This document shows positions 1-64,000 of a stretch of 64,000 nucleotides of DNA, in pieces. Under the pieces are notes generated by a model. The model worked only from the letters and a program-made list of their open reading frames with translations. It searched no databases and was not told where the DNA came from. The translations under genes were made by a program, and so were the position numbers. How positions within the stretch are numbered: position 1 is the stretch's first letter; each line of letters begins with the position of its first letter. The stretch is from an uncultured Alphaproteobacteria bacterium (GTDB lineage Bacteria; Pseudomonadota; Alphaproteobacteria; CAAHEQ01; UBA3637), in the NCBI GenBank assembly GCA_905236245.1, contig CAJOPC010000004.1, positions 6,079-70,078 on the forward strand, in the 5' to 3' direction.

Positions 1-2
1 TT

Positions 3-314
3 GTGGTGGATGCACCCTGCTCCGGCTGTGGCACTTGGCGCAGAGCTCCAAATATGAGATGGCATTTAACCGAAAAACAACTGAAACATATTGCCGAATC
101 CCAACGGGAAATTTTAAATCGTGCTGCGGCATATGTGCGTGAAGGCGGACAATTAGCATACATTACATGTTCTATTACAACCGATGAAAACGAAGCACAA
201 GTGGAGCAATTTCTAAAAACTCATCCGAATTATCGGGTCATTAAACAAAAACGCTATTCCCCCGCCCGCACAGGTACAGACGGATTCTTTTTGTGTTTAA
301 TGGAAAAAGAGTAA
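3..314 (+). CDS. C-terminal fragment of a NOL1/NOP2/Sun (RsmB-like) RNA m5C methyltransferase; the 5' end lies outside the window
   Basis: The ORF runs to the window edge. It has the D-A-P-C-S-G-(C)-G active-site motif typical of Sun-family methyltransferases, and a stop at 312-314. Confidence 0.55.
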   Translation: MVDAPCSGCGTWRRAPNMRWHLTEKQLKHIAESQREILNRAAAYVREGGQLAYITCSITTDENEAQVEQFLKTHPNYRVIKQKRYSPARTGTDGFFLCLMEKE

Positions 315-348
315 CCTTTTCTAAAAATGGCTGATTTGAAATCAGTGA

Positions 349-1224
349 TTATTGACATAATGCAAAACTGCCATAGCAGTGGTTTGTAGGAGATATATTT
401 CCACCATAAAACCCTATCGTGGGCGCATCCATGTTAGCACCTGCATTTATAAACCAAAAACCATTAATGTATCCAAAAGCCTGCATTAATTCATCTAGAA
501 CCGTGCTATATCTTACTTTATTCGCGTTAGTATACCAATTACGATCCCACTCACATGTTTGGCCACTAGCACAACATCCCCCAGAGTAATACCCATTTAC
601 TACAAGTGAATCTGAATTACTTTCATAACATTCAAATTTGCTGATATCTAACAAATTCATACCATGAGCCTTACACCAATTATCCGCTGCCCACCATGTT
701 ATCTCTTGCGTGTTTCTCCTTACTAAACCAAGAGTATTTGTTATCTCATCCTCATATTCATCAGCACTCATACAAACTCCTTTATCTGGTCTATCAGGCA
801 ATATCACCGGCGGAGGGCCATCAATGATACGTGCATCCAAATGACAAAAACACTTCTCATATCCATTTTCAACACACCAATCATTACAATCTCTATTACT
901 TATACAATTACCATCTAAATGTGTTTCTGTCCCACAAGGATCTTGTTCATACGATAAATACACATTTCCATTGGCACACACTGTACAAGATCCATCTGAA
1001 TTATGCTCTAAACCAGCTTCACATTTGGCAATACATGTATCATTCCAAACGTCCTCGTCATCTGTGCACACGACTTTGCTTCCCTCACCTCCAATATGCA
1101 AACTAATAGCATCAACACCTGTTCCACGATAAATAGAAGATTTTCGGCTCTTACCACCACCGCCAAAAGCCAACACACTTGTTGCCACCAAAATCGCTGT
1201 TCCAAATAATAAAATCTTTTCCAT
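349..1224 (-). CDS. Secreted cysteine-rich protein, family member P1 (conserved leader plus C-type-lectin-like C-terminal domain)
   Basis: The internal Met MEKILLFGTAILVATSVLAFGGGGKSRKSSIYRGTGVD matches the leader of four other paralogs. The module CTVCANGNVYLSYEQDPCGTET and the motif WWAADNWCKAHGMNLLDIS are shared with P2 and P3. The ATG lies at 1222-1224 (rev). Confidence 0.75.
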   Translation of the reverse strand: MEKILLFGTAILVATSVLAFGGGGKSRKSSIYRGTGVDAISLHIGGEGSKVVCTDDEDVWNDTCIAKCEAGLEHNSDGSCTVCANGNVYLSYEQDPCGTETHLDGNCISNRDCNDWCVENGYEKCFCHLDARIIDGPPPVILPDRPDKGVCMSADEYEDEITNTLGLVRRNTQEITWWAADNWCKAHGMNLLDISKFECYESNSDSLVVNGYYSGGCCASGQTCEWDRNWYTNANKVRYSTVLDELMQAFGYINGFWFINAGANMDAPTIGFYGGNISPTNHCYGSFALCQ

Positions 1225-1353
1225 GGTAGACCCTTCCAATATCACAAACTGCTTTCAAACTAAGCCTTTTTCCCATAAAAGTCAACCATTAAAAAACGCT
1301 TGAAAAAAAATTCATTTTATACGATAATACTCTTATTAAAGAAAGGCGATAAA

Positions 1354-2454
1354 ATGGGATTTAATTGTGGGATTGTCGGATTACCAAATGTAGGCAAATC
1401 AACTTTGTTTAATGCACTAACAGCGACGGTAAATGCTCAAGCGGCGAACTATCCGTTCTGCACGATTGAACCCAATGTGGGCCGTGTGGCTGTACCAGAC
1501 AATCGCCTAGATGAATTGCAAAAAATAGATAAAGCCGCAAAAATTGTGCCAACGCAGTTGGAATTTGTGGACATTGCCGGGCTTGTGCGTGGAGCCAGCA
1601 AAGGTGAAGGCCTCGGCAACCAATTTTTGGGCAACATCCGCGAGGTCGATGCCATTATTCACGTCCTCAGATGTTTTGAAAACACGGATATTGTGCATGT
1701 GGAAGGTTCCATTAATCCTATTCGTGATGCCGAAACGGTGGATACAGAATTGATGCTGGCCGATTTGGAAAACTTGGAAAAACGCTTGGCCGGTGTTGCC
1801 AAAAAAGCTCAAACTGGCGACAAAGAAGCTAAACAATGGGTGACCGTGATTGAGCCTGCGCTTGCTTTATTAAAAGAAGGAAAACCCGCACGCTTAGCTA
1901 TTCCGGAAGATCCCGAAATGAAAAAATTATTTAATCAATTATGTTTGTTGACGGCCAAACCGGTGCTGTATGTATGCAATGTGGATGAGGCCAGCGCCGC
2001 TACGGGAAATGAATTTTCTGCAAAAGTTGCAGAAATGGCCGAAAAGCAAGGCAATACATCCGTCGTCATTTCCGCCAACATTGAACAAGAAATTGCACAA
2101 CTACCGCTTGCTGAACAACCGGAATTTTTGGCCACTTTAGGTCTGGAAGAAACAGGTCTTTCACGCATTATTAAAGCCGGTTATAAACTATTGGGTTTGG
2201 AAACTTTCTTTACATCTGGCCCAACAGAAGCCCATGCTTGGACCATGCGCAAAGGCACTTTGGCCCCTCAAGCCGCCGGAATTATTCATACCGACTTTGA
2301 GCGGGGTTTCATTCGTGCAGAAGTGATTTCATATAATGATTATGTGACAGATGGAGGAGAAAGTGGCGCTCGCGAAAAAGGGCACTTGCGCCAGGAAGGA
2401 AAAAGTTATATAATGCAAGACGGAGATGTGGTTCATTTCTTGTTTAATGTTTAA
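1354..2454 (+). CDS. ychF: Ribosome-binding ATPase YchF (Obg-family GTPase)
   Basis: [23 protein letters not shown]-loop. It has a C-terminal TGS-like domain and is full length. I chose the internal Met at 1354 as the start because the upstream ORF extension is A/T-rich non-coding sequence. Confidence 0.9.
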
Positions 2455-2467
2455 ATAGGGGGCAAAA

Positions 2468-2905
2468 ATGCCAATTATAGCATGGCGAGATCAAATGAGT
2501 TTAGATTATCCACCTTTGGATGATGAACACAAAGCGTTTTTGGATGTTATCAACAATGCGACAATGGATTTAAGCCGACATGAATTGGACAACATACCAC
2601 AAATGTTTGAAGCTTGCTATGATTATGTTCGCAATCATTTTTCCGACGAAGAAGATGTTATGGAACGCGTCAATTTTCCAGATATGATGGCACATATTCA
2701 GGCCCACCAACAATTTATCAAAAACATTGCTGAATTTCGCCAAGCTTACGAGCAAGCAGAAACAAAAGGTAAAAAACTGGATTTAGCACAAAAGACTGTG
2801 GCTTTCCTGTCCGTTTGGTTTGTTGGACATGTAATCAGCCGCGATAAAATGTTAAAACCATACCTTGTCCGCCTGCGCAATCTGCCACCTCGGATGCAGT
2901 ATTAA
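2468..2905 (+). CDS. Hemerythrin-like metal-binding protein (bacteriohemerythrin)
   Basis: Residue spacing H-x2-F...H-F-x2-E-E...H...H-x2-F, typical of hemerythrin cation-binding domains. The protein is 145 aa. Confidence 0.65.
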   Translation: MPIIAWRDQMSLDYPPLDDEHKAFLDVINNATMDLSRHELDNIPQMFEACYDYVRNHFSDEEDVMERVNFPDMMAHIQAHQQFIKNIAEFRQAYEQAETKGKKLDLAQKTVAFLSVWFVGHVISRDKMLKPYLVRLRNLPPRMQY

Positions 2906-2908
2906 AAA

Positions 2909-3829
2909 TTAAAATGTTCTAGGGTTGCCCGTCGGATCCGACCAATCTGACACAAACGCAGTCAAATCTTTGTTTGGCTTGGATGGCAAAATAATGTTAA
3001 AGTGCACCAAACAATCTCCACTACCACCAACACCTTTTCCTTTCAAGCGTAAAACTTTATCTCCGCTCGTATACGGAGGAACTTTAACAGAAACAGTTCC
3101 GGATGGCAAAGGAATTGTAACTGATGTACCCAAAACAGCTTCTTTAAGCGTAATAGGAACCTTCACAATCAAATTCTTTTTATCTCTTGTAAAAATACCA
3201 CCATCGGTAATATGCACTTTTATCAAGGCATCTCCACCATTTTGTCCTTGACCTCTCAGTCGCAAAGTACCACCCTCTTCAACTCCGGCGGGCACACGCA
3301 TTTTGATTTTTTTACCTTGGATAACAAGGGTTGTTTCTCCACCGGTAATAGACAAATTAAATGGAATTGTATATTCATATTGGACATCTTGAGCGGGTCG
3401 ATAATTGCGTGTTCTTTGAGCACTGCCCATCCCAAACAAGTCGGCAAAATTAAATCCGCCGCCACCGCCCATGCCACCAAACATAGAAGCTAAATCTTCA
3501 GGATTGATATTAGTATAGGTTGTATTCCCTTGGCGATATGTCCTGCCGCCACCCATGCTACCAAAACCACCCCCGGCACGATCATACGCGCCAGCACCAA
3601 ACGGTGTTGGATTTCCATTATCATCAATTTCACCAGCGTCATAACGGGCGCGCTTCGATTTATCAGATAGAATCTCATAGGCCTTACTGACATTTTTAAA
3701 CTTCTCTTGAGCCTTTGCATCAGGATTTACATCTGGGTGCAATGTTTTAGCCATCTTATGATAGGCCTTTTTAATTTCCCCATCGCTCGCGCTTTTTGAG
3801 ACGCCTAATAAATCATATAAATTTGCCAT
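2909..3829 (-). CDS. cbpA: J-domain protein, CbpA/DnaJ class II (J domain, G/F-rich linker, DnaJ C-terminal domain, no zinc finger)
   Basis: N-terminal YDLLGV...KKAYHKMAKTLHPD...KFKNVSKAYEILSD...RARYD J-domain with HPD. A Gly/Phe-rich segment follows. There is no CxxCxGxG repeat. Confidence 0.8.
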   Translation of the reverse strand: MANLYDLLGVSKSASDGEIKKAYHKMAKTLHPDVNPDAKAQEKFKNVSKAYEILSDKSKRARYDAGEIDDNGNPTPFGAGAYDRAGGGFGSMGGGRTYRQGNTTYTNINPEDLASMFGGMGGGGGFNFADLFGMGSAQRTRNYRPAQDVQYEYTIPFNLSITGGETTLVIQGKKIKMRVPAGVEEGGTLRLRGQGQNGGDALIKVHITDGGIFTRDKKNLIVKVPITLKEAVLGTSVTIPLPSGTVSVKVPPYTSGDKVLRLKGKGVGGSGDCLVHFNIILPSKPNKDLTAFVSDWSDPTGNPRTF

Positions 3830-3920
3830 AACTAAGCTCCTTTTAACATACTATTATATAATATAGTCTGAATTTAAAAAAAATCTATGGTAAATCAAAA
3901 AAAAATGTTATAATCGCATT

Positions 3921-4823
3921 ATGTCAAGAAAACAAAACAACAGATTAATGATATTTTCTAGCATAGCCTCACTAGCTACGGTCTGCATTTTACTTGTCTT
4001 AAAAACTATTGCTTTTTTTACCACGAATTCCGTTGCCATTTTATCAAGTTTATTTGACTCTATCCAAGACCTAGTCACTTCTGGTGTCAATTTGGTGGCA
4101 ATCAAACAAGCCGTTCAGCCCCCAGACACAGATCATCGCTTTGGACACGGGAAAGCCCAAGGCATCGGAGCATTGATACAAGCGGTTATTATTACTGTAT
4201 CTGCTTTGTTCTTAGCTGCCGAATCTATCAAGCACCTGATACAACACCAAAAAGCGCATGATATTGGTTTTGGTGTTGAAGTTATTCTTATCTCCTTAAT
4301 TTTAACAATGGGACTGATTTTATTCCAAAATTATGTTATTAAAAAAACATCTTCTCTATCTATCAAGGCTGATTATGCTCATTATGCCGGCGATATTTTA
4401 ATGAATATTGGTGTGTTATTGGCTTTGTTTGGAAATACCTATCTTAATTGTTGGTGGATGGACGGATTATTTGGTATTCTTGTTTCAATATATCTGTTAC
4501 GAACAGTTTGGCATATTGCCTCAGAATCTATTTCTTTATTGATGGACAAAGAACTGGATACATCAACTCGCCATACAATTCATGATATCGCTATGCAGGT
4601 AAAAGGAGTTCGAAAGATATCCTCTTTAAAAACTCGGGCGGGTGGGGATTGTATGTTCATCCAATTTAATATTCATCTTGATGGAAAATTATCTTTACAC
4701 AAAGCCCATCAAATCACGGATGAAGTCGAATCAAAATTAAGGGAGAAATATCCTCAAGCAGAAATTATTATTCACGCAGAACCATTTCAAAATAGCAAAG
4801 GGAAGGATAAAAATGCCATATAA
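3921..4823 (+). CDS. Cation diffusion facilitator family transporter (CzcD/FieF-like)
   Basis: Six predicted TM helices followed by a cytoplasmic domain. Motifs such as HYAGDILMN and HAEP are typical of CDF proteins. An extended -10 (TGTTATAAT) lies upstream. Confidence 0.8.
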   Translation: MSRKQNNRLMIFSSIASLATVCILLVLKTIAFFTTNSVAILSSLFDSIQDLVTSGVNLVAIKQAVQPPDTDHRFGHGKAQGIGALIQAVIITVSALFLAAESIKHLIQHQKAHDIGFGVEVILISLILTMGLILFQNYVIKKTSSLSIKADYAHYAGDILMNIGVLLALFGNTYLNCWWMDGLFGILVSIYLLRTVWHIASESISLLMDKELDTSTRHTIHDIAMQVKGVRKISSLKTRAGGDCMFIQFNIHLDGKLSLHKAHQITDEVESKLREKYPQAEIIIHAEPFQNSKGKDKNAI

Positions 4824-5133
4824 TATACAACGACATCGCGTACATATCAGACAAAAACAACAAGAGGCCAGAGAAAATGGACAATTTGGAATATTGTTCT
4901 TTTTAATCTGTATGGGATTCTTTTTATTCGCAGGCAATACCGTGTTAATGCAAATGAAAAACTTAGGAACTTCTCTACGTCAAAAATTATCACAGCTTTT
5001 CTCCAAAAATAAAGGAGAACTTGCGGAAAGTGATCCTCTTAAGAAAATGGGAGAAGTTGTCCGCCGCAATGATAAAGTTCTTGAAGAAGTTACCAAAAAT
5101 GTGGCTCCTGAAGCAACAGATGAACGTGACTAA
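4813..5133 (+). CDS. Small hypothetical membrane protein
   Basis: The ORF fills the gap between the CDF transporter and der. It has one hydrophobic helix (ILFFLICMGFFLFAG). There is no other support. Confidence 0.3.
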   Translation: MPYNIQRHRVHIRQKQQEARENGQFGILFFLICMGFFLFAGNTVLMQMKNLGTSLRQKLSQLFSKNKGELAESDPLKKMGEVVRRNDKVLEEVTKNVAPEATDERD

Positions 5134-5137
5134 GATA

Positions 5138-6508
5138 CTAAGCTTTTAATTTTTTCTTGGTGTGTTTTGCCACCATCTTCTTTTCTTTTTGCTCAAAAGG
5201 ATTTTCACGTTTACGCAGGTGAATCCGGATTGGCACACCTTCAATACCAAAAGCCGCCTTTAATCCATTAGAAACATAGCGCATATATGAATCTGGCAAA
5301 CTGTCCGGATTAGATGTAAAAATAACAAAGGTTGGCGGCCGAATACTGACTTGCGTCATATACTTCATAGGAACACGATGTCCATTTCGTGCCAATGGCG
5401 TCGGATGAGCTTGTTTCAACTCCTCTAAAAAAGCGTTCAATTTATGCGTTGGAACGCGTTTGTTCCATAATGTATACATGCGGAAAACTTCATTCATCAA
5501 TTTATCCAAAGCCAAACCATTTTTGGCAGAAACTGGAACAACCGGTATTTTTTTAACCTGTTGTAAAGATTCAACCATTCGTCCTTTTAATTCTTTTAAA
5601 ACAGCTTGTGGATTGGCAACAATATCCCATTTATTCAGGGCAATTACCAAGGCGCGTCCTTCTTTCAAAACCGTTTCCGCAATGGCTAAATCCTGACGTT
5701 CCAAAGGTTGCATAGCATCCAATACCAAAACAACAACCTCGGCAAAATCAATTGCATTTTTTGTCTCCTGTCCACAAATACGCTCTAACTCATCGTCAAT
5801 CTTACCATATTTGCGCAAACCCGCTGTATCCGTCAATAAAATCTTCTTTCCTTTCCACATCCACGGGATTGTAATAGCATCACGTGTGACCCCAGCATTT
5901 GGCCCGGTTAAAAGCCGGTTTTGTTTTAAAAATTGATTCACGAGCGTAGATTTACCCACATTTGGACGACCGACAATAGCTAATTGCAATGGACGATCTT
6001 TTTCTTCTTTAACACTCTCTTCACGAGGACATAAGGCCCCTATTTTTTGCACCAACTCTTTTATCCCGATGTTATGCTCTGCGGAAATAGGCATTGGATC
6101 CCCAAGGCCTAAACGATAAAATTCCCCCAACGCATCCGTTTGCTTTTGACCTTCACATTTGTTTACGACCAGAAATTTCACCTTATCAACTTTTTTCAAT
6201 TGTCTGGCCAATTTTAAATCTAAAGCATTTAATTCGGTTCTTCCATCGGTGATCATTAAAATAATATCAGCCTCTTGAATGGCTAACTCCGTTTGTTGCC
6301 ACATCGCTTTTGCCAATGAAGAAGTATCTTCCAAACCCGCGGTATCCACCAATCGAACAATTGTTCCGTTCAAATCTGCTTCGGCTTCCTTTCGGTCGCG
6401 CGTCACCCCTGGCCGATCATGCACGATGGCCAAATGCTTATGACACAACTTGTTAAAGAGCGTTGATTTCCCTACATTTGTACGCCCGACCAAAACAACC
6501 GTTTTCAT
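5138..6508 (-). CDS. der: Ribosome biogenesis GTPase Der (EngA), with two tandem GTPase domains
   Basis: Two G domains (GRTNVGKST and GRPNVGKST) plus a KH-like C-terminus. Gene order yfgM-bamB-der. Confidence 0.95.
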   Translation of the reverse strand: MKTVVLVGRTNVGKSTLFNKLCHKHLAIVHDRPGVTRDRKEAEADLNGTIVRLVDTAGLEDTSSLAKAMWQQTELAIQEADIILMITDGRTELNALDLKLARQLKKVDKVKFLVVNKCEGQKQTDALGEFYRLGLGDPMPISAEHNIGIKELVQKIGALCPREESVKEEKDRPLQLAIVGRPNVGKSTLVNQFLKQNRLLTGPNAGVTRDAITIPWMWKGKKILLTDTAGLRKYGKIDDELERICGQETKNAIDFAEVVVLVLDAMQPLERQDLAIAETVLKEGRALVIALNKWDIVANPQAVLKELKGRMVESLQQVKKIPVVPVSAKNGLALDKLMNEVFRMYTLWNKRVPTHKLNAFLEELKQAHPTPLARNGHRVPMKYMTQVSIRPPTFVIFTSNPDSLPDSYMRYVSNGLKAAFGIEGVPIRIHLRKRENPFEQKEKKMVAKHTKKKLKA

Positions 6509-6517
6509 AAAATATCC

Positions 6518-7750
6518 TTACTGATAAAAAACCTTCGTTTTTTCGTCCATCATAATCAACCGATCGCCCACAACGATGGGTTGCGTTTTCATATCAAACT
6601 CTCGTTCGGCAGCTTTTTCTCCGTTGGCAGGATTTACAAAAACTAATTTCTCTCCATCCTCCAAAACAAGCTGATTATTTTGAATGGTTAAACTTTGCCA
6701 TGCTTGTCCTTTTTCAGGCGCATAAGATTGCTTCCAAAAAACCTTACCTGTTTTCTTGTCCAAGGAAACAAGCTCATTATCATTTGTCAAGATAAAGAGA
6801 GCATTTTTCCCCAACACCGGCGTAACACGACCACCAAAGTTGTGGGTCCACTTACTTATTCCGGTTTTTAAATCATAGGCCCCAGTTAAATTAGCATTAC
6901 CCACAAGGTATACAATACCCTTTTCGATAACAGGAGCAGCCACAATCTGCGGCACTTCCACCATATCACGAGGCCGATTGCCGACCATCACTTGAATCCA
7001 TAACATTGAACCAGAGTCAATATCAAAACCAATAACCTCCCCAGTGCTAAACGGAGCAACTAAGATGCCACCGGCCAACGCTGGCGGAGCCATCTCCTGC
7101 AGCAATGTAGAAGTCTTTGTTGTCTGATAGCGCCAAATTTCCTTACCATTTTTCTGAGACAAACAAATAAGTTGATTGTGTGCCGTCACAAAATAGAGAG
7201 CATTTTTATCCGTTTGCACAAAAGAACGCATTGGAACTTGAAAATCTTTTTGCCAAATTTGCTCTCCATCCAAATCTAATGCGGTCACATTTCCCCTAGA
7301 AGAAACTGCAAACAACTTGTCATTATTAAGTGTTAAACCAACTCCAGCAGAATCAGCCGCCAATTGTTTTTGCCACACTTGAGAACCATCCGTTAAATTC
7401 AACTTTGTCAGCGTATAGGTTCCATCCAACACAAATAAAGCATCTTTTGTAGCCAATGGAGGAACTAACCTACGCGAACCAAGATCTGTTGAAACACCAA
7501 CCTTTCGGCGCCAAGCCGTCGCTTTATCAGCTTCCACTTTTGCATTAGGCAATCTATTCTGATTGTTGAATAACTTTGATGGCCAGTTTTCAACACGAAT
7601 CGCATCCTCCAACTGAGGTGTTCCTTGTCCTTGCTGTGGCGTAAGTGTTTCAAATACAGCGACCCGCCCCTCCTTGGGTGCATATCTTTTGTCGTCTGTA
7701 CAAGCACAAATACAACAACCCACCAGTAACAAAGCAATAATTTTTTTCAT
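6518..7750 (-). CDS. bamB: Outer membrane protein assembly factor BamB (PQQ-like beta-propeller lipoprotein)
   Basis: Lipoprotein signal with a Cys lipobox (LLVGCCICAC). Repeated beta-propeller blades. It lies immediately upstream of der as in Enterobacteria. The start is set at the MKKIIALLL Met. Confidence 0.85.
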   Translation of the reverse strand: MKKIIALLLVGCCICACTDDKRYAPKEGRVAVFETLTPQQGQGTPQLEDAIRVENWPSKLFNNQNRLPNAKVEADKATAWRRKVGVSTDLGSRRLVPPLATKDALFVLDGTYTLTKLNLTDGSQVWQKQLAADSAGVGLTLNNDKLFAVSSRGNVTALDLDGEQIWQKDFQVPMRSFVQTDKNALYFVTAHNQLICLSQKNGKEIWRYQTTKTSTLLQEMAPPALAGGILVAPFSTGEVIGFDIDSGSMLWIQVMVGNRPRDMVEVPQIVAAPVIEKGIVYLVGNANLTGAYDLKTGISKWTHNFGGRVTPVLGKNALFILTNDNELVSLDKKTGKVFWKQSYAPEKGQAWQSLTIQNNQLVLEDGEKLVFVNPANGEKAAEREFDMKTQPIVVGDRLIMMDEKTKVFYQ

Positions 7751-7751
7751 C

Positions 7752-8453
7752 TTACTTATTCTCAATCACCCTTTTTATTTGAATCAAATGCGCTTTTGTA
7801 TCTTCAGGAATATCGGACCGTTCCTCACAAGATTGAAGGAAGCGCACGGCTTCATCTTTTTTGCCATCATTTAAGTAAATTGCAGCAATTAAATCAGCCG
7901 CCAAACGAACATAATCCGGATCATTCATCAACTGCTCTAACAATGGGAGCAATTCTTGTGTATTGCCAGCTGTTAGTTGAGAATCCACATATGATAATGT
8001 TGCTGTTTGACGTATATTTTTAGGGGCATCCGAATTCATCAAATCGCGGAAATATTTGACTGCATCAGCCTGTCTATTGGACCGAGCATAAACACCGGCC
8101 AATTGCAACTTAGCCATATAACGATAACCTGTTTGTCCCTCATTAGCCAACTTCTCTAAGGCAGGAATAGCTGCCTCCATCTCTTGTGTATATAGCAGGA
8201 CCAAAGCATTTTCATAAATATCGGATTCTTCCAAACGTGTCTTCATCCGCCATGATTGATATATTTGAATTCCGGCTGTAGTTCCCAAAATCAATGCAAT
8301 AGCAGCATACACAAACCAACGATATTTTTTCCAAAAATTATTCAAGCGTTCTTGACGCAAATCTTCGTCCACCTCTAATTCAAATGCGTGTTCTTGATGT
8401 TTTTTGCAATTATCACAATTGCTACAATTTTTTTGTTGTTTTACTTTTGCCAT
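7752..8453 (-). CDS. yfgM: YfgM-like TPR membrane protein (UPF0070)
   Basis: N-terminal TM helix then TPR-like helices. Conserved position upstream of bamB-der. The start at MAKVKQQ is preceded by an AGGAGG RBS. Confidence 0.65.
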   Translation of the reverse strand: MAKVKQQKNCSNCDNCKKHQEHAFELEVDEDLRQERLNNFWKKYRWFVYAAIALILGTTAGIQIYQSWRMKTRLEESDIYENALVLLYTQEMEAAIPALEKLANEGQTGYRYMAKLQLAGVYARSNRQADAVKYFRDLMNSDAPKNIRQTATLSYVDSQLTAGNTQELLPLLEQLMNDPDYVRLAADLIAAIYLNDGKKDEAVRFLQSCEERSDIPEDTKAHLIQIKRVIENK

Positions 8454-8508
8454 TTTTCCTCCTTCGTTTTTTTGCATTTTAACTCAAAATAATTTAAATG
8501 TCCACAGG

Positions 8509-9285
8509 TTATTTTTCTTTTTGCGGAAATTTTGCAAAAATCGGCAAAGCAATCCAACTTGGCAAGCAAGATCCAAACCATGCGGCGAATACCATAATCT
8601 TTGGGAAGCCAATCAGCGCCGGCCGTTTATTTAGTTTTTTGTGGATAATATGTGCCGCCCGCTCCGGCTTCATCAAAAAGGGCATACGGAAACGATTTTT
8701 ATCCGTCAAAGGCGTCTCAATAAAACCCGGGCAAATTGTTGTGATATTTATGCCGCGCGGCTTTTGCTGACCATACAAAGCCTCCCCCAACGCCTTAACC
8801 GCAGCTTTACTGGCTGAATAGGCCGGACAGCTTGCCATCCCACGATAACCAGCCAAAGAAGCAATAATAGCAATATGTCCTTTACGACGTTTGCGCATCA
8901 AATCCAATGCCGGCAAAATTGTGTTGAGCACCCCAAAAACATTTGTTGTCATAATTTTGCGCACCGCCTCTGTATTTTCGACCATTCCGATCACCCCGGC
9001 AGAAACACCTGCATTAGCAATAACCAAATCTAAAGGGGTCCGTTTAAATGCTGCAGTAATGGCTTTAAGCGCAGCATTTTCATCCGTCACATCAAACAGA
9101 TATGTATATACCTTTGATCCTTTTTGTCGACACTTTTCCGCCGTTAGCATTAAACGCTCTTTATTGCGCCCGCACAAGTGCAAAGTACGACCGGCCATAG
9201 CATACTCTATCGCTAAATGAGCTCCTAAACCACTAGACGCTCCCGTGATAAAAACCGATTTTGGTTCTTGCTTTTTGAAAAACAT
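8509..9285 (-). CDS. Short-chain dehydrogenase/reductase (SDR family oxidoreductase)
   Basis: TGASSGLG Rossmann motif and catalytic YSASK. The start MFFKK is preceded by an AAGGAG RBS. Confidence 0.85.
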   Translation of the reverse strand: MFFKKQEPKSVFITGASSGLGAHLAIEYAMAGRTLHLCGRNKERLMLTAEKCRQKGSKVYTYLFDVTDENAALKAITAAFKRTPLDLVIANAGVSAGVIGMVENTEAVRKIMTTNVFGVLNTILPALDLMRKRRKGHIAIIASLAGYRGMASCPAYSASKAAVKALGEALYGQQKPRGINITTICPGFIETPLTDKNRFRMPFLMKPERAAHIIHKKLNKRPALIGFPKIMVFAAWFGSCLPSWIALPIFAKFPQKEK

Positions 9286-9295
9286 AAAAAACTCC

Positions 9296-9324
9296 TTGAC
9301 AATAAAATTATAATGCGTTATAAT
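9296..9324 (+). promoter_or_regulatory. Consensus sigma70 promoter for tRNA-Leu (TTGACA-17 bp-TATAAT)
   Basis: TTGACA at 9296-9301 and TATAAT at 9319-9324. The tRNA 5' end lies about 20 nt downstream. Confidence 0.7.
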
Positions 9325-9343
9325 GGCGCTTGTCAACAAAAAA

Positions 9344-9430
9344 GCCTCTGTGGCGAAATTGGTAGACGCGACAGACTCAAAATCTGTTTCCAGCGATGGA
9401 GTGCTGGTTCAAGTCCGGCCAGAGGTACCA
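9344..9430 (+). tRNA. tRNA-Leu (anticodon CAA) with long variable arm and encoded CCA
   Basis: Acceptor stem GCCTCTG/CAGAGGT. Anticodon loop CT-CAA-AA. Long extra arm. TTCAAGTCC T-loop. The 3' end is ...AGAGGTACCA. Confidence 0.9.
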
Positions 9431-9500
9431 ATAAAAATACCGTCCAATTTGGGACGGTTTTTCTTTTTGTTTCCAAGCGCTTGTGCTGGCTCGATAACAG
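9426..9500. repeat. Direct repeat copy 1 (tRNA-Leu 3' end plus downstream terminator), att-like
   Basis: gtaccaataaaaataccgtccaatttgggacggtttttc... is repeated at 10328..10402. The first 39 nt differ at 3 positions. Confidence 0.7.
9436..9468 (+). terminator. Rho-independent terminator after tRNA-Leu
   Basis: CCGTCC-aatttg-GGACGG hairpin followed by a T-run. Confidence 0.7.
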
Positions 9501-9608
9501 TTCGCATTACTAGACTAGATTTTCGTCATTTATCGAACTCATAAAACAACGCAATTCGTTACAGAAGCCTAAAATAAATTGTTTTAAAAGTATTCACTCT
9601 AGCTTTTG

Positions 9609-10184
9609 CTATGAATCTAAGATCTCCGAAAGAAGTTGTGGAAAAGTATTGTATCCTGCCGCCGAGTTAAAATGTCCTGCTTGTTGAACCATTTTAATTT
9701 CTGCTTCAATTTTTTGTGCAAAATCAAGCGATACAGAGTTAGGAACATAAGGGTCATTTTCTGAAATAAAACACATTCTTTTTTCAGATAAGTTGGCCAC
9801 TTCTTGAAAATCATTTTTAATGAAAAATGGCTCATTTATAAGATCAAACTCAGGCGCATGTAATTTTTGGTATAAGGGGGCAACGAAATAGAGCCCTTTA
9901 ACTTTTAGCTTCGTATCCAGCAGATAATCTGTAATAAAAGCAGGGCCTAAACTATGCCCAATAAAGGATGTTTGAGCCCCAAAGAAAGGACGATAAACAT
10001 CCAAAACGCGAAACCAATTTTCATAATTTTGAAAGCCTATTCCGCAAGGAAATTGTGGAACTAAGACATTATAGCCTTTGGATTCCAACTGTTGAAAAAG
10101 CCAAGGAAACCAATTCTCAAATGGGGAGCCATAGCTTCCATGCACTATCACAAAATCATACACTTTTTCTTTAGTTTCAGACAT
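9609..10184 (-). CDS. Alpha/beta-hydrolase fold serine hydrolase (YqiA/RBBP9-like)
   Basis: GHSLG nucleophile elbow and a conserved VIVHG N-terminus. Size 191 aa. Confidence 0.6.
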   Translation of the reverse strand: MSETKEKVYDFVIVHGSYGSPFENWFPWLFQQLESKGYNVLVPQFPCGIGFQNYENWFRVLDVYRPFFGAQTSFIGHSLGPAFITDYLLDTKLKVKGLYFVAPLYQKLHAPEFDLINEPFFIKNDFQEVANLSEKRMCFISENDPYVPNSVSLDFAQKIEAEIKMVQQAGHFNSAAGYNTFPQLLSEILDS

Positions 10185-10274
10185 TTTTTATCCTTTCCTT
10201 GAATGGGTATTATTTTAGCCGAGTTATAAATATTTTGCAACTAAAATTAAAACTTCAATAGGTCAATTTGCTGT

Positions 10275-10300
10275 GCCAATTTTTTGAAATCCTCTAAATT
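10275..10300. repeat. 26-bp direct repeat copy A (gccaattttttgaaatcctctaaatt)
   Basis: 23 of 26 positions identical to 11716..11741. The two copies flank the acyltransferase gene. Confidence 0.55.
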
Positions 10301-10327
10301 GTTAGCCCGATATTCTGTAAGTATGCA

Positions 10328-10402
10328 GTACCAATAAAAATACCGTCCAATTTGGAACGATTTTCCTTTACCTTTCCAAGAGCTTATGCGGGTTCGATTG
10401 TG
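10328..10402. repeat. Direct repeat copy 2 (duplicate of the tRNA-Leu 3' end and terminator region, no tRNA body)
   Basis: gtaccaataaaaataccgtccaatttggaacgattttcc..., about 75% identity over roughly 75 nt with 9426..9500. Confidence 0.7.
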
Positions 10403-10591
10403 GGGACGTAAAAAAGGCTCAAAAACCGTAAATCATCGGATTCTTAAAATTTATTTCTTTAAAAAATCAATCAGTTAAATAAATTCCAGCCCAATCAGAA
10501 TTCCAACAATTAACAAGAAATTGAATAGTCTATTGTATTTTATAGAGTAATCTGATACGATAAAAAAGATAAAGAAAGAATAAAAGATTAT

Positions 10592-11665
10592 ATGAAAAAT
10601 GAAAATGAAATTTGGATTAGTGTTTTAACAGCAATTTCATGTATTGCTGTTGTGTATTTACACGTAAATAACATTTTTTGGCAGCACCCTAACGGCCTTT
10701 TGTGGATTACCTCAAATATTATAGAATGTTTATTTTACTTTGCAGTTCCTATATTTTTAATGATTACGGGATATACTTTATCAGATTATAGGGAAAGATA
10801 TGACACAAAAACATTTATAAAGAAGAGAACGATACGTACATTTATTCCTTTTATTTTTTGGTCATCTGTCTTTTTCTTTGTTTACGGGAAAAGAAATTTT
10901 TTTAACAGCATAATTAACATTGAAATAGAAAAAATATATAAATTTTTTCCAGGCTTATTCTCTTGCTATTTAGCTATTATATTCCTTAGTCTTTTTCAGA
11001 GTAAAAAGAAAATTTTCAGTTGGCTTTTTTTATGGTGCTTTATCAGCTATTCAATTATTCCTTTTTTAAGGAAATGTGGTATCTTACATATTTCAGATGC
11101 ATGGAAAAATCCAATTGGTTGCAGTTATTTACTATTTATTTTTCTAGGATATACTTTAGGACATGCAAAATTTCAAAAAAAAGAAAGAATATTACTATAC
11201 ATTTTAGGCTTGATAGGCTTATTATCTCATATAATTGGAACGCATTTGAATTCCCCACCAGATGGACGCATAAGTTTACTCTTTAAGGGATACAGGAATT
11301 GGCCTTGTGTTCTTTATTCTACTGCAATATTTATTTATTTTAAGTATTCTGATTGGACTTTTCTAACAAAAAATAAAATACTGACTCGATTATTGGAAAC
11401 TGTCATTTCATGCAGTCTTGGAATTTACTTAGTCCATGGTTATTTTGTATATCACTTGCTGCCAAGTATTTTTACTAAATTTGGGCATAAAGTTTTTGTT
11501 AACTCAAATTACTATAGAATTATCGCCCCCCTTATCATTGTATTAGGAATAGCTTTCTTAATTATAGCCGTTTCAAAACTCATCCCTTCAAAATTTCACT
11601 GCTTATTAGGTTATAAAAAAATAAAATTGACAAGAACCGAGCTTGATCTTAATAAAAAAAGTTGA
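10592..11665 (+). CDS. Acyltransferase family 3 membrane protein (O-acetyltransferase of surface polysaccharide/LPS)
   Basis: About 10 TM helices and an N-terminal motif typical of acyltransferase_3 proteins. Very AT-rich codon usage. Confidence 0.65.
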   Translation: MKNENEIWISVLTAISCIAVVYLHVNNIFWQHPNGLLWITSNIIECLFYFAVPIFLMITGYTLSDYRERYDTKTFIKKRTIRTFIPFIFWSSVFFFVYGKRNFFNSIINIEIEKIYKFFPGLFSCYLAIIFLSLFQSKKKIFSWLFLWCFISYSIIPFLRKCGILHISDAWKNPIGCSYLLFIFLGYTLGHAKFQKKERILLYILGLIGLLSHIIGTHLNSPPDGRISLLFKGYRNWPCVLYSTAIFIYFKYSDWTFLTKNKILTRLLETVISCSLGIYLVHGYFVYHLLPSIFTKFGHKVFVNSNYYRIIAPLIIVLGIAFLIIAVSKLIPSKFHCLLGYKKIKLTRTELDLNKKS

Positions 11666-11715
11666 TTTGGAATGTCAGTGTTCTGAATTAAAATTTCAAG
11701 AGCTCCATCTGCAGG

Positions 11716-11741
11716 GCCAACTTTTTGAAATCCGCGAAATT
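11716..11741. repeat. 26-bp direct repeat copy B (gccaactttttgaaatccgcgaaatt)
   Basis: See copy A. Confidence 0.55.
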
Positions 11742-11847
11742 TGAGTTTTGGTATTATCCAAGCTAATTACGCTATAAAACACAAATTTATGTTGACAAAT
11801 TCTGTCATAATACAGTACGCTAGTGTCACTAGTTTGGGTTGTAACAC

Positions 11848-13377
11848 ATGTATTTGAAGTTTTTCTTTTGTTTTTTTATTATATTGCTGCTACCTCTTTG
11901 GTCGGTGACTTTTCGGAGCGATTTTTTGTCTTTAATGGCCGGGCTTTCTTTTCTAATGGGGATTTTTTGCTTCACCTTGTCATCTGTTTCAATCTTAAAA
12001 AGAATAAAATATCTTAAATTTTTAAGGATTTTTATTTTAATATCTTCAAGTATATTTTACATCCTATATCTAATTCCAATATCCACAGTTTTTCAAGGTC
12101 TCACTTCCAACGATATTGTCGCTGTTTTTCAAACAAATGGAGCCGAAGCATTTGACTATCTTGCAGACAACTTAAAAATTTATGTGTTCATTCCTTTGGC
12201 CACTATTTTGGCTATCTTCATCTGTCTATGTATCAAAAATGTAGATAAATATTGTTTTGTTAAAAATCAAAAAGAAGCTGTTTTATTCTTACTTGCCAGC
12301 ATTGTTTTTATATGGTTCTACCAAACTAATGCGCTCACTATACCGATATACGATGCCGCTGATAAAATTGAACGATATTATGCCTTCTATAATAATTTAA
12401 AAAACAGAGAATATCCCAAATCCATAGAAAAAAACACCAAAGAAGGAATTTATGTCGTCGTTATTGGAGAAAGTCAAAATAGAGATTTTATGTCCGTTTA
12501 CAAACCTACCGAATACGATACGACACCTTTTTTATCAAGTATAAAATCAAGCAAAAATTGGTTCTTCTTTGATAATGCTTACTCTTGCCATGTTTATACC
12601 ATCGCAACATTAACTTACGCATTGACCCAAAAAAATAACTATAACAATTTGGACCTTTCAGAAAGCTATTCCATTGCGCATATGTTACATGAATTCGACA
12701 CTTACTGGCTCAGCAATCAAAAAGCAGTCGGCTATTACGGCGAACAAATAGCAGAAATTGGCCTACAAACAAAACATTCAACATTTATTAATAAATCCTT
12801 CGTCAAAGGGGATCCATATGATGAAGAACTCTTAAAATACCTGCCCAAAGAATCATCGTTAGTAAAAACAACTATTATATTTATTCATTTAATGGGAAAT
12901 CATCCAAATTATCGCAAAAGATATCCTGAAAAATTTGAAAAATACCCCAATACTTATGCCAATTCAATTTTATATAACGATTATATTGTTGAACAAATAT
13001 ACAATCATTTTGCATCCATGCGCAATTTTTCAGCTTTGATATATTTTTCAGATCATGGAGAAGATACAGAATGTGCCTGCCACAATCCTTCTAAATTTAC
13101 ATGGGAGATGACAAAAATTCCTTTTTATATCTATTTATCAGATAATTATATCAAACAACATCCTCAAAAAATTAGTACATTAAAAAAACATTTACATACC
13201 CCTTTTACAAATGATTTGTTCTTTGAAACATTTTTAGGCATATTAGACATTACAGACAAAAGATTTTACGCGCCAGAAAATGATCTTTCCAACTCCAATT
13301 ATAATCATACAAAATCAGATTTGACTACTTTTCATGGAGAAAAGAGTTTAGCCGAATATACAACCATAATACCATAA
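11848..13377 (+). CDS. Phosphoethanolamine transferase (EptA/LptA-like sulfatase-fold membrane protein)
   Basis: N-terminal multi-TM domain plus a periplasmic sulfatase domain with YVVVIGESQNRD and HLMGNH motifs. Very AT-rich. Confidence 0.7.
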   Translation: MYLKFFFCFFIILLLPLWSVTFRSDFLSLMAGLSFLMGIFCFTLSSVSILKRIKYLKFLRIFILISSSIFYILYLIPISTVFQGLTSNDIVAVFQTNGAEAFDYLADNLKIYVFIPLATILAIFICLCIKNVDKYCFVKNQKEAVLFLLASIVFIWFYQTNALTIPIYDAADKIERYYAFYNNLKNREYPKSIEKNTKEGIYVVVIGESQNRDFMSVYKPTEYDTTPFLSSIKSSKNWFFFDNAYSCHVYTIATLTYALTQKNNYNNLDLSESYSIAHMLHEFDTYWLSNQKAVGYYGEQIAEIGLQTKHSTFINKSFVKGDPYDEELLKYLPKESSLVKTTIIFIHLMGNHPNYRKRYPEKFEKYPNTYANSILYNDYIVEQIYNHFASMRNFSALIYFSDHGEDTECACHNPSKFTWEMTKIPFYIYLSDNYIKQHPQKISTLKKHLHTPFTNDLFFETFLGILDITDKRFYAPENDLSNSNYNHTKSDLTTFHGEKSLAEYTTIIP

Positions 13378-13400
13378 AAATACTTAAATAAAGAAATAAA

Positions 13401-13922
13401 ATGGCCAACAGGAAAATCTTTTTAAAACAACTTTCAAATAGTTATCAGCTTAGACGCTTAACAAAAGAGGATATTTCCTGCGTTTTAGAATTATGCAAAG
13501 GAAATCCATATTATTATAAACATTGTCCACCATCTCCAACGCCGGAAAACATCAAACGAGATATGCGGGCACTACCTCCCAGGACAACAAAAAAAGACAA
13601 AAGATATATTGGATTTTTCCAAGGCGCCGAATTAATTGCCGTTATGGATTTAATTTTCAATTATCCGAATTCTGAAACTTGTTTTATAGGATTTTTTATG
13701 ATGAATAAGAAATATCAAGGTCAAGGCATCGGCTCTCAGATTATTCAAAACGCGTTGGAATATTTAAAAAATTTTTATAAAACTGTTCGCTTGGGCTATG
13801 TTTCCACCAATGAACAAGCAAAAAGGTTTTGGTTAAAAAATGGTTTTAAATACACCGGCAAAGAATATCGAGACTCTCAATATCTTTATGTTGTTAAAAT
13901 AATGGCCAAAGAATTAAAATAA
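13401..13922 (+). CDS. GNAT family N-acetyltransferase
   Basis: GFFMMNKKYQGQGIGSQII acetyl-CoA binding motif (Q/RxxGxG/A). Confidence 0.7.
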   Translation: MANRKIFLKQLSNSYQLRRLTKEDISCVLELCKGNPYYYKHCPPSPTPENIKRDMRALPPRTTKKDKRYIGFFQGAELIAVMDLIFNYPNSETCFIGFFMMNKKYQGQGIGSQIIQNALEYLKNFYKTVRLGYVSTNEQAKRFWLKNGFKYTGKEYRDSQYLYVVKIMAKELK

Positions 13923-14092
13923 TTATATATGAATTTTTCCACTTGCTTTTGATAAAAAAAAGAATTAAACTGGCAAAGTTTGGATACTAGGAGGGATATG
14001 AGACCGTTGGCCAACGCAAGTTTAATTCATGGCGGCCGTTTAGAAAACGGATATGGTTTTGCCCCCTCAAAACAAGATTTAATGACTATGGA

Positions 14093-14125
14093 AAACTCTC
14101 TAATACACCAGAGAGTTTTTTCGTT
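14093..14125 (+). terminator. Intrinsic terminator-like hairpin plus T-run in the pyrG leader (candidate attenuator)
   Basis: CTCTC-taatacacca-GAGAG followed by TTTTTTCGTTTT. It ends about 18 nt before the pyrG ATG. Confidence 0.55.
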
Positions 14126-14142
14126 TTATGAAAGGGTATAAG

Positions 14143-15789
14143 ATGACAAAGTATGTATTTATTATTGGTGGTGTTGTTTCTTCTTTGGGCAAAGGAATTG
14201 CTTCGGCATCCACAGGTGCTTTATTAAAAGCCAGAGGTTATTCTGTTCGTATGAGAAAAATGGATCCTTATTTGAACGTAGATCCGGGCACTATGTCACC
14301 TTATCAACACGGTGAAGTTTTTGTCACAGAAGACGGCGCAGAAACGGATTTGGATTTAGGCCACTATGAACGTTTTGCAGATGTCAATTGTCATAAAACG
14401 GACAGCATTTCTGGAGGCAAAATTTATTTTAACGTTTTACAAAAAGAGCGTCGAGGTGATTATTTGGGGGCAACAGTTCAAGCTATTCCCCATGTCACAA
14501 ATGAAATCAAAGAATTTTTAAGATCAGATTTACATGGTGAAGATTTTGTGTTGTATGAAGTGGGCGGAACAGTCGGAGATATTGAAGGCACTTTGTTTTT
14601 GGAAGCAGTTCGTCAATTTGCTAACGAAGTGGGGCGCCAAAATGTGTGCTTTTTGTTTTTAACATTGCTCCCTTATATTTCTACTGCAGGCGAGTTGAAA
14701 ACGAAACCCACTCAACATGCAGTGAGGACTTTGATGGAGGCCGGAATTCAAGCGGATATTTTGTTGTGCAGAAGTAAAATGAACTTGGGGCCAGAAGAGC
14801 GCAGAAAATTAGCGCTGTTTTGCAATGTTTCGCCGGAGGATGTTATTATGGCCTTAGATGTAGATAACATCTACAAAATTCCTTTGGTTTATCATGAGCA
14901 AGGCTTAGATGTTCAAATTTTGAAACATTTTAATATGTTAGAACAAGCCCCCGAACCAGATTTAAGTGGCTGGAACAAAATTATTCATACTTGTTCCAAT
15001 TATGAAAAAGATGTCAAAATTGCTGTTGTAGGGAAATACTGTGGATTGTTGGAAGCGTACAAATCATTGAATGAGGCATTGGTTCATGCTGGCATAGCCA
15101 ATCACGCAAAAGTAAAAGTGACTTGGTTAGAGGCCGAACAATTTGAGGATCTTTCACAAGAGCAAGTGAATGAGCAATTAAAACCCTACTCAGGCATTTT
15201 AATACCTGGAGGTTTTGGCGTGCGTGGCATTGAAGGAAAAATTAAAGCTATCCGCTATGCAAGAGAAAATAAAGTTCCTTTCTTTGGTATTTGTCTAGGG
15301 ATGCAAATGGCCGTCGTAGAGGCCTGTAGATCATTACTAGGCATAGAAAATGCAGGGTCAGCGGAATTTGGGAGTCATTATATTCCAGTTGTTTCTAAAA
15401 TGAAAGTTTGGGAACAAGATGGGAAAAAACAAATTCGTGCAGACAACAGTGATTTAGGCGGCACAATGCGTTTAGGGGCCTATCCTTGTGTCCTGAAAAA
15501 AGGATCTTTGGCCGCGCAAATTTACAATGGAGTGACGGAAATCCAAGAACGCCATCGCCATCGGTATGAAGTGGACATGTCCTATGCACAACAATTAGCC
15601 GAACATGGAATGGAAATTTCTGGAAAATCTCCAGATGATTTATTGCCAGAAATTGTTGAAATTCCTGAACACCCATTTTTTATCGGTGTGCAATTCCATC
15701 CAGAATTTACATCCAGACCTGGTCGCCCTAATCCTATTTTTAAAGCATTTATTGAATCGGCCCTTAAATATGTAGTAACCGACTCATAA
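14143..15789 (+). CDS. pyrG: CTP synthase
   Basis: [19 protein letters not shown]-terminus. Glutamine amidotransferase domain with GICLGMQ and HPEF motifs. Alternative upstream start at 14128. Confidence 0.95.
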
Positions 15790-15882
15790 CCTCATTTAAA
15801 TATCTAGCACATTTCGACAATATGGTTTCTCCTTGACATAAAGAGAGGGCGTTGATATAATTCTTATAACAAGTGAGGAAAA

Positions 15883-16356
15883 ATGGCCACAATACATTTG
15901 ATACAAGGTTTTATGGGATTTGGGAAAACGACTTTAGCAAAAGAGTTGGCAAAAAAATATAATGCTAAACATTTTGCATGTGATCAGGTCGTATTAGCAA
16001 GATATGGCCGAAATCCACAAAACTTTGAAAAAGCTTACCGAGAAGCAGATGACTATATCTGGCAAGAAACTGCTAAATTGATTCAAGCGGGCCAAGATGT
16101 GATTTTAGACTACGGCTTTTGGGATAAAGAAACACGCAGAAAAGTTCAAGAAAAAGCGTCAAAACTAACTCCAAATGTCTTATGGCATCAACTGATTTGT
16201 GATATTGATATTGCGAAACAACGTGTTTTAAAACGCACCCAAGAAAATCCGAACGAACTCTTTATCGACGAAAACTGCTTTAACAAAAGACTCAGTTTAT
16301 ACGAACCCATTACTGATGATGAACATTTAAATGTGGAAAAACATATTTCAGGGTAA
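15883..16356 (+). CDS. P-loop NTPase / predicted kinase (AAA domain protein)
   Basis: GFMGFGKTTLAKEL Walker A. Small, 157 aa. Confidence 0.55.
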   Translation: MATIHLIQGFMGFGKTTLAKELAKKYNAKHFACDQVVLARYGRNPQNFEKAYREADDYIWQETAKLIQAGQDVILDYGFWDKETRRKVQEKASKLTPNVLWHQLICDIDIAKQRVLKRTQENPNELFIDENCFNKRLSLYEPITDDEHLNVEKHISG

Positions 16357-16404
16357 CCCCCACATAACTTATGAAAAGTAATTCTTACTTACAAAAGGAT
16401 TCCA

Positions 16405-17055
16405 ATGGAAAAGATAGATATTTTTGATGAAGAATTTAACGCAATAGAACCTTTTTCTACAACAATAGATGTTGTTCATCAAAAAGGCCTTTGGCATCAA
16501 ACATTTGCTTGTTGGATTGTCAATGCCAAAGAAAACAAAATCTTTTTACAATTGCGCGGTCCCAAAAACAGAATCGGACCAAATACTTTTGACGCGTCGG
16601 CAAGCGGCCATTTGTCTGCCGGAGAAAAACCGATAGATGGCTTTCGTGAGGCCGAAGAAGAATTGGGAAAGAATCTAAACCTAACCGATAAAACTTTTTT
16701 GGGAATAAACAGAAATGTCATTATACAAGGATCTTATATAAATCGTGAATTTTGTCATGTATATATTGCAAAAACGAACAGCCCTTTAACCGACTTTGGC
16801 TTGCAAAAGGGAGAAGTGTCCGGCCTCTTTGCTATGAATATCGATGAGGCGATTGACCTTTTTGCGGGGGCCGTAGAAAAGGTCCAAATTGACGGCAAAG
16901 TATGGCAAGAAGGAGGCTATCAAAACATTTCTCGCACTGTGACAACAAAAGATTTTTGCTCCTATCATGACCGAGTGGATATTTCAGGCTATTATTTAAA
17001 AGTTATGATGATGGCAAAACGCTATATCAAAGGCCAAAAACCGCTCAGAATTTAG
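16405..17055 (+). CDS. NUDIX hydrolase
   Basis: Nudix box GHLSAGEKPIDGFREAEEELG. Confidence 0.7.
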   Translation: MEKIDIFDEEFNAIEPFSTTIDVVHQKGLWHQTFACWIVNAKENKIFLQLRGPKNRIGPNTFDASASGHLSAGEKPIDGFREAEEELGKNLNLTDKTFLGINRNVIIQGSYINREFCHVYIAKTNSPLTDFGLQKGEVSGLFAMNIDEAIDLFAGAVEKVQIDGKVWQEGGYQNISRTVTTKDFCSYHDRVDISGYYLKVMMMAKRYIKGQKPLRI

Positions 17056-17071
17056 CTAACAAATCTTAAAA

Positions 17072-17686
17072 CTATCTAACCTCTATTTCATCTAAAGAAT
17101 CGATCAATGGATATTCCCACGCGTTTGGCAAATTGAAGTGCCACCATTCATGGGGCAATCCTTCCAAGCCAATGCGAGCCATCATTTCCTCTAAAAGTCG
17201 ACGATTATTTTTTTGTTCTTCCGTGATATCGGGCCCATCATAATCTCTATGGCATTTTTTTAAATACGCCGGATAATTAGGATCTTTTTCATACCCCGGA
17301 TAAAAAGCATCTGGCTCTGTTTGAAAAGAAAGAGGAACACCATTGATATCCGCTAAATAACAGTCAATAGCAACGCCCCGCGAATGAAAACCTCTTTTTG
17401 AATCCGCTTTTGGAGGTGGCGCAATATACGGTTTTATGTAATCTGGCGCATTTTCATACATAAACTTTTGAACGGCCAAAGGTCTAAAAGCATCATAAAT
17501 AACTAAAATTAAATTACGATCCCGCAACTCTTTTTCCAATTGCATTAAACAATCATATAACTTTGGATGCACTAAGGCCTCTGTCAAACCAAAATCTGCA
17601 TACATATCTTTATAAAAAGAATTATTTGTGGTTGCATACAACAATTTAGATTGAATCCACGGGGAAGAAATGCGTTTTAAAATCAT
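17072..17686 (-). CDS. ddpX: D-alanyl-D-alanine dipeptidase (VanX/DdpX, peptidase M15D)
   Basis: DAFRP, HSRGVAIDCYL and EWWHF motifs characteristic of VanX-type zinc dipeptidases. Confidence 0.75.
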   Translation of the reverse strand: MILKRISSPWIQSKLLYATTNNSFYKDMYADFGLTEALVHPKLYDCLMQLEKELRDRNLILVIYDAFRPLAVQKFMYENAPDYIKPYIAPPPKADSKRGFHSRGVAIDCYLADINGVPLSFQTEPDAFYPGYEKDPNYPAYLKKCHRDYDGPDITEEQKNNRRLLEEMMARIGLEGLPHEWWHFNLPNAWEYPLIDSLDEIEVR

Positions 17687-19338
17687 TAAGCCATCCTCCG
17701 TTCTGCTAAGGCTTGTGAAAAGACATTTATTGTTTTATCAACATGATAAAACAAACGAGGTGCATCTGCCCGAGCTGCTTCTGCTTCAATATATCCTGGG
17801 GCAGTAGAATCGAGATATGCGCCCAAAACTGGCAAAGCATTTTTCACCGCTTGACGAGAAGGAGTTGTTGGAATTGCATTTACCAATTCTTTTCTTTTAT
17901 CACTTGGCATACGCGAAATTTCAGACAACTTCATGGGCTGATCCGCATCATTATTCACTGCGGCCAAAGACAACAAAGCCATATCCACCGGCAAATTTTT
18001 AAGCTGTTCTGCCCGATCCCCTTCTCCAATATTTTGCAAAAGGTGCACAAACCGCTTTTTAATTTTGTCCGCATAGGTTGTTTGGAAGAAGCCCCCATGT
18101 GCCAGCACAGACGCGCTTTGGAAAATTAAAACCATCAAGGCACTAGACGGGACAATCTTTTTCTCTTGTAACAAAGGCAATAATACCTCTGGCTTGTGAT
18201 CGATCGTCTCCAACGGCAAGGAAATACATTTAGCAAATCCTTTACATCGTCCGACATAGTCAAACGGGGATTCATTTTGTTTCCAACTTCCTCTAATACC
18301 AATAAACGCTTGTTGCATTTGTTTAAAATTCTCCGGATTTCTAAAAATTTTATACCACAAACTCTCTTTATTTTGCAAAGCAGAAATCAAAAATTTACGC
18401 ACAACCTCCACTGCGTCTATAGAAATATGTTGTATCCCAGTTCCGTCTAAAACTTTATTGATTGTCCTTGATTGAACCAACGCCACTTGATCCGGCAATT
18501 TCAAATCTTGACGATCAAAAATTTCTTTCAATTCCAAATACTGTTTATCTATATCTGAAAAAGTATAACCATACTTTTTATAAGCTTCCGCCGATAAAAG
18601 TAATAACGCTGTTTTTACGAAACTTTGGTTATTAGCATTGAGCGCACGATATTGCTTTTCCACATGATCATAATTCATCTTTCCACCACTAACAGGGCCC
18701 AACAAACTGTTAACAATTTTTTTGGTTTTCATCAACATTTCTTTACGAGGGCTTTGTGTTTTATCAATAATTTCAGGCGTTAAAACATCATCCAAGATTT
18801 TGAGTTTTGCAACCAATGGCAACGCTTCATTAAAAGAACTTCCTTCCATACCGGGCGCATCATATAAACAAACTTGGCTAATTTGACGAGGAGAGGTGAC
18901 TGGGAAAATATCATCTCCTAATTGGAAATAGCCCCCACTACAAGGATGGTTCAAACTAACATTGCTGCCATAAACACCTACATGATATTTTTGTCCCATA
19001 TGACGCATCAAGGCACTTGAAATTAAAACATTTTGATTTAATCGCGAACGCAACTCATCCTTTTGAGGAGAATCATAATCACGCAAAAATGCCAAATGTG
19101 TGCCCGTCTCCACGACCGGGAAAGCTGTCACCTGTTGACATACTTCGTCTGCAATCTCTTTCCCGTAAAGGCGCGCTATTTCTTCTTCCATAGCCGCTAT
19201 AAGCATCTTTTTTTCAGGAGCCGAATCCATATAAGCCAATGGCTCAACCGTTCCTTTAAAATAATCTGAAAGCGTGGGTGTATTCCATATCTTCTGTAAA
19301 ACCGGCAATGCTTTCAAAATTTTTGTACCATCTGTCAT
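17686..19338 (-). CDS. Hypothetical protein (550 aa), overlaps ddpX start by 1 nt
   Basis: Long ORF with good coding look. Its terminator lies upstream of its neighbour. I recognise no family. Confidence 0.5.
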   Translation of the reverse strand: MTDGTKILKALPVLQKIWNTPTLSDYFKGTVEPLAYMDSAPEKKMLIAAMEEEIARLYGKEIADEVCQQVTAFPVVETGTHLAFLRDYDSPQKDELRSRLNQNVLISSALMRHMGQKYHVGVYGSNVSLNHPCSGGYFQLGDDIFPVTSPRQISQVCLYDAPGMEGSSFNEALPLVAKLKILDDVLTPEIIDKTQSPRKEMLMKTKKIVNSLLGPVSGGKMNYDHVEKQYRALNANNQSFVKTALLLLSAEAYKKYGYTFSDIDKQYLELKEIFDRQDLKLPDQVALVQSRTINKVLDGTGIQHISIDAVEVVRKFLISALQNKESLWYKIFRNPENFKQMQQAFIGIRGSWKQNESPFDYVGRCKGFAKCISLPLETIDHKPEVLLPLLQEKKIVPSSALMVLIFQSASVLAHGGFFQTTYADKIKKRFVHLLQNIGEGDRAEQLKNLPVDMALLSLAAVNNDADQPMKLSEISRMPSDKRKELVNAIPTTPSRQAVKNALPVLGAYLDSTAPGYIEAEAARADAPRLFYHVDKTINVFSQALAERRMA

Positions 19339-19591
19339 TTTATTTTTATTTTCCCTTTCGTTAAAACTAAAAAAAGCTCTTTCACAAGAAAGAGCCGCTT
19401 ACTGTTACTAAAAAATCTATTGATCAATTACAACAAAAAGAACTCTTTCTGGTTCGTCCAAAACCAAAAAAAGCTAAAATTAAAAGCAAAAAAATTCATA
19501 CTTTTTGTCATGGAAACGGATTCTACGCCTTTTGATTTCATTTGTCAATACTTTTTTTACTAAAAATTCAAACAAACTTCTATATCGCAGA

Positions 19592-21415
19592 CTACGGCAG
19601 TTTATCGGCCCACAATGTCCACTCATTCTCCGTTTCCGAAATTTGCATTTCCAACTCTTTAATTTGCTTTTGGATATTTGCAAAATCAATTTGATCCGGC
19701 TGCATTAAGGATTGAATCAATAAATCCCGCTCTGAGTGCAGTGTTTCAACCTTCTTTTCCAAGTCTTTTAGGTGTTTTTTTATGTATGGCAATTTTTCCG
19801 TTTTGTCTTTTTTAACAACCGGTTTTGTTTCTACTTTTACCAATTCTTTTTTAACCGTTAGTCCAAGCAATTGATTCTTATAATCTTCCAAATCACCATC
19901 AAATTCTTTACAAGTATGATTATCCACAATCCACAAAGTATCACACACAGATTCCAAAATATGAAAATCATGTGTAATTAAAATGACAGATCCGTTATAG
20001 GCATTAAGGGCATCTGCCAAAGCTTCGCGTCCCTGCATGTCTAAATGGTTTGTGGGCTCATCTAAGATTAAAATTTGAGGCTTATTTAAACAAATTTTGG
20101 CCAATAATAATCTGGCTTTTTCACCACCGGACAAATAACGAATCTGAGTAATAGCTTTATCCGCTGTCAAGCCAAATCTTGCCACATAAGACCGAAGCTC
20201 CGGCTCACGTTTACCAGGCATCATCGGAGCCAAATATGACACGGGTGTTTCCCGTTCAGGCAATTCTTCATTTTGATGTTGATTAAAAAATCCAACCTTA
20301 AATTTAGCAGACTTAATAATACGCCCAGTATCCAAAGAAAGCTGTCCAGCCATCAATTTTGCCAAAGTTGATTTTCCGTTTCCATTTTTCCCCAACAAAG
20401 CAATTCGATCATTATTGCCAATGCTTAGATTCAGCTTTGTCAAAACTGGAATATCTTTTTCATAAGCAAAAGAACCTTCTTGGATTTTCATACACGGGGC
20501 TGGCAACAACTCTGTTTCAGGAAAAGAAAAAACATCTGTTGGTTCCAAATCTACAATAGGCTCATCCTTCAACTTTGCCAACATTTTGATACGGCTTTGT
20601 GCCTGTTTTGCCTTAGTCGCTTTATACCGGAAACGATCAATATACGATTGTAAATGGGCTCGTTTGACCTTTTGTTTTTCGGCCATTTTTAATTGGTTTT
20701 CCCGTTTTTGAGTAAAGGTTGATTGATATGTATCAAAATTACCTTTATACAAAACCAACTGTTTACCTTCAAAATGCAAGATATGATCACATATTGTATT
20801 CAATAAATCTTTATCATGACTAATAATCAATAAAGTTCCCGAATATTTCTTTAAATAATTTTCCAACCATAAAACAGCTTCCAAATCCAAATGGTTAGTC
20901 GGCTCATCCAACAGCAAATAATCCGAAGATTGGAACAAAGCTCCAGCTAAAGCTAATCGCATACGCCATCCACCAGAAAAATCGTGCACCGGTCGAGTTA
21001 AGTCTGATTGAGAAAAACCAAGGCCTGCCAAGATTTCCGCCACCCTTGCTTCGGCCGAATCACTACGCAAAAAATTGAGTTGTTCCATAATTTCCGGCAG
21101 TTCTTCCGGCTGAGCATTTTGTAATTTTTGGCGCCATTTCATTAAAACTTTATCACGCGACAAAACAAATTGCAAAATGGATTCATCTAGATTTTGAATT
21201 TCTTGTTCAACATAGGCAACCTTTTTATTTTTAGGTATATCCACTTCACCAGAAAAATTATCTAATTGTCCCAAAATCACCTTAAATAATGTTGATTTAC
21301 CACATCCATTTTTTCCAACAATACCAATTTTTATACCATCCGCAATCGCTGCGGAGGCATCCTCTAATAAAAGTTGGTTTCCCATCTGCAATCTTATATG
21401 CGAGATTATCAACAT
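19592..21415 (-). CDS. ABC-F family ATPase (Uup/YheS-like, two ABC domains plus C-terminal coiled coil)
   Basis: Two Walker A motifs (GKNGCGKST, GKNGNGKST), two LSGGxxxR signatures, no TM domain, C-terminal charged coiled coil. Confidence 0.85.
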   Translation of the reverse strand: MLIISHIRLQMGNQLLLEDASAAIADGIKIGIVGKNGCGKSTLFKVILGQLDNFSGEVDIPKNKKVAYVEQEIQNLDESILQFVLSRDKVLMKWRQKLQNAQPEELPEIMEQLNFLRSDSAEARVAEILAGLGFSQSDLTRPVHDFSGGWRMRLALAGALFQSSDYLLLDEPTNHLDLEAVLWLENYLKKYSGTLLIISHDKDLLNTICDHILHFEGKQLVLYKGNFDTYQSTFTQKRENQLKMAEKQKVKRAHLQSYIDRFRYKATKAKQAQSRIKMLAKLKDEPIVDLEPTDVFSFPETELLPAPCMKIQEGSFAYEKDIPVLTKLNLSIGNNDRIALLGKNGNGKSTLAKLMAGQLSLDTGRIIKSAKFKVGFFNQHQNEELPERETPVSYLAPMMPGKREPELRSYVARFGLTADKAITQIRYLSGGEKARLLLAKICLNKPQILILDEPTNHLDMQGREALADALNAYNGSVILITHDFHILESVCDTLWIVDNHTCKEFDGDLEDYKNQLLGLTVKKELVKVETKPVVKKDKTEKLPYIKKHLKDLEKKVETLHSERDLLIQSLMQPDQIDFANIQKQIKELEMQISETENEWTLWADKLP

Positions 21416-21507
21416 TTTATTTCCTTTTTAATCTGCTTTATTATATTGAATTTTTTAAAAAAAGTCCAGTGCAAGCTAAAATAAAGGTCTATAGAAACAA
21501 CATTTTT

Positions 21508-22860
21508 CTATTCAACCGCTACCTTTTGCACACATGCCGTGAGGCGCTTATTAAATTTAGCATATAAGCGTTTTCCCCACATTGTCATCAAAATTAAAAA
21601 TAACAATACACGCGACACTGGCAAGGCCCACCATACACCATCCAAACCGAGCCACATCGGCAAAATCAACAAACATATTGGCAAAACACAAAATGTATCT
21701 CCATAAATCAACAAAGAAGAATAAAAGATTTTATTCGTTGCCTGATAATAAGCAGCCGCAACCTGAATTACACCCATAAATAAAAATGACCATGCGGAAA
21801 TACGCAATCCTATAGTGGCTTCTTCGGCAGCCGTTCCATGCACATCAAACAATCTCGGATACCAATCTGCTCCCACATACATTAAACAAACAAAGAACAA
21901 TCCCATAATAAGGGCCATACAATATCCTCTAACTCCCATCCTATTTTGCCGCCAATAGGAACGAGCACCATGGAGATAGGAGACAAGCGGTTGAACCCCC
22001 TGAGCTAAGCCAGAAATAAGTAGCAACAATAATGCCACGACCTCATTTACAACAGCACAAGCCGCTAATCCATCTTCACCGCCATACACCAGCGCTTGAT
22101 AATTATGAAAGGATAAAAAAGCCATCATGGACAATGAAAGCCCAAATGCGGGAATACCAACACGTATAATTTTTACAACATTCGCCCAATGGAATCTAAA
22201 ACACCTTTCCGTCACTGGCAAATGGGACTTTTTCAATTTGAAATAGGCAACGCCTCCTATTGTTTGGACGGTTTCTGCGATAACAATTGCCCACGCAGCT
22301 CCCACTAAACCTAAATTCAAAGGAACAACAAATAAAAAGTCTAGTAAAATATTTAATAATAATCCTGTGACATCCAACATCATTGCAAACCTGGGATGGC
22401 CATCATTTCGAATAACAATAGTCAATCCCGCACACAACATTGTAGTCACGGCGCCCAGACATATCAATCGTCCATAAATATTGGCTTCTGAAAACAACAA
22501 ACCACTGGCCCCCATTTGTCTGAGGAAAAAAGGAAAACAAAAATACATAATCGGGATCAAAACAGCACAAAACACCATTTGAAGGACAACCATCACCCCA
22601 AACACATCAGCAGCTTCCTTCACTTTTTTTGCCCCACGCAACTGACCAACCAAAACACCGGCACCAACACCCGTTAAACTACCGATTGCAGCGAAAAGCA
22701 TTGCTATAGGATAACTAAGATTCAAAGCTGTTAAACTGGTTGTTCCCGCACTATGTCCAACGAAAATTGCATCAATAATAGAATAAGATCCCCAAATCAA
22801 TGTGCTAAACATTGTGGGGATAACATAATAAAAAAATAATTTTAAATCACCAAAGCGCAT
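21508..22860 (-). CDS. MATE family efflux transporter
   Basis: 12 TM helices, 450 aa, typical MATE topology. Confidence 0.75.
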   Translation of the reverse strand: MRFGDLKLFFYYVIPTMFSTLIWGSYSIIDAIFVGHSAGTTSLTALNLSYPIAMLFAAIGSLTGVGAGVLVGQLRGAKKVKEAADVFGVMVVLQMVFCAVLIPIMYFCFPFFLRQMGASGLLFSEANIYGRLICLGAVTTMLCAGLTIVIRNDGHPRFAMMLDVTGLLLNILLDFLFVVPLNLGLVGAAWAIVIAETVQTIGGVAYFKLKKSHLPVTERCFRFHWANVVKIIRVGIPAFGLSLSMMAFLSFHNYQALVYGGEDGLAACAVVNEVVALLLLLISGLAQGVQPLVSYLHGARSYWRQNRMGVRGYCMALIMGLFFVCLMYVGADWYPRLFDVHGTAAEEATIGLRISAWSFLFMGVIQVAAAYYQATNKIFYSSLLIYGDTFCVLPICLLILPMWLGLDGVWWALPVSRVLLFLILMTMWGKRLYAKFNKRLTACVQKVAVE

Positions 22861-22906
22861 CTGATCCCTTTTTTAAGGAACAGCATACAAAATTTTTATA
22901 TCCCTG

Positions 22907-23326
22907 TCAATAAGATTCCATTTCCAAAAAACCATCTTGGTTTTCAATTGCTTCAATCTCTCGAGCAATGGATGGATAAAGTTCTGAATTTGACGCCGGT
23001 AAAAATCTCAAATCTCCATGCTTTTCCGGTTCATTATTTTTTATCTCACCCTGATACTTTTTAACCTCAAAGAAAAAACTAATATGCATTTTCTCCGGTT
23101 TAACAAGCCTAAATTTTAAATCTTCGGGCAATACATCAATATCTAACTCTTCTTTTAATTCCCTTACTGCTGCATGCACAACACTTTCACCTTCATCCAC
23201 ATGACCGCCAGGCATCATATACCATCCATCTTTGGCCCCTGTATGTGTTCGCTTTTGGAAAAGGTAATCACTTCCTTTTTTAATTATAAAAATCACAGCC
23301 ACTTTTTTATTACAATATTCTGCCAT
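22907..23326 (-). CDS. NUDIX hydrolase
   Basis: GGHVDEGESVVHAAVRELKEELDI Nudix box. Confidence 0.7.
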   Translation of the reverse strand: MAEYCNKKVAVIFIIKKGSDYLFQKRTHTGAKDGWYMMPGGHVDEGESVVHAAVRELKEELDIDVLPEDLKFRLVKPEKMHISFFFEVKKYQGEIKNNEPEKHGDLRFLPASNSELYPSIAREIEAIENQDGFLEMESY

Positions 23327-23440
23327 TTTTCATCCTTCCTTTTTCAATTCAACTTTACTTTTTATAACATAAGATATCAAGGAAAATTGACTTTTTCCGA
23401 TTTCTATGATATAATTTCCCCGTATTTACACAGGATTTAA

Positions 23441-24847
23441 ATGGTTCAAAAAATAAATTTTTCTGCAGATGATCTCAAAATACTCGCTCATGTGCTGGGC
23501 GAATTGAAAATGACTTGTCGTCCGTCTTTTAAACAGATACAGCCTATTGTCCAAATTAAACCTGCCGAACAAGAATTTGGCGCCGAAAACGGCATTTACA
23601 CACTGGACGAACTGAATAATTTATCCCAAACAAATCAATTTTTACCAGCCCATATTGACGCTATAAAAATGAATGGAACTTCGTGGTTTTATTCAGATGA
23701 CGAACCATTTGATTTTTATTCCACAAAAGCCCGGGTTATATTGAGCTTTGCCCCACAACGCATGCTTGATCCTAAAATTCTGAAAAACAAATCCATTTAT
23801 CACCATATACAAAAAATGTTGGCGACTCTTAGTTTACAGGGCAATTTATCCGAGCAAGAAGTTTTACAATTTTTCCCCGAAAATATTTGTCGCAAGATAT
23901 ATGAGCTGGATCCGCCCAGAGAGCACATTTTGAACACGCTCATGAGCAGTATTGAACAAGTTCGCCGAGTTCTTTTCTTGCATTTATTAGCACATCATAC
24001 CAACGATATTCAACAATTACCGGAATTTCAAAAATTTCAACAAAATACCGTTAATTCGCCCAATCTTTTAAAACAATTTTTAAAAAAAGATTATATGGGA
24101 TTTATATTAGCAGAACGTTGGGGATACATTTCCAACGCCAAACAACTTATTTCTTATCAACAACTTAGAGATGTGCCACGTCACCCGTCAAAACTGATGC
24201 CTGATCCTATATTAGCACCGGATTTTGACCCGGCGGCTTTAAGCGATAACGATCAAAATCGTTGGCTTTACCATATGGGCTATCCTTTACAAAACCCAAC
24301 ACAGCTTTACCAAGATTTTAAAAATGCGCTTTCTTTTGTCGCACCTCAAAAAAACAAAAATGTCGTTTCTTATGATGATGCTATGAGCGCTATTTGGTCA
24401 TACCAAAGTATCGAACAATTCAAACAAATTTTAGCGGCCTACCCTCGAGAAAAAAAATTAGAAACATTTTTAACTAAGCATTTTCCAACGGAAATTTCCA
24501 CAGATAATGTTATCATAGAACATCCAAATAATACTCAAAGCCCTGAACAAGTCACACATTTTGACTCATTTTATATCCGGGGAAAAGGTGTCGCTTCTGA
24601 TAAATCTGCAAAAAAACAAACGGACGGATCATTACTCCTCAAAGAAAGTGAATTTCACGATTGGCTCACCCACAGCAATACCAATGCGCATGCTAATTCC
24701 GGTTACCAAGGAAGTGCCAAAATCTTATCCCAAGATCTTCATCTTTTAATGGCTTTTGTGGACACACTCCAAGAAGCTCATGATAGAAAAAGAGGAGTCT
24801 CTCTCAATGGCTTTATACGTCAAAAAAAACAAACTGTTCAAAATTAA
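23441..24847 (+). CDS. Hypothetical protein (468 aa)
   Basis: Long ORF with no recognisable motifs. It could be an orphan or effector-like protein. Confidence 0.45.
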   Translation: MVQKINFSADDLKILAHVLGELKMTCRPSFKQIQPIVQIKPAEQEFGAENGIYTLDELNNLSQTNQFLPAHIDAIKMNGTSWFYSDDEPFDFYSTKARVILSFAPQRMLDPKILKNKSIYHHIQKMLATLSLQGNLSEQEVLQFFPENICRKIYELDPPREHILNTLMSSIEQVRRVLFLHLLAHHTNDIQQLPEFQKFQQNTVNSPNLLKQFLKKDYMGFILAERWGYISNAKQLISYQQLRDVPRHPSKLMPDPILAPDFDPAALSDNDQNRWLYHMGYPLQNPTQLYQDFKNALSFVAPQKNKNVVSYDDAMSAIWSYQSIEQFKQILAAYPREKKLETFLTKHFPTEISTDNVIIEHPNNTQSPEQVTHFDSFYIRGKGVASDKSAKKQTDGSLLLKESEFHDWLTHSNTNAHANSGYQGSAKILSQDLHLLMAFVDTLQEAHDRKRGVSLNGFIRQKKQTVQN

Positions 24848-27099
24848 ATAGAACGTTTTGAATTGCCGGACATAGTGCCAGCTATTTTTGTGCCAGATTT
24901 AATCTTATCCCATAATTCATGCACTTTGGCTGCGGTATAGGGGCGATTTACAAAATCTACTCGATAAAAATCCGCATCCACTTCTTTGCGTTCTTCCCCA
25001 ATATAAAAAGCATGTTCACTATAAAGGGTTAGTTGGCAATTTTTAATAGCGGCAAAATAGGTCTGTCCTCCGTTTTTAAGAGGTATCACACACGCTGATT
25101 TATCACAAGTTTTACAAGCGTTTTTTATGCAATTTGCACTAATGAATAATGGTACATCTTGATACACGACCATTGTCATTGGAAGGGCCGAAGTTTTTGC
25201 CACAGCTTGCATATTTTCCAATGTATCTTCCACCGACAAAGTTATTCTTCCTGCTCCCAATTCTTTGGCAAATTGTGTGCTTTCTCGGTTCAACATGTAA
25301 AATGGCGCATCAAAGGTCAAATCGATTCCTTTGGTCGGCAGCATTTCCAATCCCCACCAGTTGGCGATTTCCCATTTATGATAACCTCCCGCTAATACCT
25401 TTTGAATCAACTTGGCATATTGTTGTGGTTCACGCACCACCGTTGGCAAGGCCAAACGCACTTTGTTTTTGGGTAATTTTCTCAAAGTTTCTAAATCAAA
25501 CTCTGGACTTATTTGAATGATAATTTCAAAAAACTCATCAGGATTTAACTCAGCAATTTTTTGCAAATCATCTGTTTTTAAAAGCCATTTTGTATCTGCT
25601 TTTTTATGCGTTGTTGTAAGGGGTAAAACGCCATGTTTTGCTTCAACCACAATGTCATTATATAAGTCACGGCGCAGATTATTTAATGCCGAAATCGGCA
25701 CAAAAATATCGGCTTTATTTTCCACCTCAACCTGCGCAGAAAATGCATAATCATTATCTTTTTGGAAGGTCTTGATAGTGGAATCAATCATTTTTTGTAC
25801 ATTTTCAGCCGAAGCAAAATCACCCGTTAAAGTTTTTAAAACACCTTGAGCTGAAGCTACAACTTTTCCCTTTTCGAAAGTAACTTTCACATCTACCACA
25901 GGACGCGTTTTATATTGCCCTGGTTTTGGCTTTTCAAAATCATAAGCACCTTTCACGCGACTGGACGAAGCCAAATAAACAGGAGCGCCCTTTGGCATAA
26001 ACGGGCTATGCGGCGGCAATAAAATCTGAACATGTTGACCAGCCTTTGCCTCGAACACGGACTTATGATTTATGGTCATTTCCTGCACAGAAAATCCAAA
26101 TGGTTTTTCATCATTTGGCAGGTCTATTTGCAAACCATCATAACGCGCCACAGGATGAGTTGGCGTAAAGCATAACTGACGCCCGAGAACAGCTTCCACT
26201 TTGCCGATGACAAGGCCTCGATGTCCCACAAAATCAGGATCAATGACCTCATTGTTTTTGCCGTTAAAATGAAAGGTGGTCCAGGCACGTGAAAAGATTT
26301 GCTTAATATTTTCTGCCCGCTTTGGATCAGCATGCCCTGTGTCCAAAATCTGACGATAATAATCCACCACAGCGGCCACATACAGGGCTTTTTTCTTGCG
26401 GCCTTCAATCTTCAAAGAAGTGACAGGCATTTTCAAAATCGCCTCATCAAGCGCCATATCTTTCATGGAAAAACAATGTGTTTCCTTATCGCCTTTTTGA
26501 AACAAAGCGCGACACGGATATTGGCATTTGCCACGATTGGCACTACGGCCACCGACCATGGATGAGAACAAACATAACCCACTATATGCATAACACAAAG
26601 CCCCATGAATAAAGGCTTCTGTTTCCAACCCAGGAATAGCGGCTATTTCAGCAATTTCCTTTTGAGTCAATTCACGTGCCAATACCACACGAGAAAAACC
26701 AAGTTTCTTTAAAGCCAACGCCCCTTCTTTATTATGCACAGCCATCTGCGTGCTGGCATGCAAAACTAATTCTGGATAGCTTTCTTTAATAACGCGCGCC
26801 ACACCCATATCTTGCAAAATAATGCCATCCACATGTGCCGCAGAACACACATCCAAAGTTTGCAATAAAGCATCCAATTCGCGTTCTTGAATCACGGTAT
26901 TCACGGTCACATAAACTTTGCGATTCAAATGGTGCGCATACGCGGTAAATTCATTTAACTCTTGCGGTGTGAAATTGGTTGCCCCGGCTCTAGCCGAAAA
27001 ACTTTTAAGGCCTAAATAAACAGCATCTGCCCCAAAATAAAGGGCAGCATATCCGGCTTCTAAATCACCCGCAGGCGCTAATAATTCTGGCTTTTTCAT
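24844..27099 (-). CDS. Peptidase U32 family protein (collagenase-like, YhbU/YegQ/RlhA-type)
   Basis: MKKPELLAPAGD...AVYLG N-terminus typical of U32, with a long C-terminal extension. The start is set at the MKKPELL Met (27097-27099 rev). Confidence 0.8.
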   Translation of the reverse strand: MKKPELLAPAGDLEAGYAALYFGADAVYLGLKSFSARAGATNFTPQELNEFTAYAHHLNRKVYVTVNTVIQERELDALLQTLDVCSAAHVDGIILQDMGVARVIKESYPELVLHASTQMAVHNKEGALALKKLGFSRVVLARELTQKEIAEIAAIPGLETEAFIHGALCYAYSGLCLFSSMVGGRSANRGKCQYPCRALFQKGDKETHCFSMKDMALDEAILKMPVTSLKIEGRKKKALYVAAVVDYYRQILDTGHADPKRAENIKQIFSRAWTTFHFNGKNNEVIDPDFVGHRGLVIGKVEAVLGRQLCFTPTHPVARYDGLQIDLPNDEKPFGFSVQEMTINHKSVFEAKAGQHVQILLPPHSPFMPKGAPVYLASSSRVKGAYDFEKPKPGQYKTRPVVDVKVTFEKGKVVASAQGVLKTLTGDFASAENVQKMIDSTIKTFQKDNDYAFSAQVEVENKADIFVPISALNNLRRDLYNDIVVEAKHGVLPLTTTHKKADTKWLLKTDDLQKIAELNPDEFFEIIIQISPEFDLETLRKLPKNKVRLALPTVVREPQQYAKLIQKVLAGGYHKWEIANWWGLEMLPTKGIDLTFDAPFYMLNRESTQFAKELGAGRITLSVEDTLENMQAVAKTSALPMTMVVYQDVPLFISANCIKNACKTCDKSACVIPLKNGGQTYFAAIKNCQLTLYSEHAFYIGEERKEVDADFYRVDFVNRPYTAAKVHELWDKIKSGTKIAGTMSGNSKRSI

Positions 27100-27161
27100 G
27101 GGAGTTATTATAACATAAAAACGTCCAAAAGTCAAAAAGATGACTTACAAAACCATTTCCT

Positions 27162-27773
27162 TCAATAAAGATTTCTCTCTTGCCCGATTGTAGTAGGAGC
27201 TCCATGTCCTGGATACACAGGAGTTGCATCCGGCAATTTTTTAAATAATTTTGATAAACTTTCCCGCATTGCGTTTTCGTCACTTTCCCGCAAATCCGTT
27301 CGACCACAAGTTCCTTGAAACAAAGTATCTCCCGAAAATAGATTCTTATCTATTAAATAACACACACCACCCATCGTATGGCCCGGCGTTTCAATAATCT
27401 CTATAGGATAACCACCAACTTTAAACTTTGATGTTAAATCAAAAAAATTCAATTGCGGTTGTTCAACCTCTTGAAAATGCAGCATATTTATATATTCATT
27501 GACGCGTTCAACAAGGGCGGCATCCTTTTCATAACAAAAAGCCTTTAATCCATATTTATTTAAATAATAATTCACACCCAAAATATGGTCAAAATGTGCA
27601 TGTGTAATTAAAATATATTCTAATTTCAGATTGTTTTTTTTGACCCAGTTCATTATTTCATCATCCGGAGACGAACAATCAATTAAAACAGCTGTCTTTT
27701 TTTCATCATCTGCAACAATATAATTATTATTTCTTAACGGGGGTTTGATAAATTGTTTAACCAACAAACTCAT
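27162..27773 (-). CDS. MBL-fold metallo-hydrolase (GloB-like hydroxyacylglutathione hydrolase)
   Basis: THAHFDH zinc-binding motif. 203 aa. Confidence 0.75.
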   Translation of the reverse strand: MSLLVKQFIKPPLRNNNYIVADDEKKTAVLIDCSSPDDEIMNWVKKNNLKLEYILITHAHFDHILGVNYYLNKYGLKAFCYEKDAALVERVNEYINMLHFQEVEQPQLNFFDLTSKFKVGGYPIEIIETPGHTMGGVCYLIDKNLFSGDTLFQGTCGRTDLRESDENAMRESLSKLFKKLPDATPVYPGHGAPTTIGQERNLY

Positions 27774-28177
27774 TTGTCATCACTTTTTGCTTCATTATTT
27801 TTCACAAAATCAACAACATACTCATCAAATTCTTTTTGTGTTTCTGAACTCCAACCAAGAATATAATGATCGCCCATACAGAACAAAGGTGTGCCAAACT
27901 GGGATTTATTCAGCTTAAATTTTGCAACACAAGCAAGAGCCAAATCCAAATTATAACGAGAAGTGACATCCCGCCACTGTATTTTGAGATTCGGATATTT
28001 GCGGGTCAGATCCCGTTTGGCAGCCTCACAATGTATACAACCTTGCCGTGTGAACACATAAATTTGGTCTGGTTTTAACTCATTAATCGACAGCGCCTGA
28101 ACACCTTTACTAAAGCTCAAGCAGGAACAAAACACGATCCAAATAGAGAATAAAACCCTATACATGAAACTACTCAA
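27770..28177 (-). CDS. Secreted glutaredoxin/thioredoxin-fold protein (CxxC)
   Basis: Signal peptide, CIHC active site, and a C-terminal TPLFCMGDHYILGW glutaredoxin-like motif. Confidence 0.6.
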   Translation of the reverse strand: MSSFMYRVLFSIWIVFCSCLSFSKGVQALSINELKPDQIYVFTRQGCIHCEAAKRDLTRKYPNLKIQWRDVTSRYNLDLALACVAKFKLNKSQFGTPLFCMGDHYILGWSSETQKEFDEYVVDFVKNNEAKSDDK

Positions 28178-28748
28178 TGCAACAATCCACGGCTTTACGC
28201 ACTACGGATTTCAACCGGCCGAACAAAGAATTACTAACAGGGGCTTCCGCTTCTTTTTTAACAGGCGCCGCAACCTTTAAAGCTTCGACTTCCTTCTTCA
28301 CAGCGTCCAAATCATCGGGCTTCCATTGAATATCTTTGGCATCGACTAAATTCATATTCAATCCCCAGAAAAGGCAATACAGGTCATATGCATTATTGAA
28401 TAATTGATAAGCCTCTTCCTTATTACCCATGGATTGTTGTTTAGTTCCAACTTCCATTAAACGCATAGCTGTCGCCAATAAGTGTTTAGAAATACACCAA
28501 ACTTCTCCTTCGTAACTCGGAATAATCTTTTGCATTAAATTCTTGCGCAATTCCCGCACATCTTGAACCATATCATAAAACGAATTTTTACCTGTTTTAG
28601 CTCCAGAAAAAATTAAATGCTCTTCAATAGAAATCAAATTCATAATTGCAATAGTCAAGTCCTGATCCGAAGACAAATCCTTTGGATTTTTCTTTTTTGC
28701 CTGATCAACACGTTCTACGAATTCCTTAACGCTTTCTGCTTTTTTCAT
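28170..28748 (-). CDS. Hypothetical protein (192 aa)
   Basis: The ORF overlaps the next gene by 8 nt, so it is probably in an operon. Confidence 0.45.
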   Translation of the reverse strand: MKKAESVKEFVERVDQAKKKNPKDLSSDQDLTIAIMNLISIEEHLIFSGAKTGKNSFYDMVQDVRELRKNLMQKIIPSYEGEVWCISKHLLATAMRLMEVGTKQQSMGNKEEAYQLFNNAYDLYCLFWGLNMNLVDAKDIQWKPDDLDAVKKEVEALKVAAPVKKEAEAPVSNSLFGRLKSVVRKAVDCCIE

Positions 28749-28894
28749 ATGAGCTCCTTTCCTCGTTTATCTAAGGATAGTATCATACCCAAGAAAAAAT
28801 CAAAAAGCAAGTTATTTTTCTTGTAAAAGTTTGTGACAAAGGTTGCATTGAAATAAATTCCAAATTATATTGATACATGAAAAGGAGAATCGCC

Positions 28895-29497
28895 ATGGAC
28901 TTGCAAGCTTTATTTAAAATTTCGCACGGAGTTTATTTAACCGGTGCAAAAGACGACCAAAACCATCTAATCGGCAGTTGTATTGACTCTGTTATGGTCG
29001 TAGAAGCAGATCCCCAACAAGTCATTGTTTCAATGAACAATGCCTCCTACACTATGGAAAATATCCTTAAAACCGGAGAATTAACTTTATCTGTTTTGCC
29101 GGCAAATACACCTAATCAAATTATGGAATTATTTGGCATGCACACTTCCCGTAATACGAATAAATGGGAAAATACGGAACATATTCTTTACCATGATTTA
29201 CCAGTTTACAAAGATTCCGTTGCCTACATGTATCTAAAGGTCAAGGAAACATTTACAACATCCGGACATCATGTTTTTTTGTGCGATGTTATCGCGGGCG
29301 AAGCCGGGACAATGCAAGAGCCTCTTCTCTATGCCTCTTATCAAGCGCGCAAAACGCCTTCCACCAATACGCCGACACATTGGAAATGCAGTATTTGTGG
29401 CTATATTTATGATGGTAATATTCCATTTGAAGAGTTACCGGATGATTGGGTTTGCCCATTATGTAATCAAGGTAAAAGCGTCTTTATAAAAGAGTAA
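28895..29497 (+). CDS. Flavin reductase-like domain fused to a C-terminal rubredoxin (high-molecular-weight rubredoxin)
   Basis: The C-terminus has two C-x2-C pairs ([12 protein letters not shown]...[10 protein letters not shown]) matching the rubredoxin signature. The N-terminus looks like a flavin reductase. RBS AAAGGAGAA before the Met at 28895. Confidence 0.75.
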
Positions 29498-29499
29498 AA

Positions 29500-30150
29500 T
29501 CAATTTAATACGCACCCGAACAATACCGCGAAAAAGTGCATAACTGTTCCTGCCAACACCATAAAGTGCCAAATAGCGTGCGTATATTTTTTACTTTTCA
29601 TCACATAAAATATAATGCCCAAAGTATAACAAAGGCCACCTAAAATTAAAAAAGTTAAAGCGATACTGGGCAGTTCTTGAAACACCCGTTTAGAGGCAAA
29701 AATGACCAACCATCCCATTAATAAATAAAGGCCTATCGACCACAATTTTGTCCCCGAACCGCTTAAGGTTAGTTTTAAGATCGTTCCTAAAATAGCTAAT
29801 CCCCAAATAATACCAAAAATTGTCCAACCTAATGCTCCATGCAAAGTCACCAATGTAAAAGGAGTATAAGTTCCCGCAATCAAATAATAAATTGCAATAT
29901 GATCAAATTTTTTTAAAACCTTTTTAGCATGTTCATTTGGCACAGCATGATATAAAGTTGATGCCGAATATAACAACACCATGCTCACCCCAAAAATAAC
30001 TGTGGAAACAACAGTCCAAGCATTTCCCTTAATGGCAGATAAAGCCGCCAAAATGACCAAAGCGGCGATAGATAAAATGATTCCTATTCCGTGGATAACA
30101 CAATGCCAAATTTCCTCACCGATTGTATAAGAACGCTTTACCGTATCCAT
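29500..30150 (-). CDS. Hemolysin III family (PAQR) membrane protein
   Basis: Seven TM helices with conserved His residues (HCVIHGIG...HAIWH...H). Confidence 0.75.
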   Translation of the reverse strand: MDTVKRSYTIGEEIWHCVIHGIGIILSIAALVILAALSAIKGNAWTVVSTVIFGVSMVLLYSASTLYHAVPNEHAKKVLKKFDHIAIYYLIAGTYTPFTLVTLHGALGWTIFGIIWGLAILGTILKLTLSGSGTKLWSIGLYLLMGWLVIFASKRVFQELPSIALTFLILGGLCYTLGIIFYVMKSKKYTHAIWHFMVLAGTVMHFFAVLFGCVLN

Positions 30151-30160
30151 CGCCCCCCCC

Positions 30161-31546
30161 TTAATATTGCACTTTATAAGTCAACCTTGCTTCCCCTTTT
30201 GCTGGAACAGATACTGCCCACATTATAGTATTAGAAGTTACACGCTCTCCTTTTTGACTTTGATCTAACAACTTAAAATCATCTGGGAAACCGAGTGTCA
30301 ATTCAATCTCAGCATTTTCATCCGATCCGTTTTTAAACACAACTTCATAAGAAGCTATCTGCGTTTTTTCAGAAATTTTATTCAAGGCGGTTCGTTTCAT
30401 ATCCGCGGTCAAATTAAATGAAGTTCCCAATCTTAAACGAACATTTTCTCCATCTGCAATATGTTGGATCCGATCTTCACCAATAAATTGCATATTCTCC
30501 TTTGAATCTTCCTTATACATACGAATTGTGCCCTTTGGCAAAGGTTTTCCCAAGCCATTTTGTGGTGTATTTAAGAAAGATACATAAATATCCGGCTTCA
30601 TGTTTTTTCTTTCAGTTTGATGCACACTGAAAGGACGATTGAGCTCATAAGTTTTTTTCACGCCAACATCCGCCACAGATAACAAAGCTACCTGTTTTGT
30701 TTGATTAGATAACAAGTCGGTTTTATGCGGCACCGTATAAATATAGAAATCAGTCAACGCTTCTGCTTCCATACCATCAGCGACCATATCCAAAGCATTA
30801 GCAGATTTAGCCAACAACATCCGTGGCCGCTCCATATACTCGGATACAACATTCACATCCCCCGCGACCAATTGTAATAAAGCTTGTTTATAATCGGCAC
30901 CGGAATTATTTGTTAATGTGACAAAACCATTCAAATTCATTTTGGTTTCATCGGCATTTAACTTTGCCACATAATCCGCTTTCCAAGAAAGTCCTGTGGT
31001 CAAATAATCTAACTCTAACGAATCAGCACCTGCCTTTTTGGACACCAAAGTAATTGCCAAAGTTGGTTGCGCTCGCAAATTTTCTGGAACTGAATCAAAA
31101 ATCACTCGTCCCGGATAATCCGTTTCAATTTTATTTCCAATTTTCAAGACAGGATGCCCGTCATTAAAAGCTAAAATTTCGGCTTTTTCTTGATGCGTTT
31201 TTCCCGTTGCTGGATCAATATACTCAACAGTCACTTGTCGACCAACAGATTTTTGTAACAAAGCATTCCTTGTCAACAAATCAAAATTAAAATTTTGCTC
31301 ACGGGTCGAAATTCCATCCCCTTTTAGCAAGGCCGTCTGAGGCATCATGTTTGCCGAAACCCCACGGAAAGCCAATTCATTAATACCGGCAGTTAAATCA
31401 ACTTGGCGTTTATCTTTAATCAAAGCCCGATTTTCATTATAAATAGTCACATTCATACCCGTCTGAGCGGATACCGGAACCGTTGTTTCCGACGCCATTG
31501 CAATACTAGACAATCCTAAAACTAATAAACTTAACACTGTTTTCAT
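30161..31546 (-). CDS. Secreted DUF4139-like (MuiA-family) protein
   Basis: Signal peptide. The opening VTIYNENRALIKDKRQVDLTAGINELAFRGVS resembles DUF4139 proteins. This is a tentative family call. Confidence 0.45.
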   Translation of the reverse strand: MKTVLSLLVLGLSSIAMASETTVPVSAQTGMNVTIYNENRALIKDKRQVDLTAGINELAFRGVSANMMPQTALLKGDGISTREQNFNFDLLTRNALLQKSVGRQVTVEYIDPATGKTHQEKAEILAFNDGHPVLKIGNKIETDYPGRVIFDSVPENLRAQPTLAITLVSKKAGADSLELDYLTTGLSWKADYVAKLNADETKMNLNGFVTLTNNSGADYKQALLQLVAGDVNVVSEYMERPRMLLAKSANALDMVADGMEAEALTDFYIYTVPHKTDLLSNQTKQVALLSVADVGVKKTYELNRPFSVHQTERKNMKPDIYVSFLNTPQNGLGKPLPKGTIRMYKEDSKENMQFIGEDRIQHIADGENVRLRLGTSFNLTADMKRTALNKISEKTQIASYEVVFKNGSDENAEIELTLGFPDDFKLLDQSQKGERVTSNTIMWAVSVPAKGEARLTYKVQY

Positions 31547-31651
31547 ATTGAGTCCTCCCTATCTGCCCTTAATGTACCAAAATCAAAAAAAATAAGCAAG
31601 TCCATTGTTTAATAAGTTGTCTTTTTTATATAAATTTGTTATAATTTCAGT

Positions 31652-32944
31652 ATGGTATCTTTATTTGAAACTTTGGCTCACAAGCCACTTGCTGACAAAA
31701 TGCGTCCCGCCAAATTGGATGAGGTGGTCGGACAGTCGCATTTGCTTGGGGATAAAGGGCCCTTGGCTCGAATGCTGCAAAATCAAAATCTATCAAGCTT
31801 CATTTTGTGGGGCCCCCCGGGTTGTGGTAAAACAACCATTGCTCGCATTTTGGCGGAACAAACGAACCTTCACTTTGAACAACTATCCGCTGTTTTTTCT
31901 GGAGTAGCCGACCTACGGAAAGTGTTTGACGAAGCAAAAAAACGCCGTTTATCTGGTCAAGGTACATTGTTATTTGTGGACGAAATCCATCGTTTCAATC
32001 GGGCTCAACAAGATGGTTTTTTACCTTATGTAGAAGACGGCACTATTATCTTGGTCGGTGCCACAACTGAAAACCCCAGTTTTGAACTAAACGGCGCTTT
32101 GCTTTCCCGTTGTAAAGTTTTTGTATTGAATCGCCTTGATGATAAAGCATTGACGGAACTTGCTAAACGTGCCGAAAAAATTATGCAAAAACCTCTTCCT
32201 TTGGATGATGTCGGACGTGAATATTTATGTGCCCTGGCGGACGGAGATGGCCGCTATTTCATCAACTTGATTGAGGCCGTTTACCAATATGCCATACAAG
32301 ATGAAATTTTGGATAAAGACGAACTGGAAAAATTACTTCAAAAGCGCCTACCTAATTACGATAAAGACCGCGAAGGCCACTACAATTTAATTTCTGCCCT
32401 GCATAAATCATTGCGTGGATCTGATCCGGATGCAGGCCTTTATTGGTTGGCACGCATGGTAACCGCAGGCGAAGATATGAAATATATTTTGCGTCGTCTT
32501 ACCCGCTTTGCATCTGAAGATATCGGCTTGGCCGATCCGCAAGCTTTGGTGCAAGCCATCAATGCTTGGAACAGCTATGAACGGCTGGGCTCTCCCGAAG
32601 GAGATTTGGCTGTGGCAGGCTTGGTTGTGTATTTAGCAACCGCACCTAAATCCATCAGTGTTTATCGCGCTTGGGGAAATGCTGTTAAAACCGCAAAAGA
32701 AACAGATTCATTGATGCCACCCAAACATATTTTAAATGCCCCGACAAAATTGATGGCAGATATTGGTTATTCCAAAGGATATCAATACGACCCTGACACA
32801 AAGGATGGCTTTTCCGGACAAGAATACTTCCCGGATGAAATTGGACATCACACTTTTTATCATCCGGCAGAGCGTGGTTTTGAGCGTGAGATTCAAAAAC
32901 GCTTAGATTACTGGAATAATTTGCGTAAAAAATTAAAAAAATAG
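31652..32944 (+). CDS. rarA: Replication-associated recombination protein A (AAA+ ATPase)
   Basis: GPPGCGKTT Walker A, LFVDEIHRFN Walker B/sensor, conserved MgsA C-terminal domain. Confidence 0.95.
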   Translation: MVSLFETLAHKPLADKMRPAKLDEVVGQSHLLGDKGPLARMLQNQNLSSFILWGPPGCGKTTIARILAEQTNLHFEQLSAVFSGVADLRKVFDEAKKRRLSGQGTLLFVDEIHRFNRAQQDGFLPYVEDGTIILVGATTENPSFELNGALLSRCKVFVLNRLDDKALTELAKRAEKIMQKPLPLDDVGREYLCALADGDGRYFINLIEAVYQYAIQDEILDKDELEKLLQKRLPNYDKDREGHYNLISALHKSLRGSDPDAGLYWLARMVTAGEDMKYILRRLTRFASEDIGLADPQALVQAINAWNSYERLGSPEGDLAVAGLVVYLATAPKSISVYRAWGNAVKTAKETDSLMPPKHILNAPTKLMADIGYSKGYQYDPDTKDGFSGQEYFPDEIGHHTFYHPAERGFEREIQKRLDYWNNLRKKLKK

Positions 32945-32954
32945 TTCATAACTC

Positions 32955-33971
32955 TTGCATTTTACCCCCATTTTCGGTATGCTTAACGAAAAAGGGGATC
33001 GCATGACATCGGTTGAATTTGCTATTGTTAACGAAAAAGATGACGACATCCGTTTGGATCGTTGGTTTTTGCGTCACTATCCCGATCTAAAACATGGCAT
33101 GTTAGAGCGTCTGATTAAAAATAAAAATATCAAATTAAACAAGGCAAAAACAACGGCCGGCACACACGTGCATGTGGGCGATGAAATTCGTATTCCCCCT
33201 CTGGATACGCCTAAACGTGATGATACACCGATGTCGTTATCCAAAAAAGACATTCAAATGATGCAAAAAATGGTCATCTATAAAGATAATGAAATAATCA
33301 TTTTAAATAAGCCCGCGGGCTTGGCCGTTCAAGGCGGCAGCAAAACAACACGTCATATTGATGGCCTGCTAGACGCTTTGCGTTTCGACAAAGATGAAAA
33401 GCCTCATTTGGTTCATCGTTTGGATAAAGAAACTTCGGGCGTTTTGGTTCTAGCACGCTCTACAAATATTGCCGCCAAATTGACGAATTTATTTAAAACA
33501 CGCGATGTTCATAAAGTTTATTGGGCTGTTGTATCCGGCAAACCACCATTGCCATCCGGCAAAATAGATGCCCCTTTAAGGAAAGCTCAAGATAAAGTTG
33601 TTGTAGATTTTGAACACGGAGAAAAAGCAATTTCTGTTTACAAAGTCATTGATAATGCCGGGCAAAAAGCATCATGGCTAGCCCTTAGCCCTTTAACGGG
33701 TCGCACGCATCAACTACGTGTCCACTTGACAGAAATTTTAAAAACACCTATTCTGGGTGATGATAAGTATGGCAAGAAAAGTCTGACAAATATGGGAAAG
33801 GGACTACATTTACACGCCCGCGCAATCGAAATCAAAAATCCCAAGTCTGGGAAAACTATTTGCGTAACGGCGGAACTACCCCCACATATTAAAGAGACAT
33901 TTCACTTGCTGGGATTTGATGAAAAAGAACAAAAAAATCCCTTTAATTTTTTGAAAAAGGAGGAACAATGA
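32955..33971 (+). CDS. RluA-family 23S rRNA pseudouridine synthase (RluC/RluD-like)
   Basis: S4 domain followed by the HRLDKETSGVLVLA catalytic motif. An alternative start is at 33003. Confidence 0.8.
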   Translation: MHFTPIFGMLNEKGDRMTSVEFAIVNEKDDDIRLDRWFLRHYPDLKHGMLERLIKNKNIKLNKAKTTAGTHVHVGDEIRIPPLDTPKRDDTPMSLSKKDIQMMQKMVIYKDNEIIILNKPAGLAVQGGSKTTRHIDGLLDALRFDKDEKPHLVHRLDKETSGVLVLARSTNIAAKLTNLFKTRDVHKVYWAVVSGKPPLPSGKIDAPLRKAQDKVVVDFEHGEKAISVYKVIDNAGQKASWLALSPLTGRTHQLRVHLTEILKTPILGDDKYGKKSLTNMGKGLHLHARAIEIKNPKSGKTICVTAELPPHIKETFHLLGFDEKEQKNPFNFLKKEEQ

Positions 33972-36235
33972 AACTTTTAAAAACTCTCTTTTTAACTTTA
34001 TTATTATTGGTACTTCTAGCTGTTAGTGCTATTGGAATTTTCTTGTGGACATTTGATTTAAATCATTATAAAAATTTGGCAGAAACCAAATTGACAGAAT
34101 TGTTAAAACATCCCGTTCAAATTCAAGAGATGACAACCCAGCTGTCATTCATTCCGACAATTTCCATTTCTGGCTTTAAGATTTTAAATAACGAACCTTT
34201 CCAAGAAGAAAAACCATTATTAGACGTACAAAAAATGTCTGCTGAATTGGAATTGATTCCATTACTGAATTCGCAAATCAATATCCATAGAATTAGCATC
34301 GATTCTGCTAATTTGAATTTAATTCAAGAAAAGGATACAAATAACTGGGAAATTAAAACAACGGGAACTTCTTCCTCGCAACAGACAAAGACCGCTTCAC
34401 AAACTAATCAACAAAAGATCAAGTCCGACAATATTCAGTTGAATCTTATTGATATTAAAACACTCAATGTGGCATATACCAAAGATAAAAAAACACAAAA
34501 ACTTGCTGCCAATAAATTACAGCTGAAACAATTACATATCTTAAGCGGTGATTTTGTTTATGAAAATCAAGCAATCAATATCAGCTTGAATACAAGCCCT
34601 GTTTTTGAATTTTTAAATATGAAAAATACCTTTCCAATAGATTTAAAAATAACATCAAAATTATTTAATTTATCTGTTAATGGTAAGGTCACTAATTTAA
34701 AACAACCTTCAAATATACAAGCGGTTATCTCTTTGAGTAGTACCAACCTCAAAAATTCCCTCAATTTTTTCAAAATATCCCATCCGCTTATTCCTTCTCA
34801 AGCCGGACAACTTAACTTGCAATTCAGCGGAGACCAAAAAAAGCTGGATATAAAACAAGCAAATTTTGATATCAATGCTCAAAAAGATTTCTCTTTTACC
34901 GCTCATGGAACATTACGTAATTTGCTTAAAAATCCAACGCTTAGTTTAACAGCAAACGCACGTTTATTAGACAGTAAAACAAGCAAGTTATGGAAAGTTG
35001 CTCCGATGGCGTTAAAAGGAGATTTCACCCTAACCCAAAACAGCGTTAAAGCAACAAAATTAAATATAGAAGCCAATCGCTCTGATATTCAATTATCTGG
35101 AGATTTTTCATGGAAAAAACAACCTTATACTCTGCAATTAGATATGACATCCGAGTATCTGGATTATCGTGATTTCTTCTTGTCAGAGCAATCAACCACT
35201 GCAGCAAATACAGCAACGAAAAAAGGCGCCACCGAAACAACTATCCCCTGGGATTTGCTTAATAAATTCACAGCCACGACAAGCGTTCAAATTAAACACC
35301 TGCAAGCGACAGATATGCTGACAGGGTTGATTAGCATTTCAGCAAAGCCCACCTTAAAGCAAGGACTTTTGCAAGCCCCGTTCGAAGCAAGATTACTTGA
35401 AGGCAATTTAACGGGCGCCCTCTCGGCAAAAGCCGCCACTCAACAAATTGAAATGGTGCTAGCCACGAATAAATTAAATCTAGACGGCATCCGTCCAGTT
35501 GGGCAACAAGTTCAAAATCTGATTCTTAATTCTAAAATAGAGCTAGCCTCCAAAGGCGATACAAAAACAAGTATTTTGAAAAATTTAAAGGGTCATATAA
35601 CTGCACAAACACAACAAGGACGAATCTTAAATCCATGGTTTATTAACCTTGCAAAAACGTTAACGACCTATAGAAAGCGCAAAAATTCTGCTCTCAATTC
35701 TTCTGATGAAAAGATAACAATTACCTGTGCGGCAGCAAATTTGAATATCAAACAGGGAGTTATTATAGGCCAGGATCAAATTGCGTTAGAAACAAATGTT
35801 TTGAACATCGTCGCTGGGGGAACTATTAACCTGGCGGAACAAACAGTGAATATCAACGCCTATCCTTCTTTACCGTTTGAAGGAAAGTTAGATGAAGTTT
35901 TGTCTTTATCCAAACTTATCCATATCACCGGCCCCTTTAATAAATTGACCTCTCAAGTGGATGCCACACAGGCAGCAGTCAGCTTATTAGAAAAAGGCTT
36001 GAATAAATGGACAAAGAATAATTCTTCGACAAATAATTTATCATTGAACAGAGGACAATTATGTCAAAATGTTCTAGGAACGACCACGACATCAAAAGCA
36101 ACAGATAAAAAGGAAACGCAACCTAAAAAACAAACAACTCAGGCCGCTTCCGGCTCAAACCAAAAGAAATCTGCACAAGATCAATTCAAACAACAATTAG
36201 CAGATTCTTTATTGAAGGCCTTAAGCTCTAAATGA
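33968..36235 (+). CDS. asmA: AsmA family outer-membrane biogenesis protein
   Basis: N-terminal TM anchor. 755 aa of beta-rich, low-complexity periplasmic sequence typical of AsmA-like proteins. Confidence 0.7.
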   Translation: MKLLKTLFLTLLLLVLLAVSAIGIFLWTFDLNHYKNLAETKLTELLKHPVQIQEMTTQLSFIPTISISGFKILNNEPFQEEKPLLDVQKMSAELELIPLLNSQINIHRISIDSANLNLIQEKDTNNWEIKTTGTSSSQQTKTASQTNQQKIKSDNIQLNLIDIKTLNVAYTKDKKTQKLAANKLQLKQLHILSGDFVYENQAINISLNTSPVFEFLNMKNTFPIDLKITSKLFNLSVNGKVTNLKQPSNIQAVISLSSTNLKNSLNFFKISHPLIPSQAGQLNLQFSGDQKKLDIKQANFDINAQKDFSFTAHGTLRNLLKNPTLSLTANARLLDSKTSKLWKVAPMALKGDFTLTQNSVKATKLNIEANRSDIQLSGDFSWKKQPYTLQLDMTSEYLDYRDFFLSEQSTTAANTATKKGATETTIPWDLLNKFTATTSVQIKHLQATDMLTGLISISAKPTLKQGLLQAPFEARLLEGNLTGALSAKAATQQIEMVLATNKLNLDGIRPVGQQVQNLILNSKIELASKGDTKTSILKNLKGHITAQTQQGRILNPWFINLAKTLTTYRKRKNSALNSSDEKITITCAAANLNIKQGVIIGQDQIALETNVLNIVAGGTINLAEQTVNINAYPSLPFEGKLDEVLSLSKLIHITGPFNKLTSQVDATQAAVSLLEKGLNKWTKNNSSTNNLSLNRGQLCQNVLGTTTTSKATDKKETQPKKQTTQAASGSNQKKSAQDQFKQQLADSLLKALSSK

Positions 36236-36522
36236 TTACACGCCACATTAAAGTCATCGGCCGTGTTCAAGGTATCGGATTTCGCCGATGGGCTGAAGAT
36301 ATTGCCATAAAATTAAATTTATCGGGATGGGTTCGCAATAGCTCGGATGGTTCCGTGGAAATTATGGTGCAAGGCCCAGAAAATGAAGTCAATAAATTTT
36401 TAGCATCCTGTCTTAATGGACCAGCCTTTGCCCATGTACTAGGCGTTCAACCTGTTATTGTTCCAACTGCTAGCCCTGCTCCCATAGAACAAGGAATATT
36501 TAAAATTATTGCCAGTGTATAG
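36232..36522 (+). CDS. acyP: Acylphosphatase
   Basis: VIGRVQGIGFRRW signature and GWVRNSSDGSVE. 96 aa. Confidence 0.85.
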   Translation: MITRHIKVIGRVQGIGFRRWAEDIAIKLNLSGWVRNSSDGSVEIMVQGPENEVNKFLASCLNGPAFAHVLGVQPVIVPTASPAPIEQGIFKIIASV

Positions 36523-36540
36523 AAAAAATAAAAAATCCCC

Positions 36541-36867
36541 TCAAATCGTAACAAGATTTTTGGGAACCGCAACACTCTTTAAATACATCACATCACATAC
36601 ATATTCACGAACAACAGAGCCATTATTTGTTTCTACAATTAATATCTGTGTTTTTAGGCGCAAGGCCTTTCGTATAGCAGGGTGAATATAATCCAACACA
36701 ACTGTGTTATGATCATTGCGATACAACAAAGCATGTTCGCCCCCATTGTAAACAAGTTTTGGGCGATCCGCATCTTCCAAACGCGCCCTGATCAAAATCA
36801 TCAACTTTCCGGACTCATTTTGTAAGATGTTAAAATTCTTTTCCTGTTCAATAAGCGGTTTTGTCAT
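36541..36867 (-). CDS. Hypothetical protein (108 aa)
   Basis: ORF only. Confidence 0.35.
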   Translation of the reverse strand: MTKPLIEQEKNFNILQNESGKLMILIRARLEDADRPKLVYNGGEHALLYRNDHNTVVLDYIHPAIRKALRLKTQILIVETNNGSVVREYVCDVMYLKSVAVPKNLVTI

Positions 36868-36985
36868 CTAAGCTCCTTAAATCACCACTTTTATAGAATA
36901 AAATAGAAAAAAACAAATTGCAACACCTTTTTTTGATTTATTATCAGAAATCAATTTACCCTATTATAAACGAATTATTTAGAAA

Positions 36986-37016
36986 ACAAAAAAAATCGCC
37001 CGAAAAGGGCGATTTA
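36986..37016. terminator. Bidirectional rho-independent terminator
   Basis: A-run, then the ATCGCCC-gaaaa-GGGCGAT hairpin, then a T-run. Confidence 0.65.
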
Positions 37017-37060
37017 TAATGATACATAAAACCTAAATTGATTTTTTCAGCAAACGAATT

Positions 37061-37456
37061 TTAGCGTTTATTTGCTTTAACCATCTCTGCCGCAGTTCTA
37101 ATAAGTCCCATATTTTGCTCTTCGGTTATCCGCTCTTCTTCTTCCGTTTGACGTCTATAGGTTCCATCTTGTCCTCTAAACAACTTGACGTATGAATTGG
37201 GAACTGTTTCCCCCTTCTCATCCACTTTGCGAATCACCATGTGATCTGGTTTAGACTCATCTTTCTTTTCGGAACCACTCATATTCCATGTTGTCATTTC
37301 TACATTACCACTAAGGTCAACGTCAGCGGGAATACCGCTAACAACTATTTCGTGACGGTCGCTTCTATATTTTTCTCCCCAAATAGCTGTCTGAGTTTTT
37401 CCTACTTGACGAACTCTTTCTAACTTATAACCCCCTGTTAATGTATATCCTGGCAT
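37061..37456 (-). CDS. Hypothetical protein (131 aa)
   Basis: ORF with an RBS-like sequence. I recognise no family. Confidence 0.4.
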   Translation of the reverse strand: MPGYTLTGGYKLERVRQVGKTQTAIWGEKYRSDRHEIVVSGIPADVDLSGNVEMTTWNMSGSEKKDESKPDHMVIRKVDEKGETVPNSYVKLFRGQDGTYRRQTEEEERITEEQNMGLIRTAAEMVKANKR

Positions 37457-37560
37457 TTTATTTCTCCTTTCCTTTAATCGGCAACTCCTATTATATCACA
37501 TATTGGTGAAAAAGTCAAATTTTTGAATATGTTGTGCTTTATAACGAGCACTACCAAAAG

Positions 37561-37590
37561 AAAAGCCCTCATTTGAAAGAGGGCTATAAT
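37561..37590 (-). terminator. Terminator downstream of tRNA-Phe
   Basis: On the minus strand: AGCCCTC-tttcaaatg-AGGGCT followed by TTTTCTTTT. Confidence 0.65.
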
Positions 37591-37593
37591 AAA

Positions 37594-37669
37594 TGGTGCC
37601 TGGAGACGGAATCGGACCGCCGACACAGGGATTTTCAGTCCCTTGCTCTACCAACTGAGCTATCCAGGC
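37594..37669 (-). tRNA. tRNA-Phe (anticodon GAA), CCA encoded
   Basis: The reverse complement reads GCCTGGATAGCTCAGTTGGTAGAGCAAGGGACTGAAAATCCCTGTGTCGGCGGTTCGATTCCGTCTCCAGGCACCA. It has a 7-bp acceptor stem and a CT-GAA-AA anticodon loop, and closely resembles E. coli tRNA-Phe. Confidence 0.92.
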
Positions 37670-37718
37670 CGGTTGTAGTGTTTATTATACACATTTTTAA
37701 ACGAATTGCAAGGACTTT

Positions 37719-38300
37719 TTATTTTTTCTGTTCGGCCTGCCACTCTGACCTCAATTTTGACCATATTTGAGTATCGCGAAAAGACTGCCACCGCTTGTCC
37801 CAGATATTCGAACGCAGCACACCCTCCAAACGATAACCGCACCGCTTTGGCACATTTATTGAGCGCACATTTTCGACATCACAACCAATCATAATCCGAT
37901 TGACACCTTTCTTAAATGCGGTATTTTCCAAAGCACTCACAGCCTCTGACATATAACCATGTCCAACAGCGTCATCGCTAAGCCAATACCCAATTTCGGC
38001 AGACTTATGTTTTTCACTGTAATCCATCAAATCAACACACCCCAAAAGAGCTTTTGTTTTTTTATTGCGAATTAAATAAGCAAAACCTTCACCTTTATCC
38101 CAAGTTTGTGTTTGATTCGTCAACCACGGCAATCTATCCTCCGGCGTTTTAACGCCATCCACCCACGGCAACCAATCGCGTAAAGTCTTGCGAGACAAAT
38201 CAATTTTTTCAAACATTTCTTTGGACAACTCAACAGAGGCGGGATAAGGCCGCACTAAAACAATGCGATCCGATTCAATTTTTGCTGGCATTTTTAACAT
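37719..38300 (-). CDS. GNAT family N-acetyltransferase (RimJ/RimL-like)
   Basis: GNAT fold motifs (IGYWLSDDAVGHGYMSEAV). Confidence 0.65.
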   Translation of the reverse strand: MLKMPAKIESDRIVLVRPYPASVELSKEMFEKIDLSRKTLRDWLPWVDGVKTPEDRLPWLTNQTQTWDKGEGFAYLIRNKKTKALLGCVDLMDYSEKHKSAEIGYWLSDDAVGHGYMSEAVSALENTAFKKGVNRIMIGCDVENVRSINVPKRCGYRLEGVLRSNIWDKRWQSFRDTQIWSKLRSEWQAEQKK

Positions 38301-38349
38301 TTTTATCCCCTAATTTTTTGTACTACTTTTCCATTTTTAAAAATTACTT

Positions 38350-39189
38350 TTACCTACACAATGGTGTAATAAATGGTCCATTTGATTTAGGACGAGAAAA
38401 ATTACCCACATCACTGTTATTAGCCGACACATTAAACATTGCACAGGAATTATCAGCTGAGTAATTAGAGCTGGTCCAAAAACTAACTGGTCCAAAATTT
38501 TGCCTCAGAGCAATAATCACAGCACTATAATGAGAATATACGAAATCTTCATGCTCTGGCAAAATAGTTTTATTCTCACATTGATAACAATTTTCCCAAT
38601 AATTATACCAAGGCCCTGCACTTTGACCAGATACACAACAAGAAGAGTATATACCGGAACCACCAGTAACTAGTGTTGAAGTATCACTCTGATAACAATT
38701 AAACTCGGCCACATCTATTAAAGATTTACCCTGTGCTTTGCACCAATTATCCGCAGACCACCAACTCATCCGTTCATATTTGTTAATGACTTCCCCTAAT
38801 CCTTCTATATTAACAGGGCCAAGCACATCTCCGATAGCGGTACAGGTTCCTGTATTTGGTTGTTCACAATTTGATCCATCCAAATTACAGTATTCGCCCT
38901 CATTACAATCCTCATTACTCTTACAACCATCAAAAATTGTTTCCGTACCACATGGATCTTCTTTGTATGACAAATACACATTACCATTGGCACAAACCGT
39001 ACATTTTCCAAATCTATCCTCTAACACGCCAGCGGCACAAGCGCCACCTTTTCCATTGATACGCACATCAACAGAGTCCACTCCTACTCCGCGATATACG
39101 GAGCTCTTACGACTTTTCCCGCCACCACCAAAGGCCAAAACACTTGTTGCCATTAAAAGTGCTGTTCCAAATAATAATATTTTATTCAT
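38350..39189 (-). CDS. Secreted cysteine-rich protein, family member P2 (conserved leader plus CTLD-like C-terminal domain)
   Basis: MNKILLFGTALLMATSVLAFGGGGKSRKSSVYRGVGVDS leader. The first ~105 aa match P3 at all but one position, after which the sequences diverge. WWSADNWCKAQGKSLIDVAEF motif. AAGGAG RBS. Confidence 0.8.
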   Translation of the reverse strand: MNKILLFGTALLMATSVLAFGGGGKSRKSSVYRGVGVDSVDVRINGKGGACAAGVLEDRFGKCTVCANGNVYLSYKEDPCGTETIFDGCKSNEDCNEGEYCNLDGSNCEQPNTGTCTAIGDVLGPVNIEGLGEVINKYERMSWWSADNWCKAQGKSLIDVAEFNCYQSDTSTLVTGGSGIYSSCCVSGQSAGPWYNYWENCYQCENKTILPEHEDFVYSHYSAVIIALRQNFGPVSFWTSSNYSADNSCAMFNVSANNSDVGNFSRPKSNGPFITPLCR

Positions 39190-39236
39190 AAAAACTCCTT
39201 TTTTAAAAATAAAACTCGCCCTGATAACTTAAAGTC

Positions 39237-39265
39237 ATTATATGTCATCCATTTTTAAATAGCAA
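39237..39265 (-). promoter_or_regulatory. Consensus sigma70 promoter of P2 (TTGCTA-17 bp-TATAAT on minus strand)
   Basis: On the minus strand, TTGCTA (39265-39260) and TATAAT (39242-39237). The identical module is found upstream of P3. Confidence 0.6.
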
Positions 39266-39296
39266 CAAAAAAGCCCGAGATAATCTCGGGCTTTTC
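39266..39296 (-). terminator. Rho-independent terminator of P3
   Basis: GCCCGAG-ataatc-CTCGGGC hairpin flanked by A and T runs. Confidence 0.7.
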
Positions 39297-39311
39297 ATGA
39301 GGACTATCGGG

Positions 39312-40034
39312 TTACTTACACAATGCAGGAGCATTCATGCCTTGTCCACCCTGTCGGCCATCTCTTGGGCCAATATATTTATCAAAAGTGCGCACATAAA
39401 CACTCTTACAGATATCTATACCATCATTTACCCAAAACCAATTATAACTTATCTTATCCAAAACTGGTTGCCAATCTAAATGACATCCAGAACTTTCTTG
39501 ACACGTTTCACCATTGATAATGACACCACTAACACTGGAAGGATCAATACCAATATCTTCTAAGCCAATCAACTGTTTTCCCCTAGCAGCACACCAATTT
39601 TCAGCAGCCCAATAGGAAAAAGAATCTTGGCTAATTATACAACCATCATCAAAAGTTGTTTTAATATCATTCTCATTTAATGGAGAACACACGCCTGTAT
39701 CTGGCTGTTCACAATTACTACCTGTCAAATTGCAATATTCATTTTCTCCACATTGTACATTACTTACACAACCTGTTACACTTGTTTCCGTACCACATGG
39801 ATCTTCTTCGTATGACAAATACACATTACCATTGGCACAAACCGTACATTTTCCAAATCTATCCTCTAACACACCAGCAGCACAAGCACCACCTTTTCCA
39901 TTAATATGCACATCAACAGAGTCCACTCCTACTCCGCGATATACGGAGCTCTTACGACTTTTCCCACCTCCACCAAAGGCCAAAACACTTGTTGCCATTA
40001 AAAGCGCTGTTCCAAATAATAATACTTTGTTCAT
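39312..40034 (-). CDS. Secreted cysteine-rich protein, family member P3 (tandem paralog of P2)
   Basis: Leader and first ~105 aa match P2 at all but one position (K/V at the fourth residue). Divergent C-terminus still containing YWAAENWCAARGKQLIGL. Confidence 0.8.
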   Translation of the reverse strand: MNKVLLFGTALLMATSVLAFGGGGKSRKSSVYRGVGVDSVDVHINGKGGACAAGVLEDRFGKCTVCANGNVYLSYEEDPCGTETSVTGCVSNVQCGENEYCNLTGSNCEQPDTGVCSPLNENDIKTTFDDGCIISQDSFSYWAAENWCAARGKQLIGLEDIGIDPSSVSGVIINGETCQESSGCHLDWQPVLDKISYNWFWVNDGIDICKSVYVRTFDKYIGPRDGRQGGQGMNAPALCK

Positions 40035-40070
40035 AAAAGCTCCTTTTTTAAAAATAAAACTCGCCTTGAT

Positions 40071-40231
40071 GAGAGGCGGTTGGAAGCTCGAAAACTATCA
40101 GATAGAATAGTGCGACATATTTCGGTGTTAACACCTTTATTTTGTCACCTTCCAACCACGTGATTGGAATTTTTCGTCCTTGGACGCTATCTGAAAGGCT
40201 TTCGAGACCTTAGATCGGGAATCACCCAATC
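40071..40231 (-). other. About 160-bp structured MITE-like insert in the P3 5'UTR (absent from the otherwise identical P2 leader)
   Basis: Flanked by sequence shared with the P2 leader. It contains a perfect 12-bp palindrome GGTGTTAACACC, a near-palindrome TTCCAACCACGTGATTGGAA, and outer inverted arms CTCGAAA...CAGATAG / CTATCTG...TTTCGAG. Confidence 0.55.
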
Positions 40232-40238
40232 CAAAGTC

Positions 40239-40267
40239 ATTATATGTCATCCATTTTTAAATAGCAA
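40239..40267 (-). promoter_or_regulatory. Consensus sigma70 promoter of P3 (same module as P2)
   Basis: TTGCTA...TATAAT, identical to the P2 promoter sequence. Confidence 0.6.
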
Positions 40268-40269
40268 CA

Positions 40270-40300
40270 AAAAAAGCCCCGATTACTCAGGGCTTTTATT
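40270..40300 (-). terminator. Terminator of the PFOR gene
   Basis: AGCCCC-gattactca-GGGCT hairpin plus T-run, immediately downstream of the stop at 40316. Confidence 0.6.
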
Positions 40301-40315
40301 TATTATCGGAAAGAT

Positions 40316-43300
40316 TTATTTTTCTTCCCCGGCCAGTTGTTTGTAGTATGCCCAACGGTCATCCACTTGCTTTTGAGCCTGTTTCAACAATTCCTCATAG
40401 TGTTCCGGATCTTGTTGTTTCACATACTTAAAGCGTGTTTCTGTGGCCATAAAATCGGCGACAGGAATGCTTGGCTTACTATCTAACTGGAATGGATTTT
40501 TACCTTCCGCTTTCAGGCGCGGATCAAAACGATACAATGGCCACAAGCCGGATTTCACCGCCAATTGTTGATGGTTCAATCCTTCCTTACCGATATCATA
40601 CCCATGGTTGATACAGTGGCTGTAAGCAATGATCAAGCTTGGTCCATTAAAGGATTCGGCTTCGTTCATGGCTTTCAAAGCTTGAGCATCATTAGCACCC
40701 AAGGAAATGCTTGCCACATAAACTTCGCCCGAACTCATGGCAATGGCGCCCAAGTCTTTGCGTGGCAAGCTGCTGCCCGACACGGCAAACTTAGCGGACG
40801 CACCAATCGGTGTTGCTTTAGAACGTTGTCCACCAGTGTTGGAATAAACCTCGGTATCCATGACCATAATGTTCACATTCTTGCCAGAGTACAAAGCGTG
40901 ATCTAAACCACCATAGCCGATATCATAGGCCCAACCGTCACCGCCCAAAATCCACACGGATTTTTTAACGAGATAGTCGGCATGTTCGCTCATCAATTTC
41001 ACACGATCACCAGACAAGGTTGCCAATTTTTCTTTCAACGCTTTCACACGATCACGTTGAGCGGCAATACCTTCCTCTGTTGTTTGATCGGCATTTAAAA
41101 TACTGTCAGCCAATTCGGCACCAACTTGGTCTTTCAATTCGCCCAATAACTGAATTGCAAATTCAATTTTGGAATCAACCGAAGTACGCATACCTAAACC
41201 AAACTCAGCATTGTCTTCAAACAAACTGTTTGCCCAAGCGGGGCCTCTGCCTTCTTCATTTTGTGCATACGGTGTTGTCGGTAAGTTACCGCCATAGATG
41301 GAGGAACAACCTGTTGCATTGGCCACCAACAAACGATCACCAAAGAGCTGCGTCATCATCTTGACATACGGCGTTTCGCCACACCCAGCGCAAGCGCCAG
41401 AGAATTCAAACAATGGACGCATGAGTGCTACACTCTTCACCGCTTTTGGATTCAACTTGCTGCGATCCGCATCTGGCAATTGCATAAAGAAGTCAAAGTT
41501 CTTGATTTCTTGATCAATATGCTTTTCAATTGGCTCCATAACAAGCGTGTTTTTCGCTTTCATTGGGCAAACCTGCGTACACAAAGAACACCCTGTGCAA
41601 TCTTCTGGAGCTACCTGAACAATAAACTTGTTACCGGCAAAATCAGGTGTCTTATAATCCGAGGACTTAAAGCCCTCCGGCGCATTTGCCAATGTTTCTG
41701 GTTTAGCCACTTTTGCACGAATAGCGGCATGTGGACACACAGACACACATTTACCGCATTGGATACATGTTTCTGGATCCCAGCAAGGAATCTCCGTTGC
41801 CACACGGCGTTTTTCATAGCGAGCGGTATCGCTTGGCCACGTCCCATCCACAGTCCATTCAAACGCGGAGACAGGTAATTCATTTCCTTTTTCTTCAATG
41901 ATTTTACCCGTCACATTACGAATCAACTCTGGCGCAGTCGTTGGTACACCCGGTTGACGATGAATCTTGGAGTTTGCTTCTCCGATCTTCACTTCATACA
42001 AATGCTCCAAACTGGCATCCACGGCCTTGATGTTAGCATCCACCACTTCTTGACCTTTTTTCATATAGGTTTTTGTAATGGCTGCTTTAATCTTTTCAAT
42101 TGCCACATCCTTTGGCAACACGCCGGAAATAGCAAAGAAACAAGCCTGCATGATTGTGTTGATTCTGCGACCCATGCCTGTCTTACCGGCCACATCCACC
42201 GCATCAATGGCATACATTTTAATCTTCTTATCAATGATCTCTTGTTGCACCTCAATCGGTAAACTGTCCCATACTTGATCGGCAGGGGTTTGTGTATTCA
42301 ACAAGAACACAGAATTTGGTGCAGCCACCGCCAACAAATCAATCTTATGCAAGAATGGTTCATGGTGACAAGCCACAAAGTCAGCGGATGTAATCAAATA
42401 CGGCGCCTTAATCGGGCTCTTACCAAAGCGCAAGTGAGATGTTGTCATCGCACCCGACTTTTTGGAATCATACACAAAGTATGCTTGCCCATACATATCA
42501 TCGGCATCTGCAATAATTTTGATAGAGTTCTTATTTGCACCAACAGTACCATCAGAACCCAAACCAAAGAAGATACAACGACTGAGGTCTTGGGCTGGTA
42601 AATTCCAAGTGGCATCATAATCCAAAGATCCATTTGTCACATCATCATTGATACCAACGGTGAAGTGATTCTTTTCCACGTTTTCAAACACAGCTTTTGC
42701 CATAGCGGGCGTGAATTCTTTGGAGGAAATTCCATAACGGCCACCCAACACTTTTGGCATAGCGCGGCCATTGACAGCCCCTTCGGCCAAAGCGGATACA
42801 ACATCCAAGTACAAAGGTTCACCAACGGAACCAGCTTCTTTTGTTCTGTCTAATACTGTCACATATTTCACGGATTCAGGCAAAGCCGCCACAAATGCTT
42901 TGGATGGGAACGGACGATACAAATGTACCGCCACAACACCATATTTACCACCATTGGCATTCAAGGCTTTTACTGTTTCAGATAATGTTTCTACACCGGA
43001 ACCCATAGCAACCACAACATGTTCAGCATCTTTGGCGCCAACATAATCCACAATATGATAAGCACGGCCAGTGACTTCTTCAAACTTGCGCATACATTTT
43101 TCAACGATTTCTGGGCAAGCCTGATAATACTTGTTTGCAGCTTCTTTAATTTGGAAGAATACATCCGGATTCTGAGCTGTACCACGAACCTTTGGATGAT
43201 CCGGCGTCAAAGCGTTCTTACCTGTAAAGTCTGTTGGAATATCCGCCATCAAAGCCTTCAAATCATCATCACTCATCATATTGATTTTGTTGATTTCGTG

Positions 43301-43828
43301 GGATGTGCGGAATCCATCAAAGAAATGCAAGAACGGAATGCGTGACAAATATGTGGACATTTGCGCCACCGCGGCCAAATCATGTGCTTCCTGAACCGAG
43401 TTGGAAGCCAACATTGCAAATCCCGTTTGACGGCAAGCCATCACATCCGAGTGATCACCAAAAATGGACAAAGCATGTCCTGCAACAGTACGAGCCGCCA
43501 CATGCATCACAAATGGCAACAATTCGCCAGCAATCTTGTACATATTCGGAATCATCAACAACAAACCTTGGCTGGCGGTATAAGTTGTGGTCATAGATCC
43601 AGCTTGCAAAGCCCCATGCACGGCACCGATAGCTCCAGCTTCAGATTGCATTTCCAAAACTTGCGGCACTTTGCCCCAAATGTTTTGTTGTTTACCGGCC
43701 GCCCAAGCGTCCGCCCATTCGCCCATTGGAGAAGATGGCGTAATCGGATAAATAATGGAAAGTTCGTTCAATTTATATGCCACTGTAGCAGCGGCTTCGT
43801 TTGCATCAAGCATTTTTGTTTTAGACAT
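40316..43828 (-). CDS. nifJ: Pyruvate:ferredoxin (flavodoxin) oxidoreductase, single-polypeptide PFOR
   Basis: About 1170 aa. Two 4Fe-4S ferredoxin motifs (CIQCGKCVSVCP, CTGCSLCTQVCP). TPP-binding GDGW motif. The start is set at MSKTKMLD (43826-43828 rev). Confidence 0.92.
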   Translation of the reverse strand: MSKTKMLDANEAAATVAYKLNELSIIYPITPSSPMGEWADAWAAGKQQNIWGKVPQVLEMQSEAGAIGAVHGALQAGSMTTTYTASQGLLLMIPNMYKIAGELLPFVMHVAARTVAGHALSIFGDHSDVMACRQTGFAMLASNSVQEAHDLAAVAQMSTYLSRIPFLHFFDGFRTSHEINKINMMSDDDLKALMADIPTDFTGKNALTPDHPKVRGTAQNPDVFFQIKEAANKYYQACPEIVEKCMRKFEEVTGRAYHIVDYVGAKDAEHVVVAMGSGVETLSETVKALNANGGKYGVVAVHLYRPFPSKAFVAALPESVKYVTVLDRTKEAGSVGEPLYLDVVSALAEGAVNGRAMPKVLGGRYGISSKEFTPAMAKAVFENVEKNHFTVGINDDVTNGSLDYDATWNLPAQDLSRCIFFGLGSDGTVGANKNSIKIIADADDMYGQAYFVYDSKKSGAMTTSHLRFGKSPIKAPYLITSADFVACHHEPFLHKIDLLAVAAPNSVFLLNTQTPADQVWDSLPIEVQQEIIDKKIKMYAIDAVDVAGKTGMGRRINTIMQACFFAISGVLPKDVAIEKIKAAITKTYMKKGQEVVDANIKAVDASLEHLYEVKIGEANSKIHRQPGVPTTAPELIRNVTGKIIEEKGNELPVSAFEWTVDGTWPSDTARYEKRRVATEIPCWDPETCIQCGKCVSVCPHAAIRAKVAKPETLANAPEGFKSSDYKTPDFAGNKFIVQVAPEDCTGCSLCTQVCPMKAKNTLVMEPIEKHIDQEIKNFDFFMQLPDADRSKLNPKAVKSVALMRPLFEFSGACAGCGETPYVKMMTQLFGDRLLVANATGCSSIYGGNLPTTPYAQNEEGRGPAWANSLFEDNAEFGLGMRTSVDSKIEFAIQLLGELKDQVGAELADSILNADQTTEEGIAAQRDRVKALKEKLATLSGDRVKLMSEHADYLVKKSVWILGGDGWAYDIGYGGLDHALYSGKNVNIMVMDTEVYSNTGGQRSKATPIGASAKFAVSGSSLPRKDLGAIAMSSGEVYVASISLGANDAQALKAMNEAESFNGPSLIIAYSHCINHGYDIGKEGLNHQQLAVKSGLWPLYRFDPRLKAEGKNPFQLDSKPSIPVADFMATETRFKYVKQQDPEHYEELLKQAQKQVDDRWAYYKQLAGEEK

Positions 43829-43894
43829 GTTTTTCCTTTCAAAAATTGATGGCAATTTTATACAACTTTTTTTCATAAATTGCAAGCATAAAAT

Positions 43895-43928
43895 CTTAAA
43901 AAAATCCCCATCTTTTTGACGGGGATTT
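43895..43928 (-). terminator. Terminator of P4
   Basis: ATCCCCgtcaaaaagatGGGGAT hairpin plus T-run on the minus strand. Confidence 0.6.
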
Positions 43929-43998
43929 GAACAAAACATTTTTCCTATATTCTCGTTTGATAATTCACAACAATTTCACCTACACAAAAATATAAAAA

Positions 43999-44715
43999 TC
44001 ATTGATTACATGTGTCAGGAGACCAACTACCCCCAGGGGTCACTTCACCAGCACAACATCCCCAAGACCAACTTCCACCATCACACTCCGGCCCATGTCG
44101 AGATAAACAATATGGGGTTGTATCTTTTGGACAACAAATATAGCCTATACACACATTGTTTTCATCGTACTTGTAACAAACGGGTTCAGTTCCCGGAGTG
44201 GTACAACATAAATCTGATCCATCTAGCCCTTTACCTTCAAATACTTCACCATTACAACATGTATAATTATCTCCATATGAAAAACGACCACTCAAATAAG
44301 GCTTTCCTCCACTGGGGCAACACAAAGACCAGTTATAAACACAATTTCCATCAGCATCACGAGTAAAACAAAAAAGGGTGCCGGTGCAACACATTGAAGC
44401 CCACGACCCTACTTGGCGAGAAGCCGATTCTCCTGCTGGGCAACAAAAATTCAATTCTTCATTACAACACTGGTATTCGCCTGATTCGTTCTGACTACAT
44501 ACATTATCACCATAACAACAACCTTTACCGCACTTAACACCATCTGAGCACGTCTCCTCTGAATCACTATCTTTTCCACTAAAATGCACACCGATAGAAT
44601 CAACGCCTACGCCACGATAAACGGAAGATTTGCGACTCTTTCCTCCTCCGCCGCCAAAGGCTAAAACAGAGGTTGCTACCAAAATTGCCATTCCAAATAA
44701 TAATACCTTTTTCAT
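43999..44715 (-). CDS. Secreted cysteine-rich protein, family member P4 (conserved leader plus tandem CC-x-G repeat C-terminal domain)
   Basis: MKKVLLFGMAILVATSVLAFGGGGGKSRKSSVYRGVGVDSIGVHF leader. The C-terminus contains many CC pairs (CCYGDN, CCNEE, CCPAGE, CCTGT, CCPSGG, CCNGE, CCTTPG, CCPKD, CCAGE). AGGAG RBS. It lies 18 nt downstream of the preceding gene. Confidence 0.8.
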   Translation of the reverse strand: MKKVLLFGMAILVATSVLAFGGGGGKSRKSSVYRGVGVDSIGVHFSGKDSDSEETCSDGVKCGKGCCYGDNVCSQNESGEYQCCNEELNFCCPAGESASRQVGSWASMCCTGTLFCFTRDADGNCVYNWSLCCPSGGKPYLSGRFSYGDNYTCCNGEVFEGKGLDGSDLCCTTPGTEPVCYKYDENNVCIGYICCPKDTTPYCLSRHGPECDGGSWSWGCCAGEVTPGGSWSPDTCNQ

Positions 44716-44733
44716 ATTAATCTCCTAAAAAAT

Positions 44734-45156
44734 TTAATGGTGATGATGATGGTGCCTGATTGTCCGCAAATAATCCTGTCTTTCACGATACGAATCTTGA
44801 TAAGTGGATTCATCACGTTCCATTTCGGCATGCTCTTGAATACATGTCCATAACGCCTCTTTTGAAATAGCGCTATCTTTAAAGTAATTCTCACAAGTCG
44901 TGTTTAACTTATCAATTTTTTGCTCAATTCTATCTGCCAATTCTTTGCTAACGGAACCTGACATATGATACAAACGCCTAAATAATTTTTCATAAAACAA
45001 ATGGCACTTCATATTCTGTTCTGAACCAGGCTGAAAACCCAACACTTCTTCACATTGACGATTCAAAGCTTCTTGATAACGTGCCTCACCAATTCGATCA
45101 GAGTCTGCCATCGGGTTAAGTAACAAAGAAGTTAATAAAATACTTCCCCAAAACAC
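44734..45156 (-). CDS. Small secreted protein with a natural C-terminal hexahistidine tail (putative metal-binding), co-transcribed with P4
   Basis: GTG start with an AAGGAGG RBS. Hydrophobic N-terminus. Ends ...TIRHHHHHH-stop. The likely promoter TTGCAT-17-TATTAT is upstream. Confidence 0.6.
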   Translation of the reverse strand: MFWGSILLTSLLLNPMADSDRIGEARYQEALNRQCEEVLGFQPGSEQNMKCHLFYEKLFRRLYHMSGSVSKELADRIEQKIDKLNTTCENYFKDSAISKEALWTCIQEHAEMERDESTYQDSYRERQDYLRTIRHHHHHH

Positions 45157-45261
45157 AAAAGCCTCCTTTTTTTAATGATTTACATGAAAGTATAATACCA
45201 TACATGAAATAAAATGCAAGCACTTATTTCGTTTTCGGGAATCATTTGAAATTATTTTAAA

Positions 45262-46410
45262 TCAATAATTAGATTTTCCTTGATTAAAAAAACCTAAATG
45301 CCGGTTTGTCTTACCTATTTGATTAAAAGAAACTTCCACCATTTTGGTGTAATTAATTCTTTTATCTTTATCTTTAGAAATAATTTGCTCTACACTTACT
45401 CTGGATTCACCAACTTTAGCAAAAATACCATGGAAATACCGCTTAAAAGAAGCAACCAACTCACGCAACTGAACCGGATTCGATGCTTCTCGGACTAAGT
45501 CCGATGCAAACGAAGTCACAGCAGCGCGCTTTAAATCAAGCAACTGTCGTTCCCGCGCGGCGGGAGAAAGATGAATGACTTTATCATACAATCCTTCATC
45601 AATCAATTTAGCAGATTTCAAATACTCCAAAGCGGTTACAATACGCACCTGAGCTCTTTGAAATAAACACTCTTCCTTTTTACCATGAATGTATTGGAAA
45701 GCAACCGGTCGCAAACCATAATCACGAATATCCGCCAAGGCTTTATAAATTCGAAAATTATTTAATTTCTGCAAAGCGCTAGAAGCGCGCATTGTTCTAA
45801 CTCCTAAAGGGGAACGACCTTTTCCGATCGCCATTTTATTCATCCACACCCAACCCGCATCTTCATCAACAGGAGTCGCCCGTTGGCACATTAACTCATC
45901 TACAACACTCACCTTTCCCTTTTGATCTGTGCGCACTTCTTCCATATACAATGCAGTGCTTAAGGCTGCAACCAATTTAATTGGTTTGTCCAAACGAAGA
46001 CATAAATTTATATAAGCATCAAAATTTTGATCAGCCAAATACTTTAAAAGCAAGGAAACTTTTTTTGGGGGCGTAGAAATAAACGCAGCTCCCGCATTCT
46101 CTGGATTCTGAATAGAATTTTGAATTTCTTCCGTTACCATGGAATCTTGCCAACGTTCCATATGATTAAATAATGCTTCATAATCCACAGGATCCACCAA
46201 TCCAAAAACAGCAAACAAAGGTAAATCAGAATAGCTATGATACGCCCGCCACGCAACCAAATCTTTGGCATGCGCTTTCGAATCAAAAAACTTTTTCATG
46301 ATCCTTCTCTGAGACAACCGAACTCGTTCTGAATTCAATGTATCTCTGGCAACTTCTACGCGTTGTATCCATTGAAAATCTCGTTTATCATTTGCCATCA
46401 TACACTCCAA
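45262..46410 (-). CDS. Hypothetical protein (382 aa)
   Basis: Long ORF. I recognise no family. Confidence 0.45.
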   Translation of the reverse strand: MECMMANDKRDFQWIQRVEVARDTLNSERVRLSQRRIMKKFFDSKAHAKDLVAWRAYHSYSDLPLFAVFGLVDPVDYEALFNHMERWQDSMVTEEIQNSIQNPENAGAAFISTPPKKVSLLLKYLADQNFDAYINLCLRLDKPIKLVAALSTALYMEEVRTDQKGKVSVVDELMCQRATPVDEDAGWVWMNKMAIGKGRSPLGVRTMRASSALQKLNNFRIYKALADIRDYGLRPVAFQYIHGKKEECLFQRAQVRIVTALEYLKSAKLIDEGLYDKVIHLSPAARERQLLDLKRAAVTSFASDLVREASNPVQLRELVASFKRYFHGIFAKVGESRVSVEQIISKDKDKRINYTKMVEVSFNQIGKTNRHLGFFNQGKSNY

Positions 46411-46517
46411 ACAAAACTAATTGGTCGCTATTGTACAAGATTTTTTAATTATGTCAAGTTTTTACATACTATAAAAAGCCCCACCAGTTGGCAGGGCTTT
46501 CGTATTGTCTGAAAAAA

Positions 46518-47702
46518 TTACTTTTCCAAAATGGCAACACCCGGCAAAGATTTGCCTTCCATCCATTCCAAGAAAGCACCACCGGCCGCAGACACATAGG
46601 TCATGTCGGCTTTTACACCTGCTTTTTTTAAAGCGGAAACGGTATCACCACCGCCTGCGACGGATGTCAAAGCGCCGGCCTTTGTTTGATCGGCCACCAC
46701 TTTGGCAATTTCGTTTGTGGCTTTGTCAAAAGGTTTGATTTCAAATGCGCCCACCGGGCCGTTCCAAATCAATGTCTTTGCATTTTTAATCACATCAGCA
46801 AAAGCAGCCACAGATTTTTCTCCAATATCTAACAATACTTTGCCGGCAGGTACCGCATTTACATCGGATGTATGGGGCTCTTGACCTTCAGCAAAGGCAT
46901 CGGCCCATACCAAATCTACAGGCAAAACAATTTTGCAATTACCGGCATTAGCCAAAATGTTTTTAGCTGTATCAATCATATCTGGTTCAACCAAAGAGCC
47001 TTCGCCCATTGGAATTCCTTGTGCAGCCAAAAAAGTATGAGCCATACCGCCACCAATGAGCAAGTAATCTACTTTCTTCACCAAGTTACCCAATAAATCC
47101 AATTTCGTGGAAACTTTGCTACCACCCACCAAAGCAACGGCTGGATGGACAGGGTTACCCAAAGCTTTGTCCAAAGCCTCCAATTCTTCCTGCATCAAAC
47201 GACCTGCGCCATTTGGCAACAAATGTGCCATACCTTCTGTGGAGGCATGCGCACGATGTGCCGTTGAGAAAGCATCATTGATATAAATATCCATACCATG
47301 TGCCAAACTTTCGGCGAATTCGCGATCGTTGGCTTCTTCTCCTTCATAGAAGCGTAAGTTTTCCAACAAAATAACTTCGCCTGGTTGCATAGCTGCTACA
47401 GCAGCATCACGAGCTTCGCCCACACAATCGTCAATGAATTTCACGGAAACACCTGCCGCTTTTTCCAAAGCAGGAGCCAAAAAAGCCATAGAAAATTCCG
47501 GATTCTTTTGACCTTTCGGACGACCAAAGTGACTAGCCACCACGGCTTTACCACCATGTTCAATAATATATTTCAAAGTCGGCACAAAACGATCGATACG
47601 AGTTGTATCTGTGATTTGTCCATCCTTGGCAGGCACATTCAAGTCTGCACGAATAAAAACTGTTTTACCGTTAAAATCAAAATTATCCAAAGTATTAAAC
47701 AT
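46518..47702 (-). CDS. pgk: Phosphoglycerate kinase
   Basis: MFNTLDNFDFNGKTVFIRADLNVP N-terminus and conserved Pgk motifs throughout. The start is set at the internal Met. Confidence 0.95.
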   Translation of the reverse strand: MFNTLDNFDFNGKTVFIRADLNVPAKDGQITDTTRIDRFVPTLKYIIEHGGKAVVASHFGRPKGQKNPEFSMAFLAPALEKAAGVSVKFIDDCVGEARDAAVAAMQPGEVILLENLRFYEGEEANDREFAESLAHGMDIYINDAFSTAHRAHASTEGMAHLLPNGAGRLMQEELEALDKALGNPVHPAVALVGGSKVSTKLDLLGNLVKKVDYLLIGGGMAHTFLAAQGIPMGEGSLVEPDMIDTAKNILANAGNCKIVLPVDLVWADAFAEGQEPHTSDVNAVPAGKVLLDIGEKSVAAFADVIKNAKTLIWNGPVGAFEIKPFDKATNEIAKVVADQTKAGALTSVAGGGDTVSALKKAGVKADMTYVSAAGGAFLEWMEGKSLPGVAILEK

Positions 47703-47822
47703 TTTTGTCCTTTCTTTTGTTAAAATAATTGTGTCCATTGTTTTAATCTTTTTTTAAAAAAATTGCAAGAGGAATTTATTTGAAGCCTTAACAAAAATCC
47801 CCCGACAAATCGGGGGAAAATA

Positions 47823-48737
47823 TTACAGGACACACGTATCGGGTTCATTTTTTGATCCTGGGGTAACTGTTCCAGGACAACATCTCCAAGAGGCACCACC
47901 ACAACATCCCTCATATCGGGAGACACAATAAGGCGTTTCTCCTTCACTACAACATGCTGCTTGATAATAGTAATTTTGTTGAATAAAAAACGATGTTACA
48001 CAATCTGCCTTGCCACATGCATATCCATATCCTCTACATTTTTCTCCGTTGGTTTCATATTCTGCACAATATCCTTTTTCTCCCTCTGCACAACAAATAT
48101 GTACAGTACAATTACCTGCATCATCATACTCCGCACAAACTGGTTTTTTCCCATCATAACAGCACAAATCAGCCCCATCCACGCCTTTCTCTTTATAAAC
48201 TTTTCCTCCATTAGAACAACACATATATTGATCTCCATAAGAAAATTTACCATTTATATAAGGCTCTCCATCACAACATAAATACTCTTTAGTACCATCA
48301 TCACGTTCATAAGGGCCATATACTTTCCCTCCAGTTGGGCAACAAGAAGTAGACGTACAATTATCTTCTGCATCTTTATAACTGCAAAACAATTTCCCAG
48401 CACAGCAAGTCGTCTCCCAATATCCTCTGAAGATACGATATGCTCCACCACTTATTGGGCAACAATGATTTAATTCTTCACTGCAGCACTGATACTCGCC
48501 AGACTCATTCTGCTTGCACACATTATCACCATAACAACAACCGCTGCCACATTTGATACCATCAGAACAGGTCTCTTTTCCTGAATCGTCATCTTTTCCA
48601 TTAAAATGTACACCGATAGAATCAATACCTGTGCCGCGGTAGACAGATGCCTTTCGACTTTTTCCGCCCCCACCACCAAAGGCAAAAACCGATGTTGCCA
48701 CCAAAATTGCCGTTCCGAATAATAAAACTTTTTTCAT
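47823..48737 (-). CDS. Secreted cysteine-rich protein, family member P5 (conserved leader plus CC-x-G repeat domain, P4-like)
   Basis: MKKVLLFGTAILVATSVFAFGGGGGKSRKASVYRGTGIDSIGVHFNGKDDDSGKETCSDGIKCGSGCCYGDNVC parallels P4. The C-terminus is longer and repeat-rich. Confidence 0.8.
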   Translation of the reverse strand: MKKVLLFGTAILVATSVFAFGGGGGKSRKASVYRGTGIDSIGVHFNGKDDDSGKETCSDGIKCGSGCCYGDNVCKQNESGEYQCCSEELNHCCPISGGAYRIFRGYWETTCCAGKLFCSYKDAEDNCTSTSCCPTGGKVYGPYERDDGTKEYLCCDGEPYINGKFSYGDQYMCCSNGGKVYKEKGVDGADLCCYDGKKPVCAEYDDAGNCTVHICCAEGEKGYCAEYETNGEKCRGYGYACGKADCVTSFFIQQNYYYQAACCSEGETPYCVSRYEGCCGGASWRCCPGTVTPGSKNEPDTCVL

Positions 48738-48832
48738 CTTTTATCCTTTCTTTATTAAATTACAAAACACCCCTGCCTTACGGCACGGTTTAATTCATCG
48801 GCGTCGCCGATTTTGCTCGGCAAGCTTTTAAT

Positions 48833-48854
48833 TGTGTGTGTGTGTGTGTGTGTG
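48833..48854. repeat. (TG)11 dinucleotide microsatellite, about 100 bp upstream of the P5 start codon
   Basis: Perfect TG x 11, visible directly in the sequence. Confidence 0.9.
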
Positions 48855-48965
48855 TACAAAATAAGGGCTATCGCCTTATTCACGTTCGCTATTTTTTTTA
48901 AAATCATAGAATCATTCCTACACATGGCTTCATTTTGACATATACTTCAATGAATTGTCAAGGGG

Positions 48966-49000
48966 AAAACAAAAAAATACTCCCGATTGTGCGGGAGTAT
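48966..49000 (-). terminator. Terminator of the FadL-family gene
   Basis: ATACTCCCGcacaatCGGGAGTAT hairpin plus a 7-T run on the minus strand. Confidence 0.7.
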
Positions 49001-49019
49001 TTTCGATTTTTACCCGATA

Positions 49020-50258
49020 TTAAAAATGATACTGGGCGCTTAAACCAAGGCTGTTGAGTTGCGTATGATATGTTCCGCGAATTTCGGTCTGTCCCGTTGT
49101 GTTAGCTTTACTAGCCACACGAGCTTTGGACCAAAACATATGGAAATAGCTGGCATCGATTTGCCAATTACCTCTTTTATAACTGGCACCAATACTGGCA
49201 ATCCAGCGGTTTGCGTCTGGCACACGCGCGGTACGATGCTTTGGATCTTTTACCGCACCTTGATCATAAGCCAAACCAGTCCGGAAGGTCAAATTTTTGC
49301 AATAATGATAATCGACGCCACCAGAAACTGTCCAAGTATTCCGCCAATTTTCATCAACTTGAGATGGAGTTCTCCCAGGGCCTAATTGAGCCAAAGCCGT
49401 TGAATCAATAGACAACAAATTGAAACGGCTCCAACGTGTCCAACGTGCCATAGCAGAAAGACCAAACTTGCCAACTTCTTGATAGGCTGTTAATTGAATG
49501 TGCTCTGGATCTACCAACTTTGTACTACTATAACCTTCTTTACGCCCCACTGCGGGATTTGGGTGTTGAAAGTGGTGTTTACCTTTAATATTTTGCACAA
49601 TCGGAGAACGATAAGCCACACCGAAACGTGCTGTCTTTGTTGGCTCAACCATAATACCAGCATTCCAACCATGTCCCCAACCATCAGCATTCATGTCGGA
49701 TTTACCGCCAGCAGCAGAATCCAATGTATTTGTTAAACGTGCTTGCATGCGTTCCAAAATAAAGCCACCACCAATACTCAACCATTGCAATGGTTTCCAT
49801 GCCAAAGATGGATGGATATCAATTGTTTCAATCTCACTCACCAAAGAATGTGTACGACCAAACCAAGATTTATTATAATATGTGCCCAATCCAAACGGTA
49901 CATACAATCCTAAACCTAAACGCCAATTTTCGGAAAGCGCATATTGTCCGAAAGCATGCGGAATCAATTTAAAGTTACGCAATTTACCTTTGGAAGTCGC
50001 TGTACCATCACTCAATGAACCACCTTCCACATTGGAATGAATGTCCATTCCCATAGCACCCAATTGCATACCCGACTTTCTCAAAGTCATACCGGCAGGG
50101 TTAAAAGCCACTGCAGAATAATCGTCACCAACGATACCTGCTCCGGCAAAAGCACGACCGGCATTTGTGACAGAGTATTCCTGTAATTGATAACCACCGG
50201 CCCAAACACTGGTGGAAGCCATTAATAATACTGCTAATAATGTTAATTTACTTTTCAT
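49020..50258 (-). CDS. FadL/OmpP1/TodX family outer-membrane hydrophobic-compound transporter
   Basis: Signal peptide. The mature N-terminus AGGYQLQEYSVTNAGRAFAGAG is typical of FadL. C-terminal aromatic residue (..YHF). Confidence 0.8.
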   Translation of the reverse strand: MKSKLTLLAVLLMASTSVWAGGYQLQEYSVTNAGRAFAGAGIVGDDYSAVAFNPAGMTLRKSGMQLGAMGMDIHSNVEGGSLSDGTATSKGKLRNFKLIPHAFGQYALSENWRLGLGLYVPFGLGTYYNKSWFGRTHSLVSEIETIDIHPSLAWKPLQWLSIGGGFILERMQARLTNTLDSAAGGKSDMNADGWGHGWNAGIMVEPTKTARFGVAYRSPIVQNIKGKHHFQHPNPAVGRKEGYSSTKLVDPEHIQLTAYQEVGKFGLSAMARWTRWSRFNLLSIDSTALAQLGPGRTPSQVDENWRNTWTVSGGVDYHYCKNLTFRTGLAYDQGAVKDPKHRTARVPDANRWIASIGASYKRGNWQIDASYFHMFWSKARVASKANTTGQTEIRGTYHTQLNSLGLSAQYHF

Positions 50259-50435
50259 TTTTTCTCCTTTTGTTTCACTTTGGTGACACTATTATTACAC
50301 TTTTATTACAACAATGCAACAAAAAAATTTAAAAAAATGAAACTATCTTATTTTTCAAAATAAAATACGCATCTAAACTCATATACAACAAAAAAACACC
50401 CCCGAGTTTCGAGGGTGTTTCTTTTAAGTTGAAGA

Positions 50436-51443
50436 TTACAACAATTTGCCCATAGCAACGGCTGTATCCAACATACGATTGGAGAATCCCCATTCGTTGT
50501 CATACCAGCTCATCACACGCAATTGTGTACCACCCATCACCTTTGTGCCGTTAGCATCAAATGTGGAGGAGTGAGCATCATGTGTAAAGTCGATGCTGAC
50601 CAATTTTTCGGCGTTGTAACCCAAAATTCCTTTGAGTTCACCTTCTGCAGCGGCTTTCAAAGCGGCGTTGACTTCATCAACGGTTACTTCTTTTTCCATA
50701 ATGAAGTTAGCATCCACCAAAGAAACATCTGGGGTCGGCACGCGAATCGAAACACCGTCCAATTTGCCGGCCAATTCTGGCATCACCAAACCAATAGCTT
50801 TAGCAGCACCAGTCTTTGTTGGAATCATGCTCATAGCAGCAGCACGAGCGCGATACAAATCTTTATGTAATTGATCCAAAATCTTTTGATCATTTGTGTA
50901 GCTGTGAATTGTTGTCATAAAGCCTTGTTTAATGCCAAAAGCTTTTTGCAATACATAGACCACAGGGGCCAAACAGTTTGTTGTGCAAGATGCATTAGAA
51001 ACAACCAAATCTTCGGCTGTCAATGTATTTTGGTTCACACCGTACACGATTGTCTTATCGGCGCCTTCTGATGGAGCAGACACCAACACGCGTTTTGCAC
51101 CAGCTTGCAAATGCACCATAGCTTTTTCCTTGGATGTAAAGATACCTGTGCATTCAAACACGATATCAACACCCATTTCACCCCATGGCAATTGTGTTGG
51201 ATCTTTTTGAGCAATCACGCGGGTCTTTTTATCTCCGGCGAGCAAATATTCACCCTCGGCACGAATATCCATATCTAATTTTCTGTGAATAGAATCATAC
51301 TTCAACAAATAAGCATTGGCGGCGGCGTCACCCAAATCATTGATGGCAACGATATCCACATCTGTGCGGCCAGATTCCAACCAAGCACGATATACCAAAC
51401 GGCCAATACGGCCAAATCCGTTAATAGCAACTTTTACTGTCAT
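50436..51443 (-). CDS. gap: Glyceraldehyde-3-phosphate dehydrogenase (type I)
   Basis: [15 protein letters not shown] start. [10 protein letters not shown] active site. The upstream ORF extension was rejected. Confidence 0.95.
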
Positions 51444-51529
51444 TTTCTTTATTTTCCTTTCATTAAAAATACGACTTAAAAATCGTGCCTTTGATATAAG
51501 CATATTTTTTATAAAATTGCAAGCACTTT

Positions 51530-51558
51530 TTGACAGATTTTGAGTTCCATGGTATAAT
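51530..51558 (+). promoter_or_regulatory. Perfect consensus sigma70 promoter (TTGACA-17 bp-TATAAT) driving a small ORF
   Basis: TTGACA at 51530-51535 and TATAAT at 51553-51558. Confidence 0.65.
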
Positions 51559-51584
51559 GAAAGTGTCAACGGAAAGGAGAGCAC

Positions 51585-51752
51585 ATGGCAGCAACAAACG
51601 ACAGACTACAACAGCTGAAACGAATCCGCGAAGAATTCTATCGCAAGAAAACAGAAGCTAAGGAAAATGCAAAAAGCGTCAAACGCCAAATGTCTAACCA
51701 ACTATTGCAACTGGCAAAGCTCAATATAAAGGGCTCTCAAAGAGCCGCCTAA
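51585..51752 (+). CDS. Unannotated small basic protein (55 aa)
   Basis: ATG 7 nt after a GGAAAGGAGA RBS. Sequence [55 protein letters not shown]. It is below the 60-aa ORF-track cutoff. Confidence 0.5.
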
Positions 51753-53437
51753 TGCGCTTGATATAGCGGCCAACGCTTTTGAACAATTTCGTCCAAGGAT
51801 TCCAAGGACTTGCCCATTAAGTTTTGATAAACCCAATAGTTGACCAAAATTCTTTCAACAAATCCGCGGGTCTCCTTAGAGGGTAAAATTTCCAAAAATA
51901 ATAGCGGATCATCATGATAATTCATTTTATTTTTCCATTTTGTTAAATTACCAGGCCCTGCATTATATGCAACCGCCAAAAAGATAAGGTTATTATTTAC
52001 TTGAGGATATTCCTCCATTAAACGCATTAAGTACGCTTGTCCCAAACGCAAATTATAGGCCGGATCTTTAAGTGCATTTTTTGAAAATGGGCACTGCAAA
52101 ACCCCTGCCAATTCTCTGGCTGTATCTGGCATTAATTGCATCAATCCCAAAGCGCCCGCATGGCTTTCTGCACGATTATTAAAACAAGATTCCTGTCTGA
52201 CAAAAGCATAGACCAATTCTTTTTTCAGTTTCCATCCCCCTTGGGGCGTCCAATTCGGCATAGGATAACGCACATCTTCTCCCTGTAGCGTTCCCGTCAA
52301 TCCTTGCAACACATCATCAAAATCATTTTCCTTAGAAATCAACATTAAAACGCCCTTGCCTTCGTCATCTGCTTCTAAATAAAGTTTAGACAACTCCTGG
52401 CTGGCCCACTCATCACGTCCAATTTGTCTTAAAGCATAAAAGCGCTCCAAAGCGGGGTGTGAAAAACTGGCACGCACCTCATCCACCGGCAACACGGGCG
52501 TATCCCATACATAATTTAAATCCTCTCCCAAAGCTCTAGAAGCCAACATACCATAAAAATTACGTGGTGATTTTGATGCTATCTTAAAGTATTCGATAAC
52601 AGAAGAATATTTCCCCAAACCCAAATAAGTACGAGCGGCCCAATAAGCTGCCCGCGTTTTGATATTATCCGGAGCAGATCGCATATCTGCTAAATCAGAA
52701 AAATATGAAGCTGCTTGCTCTAAATCACCTAAACTCCAACTGGCCAACCCGGCAACCCAATAACTTAACGGAACAGTATTTATCCATCTGATGGCCTCTT
52801 TAACAGTTTCTAAGGCTAAAGAATCTTCTCCATCCAATAAATAATTATAAGCCAAAGCCGTTTTGGCTTTATTTAAATCCTCTCGCGTTAATAAATGAAT
52901 TGTTTTTTTATCCTGAATCATTTGTTTTGCTGTTAAGGTGTGCCCCTGTTTTAATGCGCGAACAATTTGCTTCATCCTTTTGCTTGCCTCTTTTTTTTGA
53001 GCTCCAGACAAATAAGAAAAAGAAAGATTACTTATCAATTCTAACGGCTCTTGTCTTGAAGGACTTGAACAAGCCTGAGTATTTCCGCCAAAGAGCCCTT
53101 TGGGACGCACCAAGCGTTTGATTTTCTTTTGATTACCCAAGGCATACATATCAACCGCCACCGGCAAATCAGCATAATGCGACATCCATGAAAAAATCTC
53201 GTCTGGTTTAGTCACATACTTACGGGAAAAATAACGATCGAACAATACATATCCCTTCAATAAATTATTTTGAATTTTTTTCTCAACTGCTTTTGCGGCG
53301 GCAAAATCTCCCTTGTGTTGCAAAGTAAAAATCTGTTTATAATTTTTAATATCCGATTTAGATAGCACTTCCCCAAAGGCCCACGCATTTGATAGGCATA
53401 GGCACAAACTACACACTAGTAAAAGGACAAAGCGCAT
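51749..53437 (-). CDS. slt: Soluble lytic murein transglycosylase (Slt family)
   Basis: Signal peptide. Superhelical repeat domain. C-terminal SLT domain with ES...GLMQLMP...AYNAG motifs. Confidence 0.85.
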   Translation of the reverse strand: MRFVLLLVCSLCLCLSNAWAFGEVLSKSDIKNYKQIFTLQHKGDFAAAKAVEKKIQNNLLKGYVLFDRYFSRKYVTKPDEIFSWMSHYADLPVAVDMYALGNQKKIKRLVRPKGLFGGNTQACSSPSRQEPLELISNLSFSYLSGAQKKEASKRMKQIVRALKQGHTLTAKQMIQDKKTIHLLTREDLNKAKTALAYNYLLDGEDSLALETVKEAIRWINTVPLSYWVAGLASWSLGDLEQAASYFSDLADMRSAPDNIKTRAAYWAARTYLGLGKYSSVIEYFKIASKSPRNFYGMLASRALGEDLNYVWDTPVLPVDEVRASFSHPALERFYALRQIGRDEWASQELSKLYLEADDEGKGVLMLISKENDFDDVLQGLTGTLQGEDVRYPMPNWTPQGGWKLKKELVYAFVRQESCFNNRAESHAGALGLMQLMPDTARELAGVLQCPFSKNALKDPAYNLRLGQAYLMRLMEEYPQVNNNLIFLAVAYNAGPGNLTKWKNKMNYHDDPLLFLEILPSKETRGFVERILVNYWVYQNLMGKSLESLDEIVQKRWPLYQAH

Positions 53438-53448
53438 CTACACAAAAC

Positions 53449-54123
53449 CTAACGCAGCGGAACAAAAACCACACGTTTTTTACATGCGTTTTCTTCCATT
53501 TCTGGCACCTGACATTTCTTTACTTCTACCGCAGGCATCTCCATTATAACTTCACAAGCAGTTCCAAGCAATGTAATGCTTTCTTCCTGTGTTGCCTTTG
53601 GCGCTAAATTTCGAATGGTATAATTGGCCTCTATATCGCCGTATGTCAACTTTACCTCTAAATTTTGGATAACCCGGCGCAAGCCATTGTAAAACTTAAT
53701 AGAGCCAAAGCAATACGAGAAATTTCTATTTGGCGTAATGGTTGCATCTACGTTGTCAGAGTAAATTCGAATTTGAGCAGAACGTTTTTCTTCTTCTGTT
53801 TCTTCCTCTTCTGCTCCATCTGCTGATTTATCTTGGCTTTCAGCAGTCACAACCGACTCTGGCTCTTTGTTTTCAGCAAATAAATCTGTTTCTTCCTTTT
53901 GGGCCGCTTCTTCACCACTGGGCTGCTCTTCCTCCTCTACCTTTTCGACCGCTTCTGGTGCAATTTGTGGCACCTCCTCAGTTTCATTTTTCTTTAGCTC
54001 TTTTTTGGATTTTGGAGCAGCAACTCCCGCATCAGGGCCAAATCCCTCTAGTTCAGGAAATAATCCTTGGGCAAAAACAACACTTGTTATTAAACAAGCT
54101 CCCAATAAAAAAATTTTTTTCAT
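53449..54123 (-). CDS. Secreted acidic (Glu-rich) protein, upstream of slt
   Basis: Signal peptide MKKIFLLGACLITSVVFA. Long E/K-rich low-complexity segment. AAGGAGGG RBS before the Met at 54123. Confidence 0.55.
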   Translation of the reverse strand: MKKIFLLGACLITSVVFAQGLFPELEGFGPDAGVAAPKSKKELKKNETEEVPQIAPEAVEKVEEEEQPSGEEAAQKEETDLFAENKEPESVVTAESQDKSADGAEEEETEEEKRSAQIRIYSDNVDATITPNRNFSYCFGSIKFYNGLRRVIQNLEVKLTYGDIEANYTIRNLAPKATQEESITLLGTACEVIMEMPAVEVKKCQVPEMEENACKKRVVFVPLR

Positions 54124-54212
54124 TTTTATGCTCCCTCCTTTTGACATTTCATTTTAATTTAATTACAATAGCATACACGAACTAATATTCAATGTAAAGG
54201 AAGATTTTTAAA

Positions 54213-55586
54213 ATGGCAACCTTTTTTTTCTGCGGCATCGGTGGCATAGGCATGAGCGCTATTGCTCTGTATCTTAAAAAAATGGGGCATACGGTATTAG
54301 GTTCAGATCGATCTTTTGATCAAAATCAAAACAGTGCAATCAAAGCAAATTTAAAACAAGCCGGCATTGTTTTATTTCCACAAAATGGCACCAGCATTTC
54401 CCCCTATATTGATACTTTTGTCGTGTCTTCCGCCGTAGAAGATCATATCCCGGATGTTCAAAAAGCAAAAGAATTACAGCTCAACATTAAAACTCGCGCA
54501 GAAATATTGGCCGATATCCTTGAAAAATATTTCAGCATAGCTGTCGCAGGAACAAGCGGCAAAACAACAACAACTGCTATGATTGGACATATCCTGTTTA
54601 AAAACAACAAACATCCTATTATGATTAATGGGGGGATTTCTCAAAATACCTACCTGGGAAATCCATCGTCTAATCTGATATTAGATGGAGATGAAATTTG
54701 TGTCATTGAAGCTGATGAATCTGATGGTTCAATTGATCGATATACGCCGGACATTGCAGTTTTAACAAATGTCTCTTTAGACCACAAACCATTAAACGAA
54801 GTAAAGTCATTATTTTATAACTTTTTGAATCGCACGAGAAAAGGGATTGTTCTAAATATTGACGATCCCAACTCTTTAGAGCTCAATATTGATCATCCAA
54901 ACATTATTACGTTTTCCATTTCTGGTGATGAAAAAGCAACCTTGAAAGCTACCGATATTGTTCAACAAGACGCGACCGTTTCGTTTAACTTAAATGGCAT
55001 GGAGACAACCCTACCGCTTATTGGCAAACACAATATCGAAAATGCCTTAGCCGCTATTGGTGCCTGTCTTCATCTAGGGGTATCTATTGCTGAAAGCATA
55101 ACAGCCCTTCAATCTTTTTTGGGCGTCCAAAGACGACTTACTTTAATTGGAAAACCTAACGGAATATGCATTTTTGATGATTATGCACATAATCCGGCAA
55201 AACTGAAAGCAACACTCAGCGCTGTTAAACCGTCCAGCAAAAGAATTTTTGCCATATATCAACCGCATGGCTTTGGTCCGCTAAGGTTGATGAAAGATGA
55301 GCTAATTCAAACTTTGACAGATATTTTAGACGATCAAATTGAATGGATTATGCTCCCTGTTTTTTATGTGGGGGGCACGGTTCAAAAAGATATATCTTCA
55401 ACAGACATCATCATCCCTTTACAACAAAAAGGAAAACGAGCCGTTGAAATCAAGACACGAGAAGAAGTTCTAGCTTATCTGAAAAAAAGAACTTGTCCTG
55501 GGGATACTGTTTTAGTCATGGGCGCCAGAGATCCTTCTCTTACGACATTTGCCCAACAAATTTCGGAAAAATTACAGGAGGAATAA
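54213..55586 (+). CDS. mpl: UDP-N-acetylmuramate:L-alanyl-gamma-D-glutamyl-meso-diaminopimelate ligase (murein peptide ligase)
   Basis: Mur ligase three-domain architecture. GTSGKTTTT P-loop. Closer to Mpl/MurC than to other Mur ligases. Followed by ldcA. Confidence 0.75.
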   Translation: MATFFFCGIGGIGMSAIALYLKKMGHTVLGSDRSFDQNQNSAIKANLKQAGIVLFPQNGTSISPYIDTFVVSSAVEDHIPDVQKAKELQLNIKTRAEILADILEKYFSIAVAGTSGKTTTTAMIGHILFKNNKHPIMINGGISQNTYLGNPSSNLILDGDEICVIEADESDGSIDRYTPDIAVLTNVSLDHKPLNEVKSLFYNFLNRTRKGIVLNIDDPNSLELNIDHPNIITFSISGDEKATLKATDIVQQDATVSFNLNGMETTLPLIGKHNIENALAAIGACLHLGVSIAESITALQSFLGVQRRLTLIGKPNGICIFDDYAHNPAKLKATLSAVKPSSKRIFAIYQPHGFGPLRLMKDELIQTLTDILDDQIEWIMLPVFYVGGTVQKDISSTDIIIPLQQKGKRAVEIKTREEVLAYLKKRTCPGDTVLVMGARDPSLTTFAQQISEKLQEE

Positions 55587-56474
55587 ATGCCAAAAGCTGC
55601 TTTAATTGTTATGCCATCTTCTTATCATAAAATGACTTCTCAAAATAAAAGTACGATTGCTCAAATTTTTAAACAGCATGATTATACCGTCAAATGGGCA
55701 CCTCATGCCCAAACATGTGAAAAAGCTTTTGGCATTTTAGACAACGAAAAGGCACAAGATTTGCATCAGGCTTTTGCTCAACAACCCGATATCATTATGG
55801 CACTGCGCGGAGGTTATGGCTCCGAACGTCTTTTGCCAAAGCTCAATTGGGGCAAAATAAAAAAATCCAAAAGTTTATTCGTTGGTTGCAGCGACACGAC
55901 TGTTTTTCAAAATGCCTATCTTGCAAAAACGGGCAAAGCATCCATTACCGGCATGATTGCCACTTTTTTAATAAACAACACTTATAGTAAAACAACAAAG
56001 AATTTCTTTCAACTTTTATCCGGCCAGGATGTGGATTTAAAGAAATTTTCAACTTTGGCTCCGGGCCACGCAACCGGAACCGTAATCGGTGGTAATTTAA
56101 GCTGTTTTATCACGCTGATCGGAACGCCCTATATGCCAAAGTTAAAAGGTAAAATTTTACTATTGGAAGAAGTTCACGAGGCCCCCTTCCGTGTAGACCG
56201 CATGCTTACTCATCTAAAAACGGCAGGCGTATTTGATCAAATAAATGGTGTAATTTTAGGAACATTTCATGAATGTGTCCATCCCAAAGAAAATGAAGAC
56301 ATTGAAGTTCATCAAGTTCTTAAAAATTTCTTTGCCAATTTTAAAATTCCAGTCATAACTGATATCCCGTATGGTCACTCACCACAACATATTTGTCTGC
56401 CACTGGGAACAAAAGCAATAATTGACACGCAAAAAAATATTTTACATATTGACGCGCCTTCTAAAAAACGCTAA
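55587..56474 (+). CDS. ldcA: LD-carboxypeptidase (peptidase S66, muramoyltetrapeptide carboxypeptidase)
   Basis: GCSDTTVF nucleophile motif (compare GYSDITAL of LdcA). 295 aa. Tightly coupled to mpl. Confidence 0.7.
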   Translation: MPKAALIVMPSSYHKMTSQNKSTIAQIFKQHDYTVKWAPHAQTCEKAFGILDNEKAQDLHQAFAQQPDIIMALRGGYGSERLLPKLNWGKIKKSKSLFVGCSDTTVFQNAYLAKTGKASITGMIATFLINNTYSKTTKNFFQLLSGQDVDLKKFSTLAPGHATGTVIGGNLSCFITLIGTPYMPKLKGKILLLEEVHEAPFRVDRMLTHLKTAGVFDQINGVILGTFHECVHPKENEDIEVHQVLKNFFANFKIPVITDIPYGHSPQHICLPLGTKAIIDTQKNILHIDAPSKKR

Positions 56475-56508
56475 TATAAATTCTGAAATGAAATTGAAAG
56501 GACAAAAA

Positions 56509-57288
56509 ATGAGATTTTTATTAAAACTAATCAACTCTGTTTTAAAGATTATTATTTGGGCTATTTTACTTATTATTTTACTGGTTGTCGTCCTATATTT
56601 TAGTGCGGGCAAATTGATTCAACATTTCGCCCCTGACTTTATCAGTAAAATTACACAAACAGAAACAAGCTTGGGCGAGGTTGATCTTTCCTTGCTAAGC
56701 GGTAAAGTCGCAATCAATGATTTGGCTATTGGAAATCCATCCGGATACAAGGATAAAAATATTTTCCAATTAGGCAAGATTTTGGTAGATTACGATCCAA
56801 AAAGTTTGCTGACAAACAAAATTATTATTAACAAGGTTCAATTGTCTGGCATTGGTGTTTCCAGTGAATTAAACGCTCAAGGAAAAACAAATATCACACA
56901 ATTGATGGATAACGTCAATAGCTTTATCGGAACAGATTCTTCAAAGGCCGAAAAAGTACAACCTAAGACGGAGCAAAAACCCGAACAACCGAAAAGCGGT
57001 TCTGATACATCTGTGGTTATCCGTGATTTAGTGATTGAAGATTCATCCGTGCGGGCTGGAGTCGCCGGACAGATCAACACAATTCCTTTGCCGACTATTC
57101 GCCAACAAAACATTGGTGAACAAAAAGAGCAAAATATCGGACAAATCATTCAAGATGTTCTTGCTCTCATTAGTGCGGAATCTACAAAAGCCACTATTCA
57201 GGCTACAAAAGACGCCGCCAAAAATGCGGTAAAGTCAGGGAAAGACACATTACAAGGAATCAAAGAAGGATTCAAAGGTCTTTTCTAA
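56509..57288 (+). CDS. Membrane-anchored hypothetical protein (AsmA-like N-terminal region)
   Basis: Start MRFLLKLINSVLKIIIWAILLIILLVVVLYF after a GAAAGGA RBS. One TM helix plus a periplasmic domain. Confidence 0.5.
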   Translation: MRFLLKLINSVLKIIIWAILLIILLVVVLYFSAGKLIQHFAPDFISKITQTETSLGEVDLSLLSGKVAINDLAIGNPSGYKDKNIFQLGKILVDYDPKSLLTNKIIINKVQLSGIGVSSELNAQGKTNITQLMDNVNSFIGTDSSKAEKVQPKTEQKPEQPKSGSDTSVVIRDLVIEDSSVRAGVAGQINTIPLPTIRQQNIGEQKEQNIGQIIQDVLALISAESTKATIQATKDAAKNAVKSGKDTLQGIKEGFKGLF

Positions 57289-57299
57289 AAAAAGCAACT

Positions 57300-57335
57300 T
57301 GTAAAAAATCCCCAGCTTTGGGGATTTTTTATTTT
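57300..57335. terminator. Bidirectional terminator
   Basis: ATCCCCAGCTTTGGGGAT hairpin flanked by A and T runs. Confidence 0.7.
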
Positions 57336-58207
57336 GTCTTAGATTTCGATGTATTTTTTTGTTTTCTTTTCAAAAATTCAAAATGCGTAATTTTAACTTT
57401 TTTAATACGCCTCGCATCAACATCCAACACCTGAAATTTTAAACCGCTAGAATGGGTAATAATTTCCCCACGATATGGCAATCGACCAGCTAAATGAAAG
57501 ACCAATCCGCCCACAGTATCAACCTCAGCTTCTGTATCTTCCTTAGTTAAAAACGAACCAATCATTTTTTGTAGCTCAGACAATTCAACACGCGCATCCG
57601 CCTCAATAATTCGAGCAGATATTTTCTTTAATTCGGGCGGCTTATCCAACATATCATGTTCGTCTTCAATTTCACCAACGATTTCTTCCAGCAAATCTTC
57701 CAAGGTAATCAAGCCCAAAGTTCCACCGAATTCATCCACGACGACAGCCAATTGCATGGCCTTTGCCTGCATTTCGCGCAATAAATCTAAGCCCCGCATA
57801 GAGGGCGCAACAAAAACGACATGATGATTCATAATTTTGGAAATATCTATCTTTTTTTTCTGTAAAATAGCGCTCAATAAATCTTTTGTATGCAAAACGC
57901 CCACAATATTATCCATCGTTTTTTCGTAAACCGGCATACGTGTGTATTTATCCTTCAACACAATTTTTTTCAATTCTTCCGGCGTTGCATGAACAGAAAT
58001 AGCAACCATCTGAGCCCGAGGAATTACAATATCAACAGCACGTTTATCCCTTAATTTAAAAACGTTCTTCAATAATAACATTTCATCTGCATCAACCAAA
58101 ACTTCATCACCGCGTTCCTCGCGCTCATCCATAATCTCTTCCACAGTTTCTATGGCTTTTTCTTCCTCGGGGTGACTTTCAAAAAGGCTTTTTATTTTTT
58201 CAAACAT
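57329..58207 (-). CDS. corC: HlyC/CorC family transporter-associated protein (CBS pair plus CorC_HlyC domain)
   Basis: CBS domains and C-terminal transporter-associated domain. Position after ybeY as in the E. coli ybeZ-ybeY-ybeX cluster. Confidence 0.8.
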   Translation of the reverse strand: MFEKIKSLFESHPEEEKAIETVEEIMDEREERGDEVLVDADEMLLLKNVFKLRDKRAVDIVIPRAQMVAISVHATPEELKKIVLKDKYTRMPVYEKTMDNIVGVLHTKDLLSAILQKKKIDISKIMNHHVVFVAPSMRGLDLLREMQAKAMQLAVVVDEFGGTLGLITLEDLLEEIVGEIEDEHDMLDKPPELKKISARIIEADARVELSELQKMIGSFLTKEDTEAEVDTVGGLVFHLAGRLPYRGEIITHSSGLKFQVLDVDARRIKKVKITHFEFLKRKQKNTSKSKTK

Positions 58208-58645
58208 TTACACTCCTTTATAGGGATCCTCATACCCCAAACGCTGCAACAATTTTGTTTCTAATTGTTCCATTTTTTGGGCCTGCTTTTCCGTTAAATG
58301 GTCATATTTTTGTAAATGTAAAGCCCCATGTGTCAATAAATGGGCAAAATGTGCTGAAAATGTTTTTCTTTGCGCCTTTGCCTCATCCCGCGTAACACCA
58401 TAAGCAATCACAATATCCCCCGCCAACGGATATGCATTTTCAAACGAAAGGACATTTGTTGGTTTATCTTTTCCGCGATACTTTTTATTCAAAGAATGCA
58501 CAAAGTCATTGCTTGCCAAAACAACAGATACAACAGCATCTGACTTTCCCTTCCAAGCATTCTCGATAACTTTCTGACAAAAACGTTTTAAAAAAAAGCG
58601 TCGCAAATAAAAATGCTTATCCAAAACTTGAATGTCAATTTGCAT
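58208..58645 (-). CDS. ybeY: rRNA maturation endoribonuclease YbeY
   Basis: HGALHLQKYDH zinc-binding motif (H-x3-H-x5-H). Confidence 0.9.
   Translation of the reverse strand: MQIDIQVLDKHFYLRRFFLKRFCQKVIENAWKGKSDAVVSVVLASNDFVHSLNKKYRGKDKPTNVLSFENAYPLAGDIVIAYGVTRDEAKAQRKTFSAHFAHLLTHGALHLQKYDHLTEKQAQKMEQLETKLLQRLGYEDPYKGV

Positions 58646-64000: not shown

Follow-up and report, generated by a model that had tools for sequence, protein, structure and literature searches.

The window, that is, the whole 64,000-nt stretch of DNA that was analysed, has a gene for a 240-aa protein (P3) and, in tandem with it, a gene for a 279-aa paralog (P2). P3 is one of a small group of secreted, cysteine-rich proteins that have no Pfam match, and five paralogs from this group are encoded in the window. 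The leaders of P2 and P3 are clearly related, as upstream alignment and blastn pair positions 40035-40070 of the P3 leader with 39190-39225 of the P2 leader (94%) and positions 40233-40260 with 39231-39258 (100%). Between these two blocks the P3 leader possesses 162 nt (40071-40232) and the P2 leader 5 nt, in line with the original prediction of about 160 extra base pairs in P3. The flanks had also been described as identical; they are indeed near-identical, but the upstream terminator stems differ and there are 5 unrelated nucleotides at the P2 junction. Folding of the 211-nt P3 leader, which had been proposed as a check, gave -75.5 kcal/mol against -45.2 ± 4.5 kcal/mol for shuffled sequences (z = -6.7), with 0 of 200 shuffles scoring as well.

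Table 1. Genes, leader features and predicted helices at the P2-P3 locus. Positions are those of the window; sequences are given for the gene strand, 5′ to 3′.
Feature	Position	Strand	Details
Pyruvate:ferredoxin oxidoreductase gene	end at 40316
Sigma-70-like promoter	40239..40267	(-)	TTGCTA (40262-40267), 17-nt spacer, TATAAT (40239-40244); also detected by the consensus scan
Hairpin A	40212..40232	(-)	GGATTGGG / TGATT loop / CCCGATCT; loop complementary to the loop of T
Hairpin H	40195..40211	(-)	AAGG (40208-40211) with CCTT (40195-40198)
Helix B1, 5′ strand	40200-40206	(-)	CTCGAAA, in the loop of H
Helix B2, 5′ strand	40187..40193	(-)	CAGATAG
Hairpin C	40175..40186	(-)	CGTC CAAG GACG; next comes an A-rich linker, which is conserved
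Hairpin D	40150..40169	(-)	X TTCCAATC (40162-40169) with antiX GGTTGGAA (40150-40157)
Helix E	40078..40157	(-)	antiX GGTTGGAAG (40149-40157) with X′ CTTCCAACC (40078-40086)
Helix F1	40112..40148	(-)	GTGACA (40143-40148) with TGTCGC (40112-40117)
Hairpin F2	40124-40135	(-)	GGTGTTAACACC
Hairpin G	40094-40111	(-)	ACTAT (40107-40111) with ATAGT (40094-40098)
Helix B2, 3′ strand	40099-40105	(-)	CTATCTG, which is the loop of G
Helix B1, 3′ strand	40087-40093	(-)	TTTCGAG, after G
Hairpin T, intrinsic-terminator-like	40062-40078	(-)	CGCCT CTCATCA AGGCG
U run after T	40050-40061	(-)	from the terminator scan
Shine-Dalgarno sequence	40040-40045	(-)	AAGGAG, followed by the ATG of P3 (40032-40034)
P3	39312..40034	(-)	240 aa
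P2 leader	39190..39265	(-)	promoter as in P3, element absent; T reduced to its 3′ half (ATCAGGGCGAG) and the U run
P2	38350..39189	(-)	279 aa, tandem paralog of P3

The inverted repeats pointed out in the original prediction are all present and all correspond to helices of the predicted leader RNA (Table 1). The perfect palindrome is hairpin F2, the 20-bp near-palindrome (TTCCAACCACGTGATTGGAA) is hairpin D, in which the strand X pairs with antiX, and the outer arms CTCGAAA/TTTCGAG and CAGATAG/CTATCTG are helices B1 and B2 respectively. An outer hairpin using GACTTT falls upstream of the likely transcription start. Helix E closes a three-way junction which holds F1, F2 and G together with the 3′ strands of B2 and B1, and the strands joining F1 to F2 are conserved and unpaired (AAAAUAAR and RAAUAU). 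The order of the strands of H and B1, and likewise of G and B2, allows two H-type pseudoknots with short first loops, so that on this topological argument the helices may coexist. In the window copy hairpin T and its tail read CGCCTCTCATCAAGGCG and AGTTTTATTT (40078..40062), with five pairs of which four are G-C in the terminator scan. A G+C-rich hairpin with a U run directly after it makes T terminator-like. The RNA would be about 185 nt in length from transcription start to U run.

No second copy of this element was found in the window with blastn, nhmmer or a covariance model with default filters, nor in the region 36000-50000 with the filters of the model turned off. A weak match of the covariance model (R1) at 36988-37037 turned out to be an ordinary terminator, TCGCCCTTTTCGGGCGA followed by a T run. 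The search for copies that the original prediction had called for is therefore negative within the window; in other genomes, however, it led to about 130 diverged copies. One of these is in the leader of P0005 (locus L019), a paralog with 34% identity to P3 (nhmmer E = 1.7e-5), and several of its helices differ from those of the P3 copy on both strands in a compensating manner. Locus L021 has two copies, one before P0006 and the other before a 285-aa paralog. Because diverged copies precede such distant paralogs, the element is considered old in the P3 gene family.

The wider family was collected with a degenerate pattern derived from three members. Run against the GTDB species, each represented by one genome, this pattern matched at least 120 loci, against a chance expectation of about 8 (our own estimate, based on the information content of the pattern and the size of the collection). 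Among the matches listed, nearly all are from metagenome-assembled genomes (MAGs) of Alphaproteobacteria from rumen, gut and faeces. Four listed loci from other phyla at first resembled chance matches, two of which held up with the covariance model. There are two R1 hits in MAGs labelled Kiritimatiellaeota and Deferribacteraceae, and these may be the result of mis-binning or transfer. Removal of near-duplicates left 101 members. R1 itself (168 positions, 39 pairs) gave 105 and a further 27 hits with scores of 34-151 bits in approximately 1 Mb. The copies are 40-70% alike. Several loci carry two or three of them, including extra ones missed by the pattern, and at one locus two units stand in tandem. 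Multi-copy assemblies also exist, an example being JAZSBR01 with seven loci. Locus L095 has a full unit of promoter, leader and terminator with no ORF behind it, an arrangement compatible with a stand-alone RNA. Viral contigs were considered as carriers and dismissed, as two pattern scans yielded nothing beyond chance matches; at the 15 sites that the outer-stem pattern hit in viral contigs, the interior is unrelated to the element.

The surroundings of these copies resemble those of a transcribed 5′ leader. A promoter-like TTGnnn-16..18-TAnnnT is found just upstream of hairpin A in 66 of 98 non-redundant members, against 4 in a coding control, and in 49 of the 66 promoter-bearing members the -10 element stops 6-8 nt short of the first base of A. 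Transcription in the family would thus most likely start at hairpin A and that of P3 at about 40232. The sequence of hairpin A shows G-U pairs that are consistent with the gene strand but not with the opposite one. Downstream, a T run follows hairpin T in 115 of 121 members, and a co-oriented ORF with a Shine-Dalgarno-like site lies within 220 nt in 107 of the 121 copies examined, the spacing between unit and ORF being almost always 20-70 nt.

Pairs were counted on a model-based alignment that comprises 105 members and had been fitted to the nested structure. The register of B1 and B2 was established from a pair matrix and model-based realignment, both helices having been mis-registered by MAFFT. 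For the nested set (B1, B2, C, D, F1, F2, and T) 94.2% of cells are paired, compared with 35-48% when partners are slid. Double changes occur in 34 of its 39 pairs, and the observed values were reached by 0 of 500 shuffles, a statistic inflated by kinship among the member sequences. In the alternative set (H, C, E, F1, F2, and G) 95.8% of cells are paired and 25 of 32 pairs are compensatory. Among the individual helices, B1 is 99.6% paired with 7/7 pairs compensatory, one of its pairs being GC in 45 members, AU in 38, CG in 17 and UA in 5, and B2 (96% paired) uses all four pair types. Compensatory changes are also found in every pair of H (96.7% paired, 4/4), C (97%, 4/4), F1 (96%, 6/6) and F2 (80%, 4/4), in three pairs of G (98%) and in 5 of 6 pairs of T (95.5%), while D is 91% paired. 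Helix E is 99.9% paired and covaries in 4 of 9 pairs, but it is largely invariant, in part because the search pattern fixed it.

An alignment-independent test compared the duplex energy of a strand with its own partner to that with the partners of other members. Own partners were favoured in A (-9.5 against -4.2 kcal/mol), B1 (-9.1 against -2.9 kcal/mol), B2 (-7.6 against -1.3 kcal/mol) and F1 (-7.7 against -4.3 kcal/mol), and likewise in C, D, H and T; no such preference was seen in four negative-control pairings. The same approach revealed covariation between the loops of hairpins A and T, whose complementarity is stronger within members (-3.7) than between them (-2.35, p = 7e-7). At least five contiguous pairs are possible in 74% of own pairings and 41% of foreign ones, examples being UGAUGAG/CUCAUCA, UUGGUG/CACCAA, and UGAUAA/UUAUCA. 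It should be mentioned that some A loops read CUGAUGA, reminiscent of a hammerhead; this candidate was rejected, as the loop covaries with that of T and no ribozyme model matches. The palindromes and arms noted at the outset are in this way helices that covary in about 100 relatives, which supports the suggestion of a regulatory RNA structure in the leader of one paralog. A protein-binding palindrome, the other function that had been considered, is not needed, both palindromes being RNA hairpins whose sequence changes while pairing is kept.

The P2 leader offers a view on how the difference between the two paralogs came about. Homology between P2 and P3 ends within the loop of hairpin T, and P2 has the orphan 3′ half of that hairpin (ATCAGGGCGAGTTTT). 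This remnant corresponds to the conserved loop end and the 3′ strand of T in the RNA family, minus the 5′ strand. Since P2 keeps the orphan half of T and distant paralogs carry the element, the parsimonious reading is that P2 is a deletion derivative which lost 162 nt including half of the terminator, and not that P3 received an insertion as had been supposed. From the loss of the element and of half the terminator it follows that P2 should be expressed constitutively, free of attenuation, from a promoter like that of P3. P3 would then be the sole gene in the window under the control of the leader RNA.

These observations also bear on the suggestion that the extra segment is a miniature inverted-repeat element (MITE) which hopped into the P3 leader. 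Its presence in P3 and absence from P2 between near-identical flanks, its internal inverted repeats and the many copies in related genomes are all features that a MITE would show. However, the element occurs only once in the 64 kb of the window, inspection by eye of 40071/40232 brought to light neither terminal inverted repeats nor a target-site duplication, and the P2/P3 breakpoint lies inside a terminator hairpin of which P2 retains one half. The copies elsewhere are diverged and preserve their helices through compensatory changes, with a promoter at a fixed upstream distance and a co-oriented ORF close downstream. A mobile element of this type is consequently highly improbable.

Instead, the apparent insert is probably the single window copy of a conserved, cis-acting, riboswitch-like attenuator leader RNA, in which hairpins D and T together would terminate transcription and helix E would permit read-through. 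It is from the sequence that the start of transcription, its termination at the U run and the switch are deduced here. D and E are mutually exclusive because they use the same antiX strand, and the columns of antiX covary with both X and X′. Across the family the two are near iso-energetic (D -16.5 kcal/mol, E -16.1 kcal/mol). E and T have three alignment columns in common, and hairpin T has a family mean energy of -9.6 kcal/mol. For the window copy, the nested minimum-energy fold is the state with D, B and T (-68.4 kcal/mol).

By default, antiX would pair with the upstream X to form hairpin D, leaving X′ free. As the 3′ end of X′ doubles as the 5′ strand of T, a free X′ would allow T to form, and T with its U run would stop RNA polymerase before the gene. 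An effector that stabilises the folded core with helix E would weaken T and thereby give read-through; the simplest candidate for this effector would be a small molecule or an ion, which would make the leader comparable to an ON riboswitch. The loop-loop contact between A and T would tie the 5′ end of the RNA to the terminator and modulate the choice, and could either stabilise T or hold it open. It is worth mentioning that competition between E and T is weaker in the window copy than in most members, as T has only 5 bp and the overlap is 1 nt, the first C of T being the last base of X′. Two features expected of a riboswitch are found in the family, namely a conserved structure supported by covariation and a 5′ UTR location with an expression platform sharing nucleotides with the sensing domain, although in the window this sharing is limited to that one nucleotide.

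At gathering thresholds, Rfam 15 recognises only two tRNAs in the whole window and has no match in 18 further loci. Permissive scans of the element, as proposed with the original prediction, and of its relatives matched sRNA-Xcc1 (RF02221) alone, always below threshold; the window copy has 35.1 bits at 40070-40157 (E = 1.4e-4 in a 401-nt search; gathering score 53) and an alignment that covers model positions 1-87 in cmscan. Four close relatives, all of one sub-clade, match sRNA-Xcc1 at 30.9-36 bits, and three other members have no match at E≤1. The reciprocal search was negative, R1 with filters off giving at most 5.5 bits on L147-L149, the loci with blastn matches to the sRNA-Xcc1 consensus. 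On the basis of the sub-threshold scores, the unmatched majority of members and this reciprocal result, membership of sRNA-Xcc1 was rejected.

A distant kinship of the three-way junction with sRNA-Xcc1 is nevertheless possible. Like sRNA-Xcc1, the element has a three-way junction some 87 nt long, which combines an outer stem of 9 bp with a first hairpin whose internal loop is rich in A, another hairpin and a joining strand rich in U; in the present family E encloses F1/F2 and G, and the helices covary. At one real sRNA-Xcc1 locus (L148), the RNA is likewise situated about 50 nt before an ORF. In contrast to sRNA-Xcc1, the present family is twice as long, with an upstream domain (A, H, B, C, and X) containing pseudoknot-type pairings and with a separate terminator, and its hosts and contexts differ. 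sRNA-Xcc1 has been described before symE in integron cassettes of Xanthomonas, in prophage regions and, in APSE phages, before an ORF6N gene (10.1101/2025.06.18.660453; 10.1101/2020.03.17.996009), contexts which are also compatible with a leader role.

The resemblance raises the alternative that the unit is a stand-alone gene for a trans-acting sRNA, perhaps a divergent sRNA-Xcc1, that has its own promoter and terminator and merely happens to lie upstream of P3. The promoter and terminator of the unit, the match over the E/F/G domain in the window copy (35.1 bits) and four relatives (31-36 bits) and the ORF-less unit at L095 are what such a gene would predict. Yet none of the 8 members tested permissively reaches the gathering score (five at 31-36 bits, three with no match), true sRNA-Xcc1 loci score no more than 5.5 bits with R1, the match spans the 3′ half only and the genomic context is unlike that of sRNA-Xcc1. 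The spacing of 20-70 nt to a co-oriented ORF with its Shine-Dalgarno site fits a leader, and the stand-alone gene is accordingly judged improbable.

With regard to the genes that the leader RNA precedes, 87 downstream proteins with a length of 80 aa or more were compared with Pfam and NCBIfam, the counts overlapping as a protein may belong to several families. Outer-membrane protein beta-barrels (14 of 87) and opacity porins (11) are the most frequent, followed by type IV pilins of the PilS/Bundlin type (9-10), BspA-type LRR adhesins (9), group 1 glycosyltransferases (5), BamE-like lipoproteins (4) and autotransporters (4). A prepilin motif resembling GRSMVEML is present in 27 of 107 downstream proteins. 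The remaining proteins mostly appear to have signal peptides or to be lipoprotein-like, and include the cysteine-rich family of the window. The predicted regulon is therefore one of cell-surface and secreted proteins. Metabolic or transport genes do not stand out among the downstream proteins, so that no clue to a ligand can be drawn from the gene context.

Like ON riboswitches and orphan riboswitch candidates, the element sits in the 5′ UTR right after the promoter and has a multi-helix junction, pseudoknot-type pairings, conserved unpaired nucleotides, extensive covariation, a terminator which shares nucleotides with the closing helix and a rival hairpin for one strand. Unlike known riboswitches it shows no similarity to any Rfam riboswitch model, and the covarying contact of the first-hairpin loop with the terminator loop is unusual. 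The closest functional analogue is found in the multi-copy c-di-GMP riboswitch classes, which control pili and surface proteins and similarly occur in many copies per genome before genes for pilins, adhesins and outer-membrane proteins. However, the Rfam models for GEMM-I and c-di-GMP-II match neither the element, even at E≤10, nor 25 related loci. In addition, a tblastn search of 1.03 Mb of these genomes with a GGDEF probe (175 bits against PF00990) found no GGDEF domain, which weakly disfavours c-di-GMP as the ligand.

Elsewhere, gene sets for surface structures are controlled by NusG paralogs (RfaH, UpxY, LoaP) or by leader-dependent antitermination, and RfaH/ops-JUMPStart, UpxY, LoaP and EAR elements are found in long 5′ leaders of genes for pili, LPS/EPS and adhesins. 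The present family resembles RfaH/ops-JUMPStart, Bacteroides UpxY, the LoaP leader hairpin and EAR RNA in being a conserved element in surface-gene leaders with terminators. It differs from these, which are short DNA/RNA signals or unrelated RNAs, in having a large covarying fold and its own terminator directly before single genes. The same leader with the same D/E/T switch might thus be flipped by a trans-acting macromolecule, be it an RNA-binding antiterminator, a specialised NusG paralog or another RNA, which would coordinate the surface regulon. A regulon comprising only pilins, outer-membrane proteins, adhesins and surface-polysaccharide glycosyltransferases fits protein-dependent antitermination equally well; the many copies per genome are also in keeping with it, and the conserved loop-loop contact and single strands could be sites of contact for a protein or RNA. 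Against this, two likely pseudoknots, a three-way junction and conserved junction nucleotides are more typical of ligand aptamers than of the leaders that proteins are known to recognise. The sequence GGCGGTA, which occurs in some members and is similar to the RfaH ops element, was rejected as a conserved sequence signal, its columns covarying as helix F1. Control by a macromolecule is regarded as the less likely option.

A fold of this size, with conserved junction nucleotides and numerous copies per genome, speaks for a sensor of the riboswitch type. Searching full-text literature for the conserved strings of the motif returned unrelated primer matches only. The catalogue of Fremin and Bhatt (2021; PMC8040213) makes no mention of Alphaproteobacteria or of a pilin motif, no match is present in the first 200 of its 408 supplementary files, and a 2026 preprint on intergenic features makes no relevant mention. 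The leader RNA family appears to be new, being absent from Rfam 15 and having no description in the literature searched, in which such catalogues were covered in part. More speculatively, and put forward here as a tentative proposal, it may represent a new class of riboswitch. Such an ON switch, having two pseudoknots and a contact to the terminator loop, would sense a global small molecule or ion and, through dozens of leaders per clade, set the display of pilins, porins, adhesins and surface glycosyltransferases by the Alphaproteobacteria of gut and rumen, with sRNA-Xcc1 as a possible distant, minimal relative. If true, the function of sRNA-Xcc1 would be explained as well.

The RNA of about 185 nt provides a testable handle, having more than 100 natural variants, a switch between D and E and a terminator as read-out. 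P2 and P3 constitute a natural experiment in which one promoter is found with and without the attenuator. A ligand, if there is one, would define a new riboswitch class, and a protein, if one is involved, a new antitermination system. The only genomes known here for this group of gut and rumen Alphaproteobacteria are metagenome-assembled, and to our knowledge nothing is known of surface regulation in the group. The occurrence of one RNA fold before genes for pilins, porins, adhesins, glycosyltransferases and cysteine-rich proteins suggests that, in these bacteria, a single signal may govern the whole surface repertoire.

The window encodes five members of one family of cysteine-rich secreted proteins, paralogs with a signal peptide and N-terminal region that are near-identical across all of them, and among these P3 is the sole bearer of the leader element. 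None of the five has a Pfam match, and a search of 5.8 billion proteins returned just 11 relatives. P2 and P3 are tandem duplicates (upstream regions 39190..39311 and 40035..40315, respectively), and the duplicated unit takes in an upstream terminator hairpin, the stem sequence of which differs between the two copies, together with the same promoter. Of the leader's terminator, P2 retains the 3′ half as an orphan.

Features of the window and leader-family members on other contigs
Feature	Position	Strand	Remarks
Cysteine-rich paralog	352..1224	-	window
Cysteine-rich paralog (P2)	38350..39189	-	window
Cysteine-rich paralog (P3)	39312..40034	-	window
Cysteine-rich paralog	43999..44715	-	window
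Cysteine-rich paralog	47832..48737	-	window
Ordinary intrinsic terminator	36988..37037	-	window; TCGCCCTTTTCGGGCGA + T run
tRNA gene	9344..9427	+	window
tRNA gene	37597..37669	-	window; just 3′ of the acetyltransferase gene following P2
Leader-family member	L088:7192-7358	-	83 bits; MAG label Kiritimatiellaeota
Leader-family member	L110:175-332	-	77 bits; MAG label Deferribacteraceae

The terminator listed is similar to the T hairpin stem at the leader's 3′ end and gave a weak match to the leader covariance model (17.6 bits); it was rejected as a leader copy, the region being an ordinary intrinsic terminator. The copies on L088 and L110 are clear family members; their contigs could be mis-binned, or the family could have spread past the Alphaproteobacteria. 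L095:3400-3990(-) contains a tandem pair of complete promoter-leader-terminator units, with an ORF after the second only; the unit lacking an ORF is either an sRNA-like orphan or part of an arrangement resembling tandem riboswitches.

A true sequence of the sRNA-Xcc1 type (RF02221, the nearest family in Rfam) is present on Nitratidesulfovibrio vulgaris plasmid pDsulf-L2-2 (L148:660-830), where it is followed by a T-rich run and, ~50 nt downstream, by a Shine-Dalgarno sequence and an ORF, a layout which makes the 'sRNA' at this locus look like a 5′ leader.

With a validated probe, tblastn detected no GGDEF domain in 1.03 Mb (the window and L017-L146), suggesting that in the clade of these genomes signalling through c-di-GMP may be rare, if present at all. 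The leader-bearing cysteine-rich paralog P0006 and its leader adjoin genes for the capsid and head-tail connector of a phage head, as well as a repressor-like gene of the Peptidase_S24 type (L021:1-8100 and L022), and from this gene neighbourhood the paralog may be prophage-borne.

Follow-up and report, generated by a model that had tools for sequence, protein, structure and literature searches.

How did genes of one secreted, cysteine-rich family come to lie between conserved core-metabolism genes, and did a mobile element bring them there? The locus comes from a gut alphaproteobacterial MAG with a GC content of about 39%. The window, the whole stretch of 64,000 nt that we analyzed, includes the gene for pyruvate:ferredoxin oxidoreductase (PFOR), and a contig of the same species carries an [FeFe]-hydrogenase. 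From 36541 to 54147, all genes run on the minus strand, and the order given in the preliminary description holds: gap, FadL, P5, pgk, h382, the His-tailed protein, P4, PFOR, P3, P2. P2 had been placed beside tRNA-Phe; in fact, a GNAT acetyltransferase gene intervenes. The features are as follows.

50436..51443, minus strand: gap, type I glyceraldehyde-3-phosphate dehydrogenase, 335 aa (Pfam Gp_dh_N and Gp_dh_C)
49020..50258, minus strand: FadL/TodX-family (Toluene_X) outer-membrane transporter (Pfam Toluene_X, 2e-78)
48833..48855, minus strand: (AC)11 dinucleotide repeat in the P5 5′ untranslated region (sequence reading)
47823..48737, minus strand: P5, leader and Cys-rich (CC) repeat body, 304 aa, 12% Cys (tblastn among paralogs)
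46518..47702, minus strand: pgk, phosphoglycerate kinase, 394 aa from the ATG at 47702 (Pfam PGK, 4e-146); close homologs are all 394 to 395 aa
45262..46398, minus strand: h382, hypothetical slot gene without a match in Pfam and NCBIfam scans; homologs in relatives L170 and L002
44734..45156, minus strand: His6-tailed hypothetical protein (translation ends in HHHHHH)
43999..44715, minus strand: P4, CC-repeat type, 238 aa (49% identity with P5; leader common to all members)
40316..43828, minus strand: PFOR, 1170 aa (Pfam POR_N/PFOR_II/POR/EKR/Fer4)
40050..40178, minus strand: structured RNA leader in the P3 5′ untranslated region, with a three-way junction and then a terminator-like hairpin (match to Rfam RF02221, below threshold)
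39312..40034, minus strand: P3, leader and C-terminal C-type-lectin-like domain, 240 aa (leader match; domain motifs)
39231..39296, minus strand: duplicated PFOR terminator and P3 promoter, between P3 and P2 (65-nt direct repeat)
38350..39189, minus strand: P2, C-type-lectin-like type, 279 aa (tandem duplicate of P3)
37719..38300, minus strand: GNAT acetyltransferase, backbone gene between P2 and tRNA-Phe (Pfam Acetyltransf_3)
37594..37669, minus strand: tRNA-Phe (GAA), backbone (ARAGORN)
349..1224, minus strand: P1, the window's fifth family member, flanked by the 3′ end of rsmB and by ychF (tblastn; Pfam for the flanks)

P1 to P5 all share a signal-peptide leader of about 48 aa, as detected by tblastn among the paralogs. 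In each member, a Sec-type signal peptide and this leader precede Cys-rich CC repeats, a C-terminal domain that looks C-type-lectin-like, or both. Over its first 280 nt or so, P4 shares about 80% identity with P5. The same species has at least five additional members elsewhere, each alone between housekeeping genes: between recA and a hydrogenase gene, between GNAT and dnaE, between glgB and TolC, between rplQ and ABC-F, and after uppS. Pfam and NCBIfam scans of the family proteins gave no match, and a family profile search of 1.84 billion representative proteins returned 543 representative clusters. AF2 models P5 as a beta-hairpin stack (pLDDT 85 to 94). In P1 to P3 the C-terminal domain starts with W..A...C...G..L and ends with ..ALC[KRQ], and the P2 model has a pLDDT of about 80 to 90 across this part. 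Of the 50 best Foldseek PDB hits for the AF2 model, nearly all have a C-type lectin fold (CLEC9A, CD94, langerin, Mtd, FGE paralogue), at nonsignificant E values of 0.15 or more and TM-scores of about 0.4. Unlike C-type lectin-like domains, the domain of P1 to P3 has no Pfam match and carries extra cysteines and insertions. The family genes have a GC3 of 0.23 to 0.28, against 0.37 to 0.43 in core genes, which could reflect foreign origin rather than weak codon selection. We infer that the family encodes variable host-facing proteins.

The preliminary description gave every family member its own terminator and promoter. This applies to P5 and P3 only. P5 ends at a terminator (47798-47817), and a promoter scan placed a promoter-like site at 48932-48961, upstream of its (AC)11 repeat; another such site, at 40239-40267, lies upstream of the P3 RNA leader. 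P2 has a copy of the promoter, and no terminator was detected ahead of GNAT. P4 starts 18 nt past the stop codon of the His-tail gene; we could detect no promoter for it, and none of the terminators found lies before PFOR. The His-tail gene and P4 are probably one transcript.

We then compared the locus with its nearest relatives, as the preliminary description had proposed. The order pgk-PFOR-GNAT-tRNA-Phe-h108-acyP-AsmA is conserved, and the genes between are species specific, which bears out the idea of a conserved backbone with intercalated accessory genes. PFOR is 95 to 97% identical in L170, L174, and L177, GNAT keeps its position in the same three loci, and tRNA-Phe does so in L170 and L174. 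The relatives read as follows.

L170 (pgk about 98%, PFOR 97%): pilin-leader gene, pgk, h382-like gene (35%), PFOR, lipoprotein, two GNAT genes, tRNA-Phe, two copies of h108, acyP, AsmA
L174 (pgk about 96%): family member of 309 aa, pgk, family member of 277 aa, PFOR, family member of 291 aa, a 222-aa protein, GNAT, tRNA-Phe, h108, acyP, AsmA
L177 (pgk 93%): rplY-pth, pgk, lipoprotein-like protein of 321 aa, PFOR, a 217-aa protein, GNAT
L002: pgk, h382-like gene, PFOR, with neither the His-tail gene nor P4

Three slots vary: the one ahead of pgk, the pgk-PFOR interval, and the PFOR-GNAT interval. Across species these hold family members, pilin-leader proteins, lipoproteins, or h382-like genes; in the window, FadL, h382, and the His-tailed protein sit beside the family members. 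The flanks of the pgk..PFOR and PFOR..GNAT slots are kept in L002, L170, L174, and L177 with four different contents, and DNA homology to the relatives ends at the slot borders. The His-tail gene is missing from all four of these loci, and none of the fetched relatives' loci has a FadL homolog; judged by this comparison, the FadL gene appears to be accessory relative to them. A further slot adjoins the 3′ end of rsmB; it contains P1 in the window and a pilin-leader Cys-rich protein in L177. The comparison shows a conserved backbone with a few slots whose contents turn over at the species level. Our full reading, that this came about by ordinary genome plasticity and not through a tRNA-linked island, has a probability of roughly 70%. 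The family would grow partly through replacement of a slot occupant by another secreted or surface protein gene. Such exchange may occur by recombination within terminator-bounded intergenic regions, with no mobile element; we found no recombination junctions or flanking repeats showing gene entry into the slots. The direction of events was read by parsimony over about eight partial loci rather than from a genome phylogeny. Oliveira, Touchon, Cury, and Rocha are said to have described in 2017 chromosomal hot spots of gene turnover between core genes in many bacterial species. As in those hot spots, the order of core flanks is kept, the contents vary by species, and few intervals take most of the turnover. 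Unlike them, the slots here are tiny, with one to three genes and no mobile-element genes, and they mostly hold secreted or surface proteins of a single family or functional class in place of prophages or islands.

The tRNA-Phe end had been singled out as a classical hot spot, and a genomic island integrated there could have brought P2 and P3 and, by extension, the whole family. Proximity speaks for this, with the tRNA gene about 700 nt from P2, and so does the variable content just 3′ of the tRNA, where h131 occurs in the window only and h108 is duplicated in L170. An island would be expected 3′ of the tRNA, and absent as a block from relatives. However, P2 and P3 are located on its 5′ flank, with a GNAT gene conserved in L170, L174, and L177 in between. 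A family member occupies the PFOR-GNAT slot of L174 as well, and its upstream region is homologous, so this slot predates the species split. Precomputed Pfam annotation of all called genes of the locus contains no integrase, recombinase, or transposase, and the hypothetical proteins, searched with Pfam and NCBIfam, gave no family assignment. A search with the 3′-terminal 16, 20, or 25 nt of tRNA-Phe, at up to 2 mismatches, matched nothing in the window but the tRNA itself. An island at tRNA-Phe is thus very improbable and already largely refuted.

Turnover within slots has a stronger competitor in plain divergence. If the family genes were old, very fast-evolving positional orthologs, no repeated insertion would be needed, and the differences among species would be losses and divergence beyond recognition. 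The intergenic region from PFOR to P3, including the RNA leader, is homologous in the sister species L174, and a lectin-like-type member follows in both; this slot is therefore old, and its occupant has either diverged or been replaced. Directly upstream of pgk, both the window and L174 have a CC-type member, with bodies just 29% identical. Other non-core proteins are highly diverged from those of relatives as well: AsmA is 40% identical, GNAT 65 to 68%, and h382 just 35% to its homologs in the identical slot of L170 and L002. However, where the window has h382, the His-tailed protein, and P4 between pgk and PFOR, L174 has a lectin-like-type member, L170 and L002 have only h382, and L177 has an unrelated, lipoprotein-like gene. 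Contents of such unlike kinds cannot be interconverted by divergence. The leaders are genome specific as well, with 71 to 96% identity within the species and 42 to 58% between two leader types, which points to within-genome spread or gene conversion. A clear recent duplication, P2/P3, also counts against old orthology throughout, and we consider such orthology unlikely.

That duplication can be followed in some detail. P2 and P3 are 87% identical over 300 nt, and the 65-nt repeat between them is 86% identical to 40233-40297, which spans the PFOR terminator (40272-40297), and matches the L170 PFOR terminator at 97%. By these matches, P2 and P3 are tandem copies of a unit of PFOR terminator, promoter, and gene. 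The P2 5′ untranslated region is without positions 84 to 245 of the P3 upstream region; P2 has lost the RNA leader present at P3. Of the repeated insertion or duplication first suggested for the family, the tandem duplication stands, and insertion explains only part.

We also considered the split between gap and pgk. FadL and P5 do lie between these genes, as had been described; the two are 2.7 kb apart and co-oriented. Strong terminator-like hairpins follow gap (50390-50424), FadL (48973-49004), and P5. A glycolytic operon with gap directly adjacent to pgk and co-transcribed with it is thus absent from the window, and the typical co-orientation is kept. Among 96 fetched loci, mostly alphaproteobacterial, with gap and pgk within 10 kb, the spacing is 250 nt or less in 56 and more than 1 kb in 28, so a split pair is common, not exceptional. 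Interrupted clusters in other Alphaproteobacteria are likewise co-oriented with at least one unrelated gene between; in L083 this is a 608-aa multi-pass membrane protein (identified by sequence reading only). In contrast to these, the FadL and P5 insert is found in no other fetched locus, and the closest relatives of the window have lost gap-pgk linkage entirely. The two genes are adjacent, 83 to 92 nt apart, in L182-184, L007, and L008, and adjacency is kept in a relative whose gap is 85% identical. Adjacency is probably ancestral. FadL and P5 would then have come to lie between the pair later, as separate transcription units.

None of the four sampled species with 91 to 98% identical pgk has gap near pgk, and species with at least 91% identity show four different contexts upstream of pgk. 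Gap is outside the genus-level backbone. The slot upstream of pgk may have become a rearrangement breakpoint in the sister species, with gap moving away entirely. Family members as the separator of gap from pgk are not borne out: in L170 and L177 the genes are unlinked and no family member was found in these slots, so the family merely goes along with the split. The same relatives raise the question of whether gap-FadL-P5-pgk is a secondary re-juxtaposition or an assembly chimera and not an interrupted ancestral pair. Besides the loss of linkage in all four species, two loci with 93 to 94% identical gap have neither FadL nor pgk downstream, which indicates a high rearrangement rate. However, co-orientation at 2.7 kb is what the adjacency in L182-184, L007, L008, and most Alphaproteobacteria leads one to expect, and chance re-creation of such a close arrangement is unlikely. 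Three additional contigs with an identical pgk product have mostly the same neighboring proteins, so the arrangement is unlikely to be an artifact of a single contig. Re-juxtaposition or chimerism is, on balance, quite improbable, and we retain the interrupted ancestral pair.

The P3 upstream region offers a further clue to what the slots contain. Its match to RF02221 (sRNA-Xcc1) is full length (model positions 1 to 87), with all helices formed; the scores, 35.1 bits for the window and 30.2 bits for L174, both fall below the gathering score of 53. The architecture of the class is present: a 9-bp closing stem, two internal hairpins, and the conserved junction nucleotides. Our own covariance model found seven more copies of the leader, upstream of accessory genes in relatives. 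The alignment has 95% of its cells paired and compensatory changes in 15 of 26 pairs, values biased toward structure, since the eight copies and one antisense row were fitted to the model. The element is a previously unannotated, covarying RNA leader resembling sRNA-Xcc1. That class is associated with integrons, phages, and islands and is found ahead of symE cassettes and, in APSE phages, of an ORF6N gene (bioRxiv 10.1101/2025.06.18.660453; bioRxiv 10.1101/2020.03.17.996009; PMC12189769). Like sRNA-Xcc1, the P3-type leader is multicopy per genome and lies directly upstream of variable accessory genes. Unlike it, the P3 leader has AT-rich stems, is followed by an intrinsic-terminator-like hairpin just ahead of the ribosome-binding site, and has the 3′ arm of its closing stem repeated upstream, permitting alternative pairing; the host also differs, being a gut alphaproteobacterium with no integrase domain in the locus. 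A tentative possibility is that the intercalated genes are a regulon of variable secreted or surface proteins sharing an sRNA-Xcc1-class leader that serves as a cis transcription attenuator. The proteins would then be a set of signal-leader Cys-rich, lectin-like, and pilin-leader proteins, not random accessory genes. The shared leader RNA and the signal-leader coding sequence could provide homology for gene swapping between slots.

The locus is a clean, small-scale example of how a streamlined, host-associated genome keeps the turnover of its host-facing proteins within a few intergenic slots. The example, in which variable slots would also act as rearrangement breakpoints, is useful for genome evolution, if unsurprising. 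An sRNA-Xcc1-related, covarying leader directly before ribosome-binding sites suggests that this RNA class may act in cis on accessory genes; if the regulon exists, it would give a cis-regulatory role to a widespread, cassette-associated class. The slots have also revealed an uncharacterized, modular family of secreted Cys-rich proteins, one domain type of which is confidently modeled as a beta-hairpin stack with no solved counterpart, and both this family and the RNA leader could matter more than the slot turnover itself.

The window lies on a scaffold of 238 kb from a gut metagenome-assembled genome (MAG), and the closest database genomes are Alphaproteobacteria MAGs, several of them labelled as animal or human gut samples. 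All genes from 36541 to 54147 are on the minus strand. Gene calls and Pfam matches (gap, FadL, pgk, PFOR and GNAT) bear out the gene order in the preliminary description, except that P2, one of five members (P1-P5) of a family of putatively secreted proteins, is not beside tRNA-Phe: a GNAT gene intervenes. In transcription order, the locus reads as follows.

Genes of the locus, in transcription order
no coordinates, minus: SLT transglycosylase, first in order, ahead of gap
50436-51443, minus: gap (Pfam)
49020-50258, minus: FadL/Toluene_X outer-membrane transporter (Pfam)
47823-48737, minus: P5, family member
46518-47702, minus: pgk (Pfam)
45262-46398, minus: h382, 378-aa hypothetical protein
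44734-45156, minus: His-tail protein, 140 aa with six C-terminal histidines
43999-44715, minus: P4, family member
40316-43828, minus: PFOR (Pfam)
39312-40034, minus: P3, family member
38350-39189, minus: P2, family member
37719-38300, minus: GNAT acetyltransferase (Pfam)
37594-37669, minus: tRNA-Phe, last of the listed genes

The fifth family copy, P1 (349-1224), lies between rsmB and ychF. Three further contigs encode an identical pgk product with mostly the same neighbouring proteins as in the window, so the gene order is unlikely to be an artefact of a single contig. Every family member had been credited with a terminator and promoter of its own. This holds for P5 and P3, each with a promoter-like site and a strong terminator, and fails for the other two: P2 has a promoter copy and no detected terminator before GNAT, and P4 starts 18 nt past the His-tail stop codon, with neither promoter-like site nor terminator detected. 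A paralog of the His-tail protein (44734-45156), 28% identical to it, is encoded at another site in the same species (L166 13265-13831). An (AC)11 tract (48833-48855) occupies the 5′ untranslated region of P5, downstream of the promoter-like site (48932-48961) and ahead of the start codon, and is a candidate slipped-strand phase-variation tract.

As the preliminary description had proposed, we compared synteny with the nearest relatives, examining the pgk neighbourhoods of the closest available genomes at both the protein and the DNA level.

Gene order around pgk in loci from sister genomes (identity to the window in brackets)
L170 (pgk ~98%, PFOR 97%): Sel1, 201-aa protein with a type-IV-pilin-like N-terminus, pgk, h382 homolog (35%), PFOR, 205-aa lipoprotein, two GNAT genes, tRNA-Phe, two copies of hypothetical h108, acyP, AsmA
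L174 (pgk ~96%): Sel1, 309-aa family member of CC type, small divergent ORF, pgk, 277-aa family member of lectin-like type, PFOR, 291-aa family member, 222-aa protein, GNAT, tRNA-Phe, h108, acyP, AsmA
L177 (pgk 93%): rplY-pth-rsmB, pgk, 321-aa lipoprotein-like protein, PFOR, 217-aa protein, GNAT, other genes
L002 (pgk ~93-95%, short contig): divergent ORF, pgk, h382 homolog, PFOR

L002 lacks the His-tail gene and P4, and tRNA-Phe has the same position in L170 and L174. DNA homology to the window spans pgk, PFOR, GNAT-tRNA and h108-acyP and ends at the slot borders. The relatives thus share a conserved backbone, pgk-PFOR-GNAT-tRNA-Phe-h108-acyP-AsmA, with three variable slots: upstream of pgk, between pgk and PFOR, and between PFOR and GNAT. 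Synteny supports the earlier picture of accessory genes, some of them duplicated, set into a backbone that is conserved.

The slots also hold genes outside the family. Homologs of h382 in the same pgk-PFOR slot (window 45262-46398; L170 11323-12462; L002 1542-2684) are only ~35% identical, with flanking pgk and PFOR at 93-98%; h382 evolves extremely fast and has no signal peptide. Several relatives' proteins that fill the same kinds of slots have type-IV-prepilin-like starts (G|RSMVEMLGVLAIIGVLS, Glu at +5).

Slot proteins with prepilin-like starts
L170 9305-9910
L082 2258-2680 and 8572-9672
L177 5690-7396
L180 5684-6850

The 366-aa prepilin-like protein of L082 ends in the same C-terminal lectin-like domain as P1-P3, so two different N-terminal signals export this one domain. 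The L180 protein has a C-terminal Hint domain. At the 3′ end of rsmB, L177 carries a 568-aa cysteine-rich protein with a pilin leader, not a family member like P1.

Direct adjacency of gap and pgk is found in L182-184 (83 nt apart; gap 85% and pgk 75% identical) and in the gut MAG loci L007 and L008 (pgk 63-66% identical). Among 96 fetched loci with both genes, the spacing is at most 250 nt in 56 and more than 1 kb in 28, and the genes are co-oriented in 94; adjacency is therefore the ancestral state, but interrupted pairs occur often in Alphaproteobacteria. In the genus of the window itself, L170, L174, L177 and L003 all have gap away from pgk. Neither FadL nor pgk lies downstream of gap in the gap-anchored loci L180, L181 (gap 93-94%) and L082 (gap 85%), and FadL, SLT and the genes upstream of gap have no counterpart in any fetched relatives' locus. 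A metagenome scan with gap returned almost solely distant taxa; only L082 and L083 were informative. In L003 (5000-17000; pgk 91% identical), pgk lies between dut and pyk, with visibly more AT-rich, K/N-rich neighbours; the ABC-F - FucT - dut segment of this locus matches one found after rplQ and a family member in the species of the window (L168), an illustration of the heavy shuffling of gene order in the genus.

With gap and pgk apart in these close relatives, their proximity in the window may be a secondary re-juxtaposition. The most parsimonious reading, however, is that the window retained the ancestral linkage and that FadL and P5 were each inserted as a terminator-bounded unit of its own; the slot ahead of pgk would then be a repeated rearrangement breakpoint in sister lineages. 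A FadL-like transporter and P5 had been said to separate gap from pgk, and in the window they do lie between the two. The family as cause of the split was overstated: it accompanies the split and is not shown to have produced it, since the two genes are unlinked in L170 and L177 too, where these slots yielded no family member.

Within the family, P2 and P3 are 87% identical over their first 300 nt. The 65-nt stretch ahead of P2 is a copy, 86% identical, of the PFOR terminator plus P3 promoter, and this copy matches the PFOR terminator of L170 at 97%. P2 and P3 are therefore a tandem duplication of the unit [PFOR terminator + promoter + gene]; a unit that carried its terminator upstream of the gene would leave none after P2. 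P4 and P5, 4 kb apart, have ~80% nucleotide identity over the first 280 nt. A repeat search around the family genes found only the paralogous 5′ ends and the duplicated terminator/promoter, and no signature of mobile elements or flanking repeats. Elsewhere in the same species, lone members again stand between housekeeping genes: recA and an [FeFe]-hydrogenase operon, GNAT and dnaE, glgB and DUF2497-TolC, and rplQ and ABC-F; another member follows uppS. No placement of P0003 was found on any contig.

The leaders fall into two types: the window type, 65-96% identical among its members, and a second found in the three L174 members (5477-6406; 8279-9112; 13039-13914) and similar proteins. Between types, identity is 38-62% even for corresponding slots, though pgk and PFOR are 95-97% identical. 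Such genome-specific leaders suggest gene conversion, spread within the genome or independent expansions. The window and L174 have homologous intergenic regions between PFOR and P3, so the PFOR-GNAT slot was already occupied before the species split. Of the repeated insertion or duplication proposed earlier, the P2/P3 duplication stands and a series of recent insertions does not; the family's history combines old occupancy, replacement and local duplication.

The tRNA-Phe end had also been proposed as an insertion hot spot. Pfam and NCBIfam reveal no integrase, transposase or recombinase domain in the locus, the tRNA-Phe 3′ end has no repeat within the window, and a search found no compositional break in this region. 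P2 and P3, moreover, are located 5′ of the tRNA, with the conserved GNAT gene in between. We reject a tRNA-Phe island. A better resemblance to a tRNA-adjacent island than that of the tRNA-Phe region is seen in a low-GC stretch (9344-13922; 0.30 vs 0.39 for the window) that starts slightly more than 1 kb downstream of tRNA-Leu (9344-9430), with genes for an Acyl_transf_3 protein, a sulfatase-family protein and a GNAT.

Along the 280-nt spacer between PFOR and P3, the PFOR terminator is followed by a promoter-like site and then by a conserved ~130-nt RNA element (40050-40178, minus strand). The element forms a three-way junction and, immediately ahead of the P3 ribosome-binding site, a terminator-like hairpin with a U-run. 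It gives a full-length, sub-threshold match to Rfam sRNA-Xcc1 (RF02221; 35.1 bits vs a gathering score of 53), with the closing stem, both hairpins and the junction nucleotides all present; the orthologous L174 copy scores 30.2 bits. The element also occurs in the 5′ UTRs of seven other accessory genes in relatives.

Further copies of the RNA element
L174 5319-5448, 8130-8257 and 12892-13015
L166 7863-7990
L082 2714-2834 and 9666-9796
L181 2446-2577

A covariance model built from four copies recovered additional, much more diverged copies upstream of the third L174 family gene, P0014 of the window's species, two L082 pilin-leader genes and unrelated small ORFs downstream of gap in L181. In the resulting alignment, pairing covers 95% of cells, vs 30-45% in slid-partner controls, and compensatory changes occur in 15 of 26 pairs; as a caveat, the model guided the alignment, and one of its rows is antisense. 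A repeat of one stem arm, UUCCAAC, lies upstream and can replace the downstream arm in pairing with the 5′ arm of the closing stem, an alternative of the kind that an attenuator would have. A ~160-nt deletion has removed the element from P2 (39190-39231 vs 40035-40315), which retains the duplicated promoter and the final 36 nt of the leader; the deletion could make its expression independent of the RNA. In published work, sRNA-Xcc1 copies precede symE in Xanthomonas integron cassettes (bioRxiv 10.1101/2025.06.18.660453) and a unique ORF in APSE phages (bioRxiv 10.1101/2020.03.17.996009), and they are also reported from a Xylella genomic island (PMC12189769). Variable accessory genes adjoin these copies as they do the P3-type leader, and this association is therefore a common theme.

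The family proteins begin with a ~48-aa signal-peptide leader, 73-96% identical among P1-P5. P4 and P5 continue with cysteine-rich repeats dense in CC pairs (~12% Cys), and P1-P3 with a C-terminal domain of signature [MI][TS]WW[AS]A.NWC.A.G..L ... ALC[KRQ]; some homologs have both. Among 1.84 billion representative proteins, a full profile search gave 543 representative clusters (E <= 0.001), giant multi-repeat proteins among them, and supersedes the 20 relatives from a word-indexed search. AlphaFold models both body types confidently, the C-terminal part of P2 at pLDDT ~80-90 and the CC-repeat region of P5 (residues 70-220) as a beta-hairpin stack at 85-94; the P5 gene has an internal periodicity of ~123 nt. 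Foldseek against the PDB matched P2 almost exclusively to C-type-lectin-fold proteins at non-significant scores (E >= 0.15) and P5 to nothing meaningful. Pfam and NCBIfam returned no match for P1-P5, hypotheticals h382, h131 and h108, the His-tail protein or the relatives' slot genes. Given these empty and non-significant searches, the description of the family as secreted, disulfide-rich and probably ligand-binding is a putative one. GC3 is 0.23-0.28 in the five family genes, vs 0.37-0.43 in neighbouring core genes and ~0.32 in other accessory genes; the low value fits weakly expressed, fast-evolving genes as well as foreign origin.

The locus shows a familiar form of genome organisation, in which gene turnover is restricted to a small number of slots amid core genes; it is seen here in a gut lineage that is unstudied and with an uncharacterised protein family. 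The turnover finding is itself modest; what merits follow-up is the RNA leader and the family's fold.

Follow-up and report, generated by a model that had tools for sequence, protein, structure and literature searches.

P4 and P5 are genuine genes, and on balance, their products seem to be members of a modular envelope-protein family, exported and restricted to one clade, that would form the disulfide-stapled stalk or coat of an adhesin family. Both genes lie in the 64-kb window (the whole stretch of DNA analysed here). A surface location and a corresponding function are suggested indirectly for P4 and P5, as are the ectodomain and possible host exposure of the initial annotation, by paralogs and relatives that fuse the repeats to a lectin-like head or to a pilin-like N-terminus. 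According to the preferred scheme, a Sec-type signal peptide, read from the sequence, would take the chain across the inner membrane, and in the periplasm the region of about 15% cysteine would be oxidised to form small beta-hairpin modules in series, each bracketed by two cysteines, with an additional inner pair in type A and with Cys-to-Cys joints giving the CC doublets. The resulting protease-resistant, disulfide-stapled array may play a structural part, as a stalk or spacer. It lies, in paralogs and relatives, between a C-type-lectin-like binding head and a putative N-terminal anchoring element; the latter is a conserved 28-residue handle in some proteins and a pilin-like hydrophobic N-terminus in others. 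P4 and P5 have no such head and close with a short cap; they are probably displayed on the cell surface, or released from it, to act as binding or coat proteins, and the handle, which includes an alternating I-x-V-x-F strand, may dock them to an envelope partner. Both this role of the handle and any ligand are putative.

Repeat proteins with dense disulfide bonding are rare in bacteria, whereas eukaryotes commonly use them outside the cell. No relative of the repeat described here was detected in Pfam, NCBIfam or the PDB; AlphaFold2 nevertheless predicts it confidently, and the family belongs to an uncultured alphaproteobacterial lineage that is functionally almost unexplored. If the array is indeed a stalk that holds lectin-like heads and is both rigid and resistant to proteases, it would give insight into attachment to surfaces or hosts and would represent a compact modular disulfide scaffold of possible protein-engineering interest. 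Moreover, the shared N-terminal handle could signal that diderm bacteria have a so far undescribed way of anchoring or sorting proteins.

The P4 and P5 genes and their modular architecture

The two genes, taken from the ORF list with the stop codon included, have exactly the ends given initially and are as follows:

43999..44715, minus strand: P4 gene (238 aa, 28 Cys, 9 CC)
47823..48737, minus strand: P5 gene (304 aa, 37 Cys, 12 CC)

Both have a good Shine-Dalgarno sequence (AGGAG for P4, AAGGA for P5). P5 is identical to protein P0001 of public assemblies and P4 to protein P0002, all sources being metagenome assemblies. The two proteins share 49% BLASTP identity covering 99% of P5, and 65% in alignment A1. 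Cysteine makes up 15% of the mature chain, and even given this content the CC pairs are 2.5 times as frequent as expected by chance: in shuffles of the mature sequences, 9 CC dipeptides were observed against 3.6 expected for P4 (9 of 20000 shuffles reach 9) and 12 against 4.7 for P5 (0 of 20000 reach 12). The motif strings quoted in the initial annotation are all found in the translations, as is the C-terminal ‘..PDTC’ ending (SWSPDTCNQ in P4, NEPDTCVL in P5); its figure of about 30 cysteines in each protein has to be replaced by the actual counts of 28 and 37.

The same annotation took ‘CC-x-G’ for the repeat unit, which does not hold: the unit is a hairpin module with a single cysteine at either end, and the doublets arise because adjacent modules abut Cys-to-Cys. 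There are two main module types, A (C-x7-C-x8-C-x4-C) and B (C-x15-C), with 109 and 89 exact instances, respectively, each bearing a conserved turn D-x-[DN]-G and aromatics. The ‘..PDTC’ end is a type B module in its terminal variant, a form also found internally in the relative P0043. The parts of the two proteins that carry the cysteines, together with the linker preceding them in P5, are listed below, the arrays being taken from a regex module map:

48570..48596, minus strand: P5 acidic/Ser-rich linker, residues 48-56, KDDDSGKET
48459..48569, minus strand: P5 head module, residues 57-93, C-x5-C-G-x2-CC-x-(G/D)-N-V-C-x9-CC-x6-CC
44440..44550, minus strand: P4 head module, residues 56-92, conserved
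47826..48458, minus strand: P5 hairpin-module array, residues 94-304
44002..44439, minus strand: P4 hairpin-module array, residues 93-238

Conservation within the family is highest in the head module; its invariant columns in P5 numbering are C57, C63, G64, C67, C68, N72, C74, C84, C85, C92 and C93, and the cysteine spacing in most members is 5-3-0-5-9/10-0-6-0. Further along P5, the regex assigns four type B modules (93-111, 133-154, 155-173 and 174-192) and two of type A (112-132 and 193-215). They are followed by a 47-aa piece (216-262), whose first half is type A-like and which includes a low-confidence insert at 236-257 (pLDDT below 50), and then by a shortened type A-like stretch (263-278) and 8 further residues (279-286), after which a terminal cap ends the protein with CPGTVTPGSKNEPDTCVL. 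The P4 array starts with B (92-109) and A (110-132), continues with B (133-153), B (154-170) and A (171-194), and closes with an A-like module (195-220) and the cap CAGEVTPGGSWSPDTCNQ. Across the family, arrays count between about 6 and about 70 modules (P0021 has 1743 aa), and such a widely varying length fits a spacer.

Predicted fold, disulfide bonding and searches for known families

AlphaFold2, run on an 18-sequence alignment, models P5 with a pLDDT of about 90 at residues 60-225 and 260-304; by DSSP, the model consists of consecutive strand-turn-strand units, every module being a beta-hairpin. The number of inner cysteines is even in 606 of 611 CC-bracketed modules from about 50 relatives, and this parity argues for disulfides and not for metal binding. 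The total is even in 15 of 18 family members (p = 0.004); P5 has an odd total (37), which counts against the preferred scheme. On the indirect ground of parity, the cysteines of P4 and P5 are probably disulfide-bonded. The original suggestion of a secreted, densely disulfide-bonded protein is well backed by the Sec-type signal peptide, the cysteine parity and the confident all-beta model. A check for Dsb genes, proposed at the same time, gave none among the scanned ORFs of the window; a sister organism with family members encodes a DsbA-like protein (Thioredoxin_4, E 7e-20, with a CSHC site and a signal peptide) 4 kb from a family member.

The repeat had not been recognised in the initial annotation, and indeed it matches no described family in Pfam, NCBIfam, the PDB or fold searches. 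No cysteine-repeat family was returned by Pfam and NCBIfam for P4, P5 or the paralogs P1-P3 even at E<=10, or by Pfam for the giant relatives (1743 aa, up to about 70 modules); just two rows were obtained, both at chance level (E 0.28 and 0.007) and from unrelated families. The family profile found no PDB sequences, and the fold search gave no significant match (best Foldseek E 0.43, TM-score below 0.2), the top non-significant ones being Pfs25, Notch EGF4-7, CD40 and DcR3. Further, phage and plasmid collections gave no match to the P5 repeat region by tblastn, nor did plasmids to the whole span by megablast, and literature searches revealed no relevant prior description. Judging from these searches, the repeat is previously undescribed.

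Leader, relatives and exchange of domains

The common leader noticed initially in P4 and P5 is confirmed, and it also begins three paralogs in the window. Its two parts, with the signal peptides assigned by inspection, and the paralogs are:

48681..48737, minus strand: P5 Sec-type signal peptide, residues 1-19, MKKVLLFGTAILVATSVFA
44659..44715, minus strand: P4 signal peptide, residues 1-19, MKKVLLFGMAILVATSVLA
48597..48680, minus strand: P5 N-terminal handle of the mature protein, residues 20-47, FGGGGGKSRKASVYRGTGIDSIGVHFNG, conserved
44575..44658, minus strand: P4 N-terminal handle, residues 20-47, FGGGGGKSRKSSVYRGVGVDSIGVHFSG, conserved
349..1224, minus strand: paralog P1, same leader, lectin-like domain
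38350..39189, minus strand: paralog P2, same leader, short Cys-rich neck, C-type-lectin-like C-terminal domain
39312..40034, minus strand: paralog P3, same leader, lectin-like domain, in tandem with P2

On inspection, the P5 signal peptide has an n-region KK, a hydrophobic core of 16 residues and V-F-A at positions -3 to -1, with a predicted cleavage site directly before the invariant F20. There is no lipobox Cys, the first cysteine being only at residue 56/57, and the arrangement MKKVLLFGTAILVATSVFA|FGGG is that of a type I signal peptide. In the family alignment, A19 (-1) and F20 (+1) are invariant in 18 of 18 members. The 28-residue handle, with the pattern ‘AFGG...Y.G.GVDsIGVHF’, is common to all five paralogs whatever passenger domain follows. 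It has a pLDDT below 50 and no confident structure in AlphaFold2 and is predicted to be disordered. The leader and handle are conserved as a peptide, with synonymous sites varying among P1, P4 and P5; since these sites differ, gene conversion or cassette shuffling via a conserved 5′ leader is unsupported. Upstream DNA is common only to the tandem pair P2/P3. A leader-only profile search for passengers carried on the handle gave 9 matches, all of them short fragments.

The family is small: a family-profile search found 42 representatives among 1.84 billion proteins, and all placeable members come from unclassified Alphaproteobacteria MAGs. Five copies are located in the window and three more on the same 301-kb contig, with further candidates on other contigs. 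The heads of the paralogs have a lectin-like fold. The common leader carries Cys repeats, a lectin-like domain or both, the last arrangement being found in P0006, P0014, P0019, P0027 and the 593-aa protein of L003. In P0041, P0043, P0067, P0068 and P0071, a pilin-like N-terminus replaces the leader and is followed by the same repeats and/or head. The N-terminal methylation motif (G, a hydrophobic helix and Glu at +5; PF07963) can be seen by eye in these pilin-like relatives, e.g., G-RSMVEMLGVLAIIGVLS. The Pfam N_methyl model reports P0041 only (E 0.007, 16.3 bits against a cut-off of 21.2) and gives nothing for P0067, P0068 and P0071. P4 and P5 bear neither this motif nor a CTLD fold, and no binding head can be recognised in them.

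Alternative explanations and genomic context

Among the alternatives, a soluble nature of P4 and P5 deserves the most attention, even if it is the less probable reading: they may be periplasmic or freely secreted disulfide-rich proteins (e.g., stress-protective, protease-resistant binders or decoys) and not surface stalks, with a leader made of a signal peptide and a pro-region. The two proteins lack a binding head or recognisable anchor, the handle is predicted to be disordered, and secretion or anchoring genes were not found nearby. No outer-membrane translocation or anchoring machinery was found near family genes, nor is there any conserved neighbouring partner or secretion gene, the neighbours being unrelated housekeeping genes that differ at each locus, so a periplasmic location is possible. 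However, even where the passengers differ in fold, selection at the peptide level conserves the 28 residues that follow the signal peptide, beyond the needs of a signal peptide itself; relatives exchange the handle for a pilin-like membrane or pilus anchor with repeats and head unchanged; and the lectin-like heads resemble adhesin tips, which are most sensible outside the cell. A role as secreted antimicrobial or toxin-like proteins directed against competitors is very improbable. In its favour, the proteins are small, exported, disulfide-rich, rapidly diverging and present as multiple paralogs, but no immunity, processing or export genes lie nearby, no PADLOC- or bacteriocin-type NCBIfam family is matched, and the highly variable array length (to 1743 aa) and the fusion to lectin heads point to a scaffold rather than a compact toxin. 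Just as improbable is metallothionein-like sequestration of Cu, Zn or Cd in the periplasm, as thiolates, by CC and C-x-n-C. It is favoured by the 15% cysteine of the mature chain, the many CC doublets and a cation-efflux gene in the window (3921..4823), which is, however, not adjacent. Against it stand the even inner-cysteine number in 99% of modules, the confident and regular beta-hairpins, the richness in aromatics (Tyr 5.5% in P4, 9.3% in P5) with conserved Gly/Asp turns, and export to an oxidising compartment. Moreover, the chain lacks the His-rich and CxC clusters that metallothioneins typically have, and lectin-like head fusions are ill-suited to metal storage.

It is also improbable, if slightly less so, that P4 and P5 mimic, or were acquired from, eukaryotic Cys-rich signalling modules of the granulin, EGF or TNFR type and act on host receptors. 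Granulin, EGF and TNFR are absent from the Pfam results even at E<=10, all fold scores are below significance, and in the exhaustive family-profile search the matches inspected all bear the family's own repeats, with no granulins or other known Cys-rich families among them. Granulin (PF00396) is a eukaryotic, fixed 12-Cys unit, C-x5-6-C-x5-CC-x8-CC-x6-CC-x5-CC-x4-C-x5-6-C, with single strands between the CC pairs. The family, which begins 5-3-0-5-9-0-6-0-16/17-0-5-8-4/6-0..., does not match this spacing, and only a short CC-x6-CC-P stretch recalls it; unlike granulin, it has 15-23-residue hairpins between CC pairs, many with an extra inner Cys pair, in an open-ended series of 6 to about 70 modules. 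Profile–profile comparison (hhalign) of alignment A2 with seven human granulin modules gave a probability of 1.1% over 7 aligned columns; the human sequences used retrieved PDB granulin chains with E down to 6e-26. EGF-like arrays and TNFR Cys-rich domains resemble the family in being elongated chains of small disulfide-knotted modules that act as extracellular spacers or binding surfaces, but they differ in Cys spacing, with no Pfam match, Foldseek E of 0.4 or worse and TM-scores below 0.2. CC junctions are not known as a feature of either.

Bacterial adhesins are also among the known systems that come closest to the family. Intimin and invasin combine a repeat stalk with a C-type-lectin-like tip, and have an N-terminal outer-membrane beta-barrel and Ig-like (Big) repeats. 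In contrast, the family has no barrel and a hairpin array stapled by cysteines serves as its spacer, with no head in P4 and P5. The MAT fibres of Bdellovibrio are trimeric (meandering trimerization), some of them, though not Bd2740, have beta-helical domains, and they lack cysteine repeats (PMC10769870). The match to Bd2740 (PDB 8oks) concerns heads of the P1-P3 type and not the Cys repeat of P4 and P5, and trimerisation is not indicated in the P4/P5 family. A more far-reaching proposal, which we regard as possible but rather doubtful, is that the array represents an undescribed bacterial fold and repeat class, a disulfide-stapled beta-hairpin rod converged on granulin logic, and that the handle is a new N-terminal sorting or anchoring signal, defining an unrecognised route for the surface display of interchangeable adhesive modules in a clade of uncultured, probably host-associated Alphaproteobacteria; the (CA)n tract 5′ of P5 may make its expression phase-variable.

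The surroundings of P5 include three elements:

48932..48961, minus strand: promoter-like site 5′ of P5, TTGACA-18-CAAAAT with extended TG (consensus scan, pattern match only)
48833..48855, no strand assigned: (CA)11.5 dinucleotide tract, located after the promoter-like site and before the P5 start codon
47798..47817, minus strand: terminator-like hairpin of 8 pairs (6 G-C) followed by a T-run, beginning 6 nt past the P5 stop

The promoter-like site is placed directly past the terminator (49004..48973) of an upstream fadL-like gene, and together with the terminator-like hairpin it makes P5 look monocistronic. The (CA)11.5 tract is the sole dinucleotide microsatellite of the window and has the same length in the public copy L001. 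For candidate VirB3/VirB4 genes upstream of the relative P0043, Pfam gives just a sub-threshold TraG P-loop (E 2.5e-4), and no conclusion is drawn from it. Finally, the span 43999-48737 also holds three unrelated genes, namely pgk and two orphan ORFs.

The repeat unit and its predicted fold

P4 and P5 were described in the initial annotation as secreted proteins built of tandem CC-x-G cysteine repeats. The observation itself is correct: both genes are present, the quoted peptide strings all occur in P4 or P5, and CC is enriched. A six-frame scan for the leader (a signal peptide followed by a 28-residue N-terminal "handle") finds five paralogs in the window, P1–P5, with the common start M-x-K-[VI]-LLFG...ATSV[LF]A-FGGGG(G)KSRK.S.YRG.G[VI]D.

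Leader-bearing genes of the window (P1–P3 from the six-frame scan for the leader, P4 and P5 from the ORF list)
349..1224, minus strand: P1, leader paralog with a C-type-lectin-like C-terminal domain
38350..39189, minus strand: P2, leader paralog of the same kind
39312..40034, minus strand: P3, leader paralog of the same kind
43999..44715, minus strand: P4, 238 aa, 28 Cys, 9 CC doublets
47823..48737, minus strand: P5, 304 aa, 37 Cys, 12 CC doublets

CC is seen 9 times in P4 against 3.6 expected, with at least 9 in 9 of 20,000 shuffles of the mature sequence, and 12 times in P5 against 4.7 expected, with at least 12 in none of 20,000. Because the shuffled mature sequences give fewer doublets, CC occurs beyond chance even at 15% Cys. 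When the sequences are cut between the two cysteines of every CC, the true repeat unit is a module with a cysteine at both ends, and CC is the abutment of two modules. The annotated repeat is real, but its unit needs redefining as a cysteine-bracketed hairpin module, CC standing only at module junctions.

A census of modules in about 50 related proteins yields two dominant types: type A, C-x7-C-x8-C-x4-C (109 exact instances; consensus C-[SAE]-x-G-[QE]-[TS]-P-Y-C-[AS]-x-[YR]-D-x-[DN]-G-x-C-x4-C), and type B, C-x15-C (89 exact instances; consensus C-S-G-T-V-Y-x-G-x-G-x-[DN]-G-x-D-L-C). The array is preceded by a better conserved head module, C-x5-CG-x2-CC-x-[GD]-N-V-C-x9-CC-x6-CC, which holds most columns that are invariant in the family alignment. 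P4 thus consists of a signal peptide (1–19), the handle (20–47), an acidic linker (48–55), the head module (56–92), modules B-A-B-B-A-A' and a cap; P5 is built likewise, with additional modules plus an irregular 47-residue insert. Array length runs between about 6 modules (P4) and about 70 (P0021, a relative of 1743 aa).

The AlphaFold2 model of P5, built with an 18-sequence family alignment, has a mean pLDDT of 74.6 and a pTM of 0.64; pLDDT is about 90 at residues 60–225 and 260–304 and below 50 at residues 1–54 and in the insert 236–257. According to DSSP, the model contains strand-turn-strand units only, with strand pairs matching the module limits. The description of these proteins as chains of cysteine-bracketed hairpins is very probably right.

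Known relatives and distribution

The novelty of the repeat was upheld against all libraries searched (Pfam, NCBIfam, PDB sequences and Foldseek). At E ≤ 10, P4 and P5 match no cysteine-repeat family in Pfam or NCBIfam, the one below-significance row being P5 against a glutathione-reductase model (E 0.28), and the family profile finds nothing among PDB sequences. Relatives of as many as 1743 aa likewise match no cysteine-repeat family in Pfam; the only row they give is P0041 to N_methyl, at E 0.007. Foldseek yields no E-value better than 0.43, its top hits being arrays of EGF modules and cysteine-rich domains of TNFR type, all at TM-scores below 0.2. The initial idea of a granulin-like head module was rejected: hhalign against seven human granulin modules, whose sequences retrieve PDB granulins at 6e-26, gives a probability of 1%, so the family is not a granulin, and the likeness to granulin is limited to the general logic of CC at a hairpin junction. 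Searches of phage and plasmid collections gave no match, and no earlier description of the repeat was found in the literature.

The family is small. A word-indexed search with P5 over 5.8 billion clusters returned 20 proteins, none with a name, and exhaustive HMMER with a mature-region profile against 1.84 billion representatives returned only 42 matches. Scanning of genome collections places relatives in "Alphaproteobacteria bacterium UBA3650", which has no classification below class, and in the Alphaproteobacteria MAG SGB_7547; the window has its own match in scaffold_9 (ENA assembly ERZ28573572). Synteny links the window to the locus of P0026, a distant relative, through the genes for Mpl ligase, LD-carboxypeptidase and SLT, and a UDG gene lies directly downstream at both the P0043 and P0026 loci. 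From shared synteny and taxon placements, therefore, all placed members belong to one alphaproteobacterial lineage, most of the 42 representatives being unplaced. Beyond the five in the window, three further leader-bearing proteins (P0005, P0027 and P0075) lie on the same 301-kb contig, and six candidates on other contigs (P0003, P0006, P0014, P0018, P0051 and P0069) agree with them in leader style and source pattern; counting these, the paralogs may total as many as 14.

The shared handle and its passengers

The handle reads FGG, a Gly/basic stretch, then Y-x-G-x-G-V-D-[SA]-I-G-V-H-[FI]-x-G, and is conserved in two sub-lineages and ahead of passengers whose folds are unrelated. In nucleotide alignment the leaders of P1, P4 and P5 show many synonymous differences; the leader is therefore selected as a peptide, with no support for recent gene conversion as the source of its conservation, and upstream DNA is in common for the tandem pair P2/P3 only. 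The alternating I-x-V-x-F suggests a beta-strand able to add to a partner's sheet. AlphaFold2 gives the handle alone no confident structure, and no conserved neighbour at the family loci offers a candidate partner gene. The handle may serve as an anchor or sorting element.

This one leader precedes three kinds of passenger: a Cys-hairpin array (P4, P5), another C-terminal domain (P1–P3), or both serially (P0006, P0014, P0019, P0027 and a 593-aa protein of locus L003). Heads of the P1–P3 type, unlike the Cys repeat of P4 and P5, match Bd2740, a Bdellovibrio MAT fibre protein (PDB 8oks); it is an adhesive fibre displayed at the surface, with a calcium-independent C-type lectin variant at its tip (PMC10769870). 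Five relatives from the same metagenome (P0041, P0043, P0067, P0068 and P0071) lack the leader and have, by eye, a pilin-like start, G-[RK]-[ST]-[ML]-[IV]-E plus a hydrophobic helix, and then these same repeats, the same lectin-like head, or both; Pfam N_methyl matches P0041 weakly and the other four not at all. Immediately upstream of the P0043 gene (L006:8001-10796) is a gene for a P-loop ATPase, whose weak TraG/VirB4-like match (E 2.5e-4) is under the cut-off. As read from these sequences, an N-terminal anchor, an array of variable length and an optional adhesive head is the stalk/spacer layout of a surface adhesin family. P4 and P5 have no head; each closes with a short cap resembling a type B module, ...V-T-P-G-x-x-x-x-P-D-T-C.

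Predicted disulfides, probable role and genomic setting

The inner cysteine count is even in 606 of 611 CC-bracketed modules (99%), and the total is even in 15 of 18 full-length members (p=0.004); therefore, cysteines are gained and lost pairwise inside modules. Such parity would be the pattern expected of self-contained disulfide units, not of thiolate metal clusters, and makes a strong, if indirect, case for the predicted disulfides in the modules. By inspection, the signal peptide is of Sec type (KK, a 16-residue hydrophobic core, V-F/L-A before an invariant Phe, no lipobox Cys). No Dsb gene is present among the scanned window ORFs; a sister organism with family members encodes a DsbA-like protein (L009:3295-3894, minus strand) with a signal peptide, a CSHC active site and matches to Thioredoxin_4 (E 7e-20) and DSBA (7.6e-5). 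Its gene lies about 4 kb from that of the family member P0011, with two glycosyltransferase genes between.

Most likely, P4 and P5 would be exported by Sec and oxidized in the periplasm to a chain of disulfide-stapled hairpins, a rigid structure resistant to proteases that would act as stalk or coat element in a family of modular adhesins; other members of that family carry lectin-like heads. Surface display with an adhesin-type role is itself a tentative proposal, somewhat short of an even chance. A purely periplasmic or soluble role for the two proteins is unlikely, and mimicry of a host growth factor very unlikely. Metal sequestration is extremely improbable, pairwise gain and loss of cysteines not being expected of thiolate clusters, and a toxin is just as improbable. 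What is new here is the cysteine-repeat scaffold with its shared N-terminal handle, bacterial modular surface proteins as such being already known; the relevance is to bacterial surface proteins and protein folds, in an uncultured host.

P5 looks monocistronic, judging by its flanking terminators and promoter-like site. The (CA)11.5 tract upstream of P5, the sole dinucleotide microsatellite of the 64-kb window, has an equal length in L001, the public copy of the contig. It is a candidate switch for phase variation, which tracts of this kind can bring about in surface proteins.

Expression signals of P5 and genes between P4 and P5
49004..48973: strong terminator after the upstream fadL-like gene
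48961..48932: promoter-like site TTGACA-18-CAAAAT with extended TG, upstream of P5
48833..48855: (CA)11.5 tract between the promoter-like site and the P5 start codon
47817..47798: terminator beginning 6 nt past the P5 stop
46518..47738: pgk, between P4 and P5
45262..46410, minus strand: orphan ORF, 382 aa, between P4 and P5, without Pfam/NCBIfam match or obvious signal peptide
44734..45156, minus strand: orphan ORF, 140 aa, directly upstream of P4, within the P4–P5 interval

A fadL-type outer-membrane gene and the gene gap lie upstream of P5, and nifJ/PFOR adjoins P4 downstream. The order at 43999..51584 (minus strand) is gap, fadL, P5, pgk, two orphans, P4, nifJ/PFOR, P3, P2; family genes here alternate singly with central-metabolism genes, with no island-like cluster. 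The window carries the gene set of an ordinary diderm (BamB, AsmA, FadL, Der, YchF, MiaB), and PFOR with a rubredoxin-fused flavin reductase suggests an anaerobic lifestyle.

The 44734..45156 orphan has a natural hexahistidine C-terminal tail (..TIRHHHHHH), four Cys and no family match. Large orphans lacking Pfam/NCBIfam matches and an obvious signal peptide also lie at 17686..19338 (minus, 550 aa) and 23441..24847 (plus, 468 aa); with 45262..46410, they make orphan density among housekeeping genes unusually high. Two adjacent orphan paralogs, 59380..60726 and 60739..62052 (minus; 25% identity, E 1e-13; no Pfam/NCBIfam family), encode an H-E-x-x-H motif (HEAAHV / HEGEHV), the second product with a lipoprotein-like N-terminus (..LMQTGC), and may be novel metalloproteases or effectors.

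Follow-up and report, generated by a model that had tools for sequence, protein, structure and literature searches.

The window, i.e. the whole stretch of 64,000 nucleotides analysed here, carries a small gene, named X below, which is followed on the minus strand by a gene encoding a Cys-rich secreted protein. The PGK encoded in the window shares 91-93% identity with that of two MAGs listed as "Alphaproteobacteria bacterium" and 78-79% with that of MAGs recovered from the rectum of sheep and the caecum of water buffalo, and the source organism, with a GC content of 39%, is an uncultured gut alphaproteobacterium. Along the minus strand, genes occur in the order gap, fadL, a Cys-rich gene of 304 aa, pgk, p382, X, a Cys-rich gene of 238 aa, PFOR and two more Cys-rich genes. 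The features of the X region are listed below in the direction of transcription.

45192-45219, minus strand: promoter-like element of X, TTGCAT (45219-45214), 16-nt spacer and TATTAT (45197-45192); conserved upstream of homologues, putative promoter function
45162-45168, minus strand: ribosome-binding site (RBS) of X, AAGGAGG, 5 nt 5' of the GTG, read from the sequence
44734-45156, minus strand: X coding sequence (140 aa, coordinates including the stop), from the ORF list and the sequence
45106-45156, minus strand: codons 1-17 of X, predicted Sec signal peptide (MFWGSILLTSLLLNPMA, then DSD), from the hydropathy profile and the lipoprotein signals of the family
44842-45054, minus strand: four-Cys helical core of X, with C35 (45052-45054), C51 (45004-45006), C88 (44893-44895) and C105 (44842-44844)
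44737-44754, minus strand: six His codons CAC CAT CAT CAT CAC CAT, immediately 5' of the TAA stop
44716-44733, minus strand: spacer of 18 bp separating X from the Cys-rich gene and containing AGGAG (44726-44722), read from the sequence
43999-44715, minus strand: downstream Cys-rich gene, encoding a secreted protein of 238 aa that contains 28 Cys, one of five leader-sharing genes in the window
43898-43928, minus strand: intrinsic terminator AAATCCCCGTCAAAAAGATGGGGATTTTTTT predicted to end the X / Cys-rich unit (hairpin of -16.3 kcal/mol, then a T run)
43826-43885, minus strand: separate PFOR promoter (TTGCAA 43885-43880, TATAAA 43862-43857), RBS and true start (ATG 43828-43826)

Gene X, its predicted export signal and its probable transcription unit

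The start of X is a GTG at 45156-45154, as read off the sequence. This choice is backed by a same-position ATG in one homologue, and four homologues with 61-80% identity begin at the same position, with GGAG kept at the place of the RBS across the homologous loci. A codon comparison with the 80%-identical homologue of locus L005 gave a dN/dS of 0.058, with dS being saturated. Because of the same-position starts, the low dN/dS and the identical copies found in other assemblies (see below), X is a genuine gene under purifying selection; it occurs once in the window. The 140-aa ORF, the GTG, the AAGGAGG and the hydrophobic N-terminus announced by the original prediction are all present, on the minus strand.

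Hydropathy averaged over 11 residues (Kyte-Doolittle) amounts to 1.5-1.8 across residues 1-17, which makes the N-terminus, MFWGSILLTSLLLNPMA, hydrophobic; the putative cleavage site was placed before DSD. Distant members of the family have canonical lipoprotein signal peptides whose lipobox aligns with the signal region of X. The hydropathy and these signals of the relatives suggest that X is probably exported, most likely to the periplasm, in agreement with the secretion first proposed. In the clade of X, the signal peptide has an n-region devoid of Lys or Arg, an h-region of only about 10-13 residues and a Pro at -3 of the predicted cleavage site; the uncharged n-region and this Pro make the efficiency of export and cleavage uncertain. 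These same traits would fit an N-terminus that is a degenerate remnant, with the protein being cytoplasmic or non-functional, yet this alternative is very improbable given the dN/dS value, the retention of all four Cys, the conservation of the same short N-terminus in six relatives and the ancestors of the family, which were clearly lipoproteins.

Upstream of X, TTGCATTTTAT and TAT(T/G)AT are kept in front of the homologues of loci L005 and L006, with the TTGCAT box being also found in L003. This element resembles GCTTGCAATTTAT of the PFOR promoter and reaches 8/12 matches, under the threshold of the promoter scan. Inside the X ORF, two weak promoter-like matches (9/12) occur on the minus strand, and matches of equal strength are common in shuffled sequence; the lack of a separate promoter for the Cys-rich gene, as first stated, is thus no more than a presumption. 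The 18-bp gap to the Cys-rich gene and the AGGAG RBS of the latter were found exactly as first reported, and no terminator-like site or hairpin was detected between the two genes. In L003 and L006, the terminator listed above occurs directly 3' of the X homologue with base changes that preserve the stem; the consensus terminator scan missed this conserved terminator in the window, and it was revealed by comparative alignment.

In both of these loci the hairpin is followed by a TTGCAA/TATAA promoter and by the PFOR start, a stretch that is conserved near base for base with the window. This conserved separate promoter and start place PFOR outside the X transcription unit. The mechanical PFOR ORF begins at 43939, and the conserved terminator, promoter, RBS and ATG place its real start at 43828 (MSKTKMLDANE...); codons 1-37 of the ORF as listed thus overlap a terminator and a promoter. 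X in these relatives thus appears as a stand-alone gene, with its own promoter and terminator, ahead of the PFOR promoter. In the window, X and the Cys-rich gene are very probably co-transcribed, because they are only 18 bp apart, because no hairpin lies between them and because the terminator that ends X in relatives is located here after the Cys-rich gene. The operon initially proposed is therefore supported by the architecture of this genome; as a pairing it is not conserved in relatives (see below).

Gene order in other loci suggests that X has long been resident in this neighbourhood and is dispensable. The order is pgk, X and a p382 homologue in L004, and pgk, p382 homologue and PFOR in L008, a locus with 93% PGK identity that has neither X nor the Cys-rich gene. 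Distant, longer members of the family occur as gap-X-Y-pgk or gap-X-pgk, Y being a small lipoprotein described below, and the order gap-X-(Y)-pgk was found for P0024, P0025 and P0017 (P numbers designate family members). A Mur-ligase / SLT / gap / pgk synteny is common to the window and L098; a gap-pgk association was not seen in 11 JGI loci.

Two other aspects of this region were recorded. The pgk-PFOR interval is hypervariable among close relatives (window 45262-46410 on the minus strand; L004 755-1831; L008 1542-2684; L003 3-1664), with p382 being only 28-35% identical between genomes whose PGK are at least 93% identical, and with an unrelated protein of 554 aa in L003. The proteins of this interval are fast-evolving, have no Pfam match and could be effector-like or surface proteins. 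On a larger scale, positions 38350-51584 (minus strand) form a co-directional block of 13 kb mixing the central-metabolism genes gap, pgk and PFOR with genes for secreted or outer-membrane proteins, namely fadL, four Cys-rich genes and X, upstream of which are the peptidoglycan-turnover genes SLT, Mur ligase and LD-carboxypeptidase.

The Cys-rich neighbour

Five genes of the window (349-1245, 38350-39189, 39312-40034, 43999-44715 and 47823-48737, all on the minus strand) share a near-identical leader of 48 aa (MKKVLLFG..GGGGKSRKSSVYRGVGVDS), which is made of a signal peptide followed by GGGG(G)KSRKSSVYRGVGVDS. The segment conserved after the signal peptide resembles a sorting or processing signal common to these proteins. 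Beyond the leader, the bodies of these proteins are divergent, have no Pfam match and contain 15-37 Cys in the four copies counted; the product encoded next to X has 28 Cys and not 30 as first stated. About 15 relatives were found in the database, about 11 of which carry the source signature of this genome, and the genome appears to have about a dozen paralogues. In two loci, a Cys-rich gene lies shortly 3' of a FadL/Toluene_X channel gene (window 47823-50258; L113-L115 2282-4705), with a small ORF in between that encodes 50 aa in the window and a DUF378 protein in L113-L115.

No Cys-rich gene is present at this position in L003, L006, L004 or L008. Since the gene of the window is located between the X stop codon and the conserved terminator, unlike the situation in L003 and L006, it is read as an insertion that would be recent and local.

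X had also been proposed as a folding or partner factor for the Cys-rich protein. With 18 bp between them and a common terminator, the two genes are probably co-expressed in this genome, and Y, a small Cys-containing lipoprotein, is also encoded 3' of an X homologue in two distant lineages, all of which would suit a dedicated folding, export or partner role. However, BLASTP revealed no significant relationship of Y to the Cys-rich family (E-values of 0.23 and 45), and Y was dropped as a relative. Furthermore, the pairing is missing in the four informative relatives, which show X followed by the terminator and PFOR (L003 and L006), X followed by the p382 homologue (L004) or no X (L008). When the other members of the Cys-rich family were inspected for a similar partner gene, X was found upstream of only one of the five leader-sharing genes in the window, and the copies found elsewhere are solitary genes preceded by long intergenic regions, with no X upstream. 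The database holds a single X protein with the source signature of this genome, and this occurrence of one X for many Cys-rich paralogues argues against a dedicated partner. Finally, X displays neither a CxxC nor a thioredoxin-like motif. Such a role for X is thus highly unlikely.

Regarding Y itself, this lipoprotein has CPSC and CRxC motifs and was found in L088 (4125-4571) and L093 (6651-6968), in the orders gap-X-Y-pgk and gap-X-Y, respectively. The presence of two envelope lipoproteins, the X homologue and Y, inside a glycolytic gene cluster is unusual.

The X family and its C-terminal tail

The family to which X belongs is very small. An exhaustive profile search among 1.84 billion proteins matched only 13 cluster representatives, with E-values for members ranging from 1e-49 to 1e-5, and a wider family profile gave 17 matches in a database of 5.8 billion clusters. 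Pfam searches with X and 17 family members returned no relevant match (E up to 0.1-1), only scattered single-member noise, and no NCBIfam match was found. Relatives were likewise not found in a GTDB genome scan and a JGI metagenome scan run with the alignment of the close clade, and X is absent from 80 GTDB pgk loci. By these searches, the family appears as an undescribed one that is absent from Pfam and NCBIfam and confined to gut-associated Alphaproteobacteria. One sequence, P0006 (130 aa, on a 690-bp ENA contig), was left out as a probable assembly chimera or frame fusion: it combines the N-terminus of a UvrD helicase (PF00580, PF13245) with half of an X homologue, namely the C-terminal one, whose last residues are RHHRKVY.

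Typical members are lipoproteins of ca. 188-190 aa, with a lipobox, a four-Cys domain with four predicted helices, and a long charged helix. The family motif is Q-C-x(4)-[LM]-G-F ... [YN]-M-x-C-x-x-F-Y, then N-x-x-C ... [LI]-W-x-C, in which the Cys contexts are QC....LGF..G...[YN]M.C..FY and N..C......LW.C; X has this motif, with its four Cys and Q34, F41, N85 and W103. Across the 17 aligned members, C35, C51 and C88 are invariant and C105 is found in 16, the exception being P0019, a C-terminally scrambled version of P0020, which itself retains the Cys. In the long forms (P0020-P0027; L100-L105), all sequences end in an invariant ...VKCK after a charged helix of ca. 55 residues, and the C-terminal hairpin reads ...K.PKKVKCKTY.KSNGYIQVKCK. 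The lipobox Cys is missing from X and its closest clade (P0001-P0005, P0008), and most of the distant members have L-x-[GA]-C. X and this clade also lack the C-terminal extension and end soon after helix 4. Because no Cys occurs in the signal region of its clade, X is viewed as a non-lipidated variant of a lipoprotein family; it is also a shortened form.

An AF2 model of X built from 17 sequences (pLDDT 86.8, pTM 0.73) predicts helices at 15-38, 46-63, 71-91 and 99-139, and in this model each Cys pair brackets one inter-helix loop. This arrangement suggests that X is probably stapled by two disulfides, C35-C51 and C88-C105, one per helical hairpin, which is consistent with an oxidising compartment. 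A Foldseek comparison of both AF2 models with the PDB gave nothing at E < 1, and a profile search of the PDB with the family returned coiled-coil noise only. An internal duplication of the two hairpins was also considered: the alignment by hhalign covered 15 columns around the first Cys of both halves, at P 0.007 and with a probability of 6%, a result that is suggestive and not significant.

One locus, L106, is of particular composition as it encodes a long-form X (37-648), a glycine-zipper lipoprotein that resembles SlyB by eye (719-1225) and a second X paralogue (1215-1862); a similar glycine-rich lipoprotein is found near X in L100 (3495-4064). The second paralogue of L106 is homologous to the X family (hhalign probability of 97%), with all four X Cys aligning, and consists of the four-Cys domain followed by a tail of ca. 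60 residues rich in His, Arg, Pro and Gly.

The C-terminus of X is ...YLRTIRHHHHHH, ending in RHHHHHH right before the stop, with the end ...DYLRTIRHHHHHH encoded by AGG CAC CAT CAT CAT CAC CAT TAA. Within the window, six CAY codons in a row are found a single time, for 0.03 expected from shuffles. A His6 placed straight before a stop resembles an engineered tag, and every sequence match of X in the PDB was driven by such tags and was set aside as uninformative; an artefact, whether by vector or His-tag contamination, chimeric assembly or sequencing error, is nevertheless of negligible probability. Five contigs, taken from ENA, Logan and NCBI assemblies that derive from different assembly pipelines, encode an identical protein, and the two of them that were fetched both have native flanks. 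No plasmid match to the X region, either nucleotide or protein, was found among 72,556 plasmid records. The tail runs on from the conserved ...DYLRTI[KR] without a linker or a restriction-site scar, its CAC and CAT codons are mixed in a native context, and HHH or HRH occurs at the same place in homologues, the closest of which end in KHHHY, KQHRH, RQHRH and RHRHKKY. The His tail is therefore natural, as originally claimed, and the comparison of assemblies and plasmid records gave no sign of vector contamination.

At the position of the tail, homologues have CAT CAC CAT TAC TAA (KHHHY, in L005) or CAA CAT CGT CAT TAA (KQHRH). Relative to the L005 tail, the His6 appears as a short in-frame expansion of CAY codons, lineage-specific, recent and local. 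Six consecutive His are unique to the lineage of X within the family; the 90% cluster of X is a single sequence, and no variant in tract length was seen.

A His tail conserved among homologues was not found. The tail contains six His in X, two or three in the four closest relatives and none in P0008, which has ERRR, and the long forms have Lys-rich ends (KCK). Among about 30 members, nearly all carry a net positive charge over the final 20 residues, which are rich in Lys in the long forms and in Arg and His in the short ones; in X they include 4 Arg and 6 His. What is conserved in the tails of the family thus appears to be positive charge, not histidine.

A stretch of six His is known to bind Ni, Zn or Cu in vitro. 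The affinity for Ni, Co, Zn and Cu is in the micromolar range, and His-rich low-complexity regions of prokaryotes are enriched in metal-binding proteins (PMC6821194). In the periplasmic DUF4198 family, one cluster has an extended His-rich C-terminal tail, the role of which is itself a matter of conjecture; the zinc-capture protein Zcp is also a member of this family and belongs to another cluster than the His-tailed one (PMC12663993). X may along these lines be a periplasmic protein that captures or buffers Zn, Ni or Cu, in which the His6, perhaps with the four Cys, hands metal to an importer or to envelope metalloproteins. H136, which is invariant among the five closest relatives, would agree with a tail selected for metal binding or pH sensing, and His/Arg-rich tails arose twice in the family, that of the L106 paralogue being independent, which could likewise point to metal binding. 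Several observations are at odds with this alternative, which we regard as unlikely. His is not a family-wide feature of the tails, no known metal-binding domain was detected, and the Cys occur singly at the ends of helices flanking loops, with no CxxC, a layout more in keeping with structural disulfides than with a metal site. Moreover, the neighbours within about 10 kb of X are AsmA, GNAT, PFOR, PGK, FadL, GAPDH, SLT, Mur ligase and LD-carboxypeptidase, among which there is no metal transporter or regulator and no hydrogenase or urease, and such genes were not found in the homologous loci either. The chaperone or buffer initially proposed finds no backing in the conservation of the tail or in the gene content of the region, and a dedicated role of this kind would be speculation.

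Interpretation and comparison with known systems

The interpretation that we favour, and consider fairly probable, is that of a real exported four-helix protein with a natural His6, a cationic docking tail and a Cys-rich neighbour acquired by insertion. X would be exported to the periplasm as about 123 mature residues (14.9 kDa) and would fold into a domain of four helices, paired as two helix-loop-helix hairpins with one disulfide stapling each. This acidic domain (pI about 5.1) would be followed by a short cationic tail, in which the His6 would result from the in-frame CAY expansion of a tail that reads [KR]-x-H-[RH]-H in the closest relatives. The most likely guess is that the tail docks the domain onto an anionic component of the envelope (peptidoglycan, LPS or phospholipid, for example), in which case the His6 would bind metal as a by-product; this guess is preferred because the conserved feature is charge and not histidine. 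Finally, a member of the expanding Cys-rich paralogous family would have landed between the stop codon and the terminator of X, giving rise to a two-gene transcript in this lineage only, on which the Cys-rich gene would be an accidental and recent passenger.

The X locus is thus a curiosity and not a metal-handling system, and its biological importance is modest unless the cationic or His tail has a specific role in the envelope or with metals. X offers a clear-cut case of a hexahistidine that occurs naturally at the C-terminus of a protein from an uncultured bacterium. It calls for caution, since a protein of this kind would co-purify when Ni columns are used and its sequence may be mistaken for vector contamination. 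The locus also illustrates how a new secreted Cys-rich gene may capture expression between an existing stop codon and a terminator. A broader proposal, which we consider quite unlikely, is that the family represents an unrecognised class of envelope proteins of host-gut Alphaproteobacteria, with a disulfide-stapled helical domain and an interchangeable C-terminal end, in which short forms, X and the L106 paralogue with its His/Arg/Pro tail among them, would have repeatedly evolved periplasmic metal capture or pH sensing and long forms could tether the outer membrane to peptidoglycan, in the manner of Lpp, in bacteria that lack Lpp.

When compared to known systems, X shares with the nickel metallochaperones UreE, SlyD, HypB, CooJ and Hpn a His run at or near the terminus. 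These proteins are cytoplasmic and are encoded in urease, hydrogenase or CODH clusters. X differs by its signal-like N-terminus, which suggests export, by its four conserved Cys, by its glycolysis, PFOR and envelope neighbours and by a His tail that is not conserved in the family, and no hydrogenase, urease or CODH maturation gene was found within about 10 kb. The likeness to HypB, SlyD and UreE that had been put forward does not extend to sequence or domains: neither the CobW/HypB/UreG GTPase, nor the FKBP PPIase with its IF domain, nor the UreE N- and C-terminal domains were detected in X or in the 17 members with Pfam (E up to 0.1-1) and NCBIfam.

A parallel in terms of compartment is provided by ZinT, the ZnuA loop and the His-tailed DUF4198 cluster (PMC12663993), which are periplasmic, as predicted for X, and likewise combine a flexible His-rich segment with a folded domain and a host-associated niche. 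However, none of these domains was detected in X, which is predicted to be all-helical and which occurs without a znu or Zur context. Proteins of the DUF1311 / LprI type are, like X, small helical exported proteins or lipoproteins with conserved Cys pairs, but none of the 17 family members matches the Pfam model (E up to 0.1) and the Foldseek comparison with the PDB gave no hit below E = 1.

The last comparison is with Braun's lipoprotein Lpp, which joins the outer membrane to peptidoglycan via its C-terminal Lys. Alphaproteobacteria are generally not known to encode this protein. There is no sequence similarity between Lpp and the X family, and X itself has neither the lipobox Cys nor a Lys-rich C-terminus. 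The putative likeness is thus confined to the long-form relatives of X, which recall Lpp by their lipobox, by a long helix rich in charges and by a C-terminal Lys that is invariant, and which differ from it by carrying in addition the four-Cys domain and a disulfide hairpin.

Follow-up and report, generated by a model that had tools for sequence, protein, structure and literature searches.

A perfect dinucleotide repeat of 23 nt (11.5 TG units) lies upstream of the gene P5 in the window, which is the whole 64-kb stretch of DNA from an uncultured alphaproteobacterium analysed in this study. The repeat is most likely located in the transcribed 5′ leader of P5, at about +71 to +93 of a predicted leader of ~188 nt, and not in a promoter spacer. 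We regard it as a candidate contingency locus. Our tentative preference is that it is a functional contingency element acting from the P5 leader, and this reading is almost tied with one in which the repeat is neutral.

Sequence and rarity of the repeat

The repeat was read from the sequence and with Tandem Repeats Finder as a perfect TG tract at 48833-48855 of the + strand. A sequence-only reading of the window had described a perfect 22-bp TG tract at 48833-48854. The tract is real and perfect, but it is one base longer than described. It is the only dinucleotide run of at least 10 nt in the 64-kb window, and the next longest are three runs of 8 nt, which bears out the earlier remark that no other dinucleotide tract of this length was visible. 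Under a first-order Markov model of the window, the expected number of dinucleotide runs of at least 22 nt in 64 kb is about 2.5 × 10−8, which marks the tract as the outcome of replication slippage rather than chance.

As in contingency loci, the repeat is perfect and long enough for frequent slipped-strand mispairing. The slipped-strand premise of the sequence-only reading holds at this length, at which frequent mispairing is expected. In E. coli, (CA)n tracts are a textbook substrate of slippage, which mismatch repair keeps in check (Levinson and Gutman 1987, as cited in PMC4139959). By analogy with the general behaviour of (CA)n tracts, the P5 tract would be hypermutable. No mismatch-repair genes were found among the large ORFs scanned in the window, a result that carries no information on the tract.

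A second dinucleotide run of at least 10 nt was not found in ~170 kb of other loci from the source organism and its relatives, which argues against a general proliferation of microsatellites. The lineage does not accumulate such repeats, so the P5 tract is harder to dismiss as drift.

A homopolymer was also observed elsewhere in the window. A G8 run on the − strand (30153-30160) lies in the 10-nt gap between the stop codon of the gene at 30161-31546 and the ATG of the gene at 29500-30150 (…TAAggggggggcgATG). It is the sole G/C run of at least 8 nt in the window, which has a GC content of 39%. This run may serve as the RBS of the gene at 29500-30150, and slippage there is conceivable.

Organization of the FadL-P5 spacer

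All the genes neighbouring the tract are carried on the − strand. The features of the region are listed below in the direction of transcription.

49020-50258, − strand: upstream gene, FadL/Toluene_X outer-membrane transporter of 412 aa (PF03349)
48973-49004, − strand: intrinsic terminator of FadL, 13-bp stem followed by a T run, −16.8 kcal/mol
48932-48961, − strand: promoter P1, best candidate for P5, TTGACA-18 nt-CAAAAT, found by promoter scan
48755-48907, − strand: upstream ORF (uORF) of 50 codons, called as a gene in the ENA assembly
48860-48880, − strand: hairpin H1 (AATAAGG / CCTTATT, −7.2 kcal/mol) followed by TTTTGT, directly 5′ of the tract
48831-48859, − strand: P2, weak hypothetical promoter across the tract, TTGTAC-17 nt-CACAAT, found by hexamer search
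48833-48855, − strand: dinucleotide microsatellite, (AC)11A on the coding strand and (TG)11.5 on the + strand
48801-48825, − strand: leader hairpin H2, −12.7 kcal/mol, overlapping the palindrome ATCGGCGaCGCCGAT
48797-48811, P5 leader: perfect 15-bp palindrome ATCGGCGaCGCCGAT, between the tract and the RBS
48763-48788, − strand: leader hairpin H3, −11.8 kcal/mol, followed by UGUUUUGU, attenuator-like
48744-48748, − strand: RBS of P5, AAGGA
47823-48737, − strand: P5 coding sequence, 304 aa, with a signal peptide, a conserved N-terminal motif and a cysteine-rich beta-hairpin body
47793-47816, − strand: intrinsic terminator of P5, −15.2 kcal/mol, after which the PGK promoter comes next

The distance from the tract to the P5 ATG (48737) is 95 nt, in agreement with the earlier estimate of about 100 bp. 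The tract was also correctly placed between the FadL terminator (49004-48973) and the AAGGA of the P5 RBS (48748-48744), and it is non-coding with respect to P5. The palindrome ATCGGCGaCGCCGAT could be a protein operator or just part of hairpin H2.

Promoter candidates

Scanning of the FadL-P5 spacer (282 nt) for promoters gave only two candidates, P1 and P2. P1 matches the consensus at 10 of 12 positions and has an extended −10 element, with TG two bases before the −10 hexamer. It begins 12 nt past the FadL terminator and ends 76 nt upstream of the tract. P1 is the sole strong sigma-70-like promoter in the spacer, and sites with at least 10/12 matches occur about once per 2460 nt in the local DNA. 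Promoters of other family members resemble it. The paralogue P0018 has TTGACA-18-AAAAAT with a TG, beginning 13 nt past a terminator, which is the same geometry and placement as in P1. The paralogue P0005 has TTGACA-18-TAAACT, with the same −35 hexamer and 18-nt geometry, and its promoter shares 15 identical nt (TTTCCCCTTGACAAT) with that of P5. Two paralogues in the window carry TTGCTA-17-TATAAT immediately past terminators.

The E. coli-type consensus hexamers of P1 predict a transcription start site (TSS) of P5 near 48925. Because P1, the only strong promoter, ends 76 nt upstream of the tract, the tract is predicted to lie within the transcribed leader.

P2 matches 7 of 12 positions (3/6 in the −35 hexamer) and was not reported by the consensus scan. 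The local DNA has one hexamer pair of this class in about every 360 nt. The hypothetical P2 spacer measures 2n − 5 bp, where n is the number of repeat units, i.e., 17 bp at n = 11, 15 bp at n = 10, and 19 bp at n = 12. It falls within 16-18 bp at the observed n = 11 and outside this range at the neighbouring values. That the flanks of the tract complete two hexamers at exactly 17 bp is a coincidence worth noting. Transcripts from P1 should read through H1, since its stability is −7.2 kcal/mol compared with −15 to −17 kcal/mol for the real terminators of this region. The sequence-only reading had proposed a hif-like switch of promoter geometry. This proposal is not favoured by the layout of the spacer, with the strong P1 76 nt upstream and only the weak P2 across the tract.

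Leader folding and the upstream ORF

The predicted fold of the P5 leader is more stable than that of shuffled sequences (z = −2.3), and the tract is predicted to be a single-stranded linker between hairpins. H3 and its U run occupy the position that is held by a terminator in four paralogue leaders, which suggests control by attenuation.

The uORF (48907-48755) has an AGGA 8 nt ahead of its ATG and would translate the tract as THTHTHT. The position of its stop codon varies with n at a period of three. At n = 8, 11 or 14, the stop lies 17 nt before the P5 ATG, past H2 and H3. At n = 9 or 12, it lies 52 nt before the P5 ATG, and at n = 10 or 13, it lies 90 nt before it. An open frame of this size in such a leader is estimated to arise by chance in ~5-10% of cases, which is mildly unlikely. 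Among 5.8 billion proteins, only the exact uORF sequence was found and no homologues.

The P5 leader had no match in the window at the gathering threshold of Rfam 15, and a search of 48650-49050 at E up to 10 gave only chance-level matches. The Rfam family sRNA-Xcc1 does not match the P5 leader.

The conserved leader RNA of other family members

A structured leader of ~190 nt was found in four members of the P5 family.

40050-40232 of the window, − strand: leader of a family member
L020 5806-5987: leader of a family member
L024 9796-9987: leader of a family member
L024 18356-18495, − strand: leader of a family member

This leader has two inner hairpins and ends in a terminator directly before the RBS. 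An nhmmer search with the leader motif returned exactly these four copies. All positions of the outer 9-bp helix (GGYUGGAMG/CKUCCARYC) pair in the four sequences (100%), and three of the pairs are compensatory. The 5′ strand of this helix can instead pair with an upstream copy of its partner, and such alternative pairing is typical of the expression platforms of riboswitches or attenuators. In Rfam, the window copy had a sub-threshold match to sRNA-Xcc1 (35 bits, gathering score 53), and the L024 copies had no match. The leader has the look of a new cis-regulatory RNA that serves this family, and it is a candidate riboswitch or attenuator. It may merit more attention than the microsatellite.

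Because the AATAAGG hairpin is shared with this RNA, the P5 leader was considered as a possible decayed copy of the paralogue leader, in which the tract replaced a hairpin. This idea was rejected for want of evidence; nhmmer finds the four copies and not the P5 leader.

P5 and its protein family

P5 consists of a signal peptide, a conserved N-terminal motif of ~50 aa (…VATSVLAFGGGGGKSRKSSVYRGxGVDSIGVHF…) and a variable body rich in CC pairs. Five family paralogues were found among the ~55 genes of the window, and the tract lies upstream of one of them.

~349-1233, − strand: family paralogue
38350-39189, − strand: family paralogue
39312-40034, − strand: family paralogue
43999-44715, − strand: family paralogue
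47823-48737, − strand: family paralogue P5

These paralogues share the signal peptide and the N-terminal motif of ~50 aa (AFGGGGKSRKSSVYRGxGVDSIGVHF), which are followed by unrelated, variable, cysteine-rich bodies. Among 5.8 billion proteins, 20 clusters matched the family, which is, to judge from this search, tiny and lineage-specific. In the GTDB species representatives, a set that leaves out the source genome itself, the family was found in three unclassified alphaproteobacterial MAGs, of which none carried a simple sequence repeat (SSR). UBA3650 proved to be an unclassified alphaproteobacterium. A study of the ruminant rumen recovered bins of RF32 and related Alphaproteobacteria (PMC7820578).

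No match to P5 was found in Pfam, in PDB sequences or by fold. Its AlphaFold model is a stack of beta-hairpins with a mean pLDDT of 74, and the pLDDT exceeds 90 over most of residues 80-220 and 260-304. The family to which P5 belongs appears to be a new one, made up of secreted proteins rich in cysteine. It had been likened to a variable surface protein. Secretion (predicted), richness in cysteine, membership of a multigene family and accessory status are supported, whereas surface exposure and antigenic variability would be conjecture.

Two other observations were made on the paralogues. The segment 48694-48748 (− strand), which covers the RBS and coding start of P5, is identical over 55 nt to the start of the paralogue P0003 (L016 1-55), and the contig carrying P0003 ends exactly at this common 55-mer. 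Recent conversion or duplication of the 5′-end may explain this identity, along with a repeat that the assembly failed to resolve. Another copy of the P5 leader may lie upstream of P0003. An ORF of 140 aa (44734-45156, − strand) without family assignment has a natural hexahistidine tail (…IRHHHHHH, then the stop codon) and stops 18 nt before the paralogue P4. Because only 18 nt separate them, P4 seems to have no promoter of its own and to be co-transcribed with this ORF.

The P5 cassette and its relatives

In the related MAG JAZRDB (L015 3870-4000), FadL is directly followed by PGK, and P5 is absent. The relatedness of this MAG was established by its PGK, which falls in the same 90%-identity protein cluster. 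This arrangement indicates that the promoter, leader, P5 and terminator form a self-contained accessory cassette. The cassette covers ~1.18 kb between FadL and PGK (47793-48972) and is bounded by P1 and by the terminator of P5 itself. The accessory status of P5 counts among the points in support of the sequence-only reading. In a second relative, a type IV pilin-like gene precedes PGK. No P5 orthologue for a comparison of tract length was found at the PGK- or FadL-anchored loci of relatives. A contig with a FadL variant (L014) ends at the terminator.

In a second organism carrying the family, two adjacent genes are split in one assembly (L024 6465-8892) and intact in two others (L025 4903-7352 and L026 6443-8892). 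The pieces measure 78 + 413 aa for a VWA/TPR (BatB-like) gene that is 488 aa long when intact, and 267 + 49 aa for a VWA gene of 328 aa. The splits may reflect true frameshift variation or faulty assembly. One of the two genes contains a (CAAAAA)3 repeat, but away from the split site.

Tract length in public assemblies and repeats in the family

Searches for the exact sequences of P5, FadL and the 50-aa uORF all led to one set of four contigs (ENA and NCBI). All four encode the identical uORF spanning the tract, so the tract length is identical in four of four P5 contigs. The contigs probably derive from one sample or project. This invariance is weak evidence because the contigs are probably from one rumen sample and consensus assembly hides minority alleles. 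Variants of the uORF peptide, in-frame or frameshifted, were not found among 5.8 billion proteins. In the JGI metagenomes, a search for both flanks of the tract with a variable gap of 4-34 nt gave 0 matches, and 0 relatives of the P5 protein were found. Neither these metagenomes nor the GTDB representatives contained a further strain with the locus. A comparison of tract length across strains had been suggested earlier, and the public assemblies searched yielded no variant, with four contigs that probably represent one sample.

Look-ups of the paralogues P0014 and P0018 placed the organism in the ENA assemblies ERZ28573572, ERZ1667814 and ERZ27234820 and in the Logan run ERR3525317. The source contig is scaffold_9 of ERZ28573572 (GLEN20-2, SAMEA5961694). 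P5 is missing from the Logan assembly of ERR3525317, which might have pointed to a bubble due to heterogeneity. This absence is uninterpretable, as P0003 (with the 55-nt identical 5′-end), FadL and PGK are missing as well.

No SSR was found upstream of ~16 other family members in this genome and its relatives. The ~170 kb of family loci contained no dinucleotide run of at least 10 nt, and no homopolymer of at least 9 nt upstream of a family gene. The sequence-only reading had held that a gene of this type is where such a switch would be expected. This did not extend to the rest of the family (SSR upstream in 0 of ~16 other members), and repeat-based switching is thus not a family strategy.

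Comparison with known repeat-controlled genes

In Haemophilus influenzae, (TA)9-11 forms the −35/−10 spacer of the two overlapping divergent promoters of hifA and hifB (van Ham 1993; reviewed in PMC2651432). The two tracts are alike as perfect dinucleotide repeats with some 10 units, located about 100-225 bp ahead of the gene, which in hif encodes a surface structure, and in the proposed changes by 2-bp units. Unlike in hif, the strong promoter of P5 stands clear of the tract by 76 nt, and the only hexamers that span the tract are at background level. The P5 tract also differs in having no divergent gene and a CA instead of a TA unit, and no length polymorphism was observed in the four contigs.

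The Vmm protein of Mycoplasma mycoides is regulated transcriptionally by dinucleotide insertions or deletions in a (TA)n repeat inside its promoter (Persson 2002, as described in PMC2628566). As in Vmm and in Vmc of M. capricolum, which has a (TA)n promoter switch too, a dinucleotide repeat precedes a gene for a small variable secreted or surface protein in a family of similar genes. Several members of the Vmc family in M. capricolum carry repeats, whereas only one of more than 16 P5-family members does, and its repeat is probably in a transcribed region.

The closest match to the predicted position of the P5 tract is found in Moraxella catarrhalis, where the (AGAT)6-23 repeat of uspA2 and the poly-G tract of uspA1 are 5′ untranslated repeats that set the expression level (Attia and Hansen 2006; Lafontaine 2001; as described in PMC4679880). 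In uspA1 and uspA2, as is predicted for P5, the repeat lies between the TSS and the start codon. Unlike the P5 tract, the uspA1 and uspA2 repeats are a homopolymer and a tetranucleotide repeat, and their strain-to-strain variation and effect on expression have been demonstrated.

In attenuation of the trp/pheL type, the position of the ribosome on a leader ORF decides whether a hairpin with a U run forms before the structural gene. The P5 leader likewise has a short ORF (the uORF) and a hairpin with a U run just before the gene. Unlike trp and pheL, which sense charged tRNA through the codon content of the leader ORF, P5 would hypothetically be controlled by a heritable microsatellite frameshift.

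Mycobacterium leprae has neutral polymorphic dinucleotide repeats, such as (AC)8, (GT)9 and (TA)18, which are used for typing. The P5 tract is similarly a long perfect dinucleotide repeat, of a unit that is also among them (AC/GT), in non-coding bacterial DNA without known function. The genome of M. leprae is decaying and has many such loci, whereas the P5 tract is the only one in the ~230 kb examined.

Proposed mechanism and alternative explanations

In the reading that we propose, the slippage-generated (CA)11.5 tract is transcribed as part of the 5′ leader of P5, whose monocistronic cassette was inserted recently, and lies outside the core promoter. Frequent length changes of ±2 nt would then affect how much P5 is made, at a step after transcription initiation. 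Of the possible routes, the one through the 50-codon uORF, which is presumed to be translated, is the most concrete. At n = 8, 11 or 14, ribosomes would cross H2 and H3 and stop 17 nt before the P5 ATG, and read-through and coupling would be favoured. In the other two frames, the uORF would stop 52 or 90 nt upstream and leave the hairpins free to form. In its full form, the tract would be a heritable frame-setter in a leader peptide that suppresses the H3 attenuator and/or provides coupling, giving a three-phase ON/low/OFF switch; we consider this form a long shot. More simply, a longer or shorter tract would change how stable the leader RNA is or how its parts are spaced, as in uspA2. Among validated contingency repeats, the majority are situated within coding sequences or in promoter spacers, not in leaders, and we know of no heritable microsatellite frameshift within a leader ORF that controls attenuation. 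Any novelty of the tract would be at most that of another member of the known contingency-locus class, although the uORF-frame route would differ from the known ones. None of the class features tested here spoke against candidacy; the two decisive ones are length polymorphism and an effect on expression.

The alternative that comes nearly level with this leader-acting reading is that the tract is neutral, a CA run that replication slippage expanded where the long leader is dispensable; it may well vary in length with no consequence for P5 expression. The uniform tract length in every available contig and the lack of a variant peptide in the database speak for neutrality, as does the absence of an SSR upstream of any other family member. 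The position of the tract points the same way, since it lies outside the best promoter and the P5 coding sequence, in a predicted unstructured linker between hairpins, and the P2 hexamers that span it are no better than background. However, other long perfect SSRs are absent from ~230 kb of the DNA of this lineage, which shows no tendency to accumulate them. By established reasoning on contingency loci, 11.5 uninterrupted units are not expected to last without selection or a very recent expansion, and the tract precedes an accessory, secreted member of a multigene family, which is a typical place of functional repeats.

A spacer switch of the hif/Vmm type is rather unlikely. Here, P2 would use the tract as its spacer, with 17 bp (ON) at n = 11 and 15 or 19 bp (OFF) at n = 10 or 12, and P2 would be shielded from P1 by H1 and the T run behind it. 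With TTGT and AT, the flanks do complete the hexamers at a spacing that one repeat unit moves out of the 16-18 bp range, H1 with its TTTTGT tail stands directly upstream of P2, and dinucleotide repeats within promoters are established for hifA/hifB, (TA)9-11 (PMC2651432), and for Vmm (PMC2628566), as far as these sources describe them. Against this, P2 has a poor −35 hexamer (3/6; 7/12 in all), was missed by the consensus scan and belongs to a class expected about once per 360 nt, while the much stronger, family-conserved P1 lies upstream. This model was ranked below the leader model because P2 is at background level and P1 transcripts should pass H1, a weak terminator. It is highly improbable that the repeat or its length is an artefact of assembly or sequencing and absent from the organism itself. 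The DNA does come from a metagenome assembly, and the contig of the nearby P0003 breaks at the 55-nt 5′-end that is identical to that of P5. At 23 nt, however, the tract does not reach the length of assembler k-mers, and its flanks are unique. Four contigs show it unchanged, and the paralogues of the organism occur in several ENA assemblies and NCBI. TG repeats are, to our knowledge, not a known Illumina artefact.

Significance

If neutral, the tract would merely be a convenient marker for strain typing. If the uORF-frame reading is true, contingency regulation would operate via leader-peptide attenuation, and not via promoter spacing or frameshifting of the structural gene. The best-known examples of repeat-driven contingency come from mucosal pathogens, among them Haemophilus, Neisseria, Moraxella and Mycoplasma. 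If the tract does switch P5, it would be a first hint of such regulation in uncultured rumen/gut Alphaproteobacteria, and the locus would provide a simple, read-countable marker of within-host population dynamics for the source organism.
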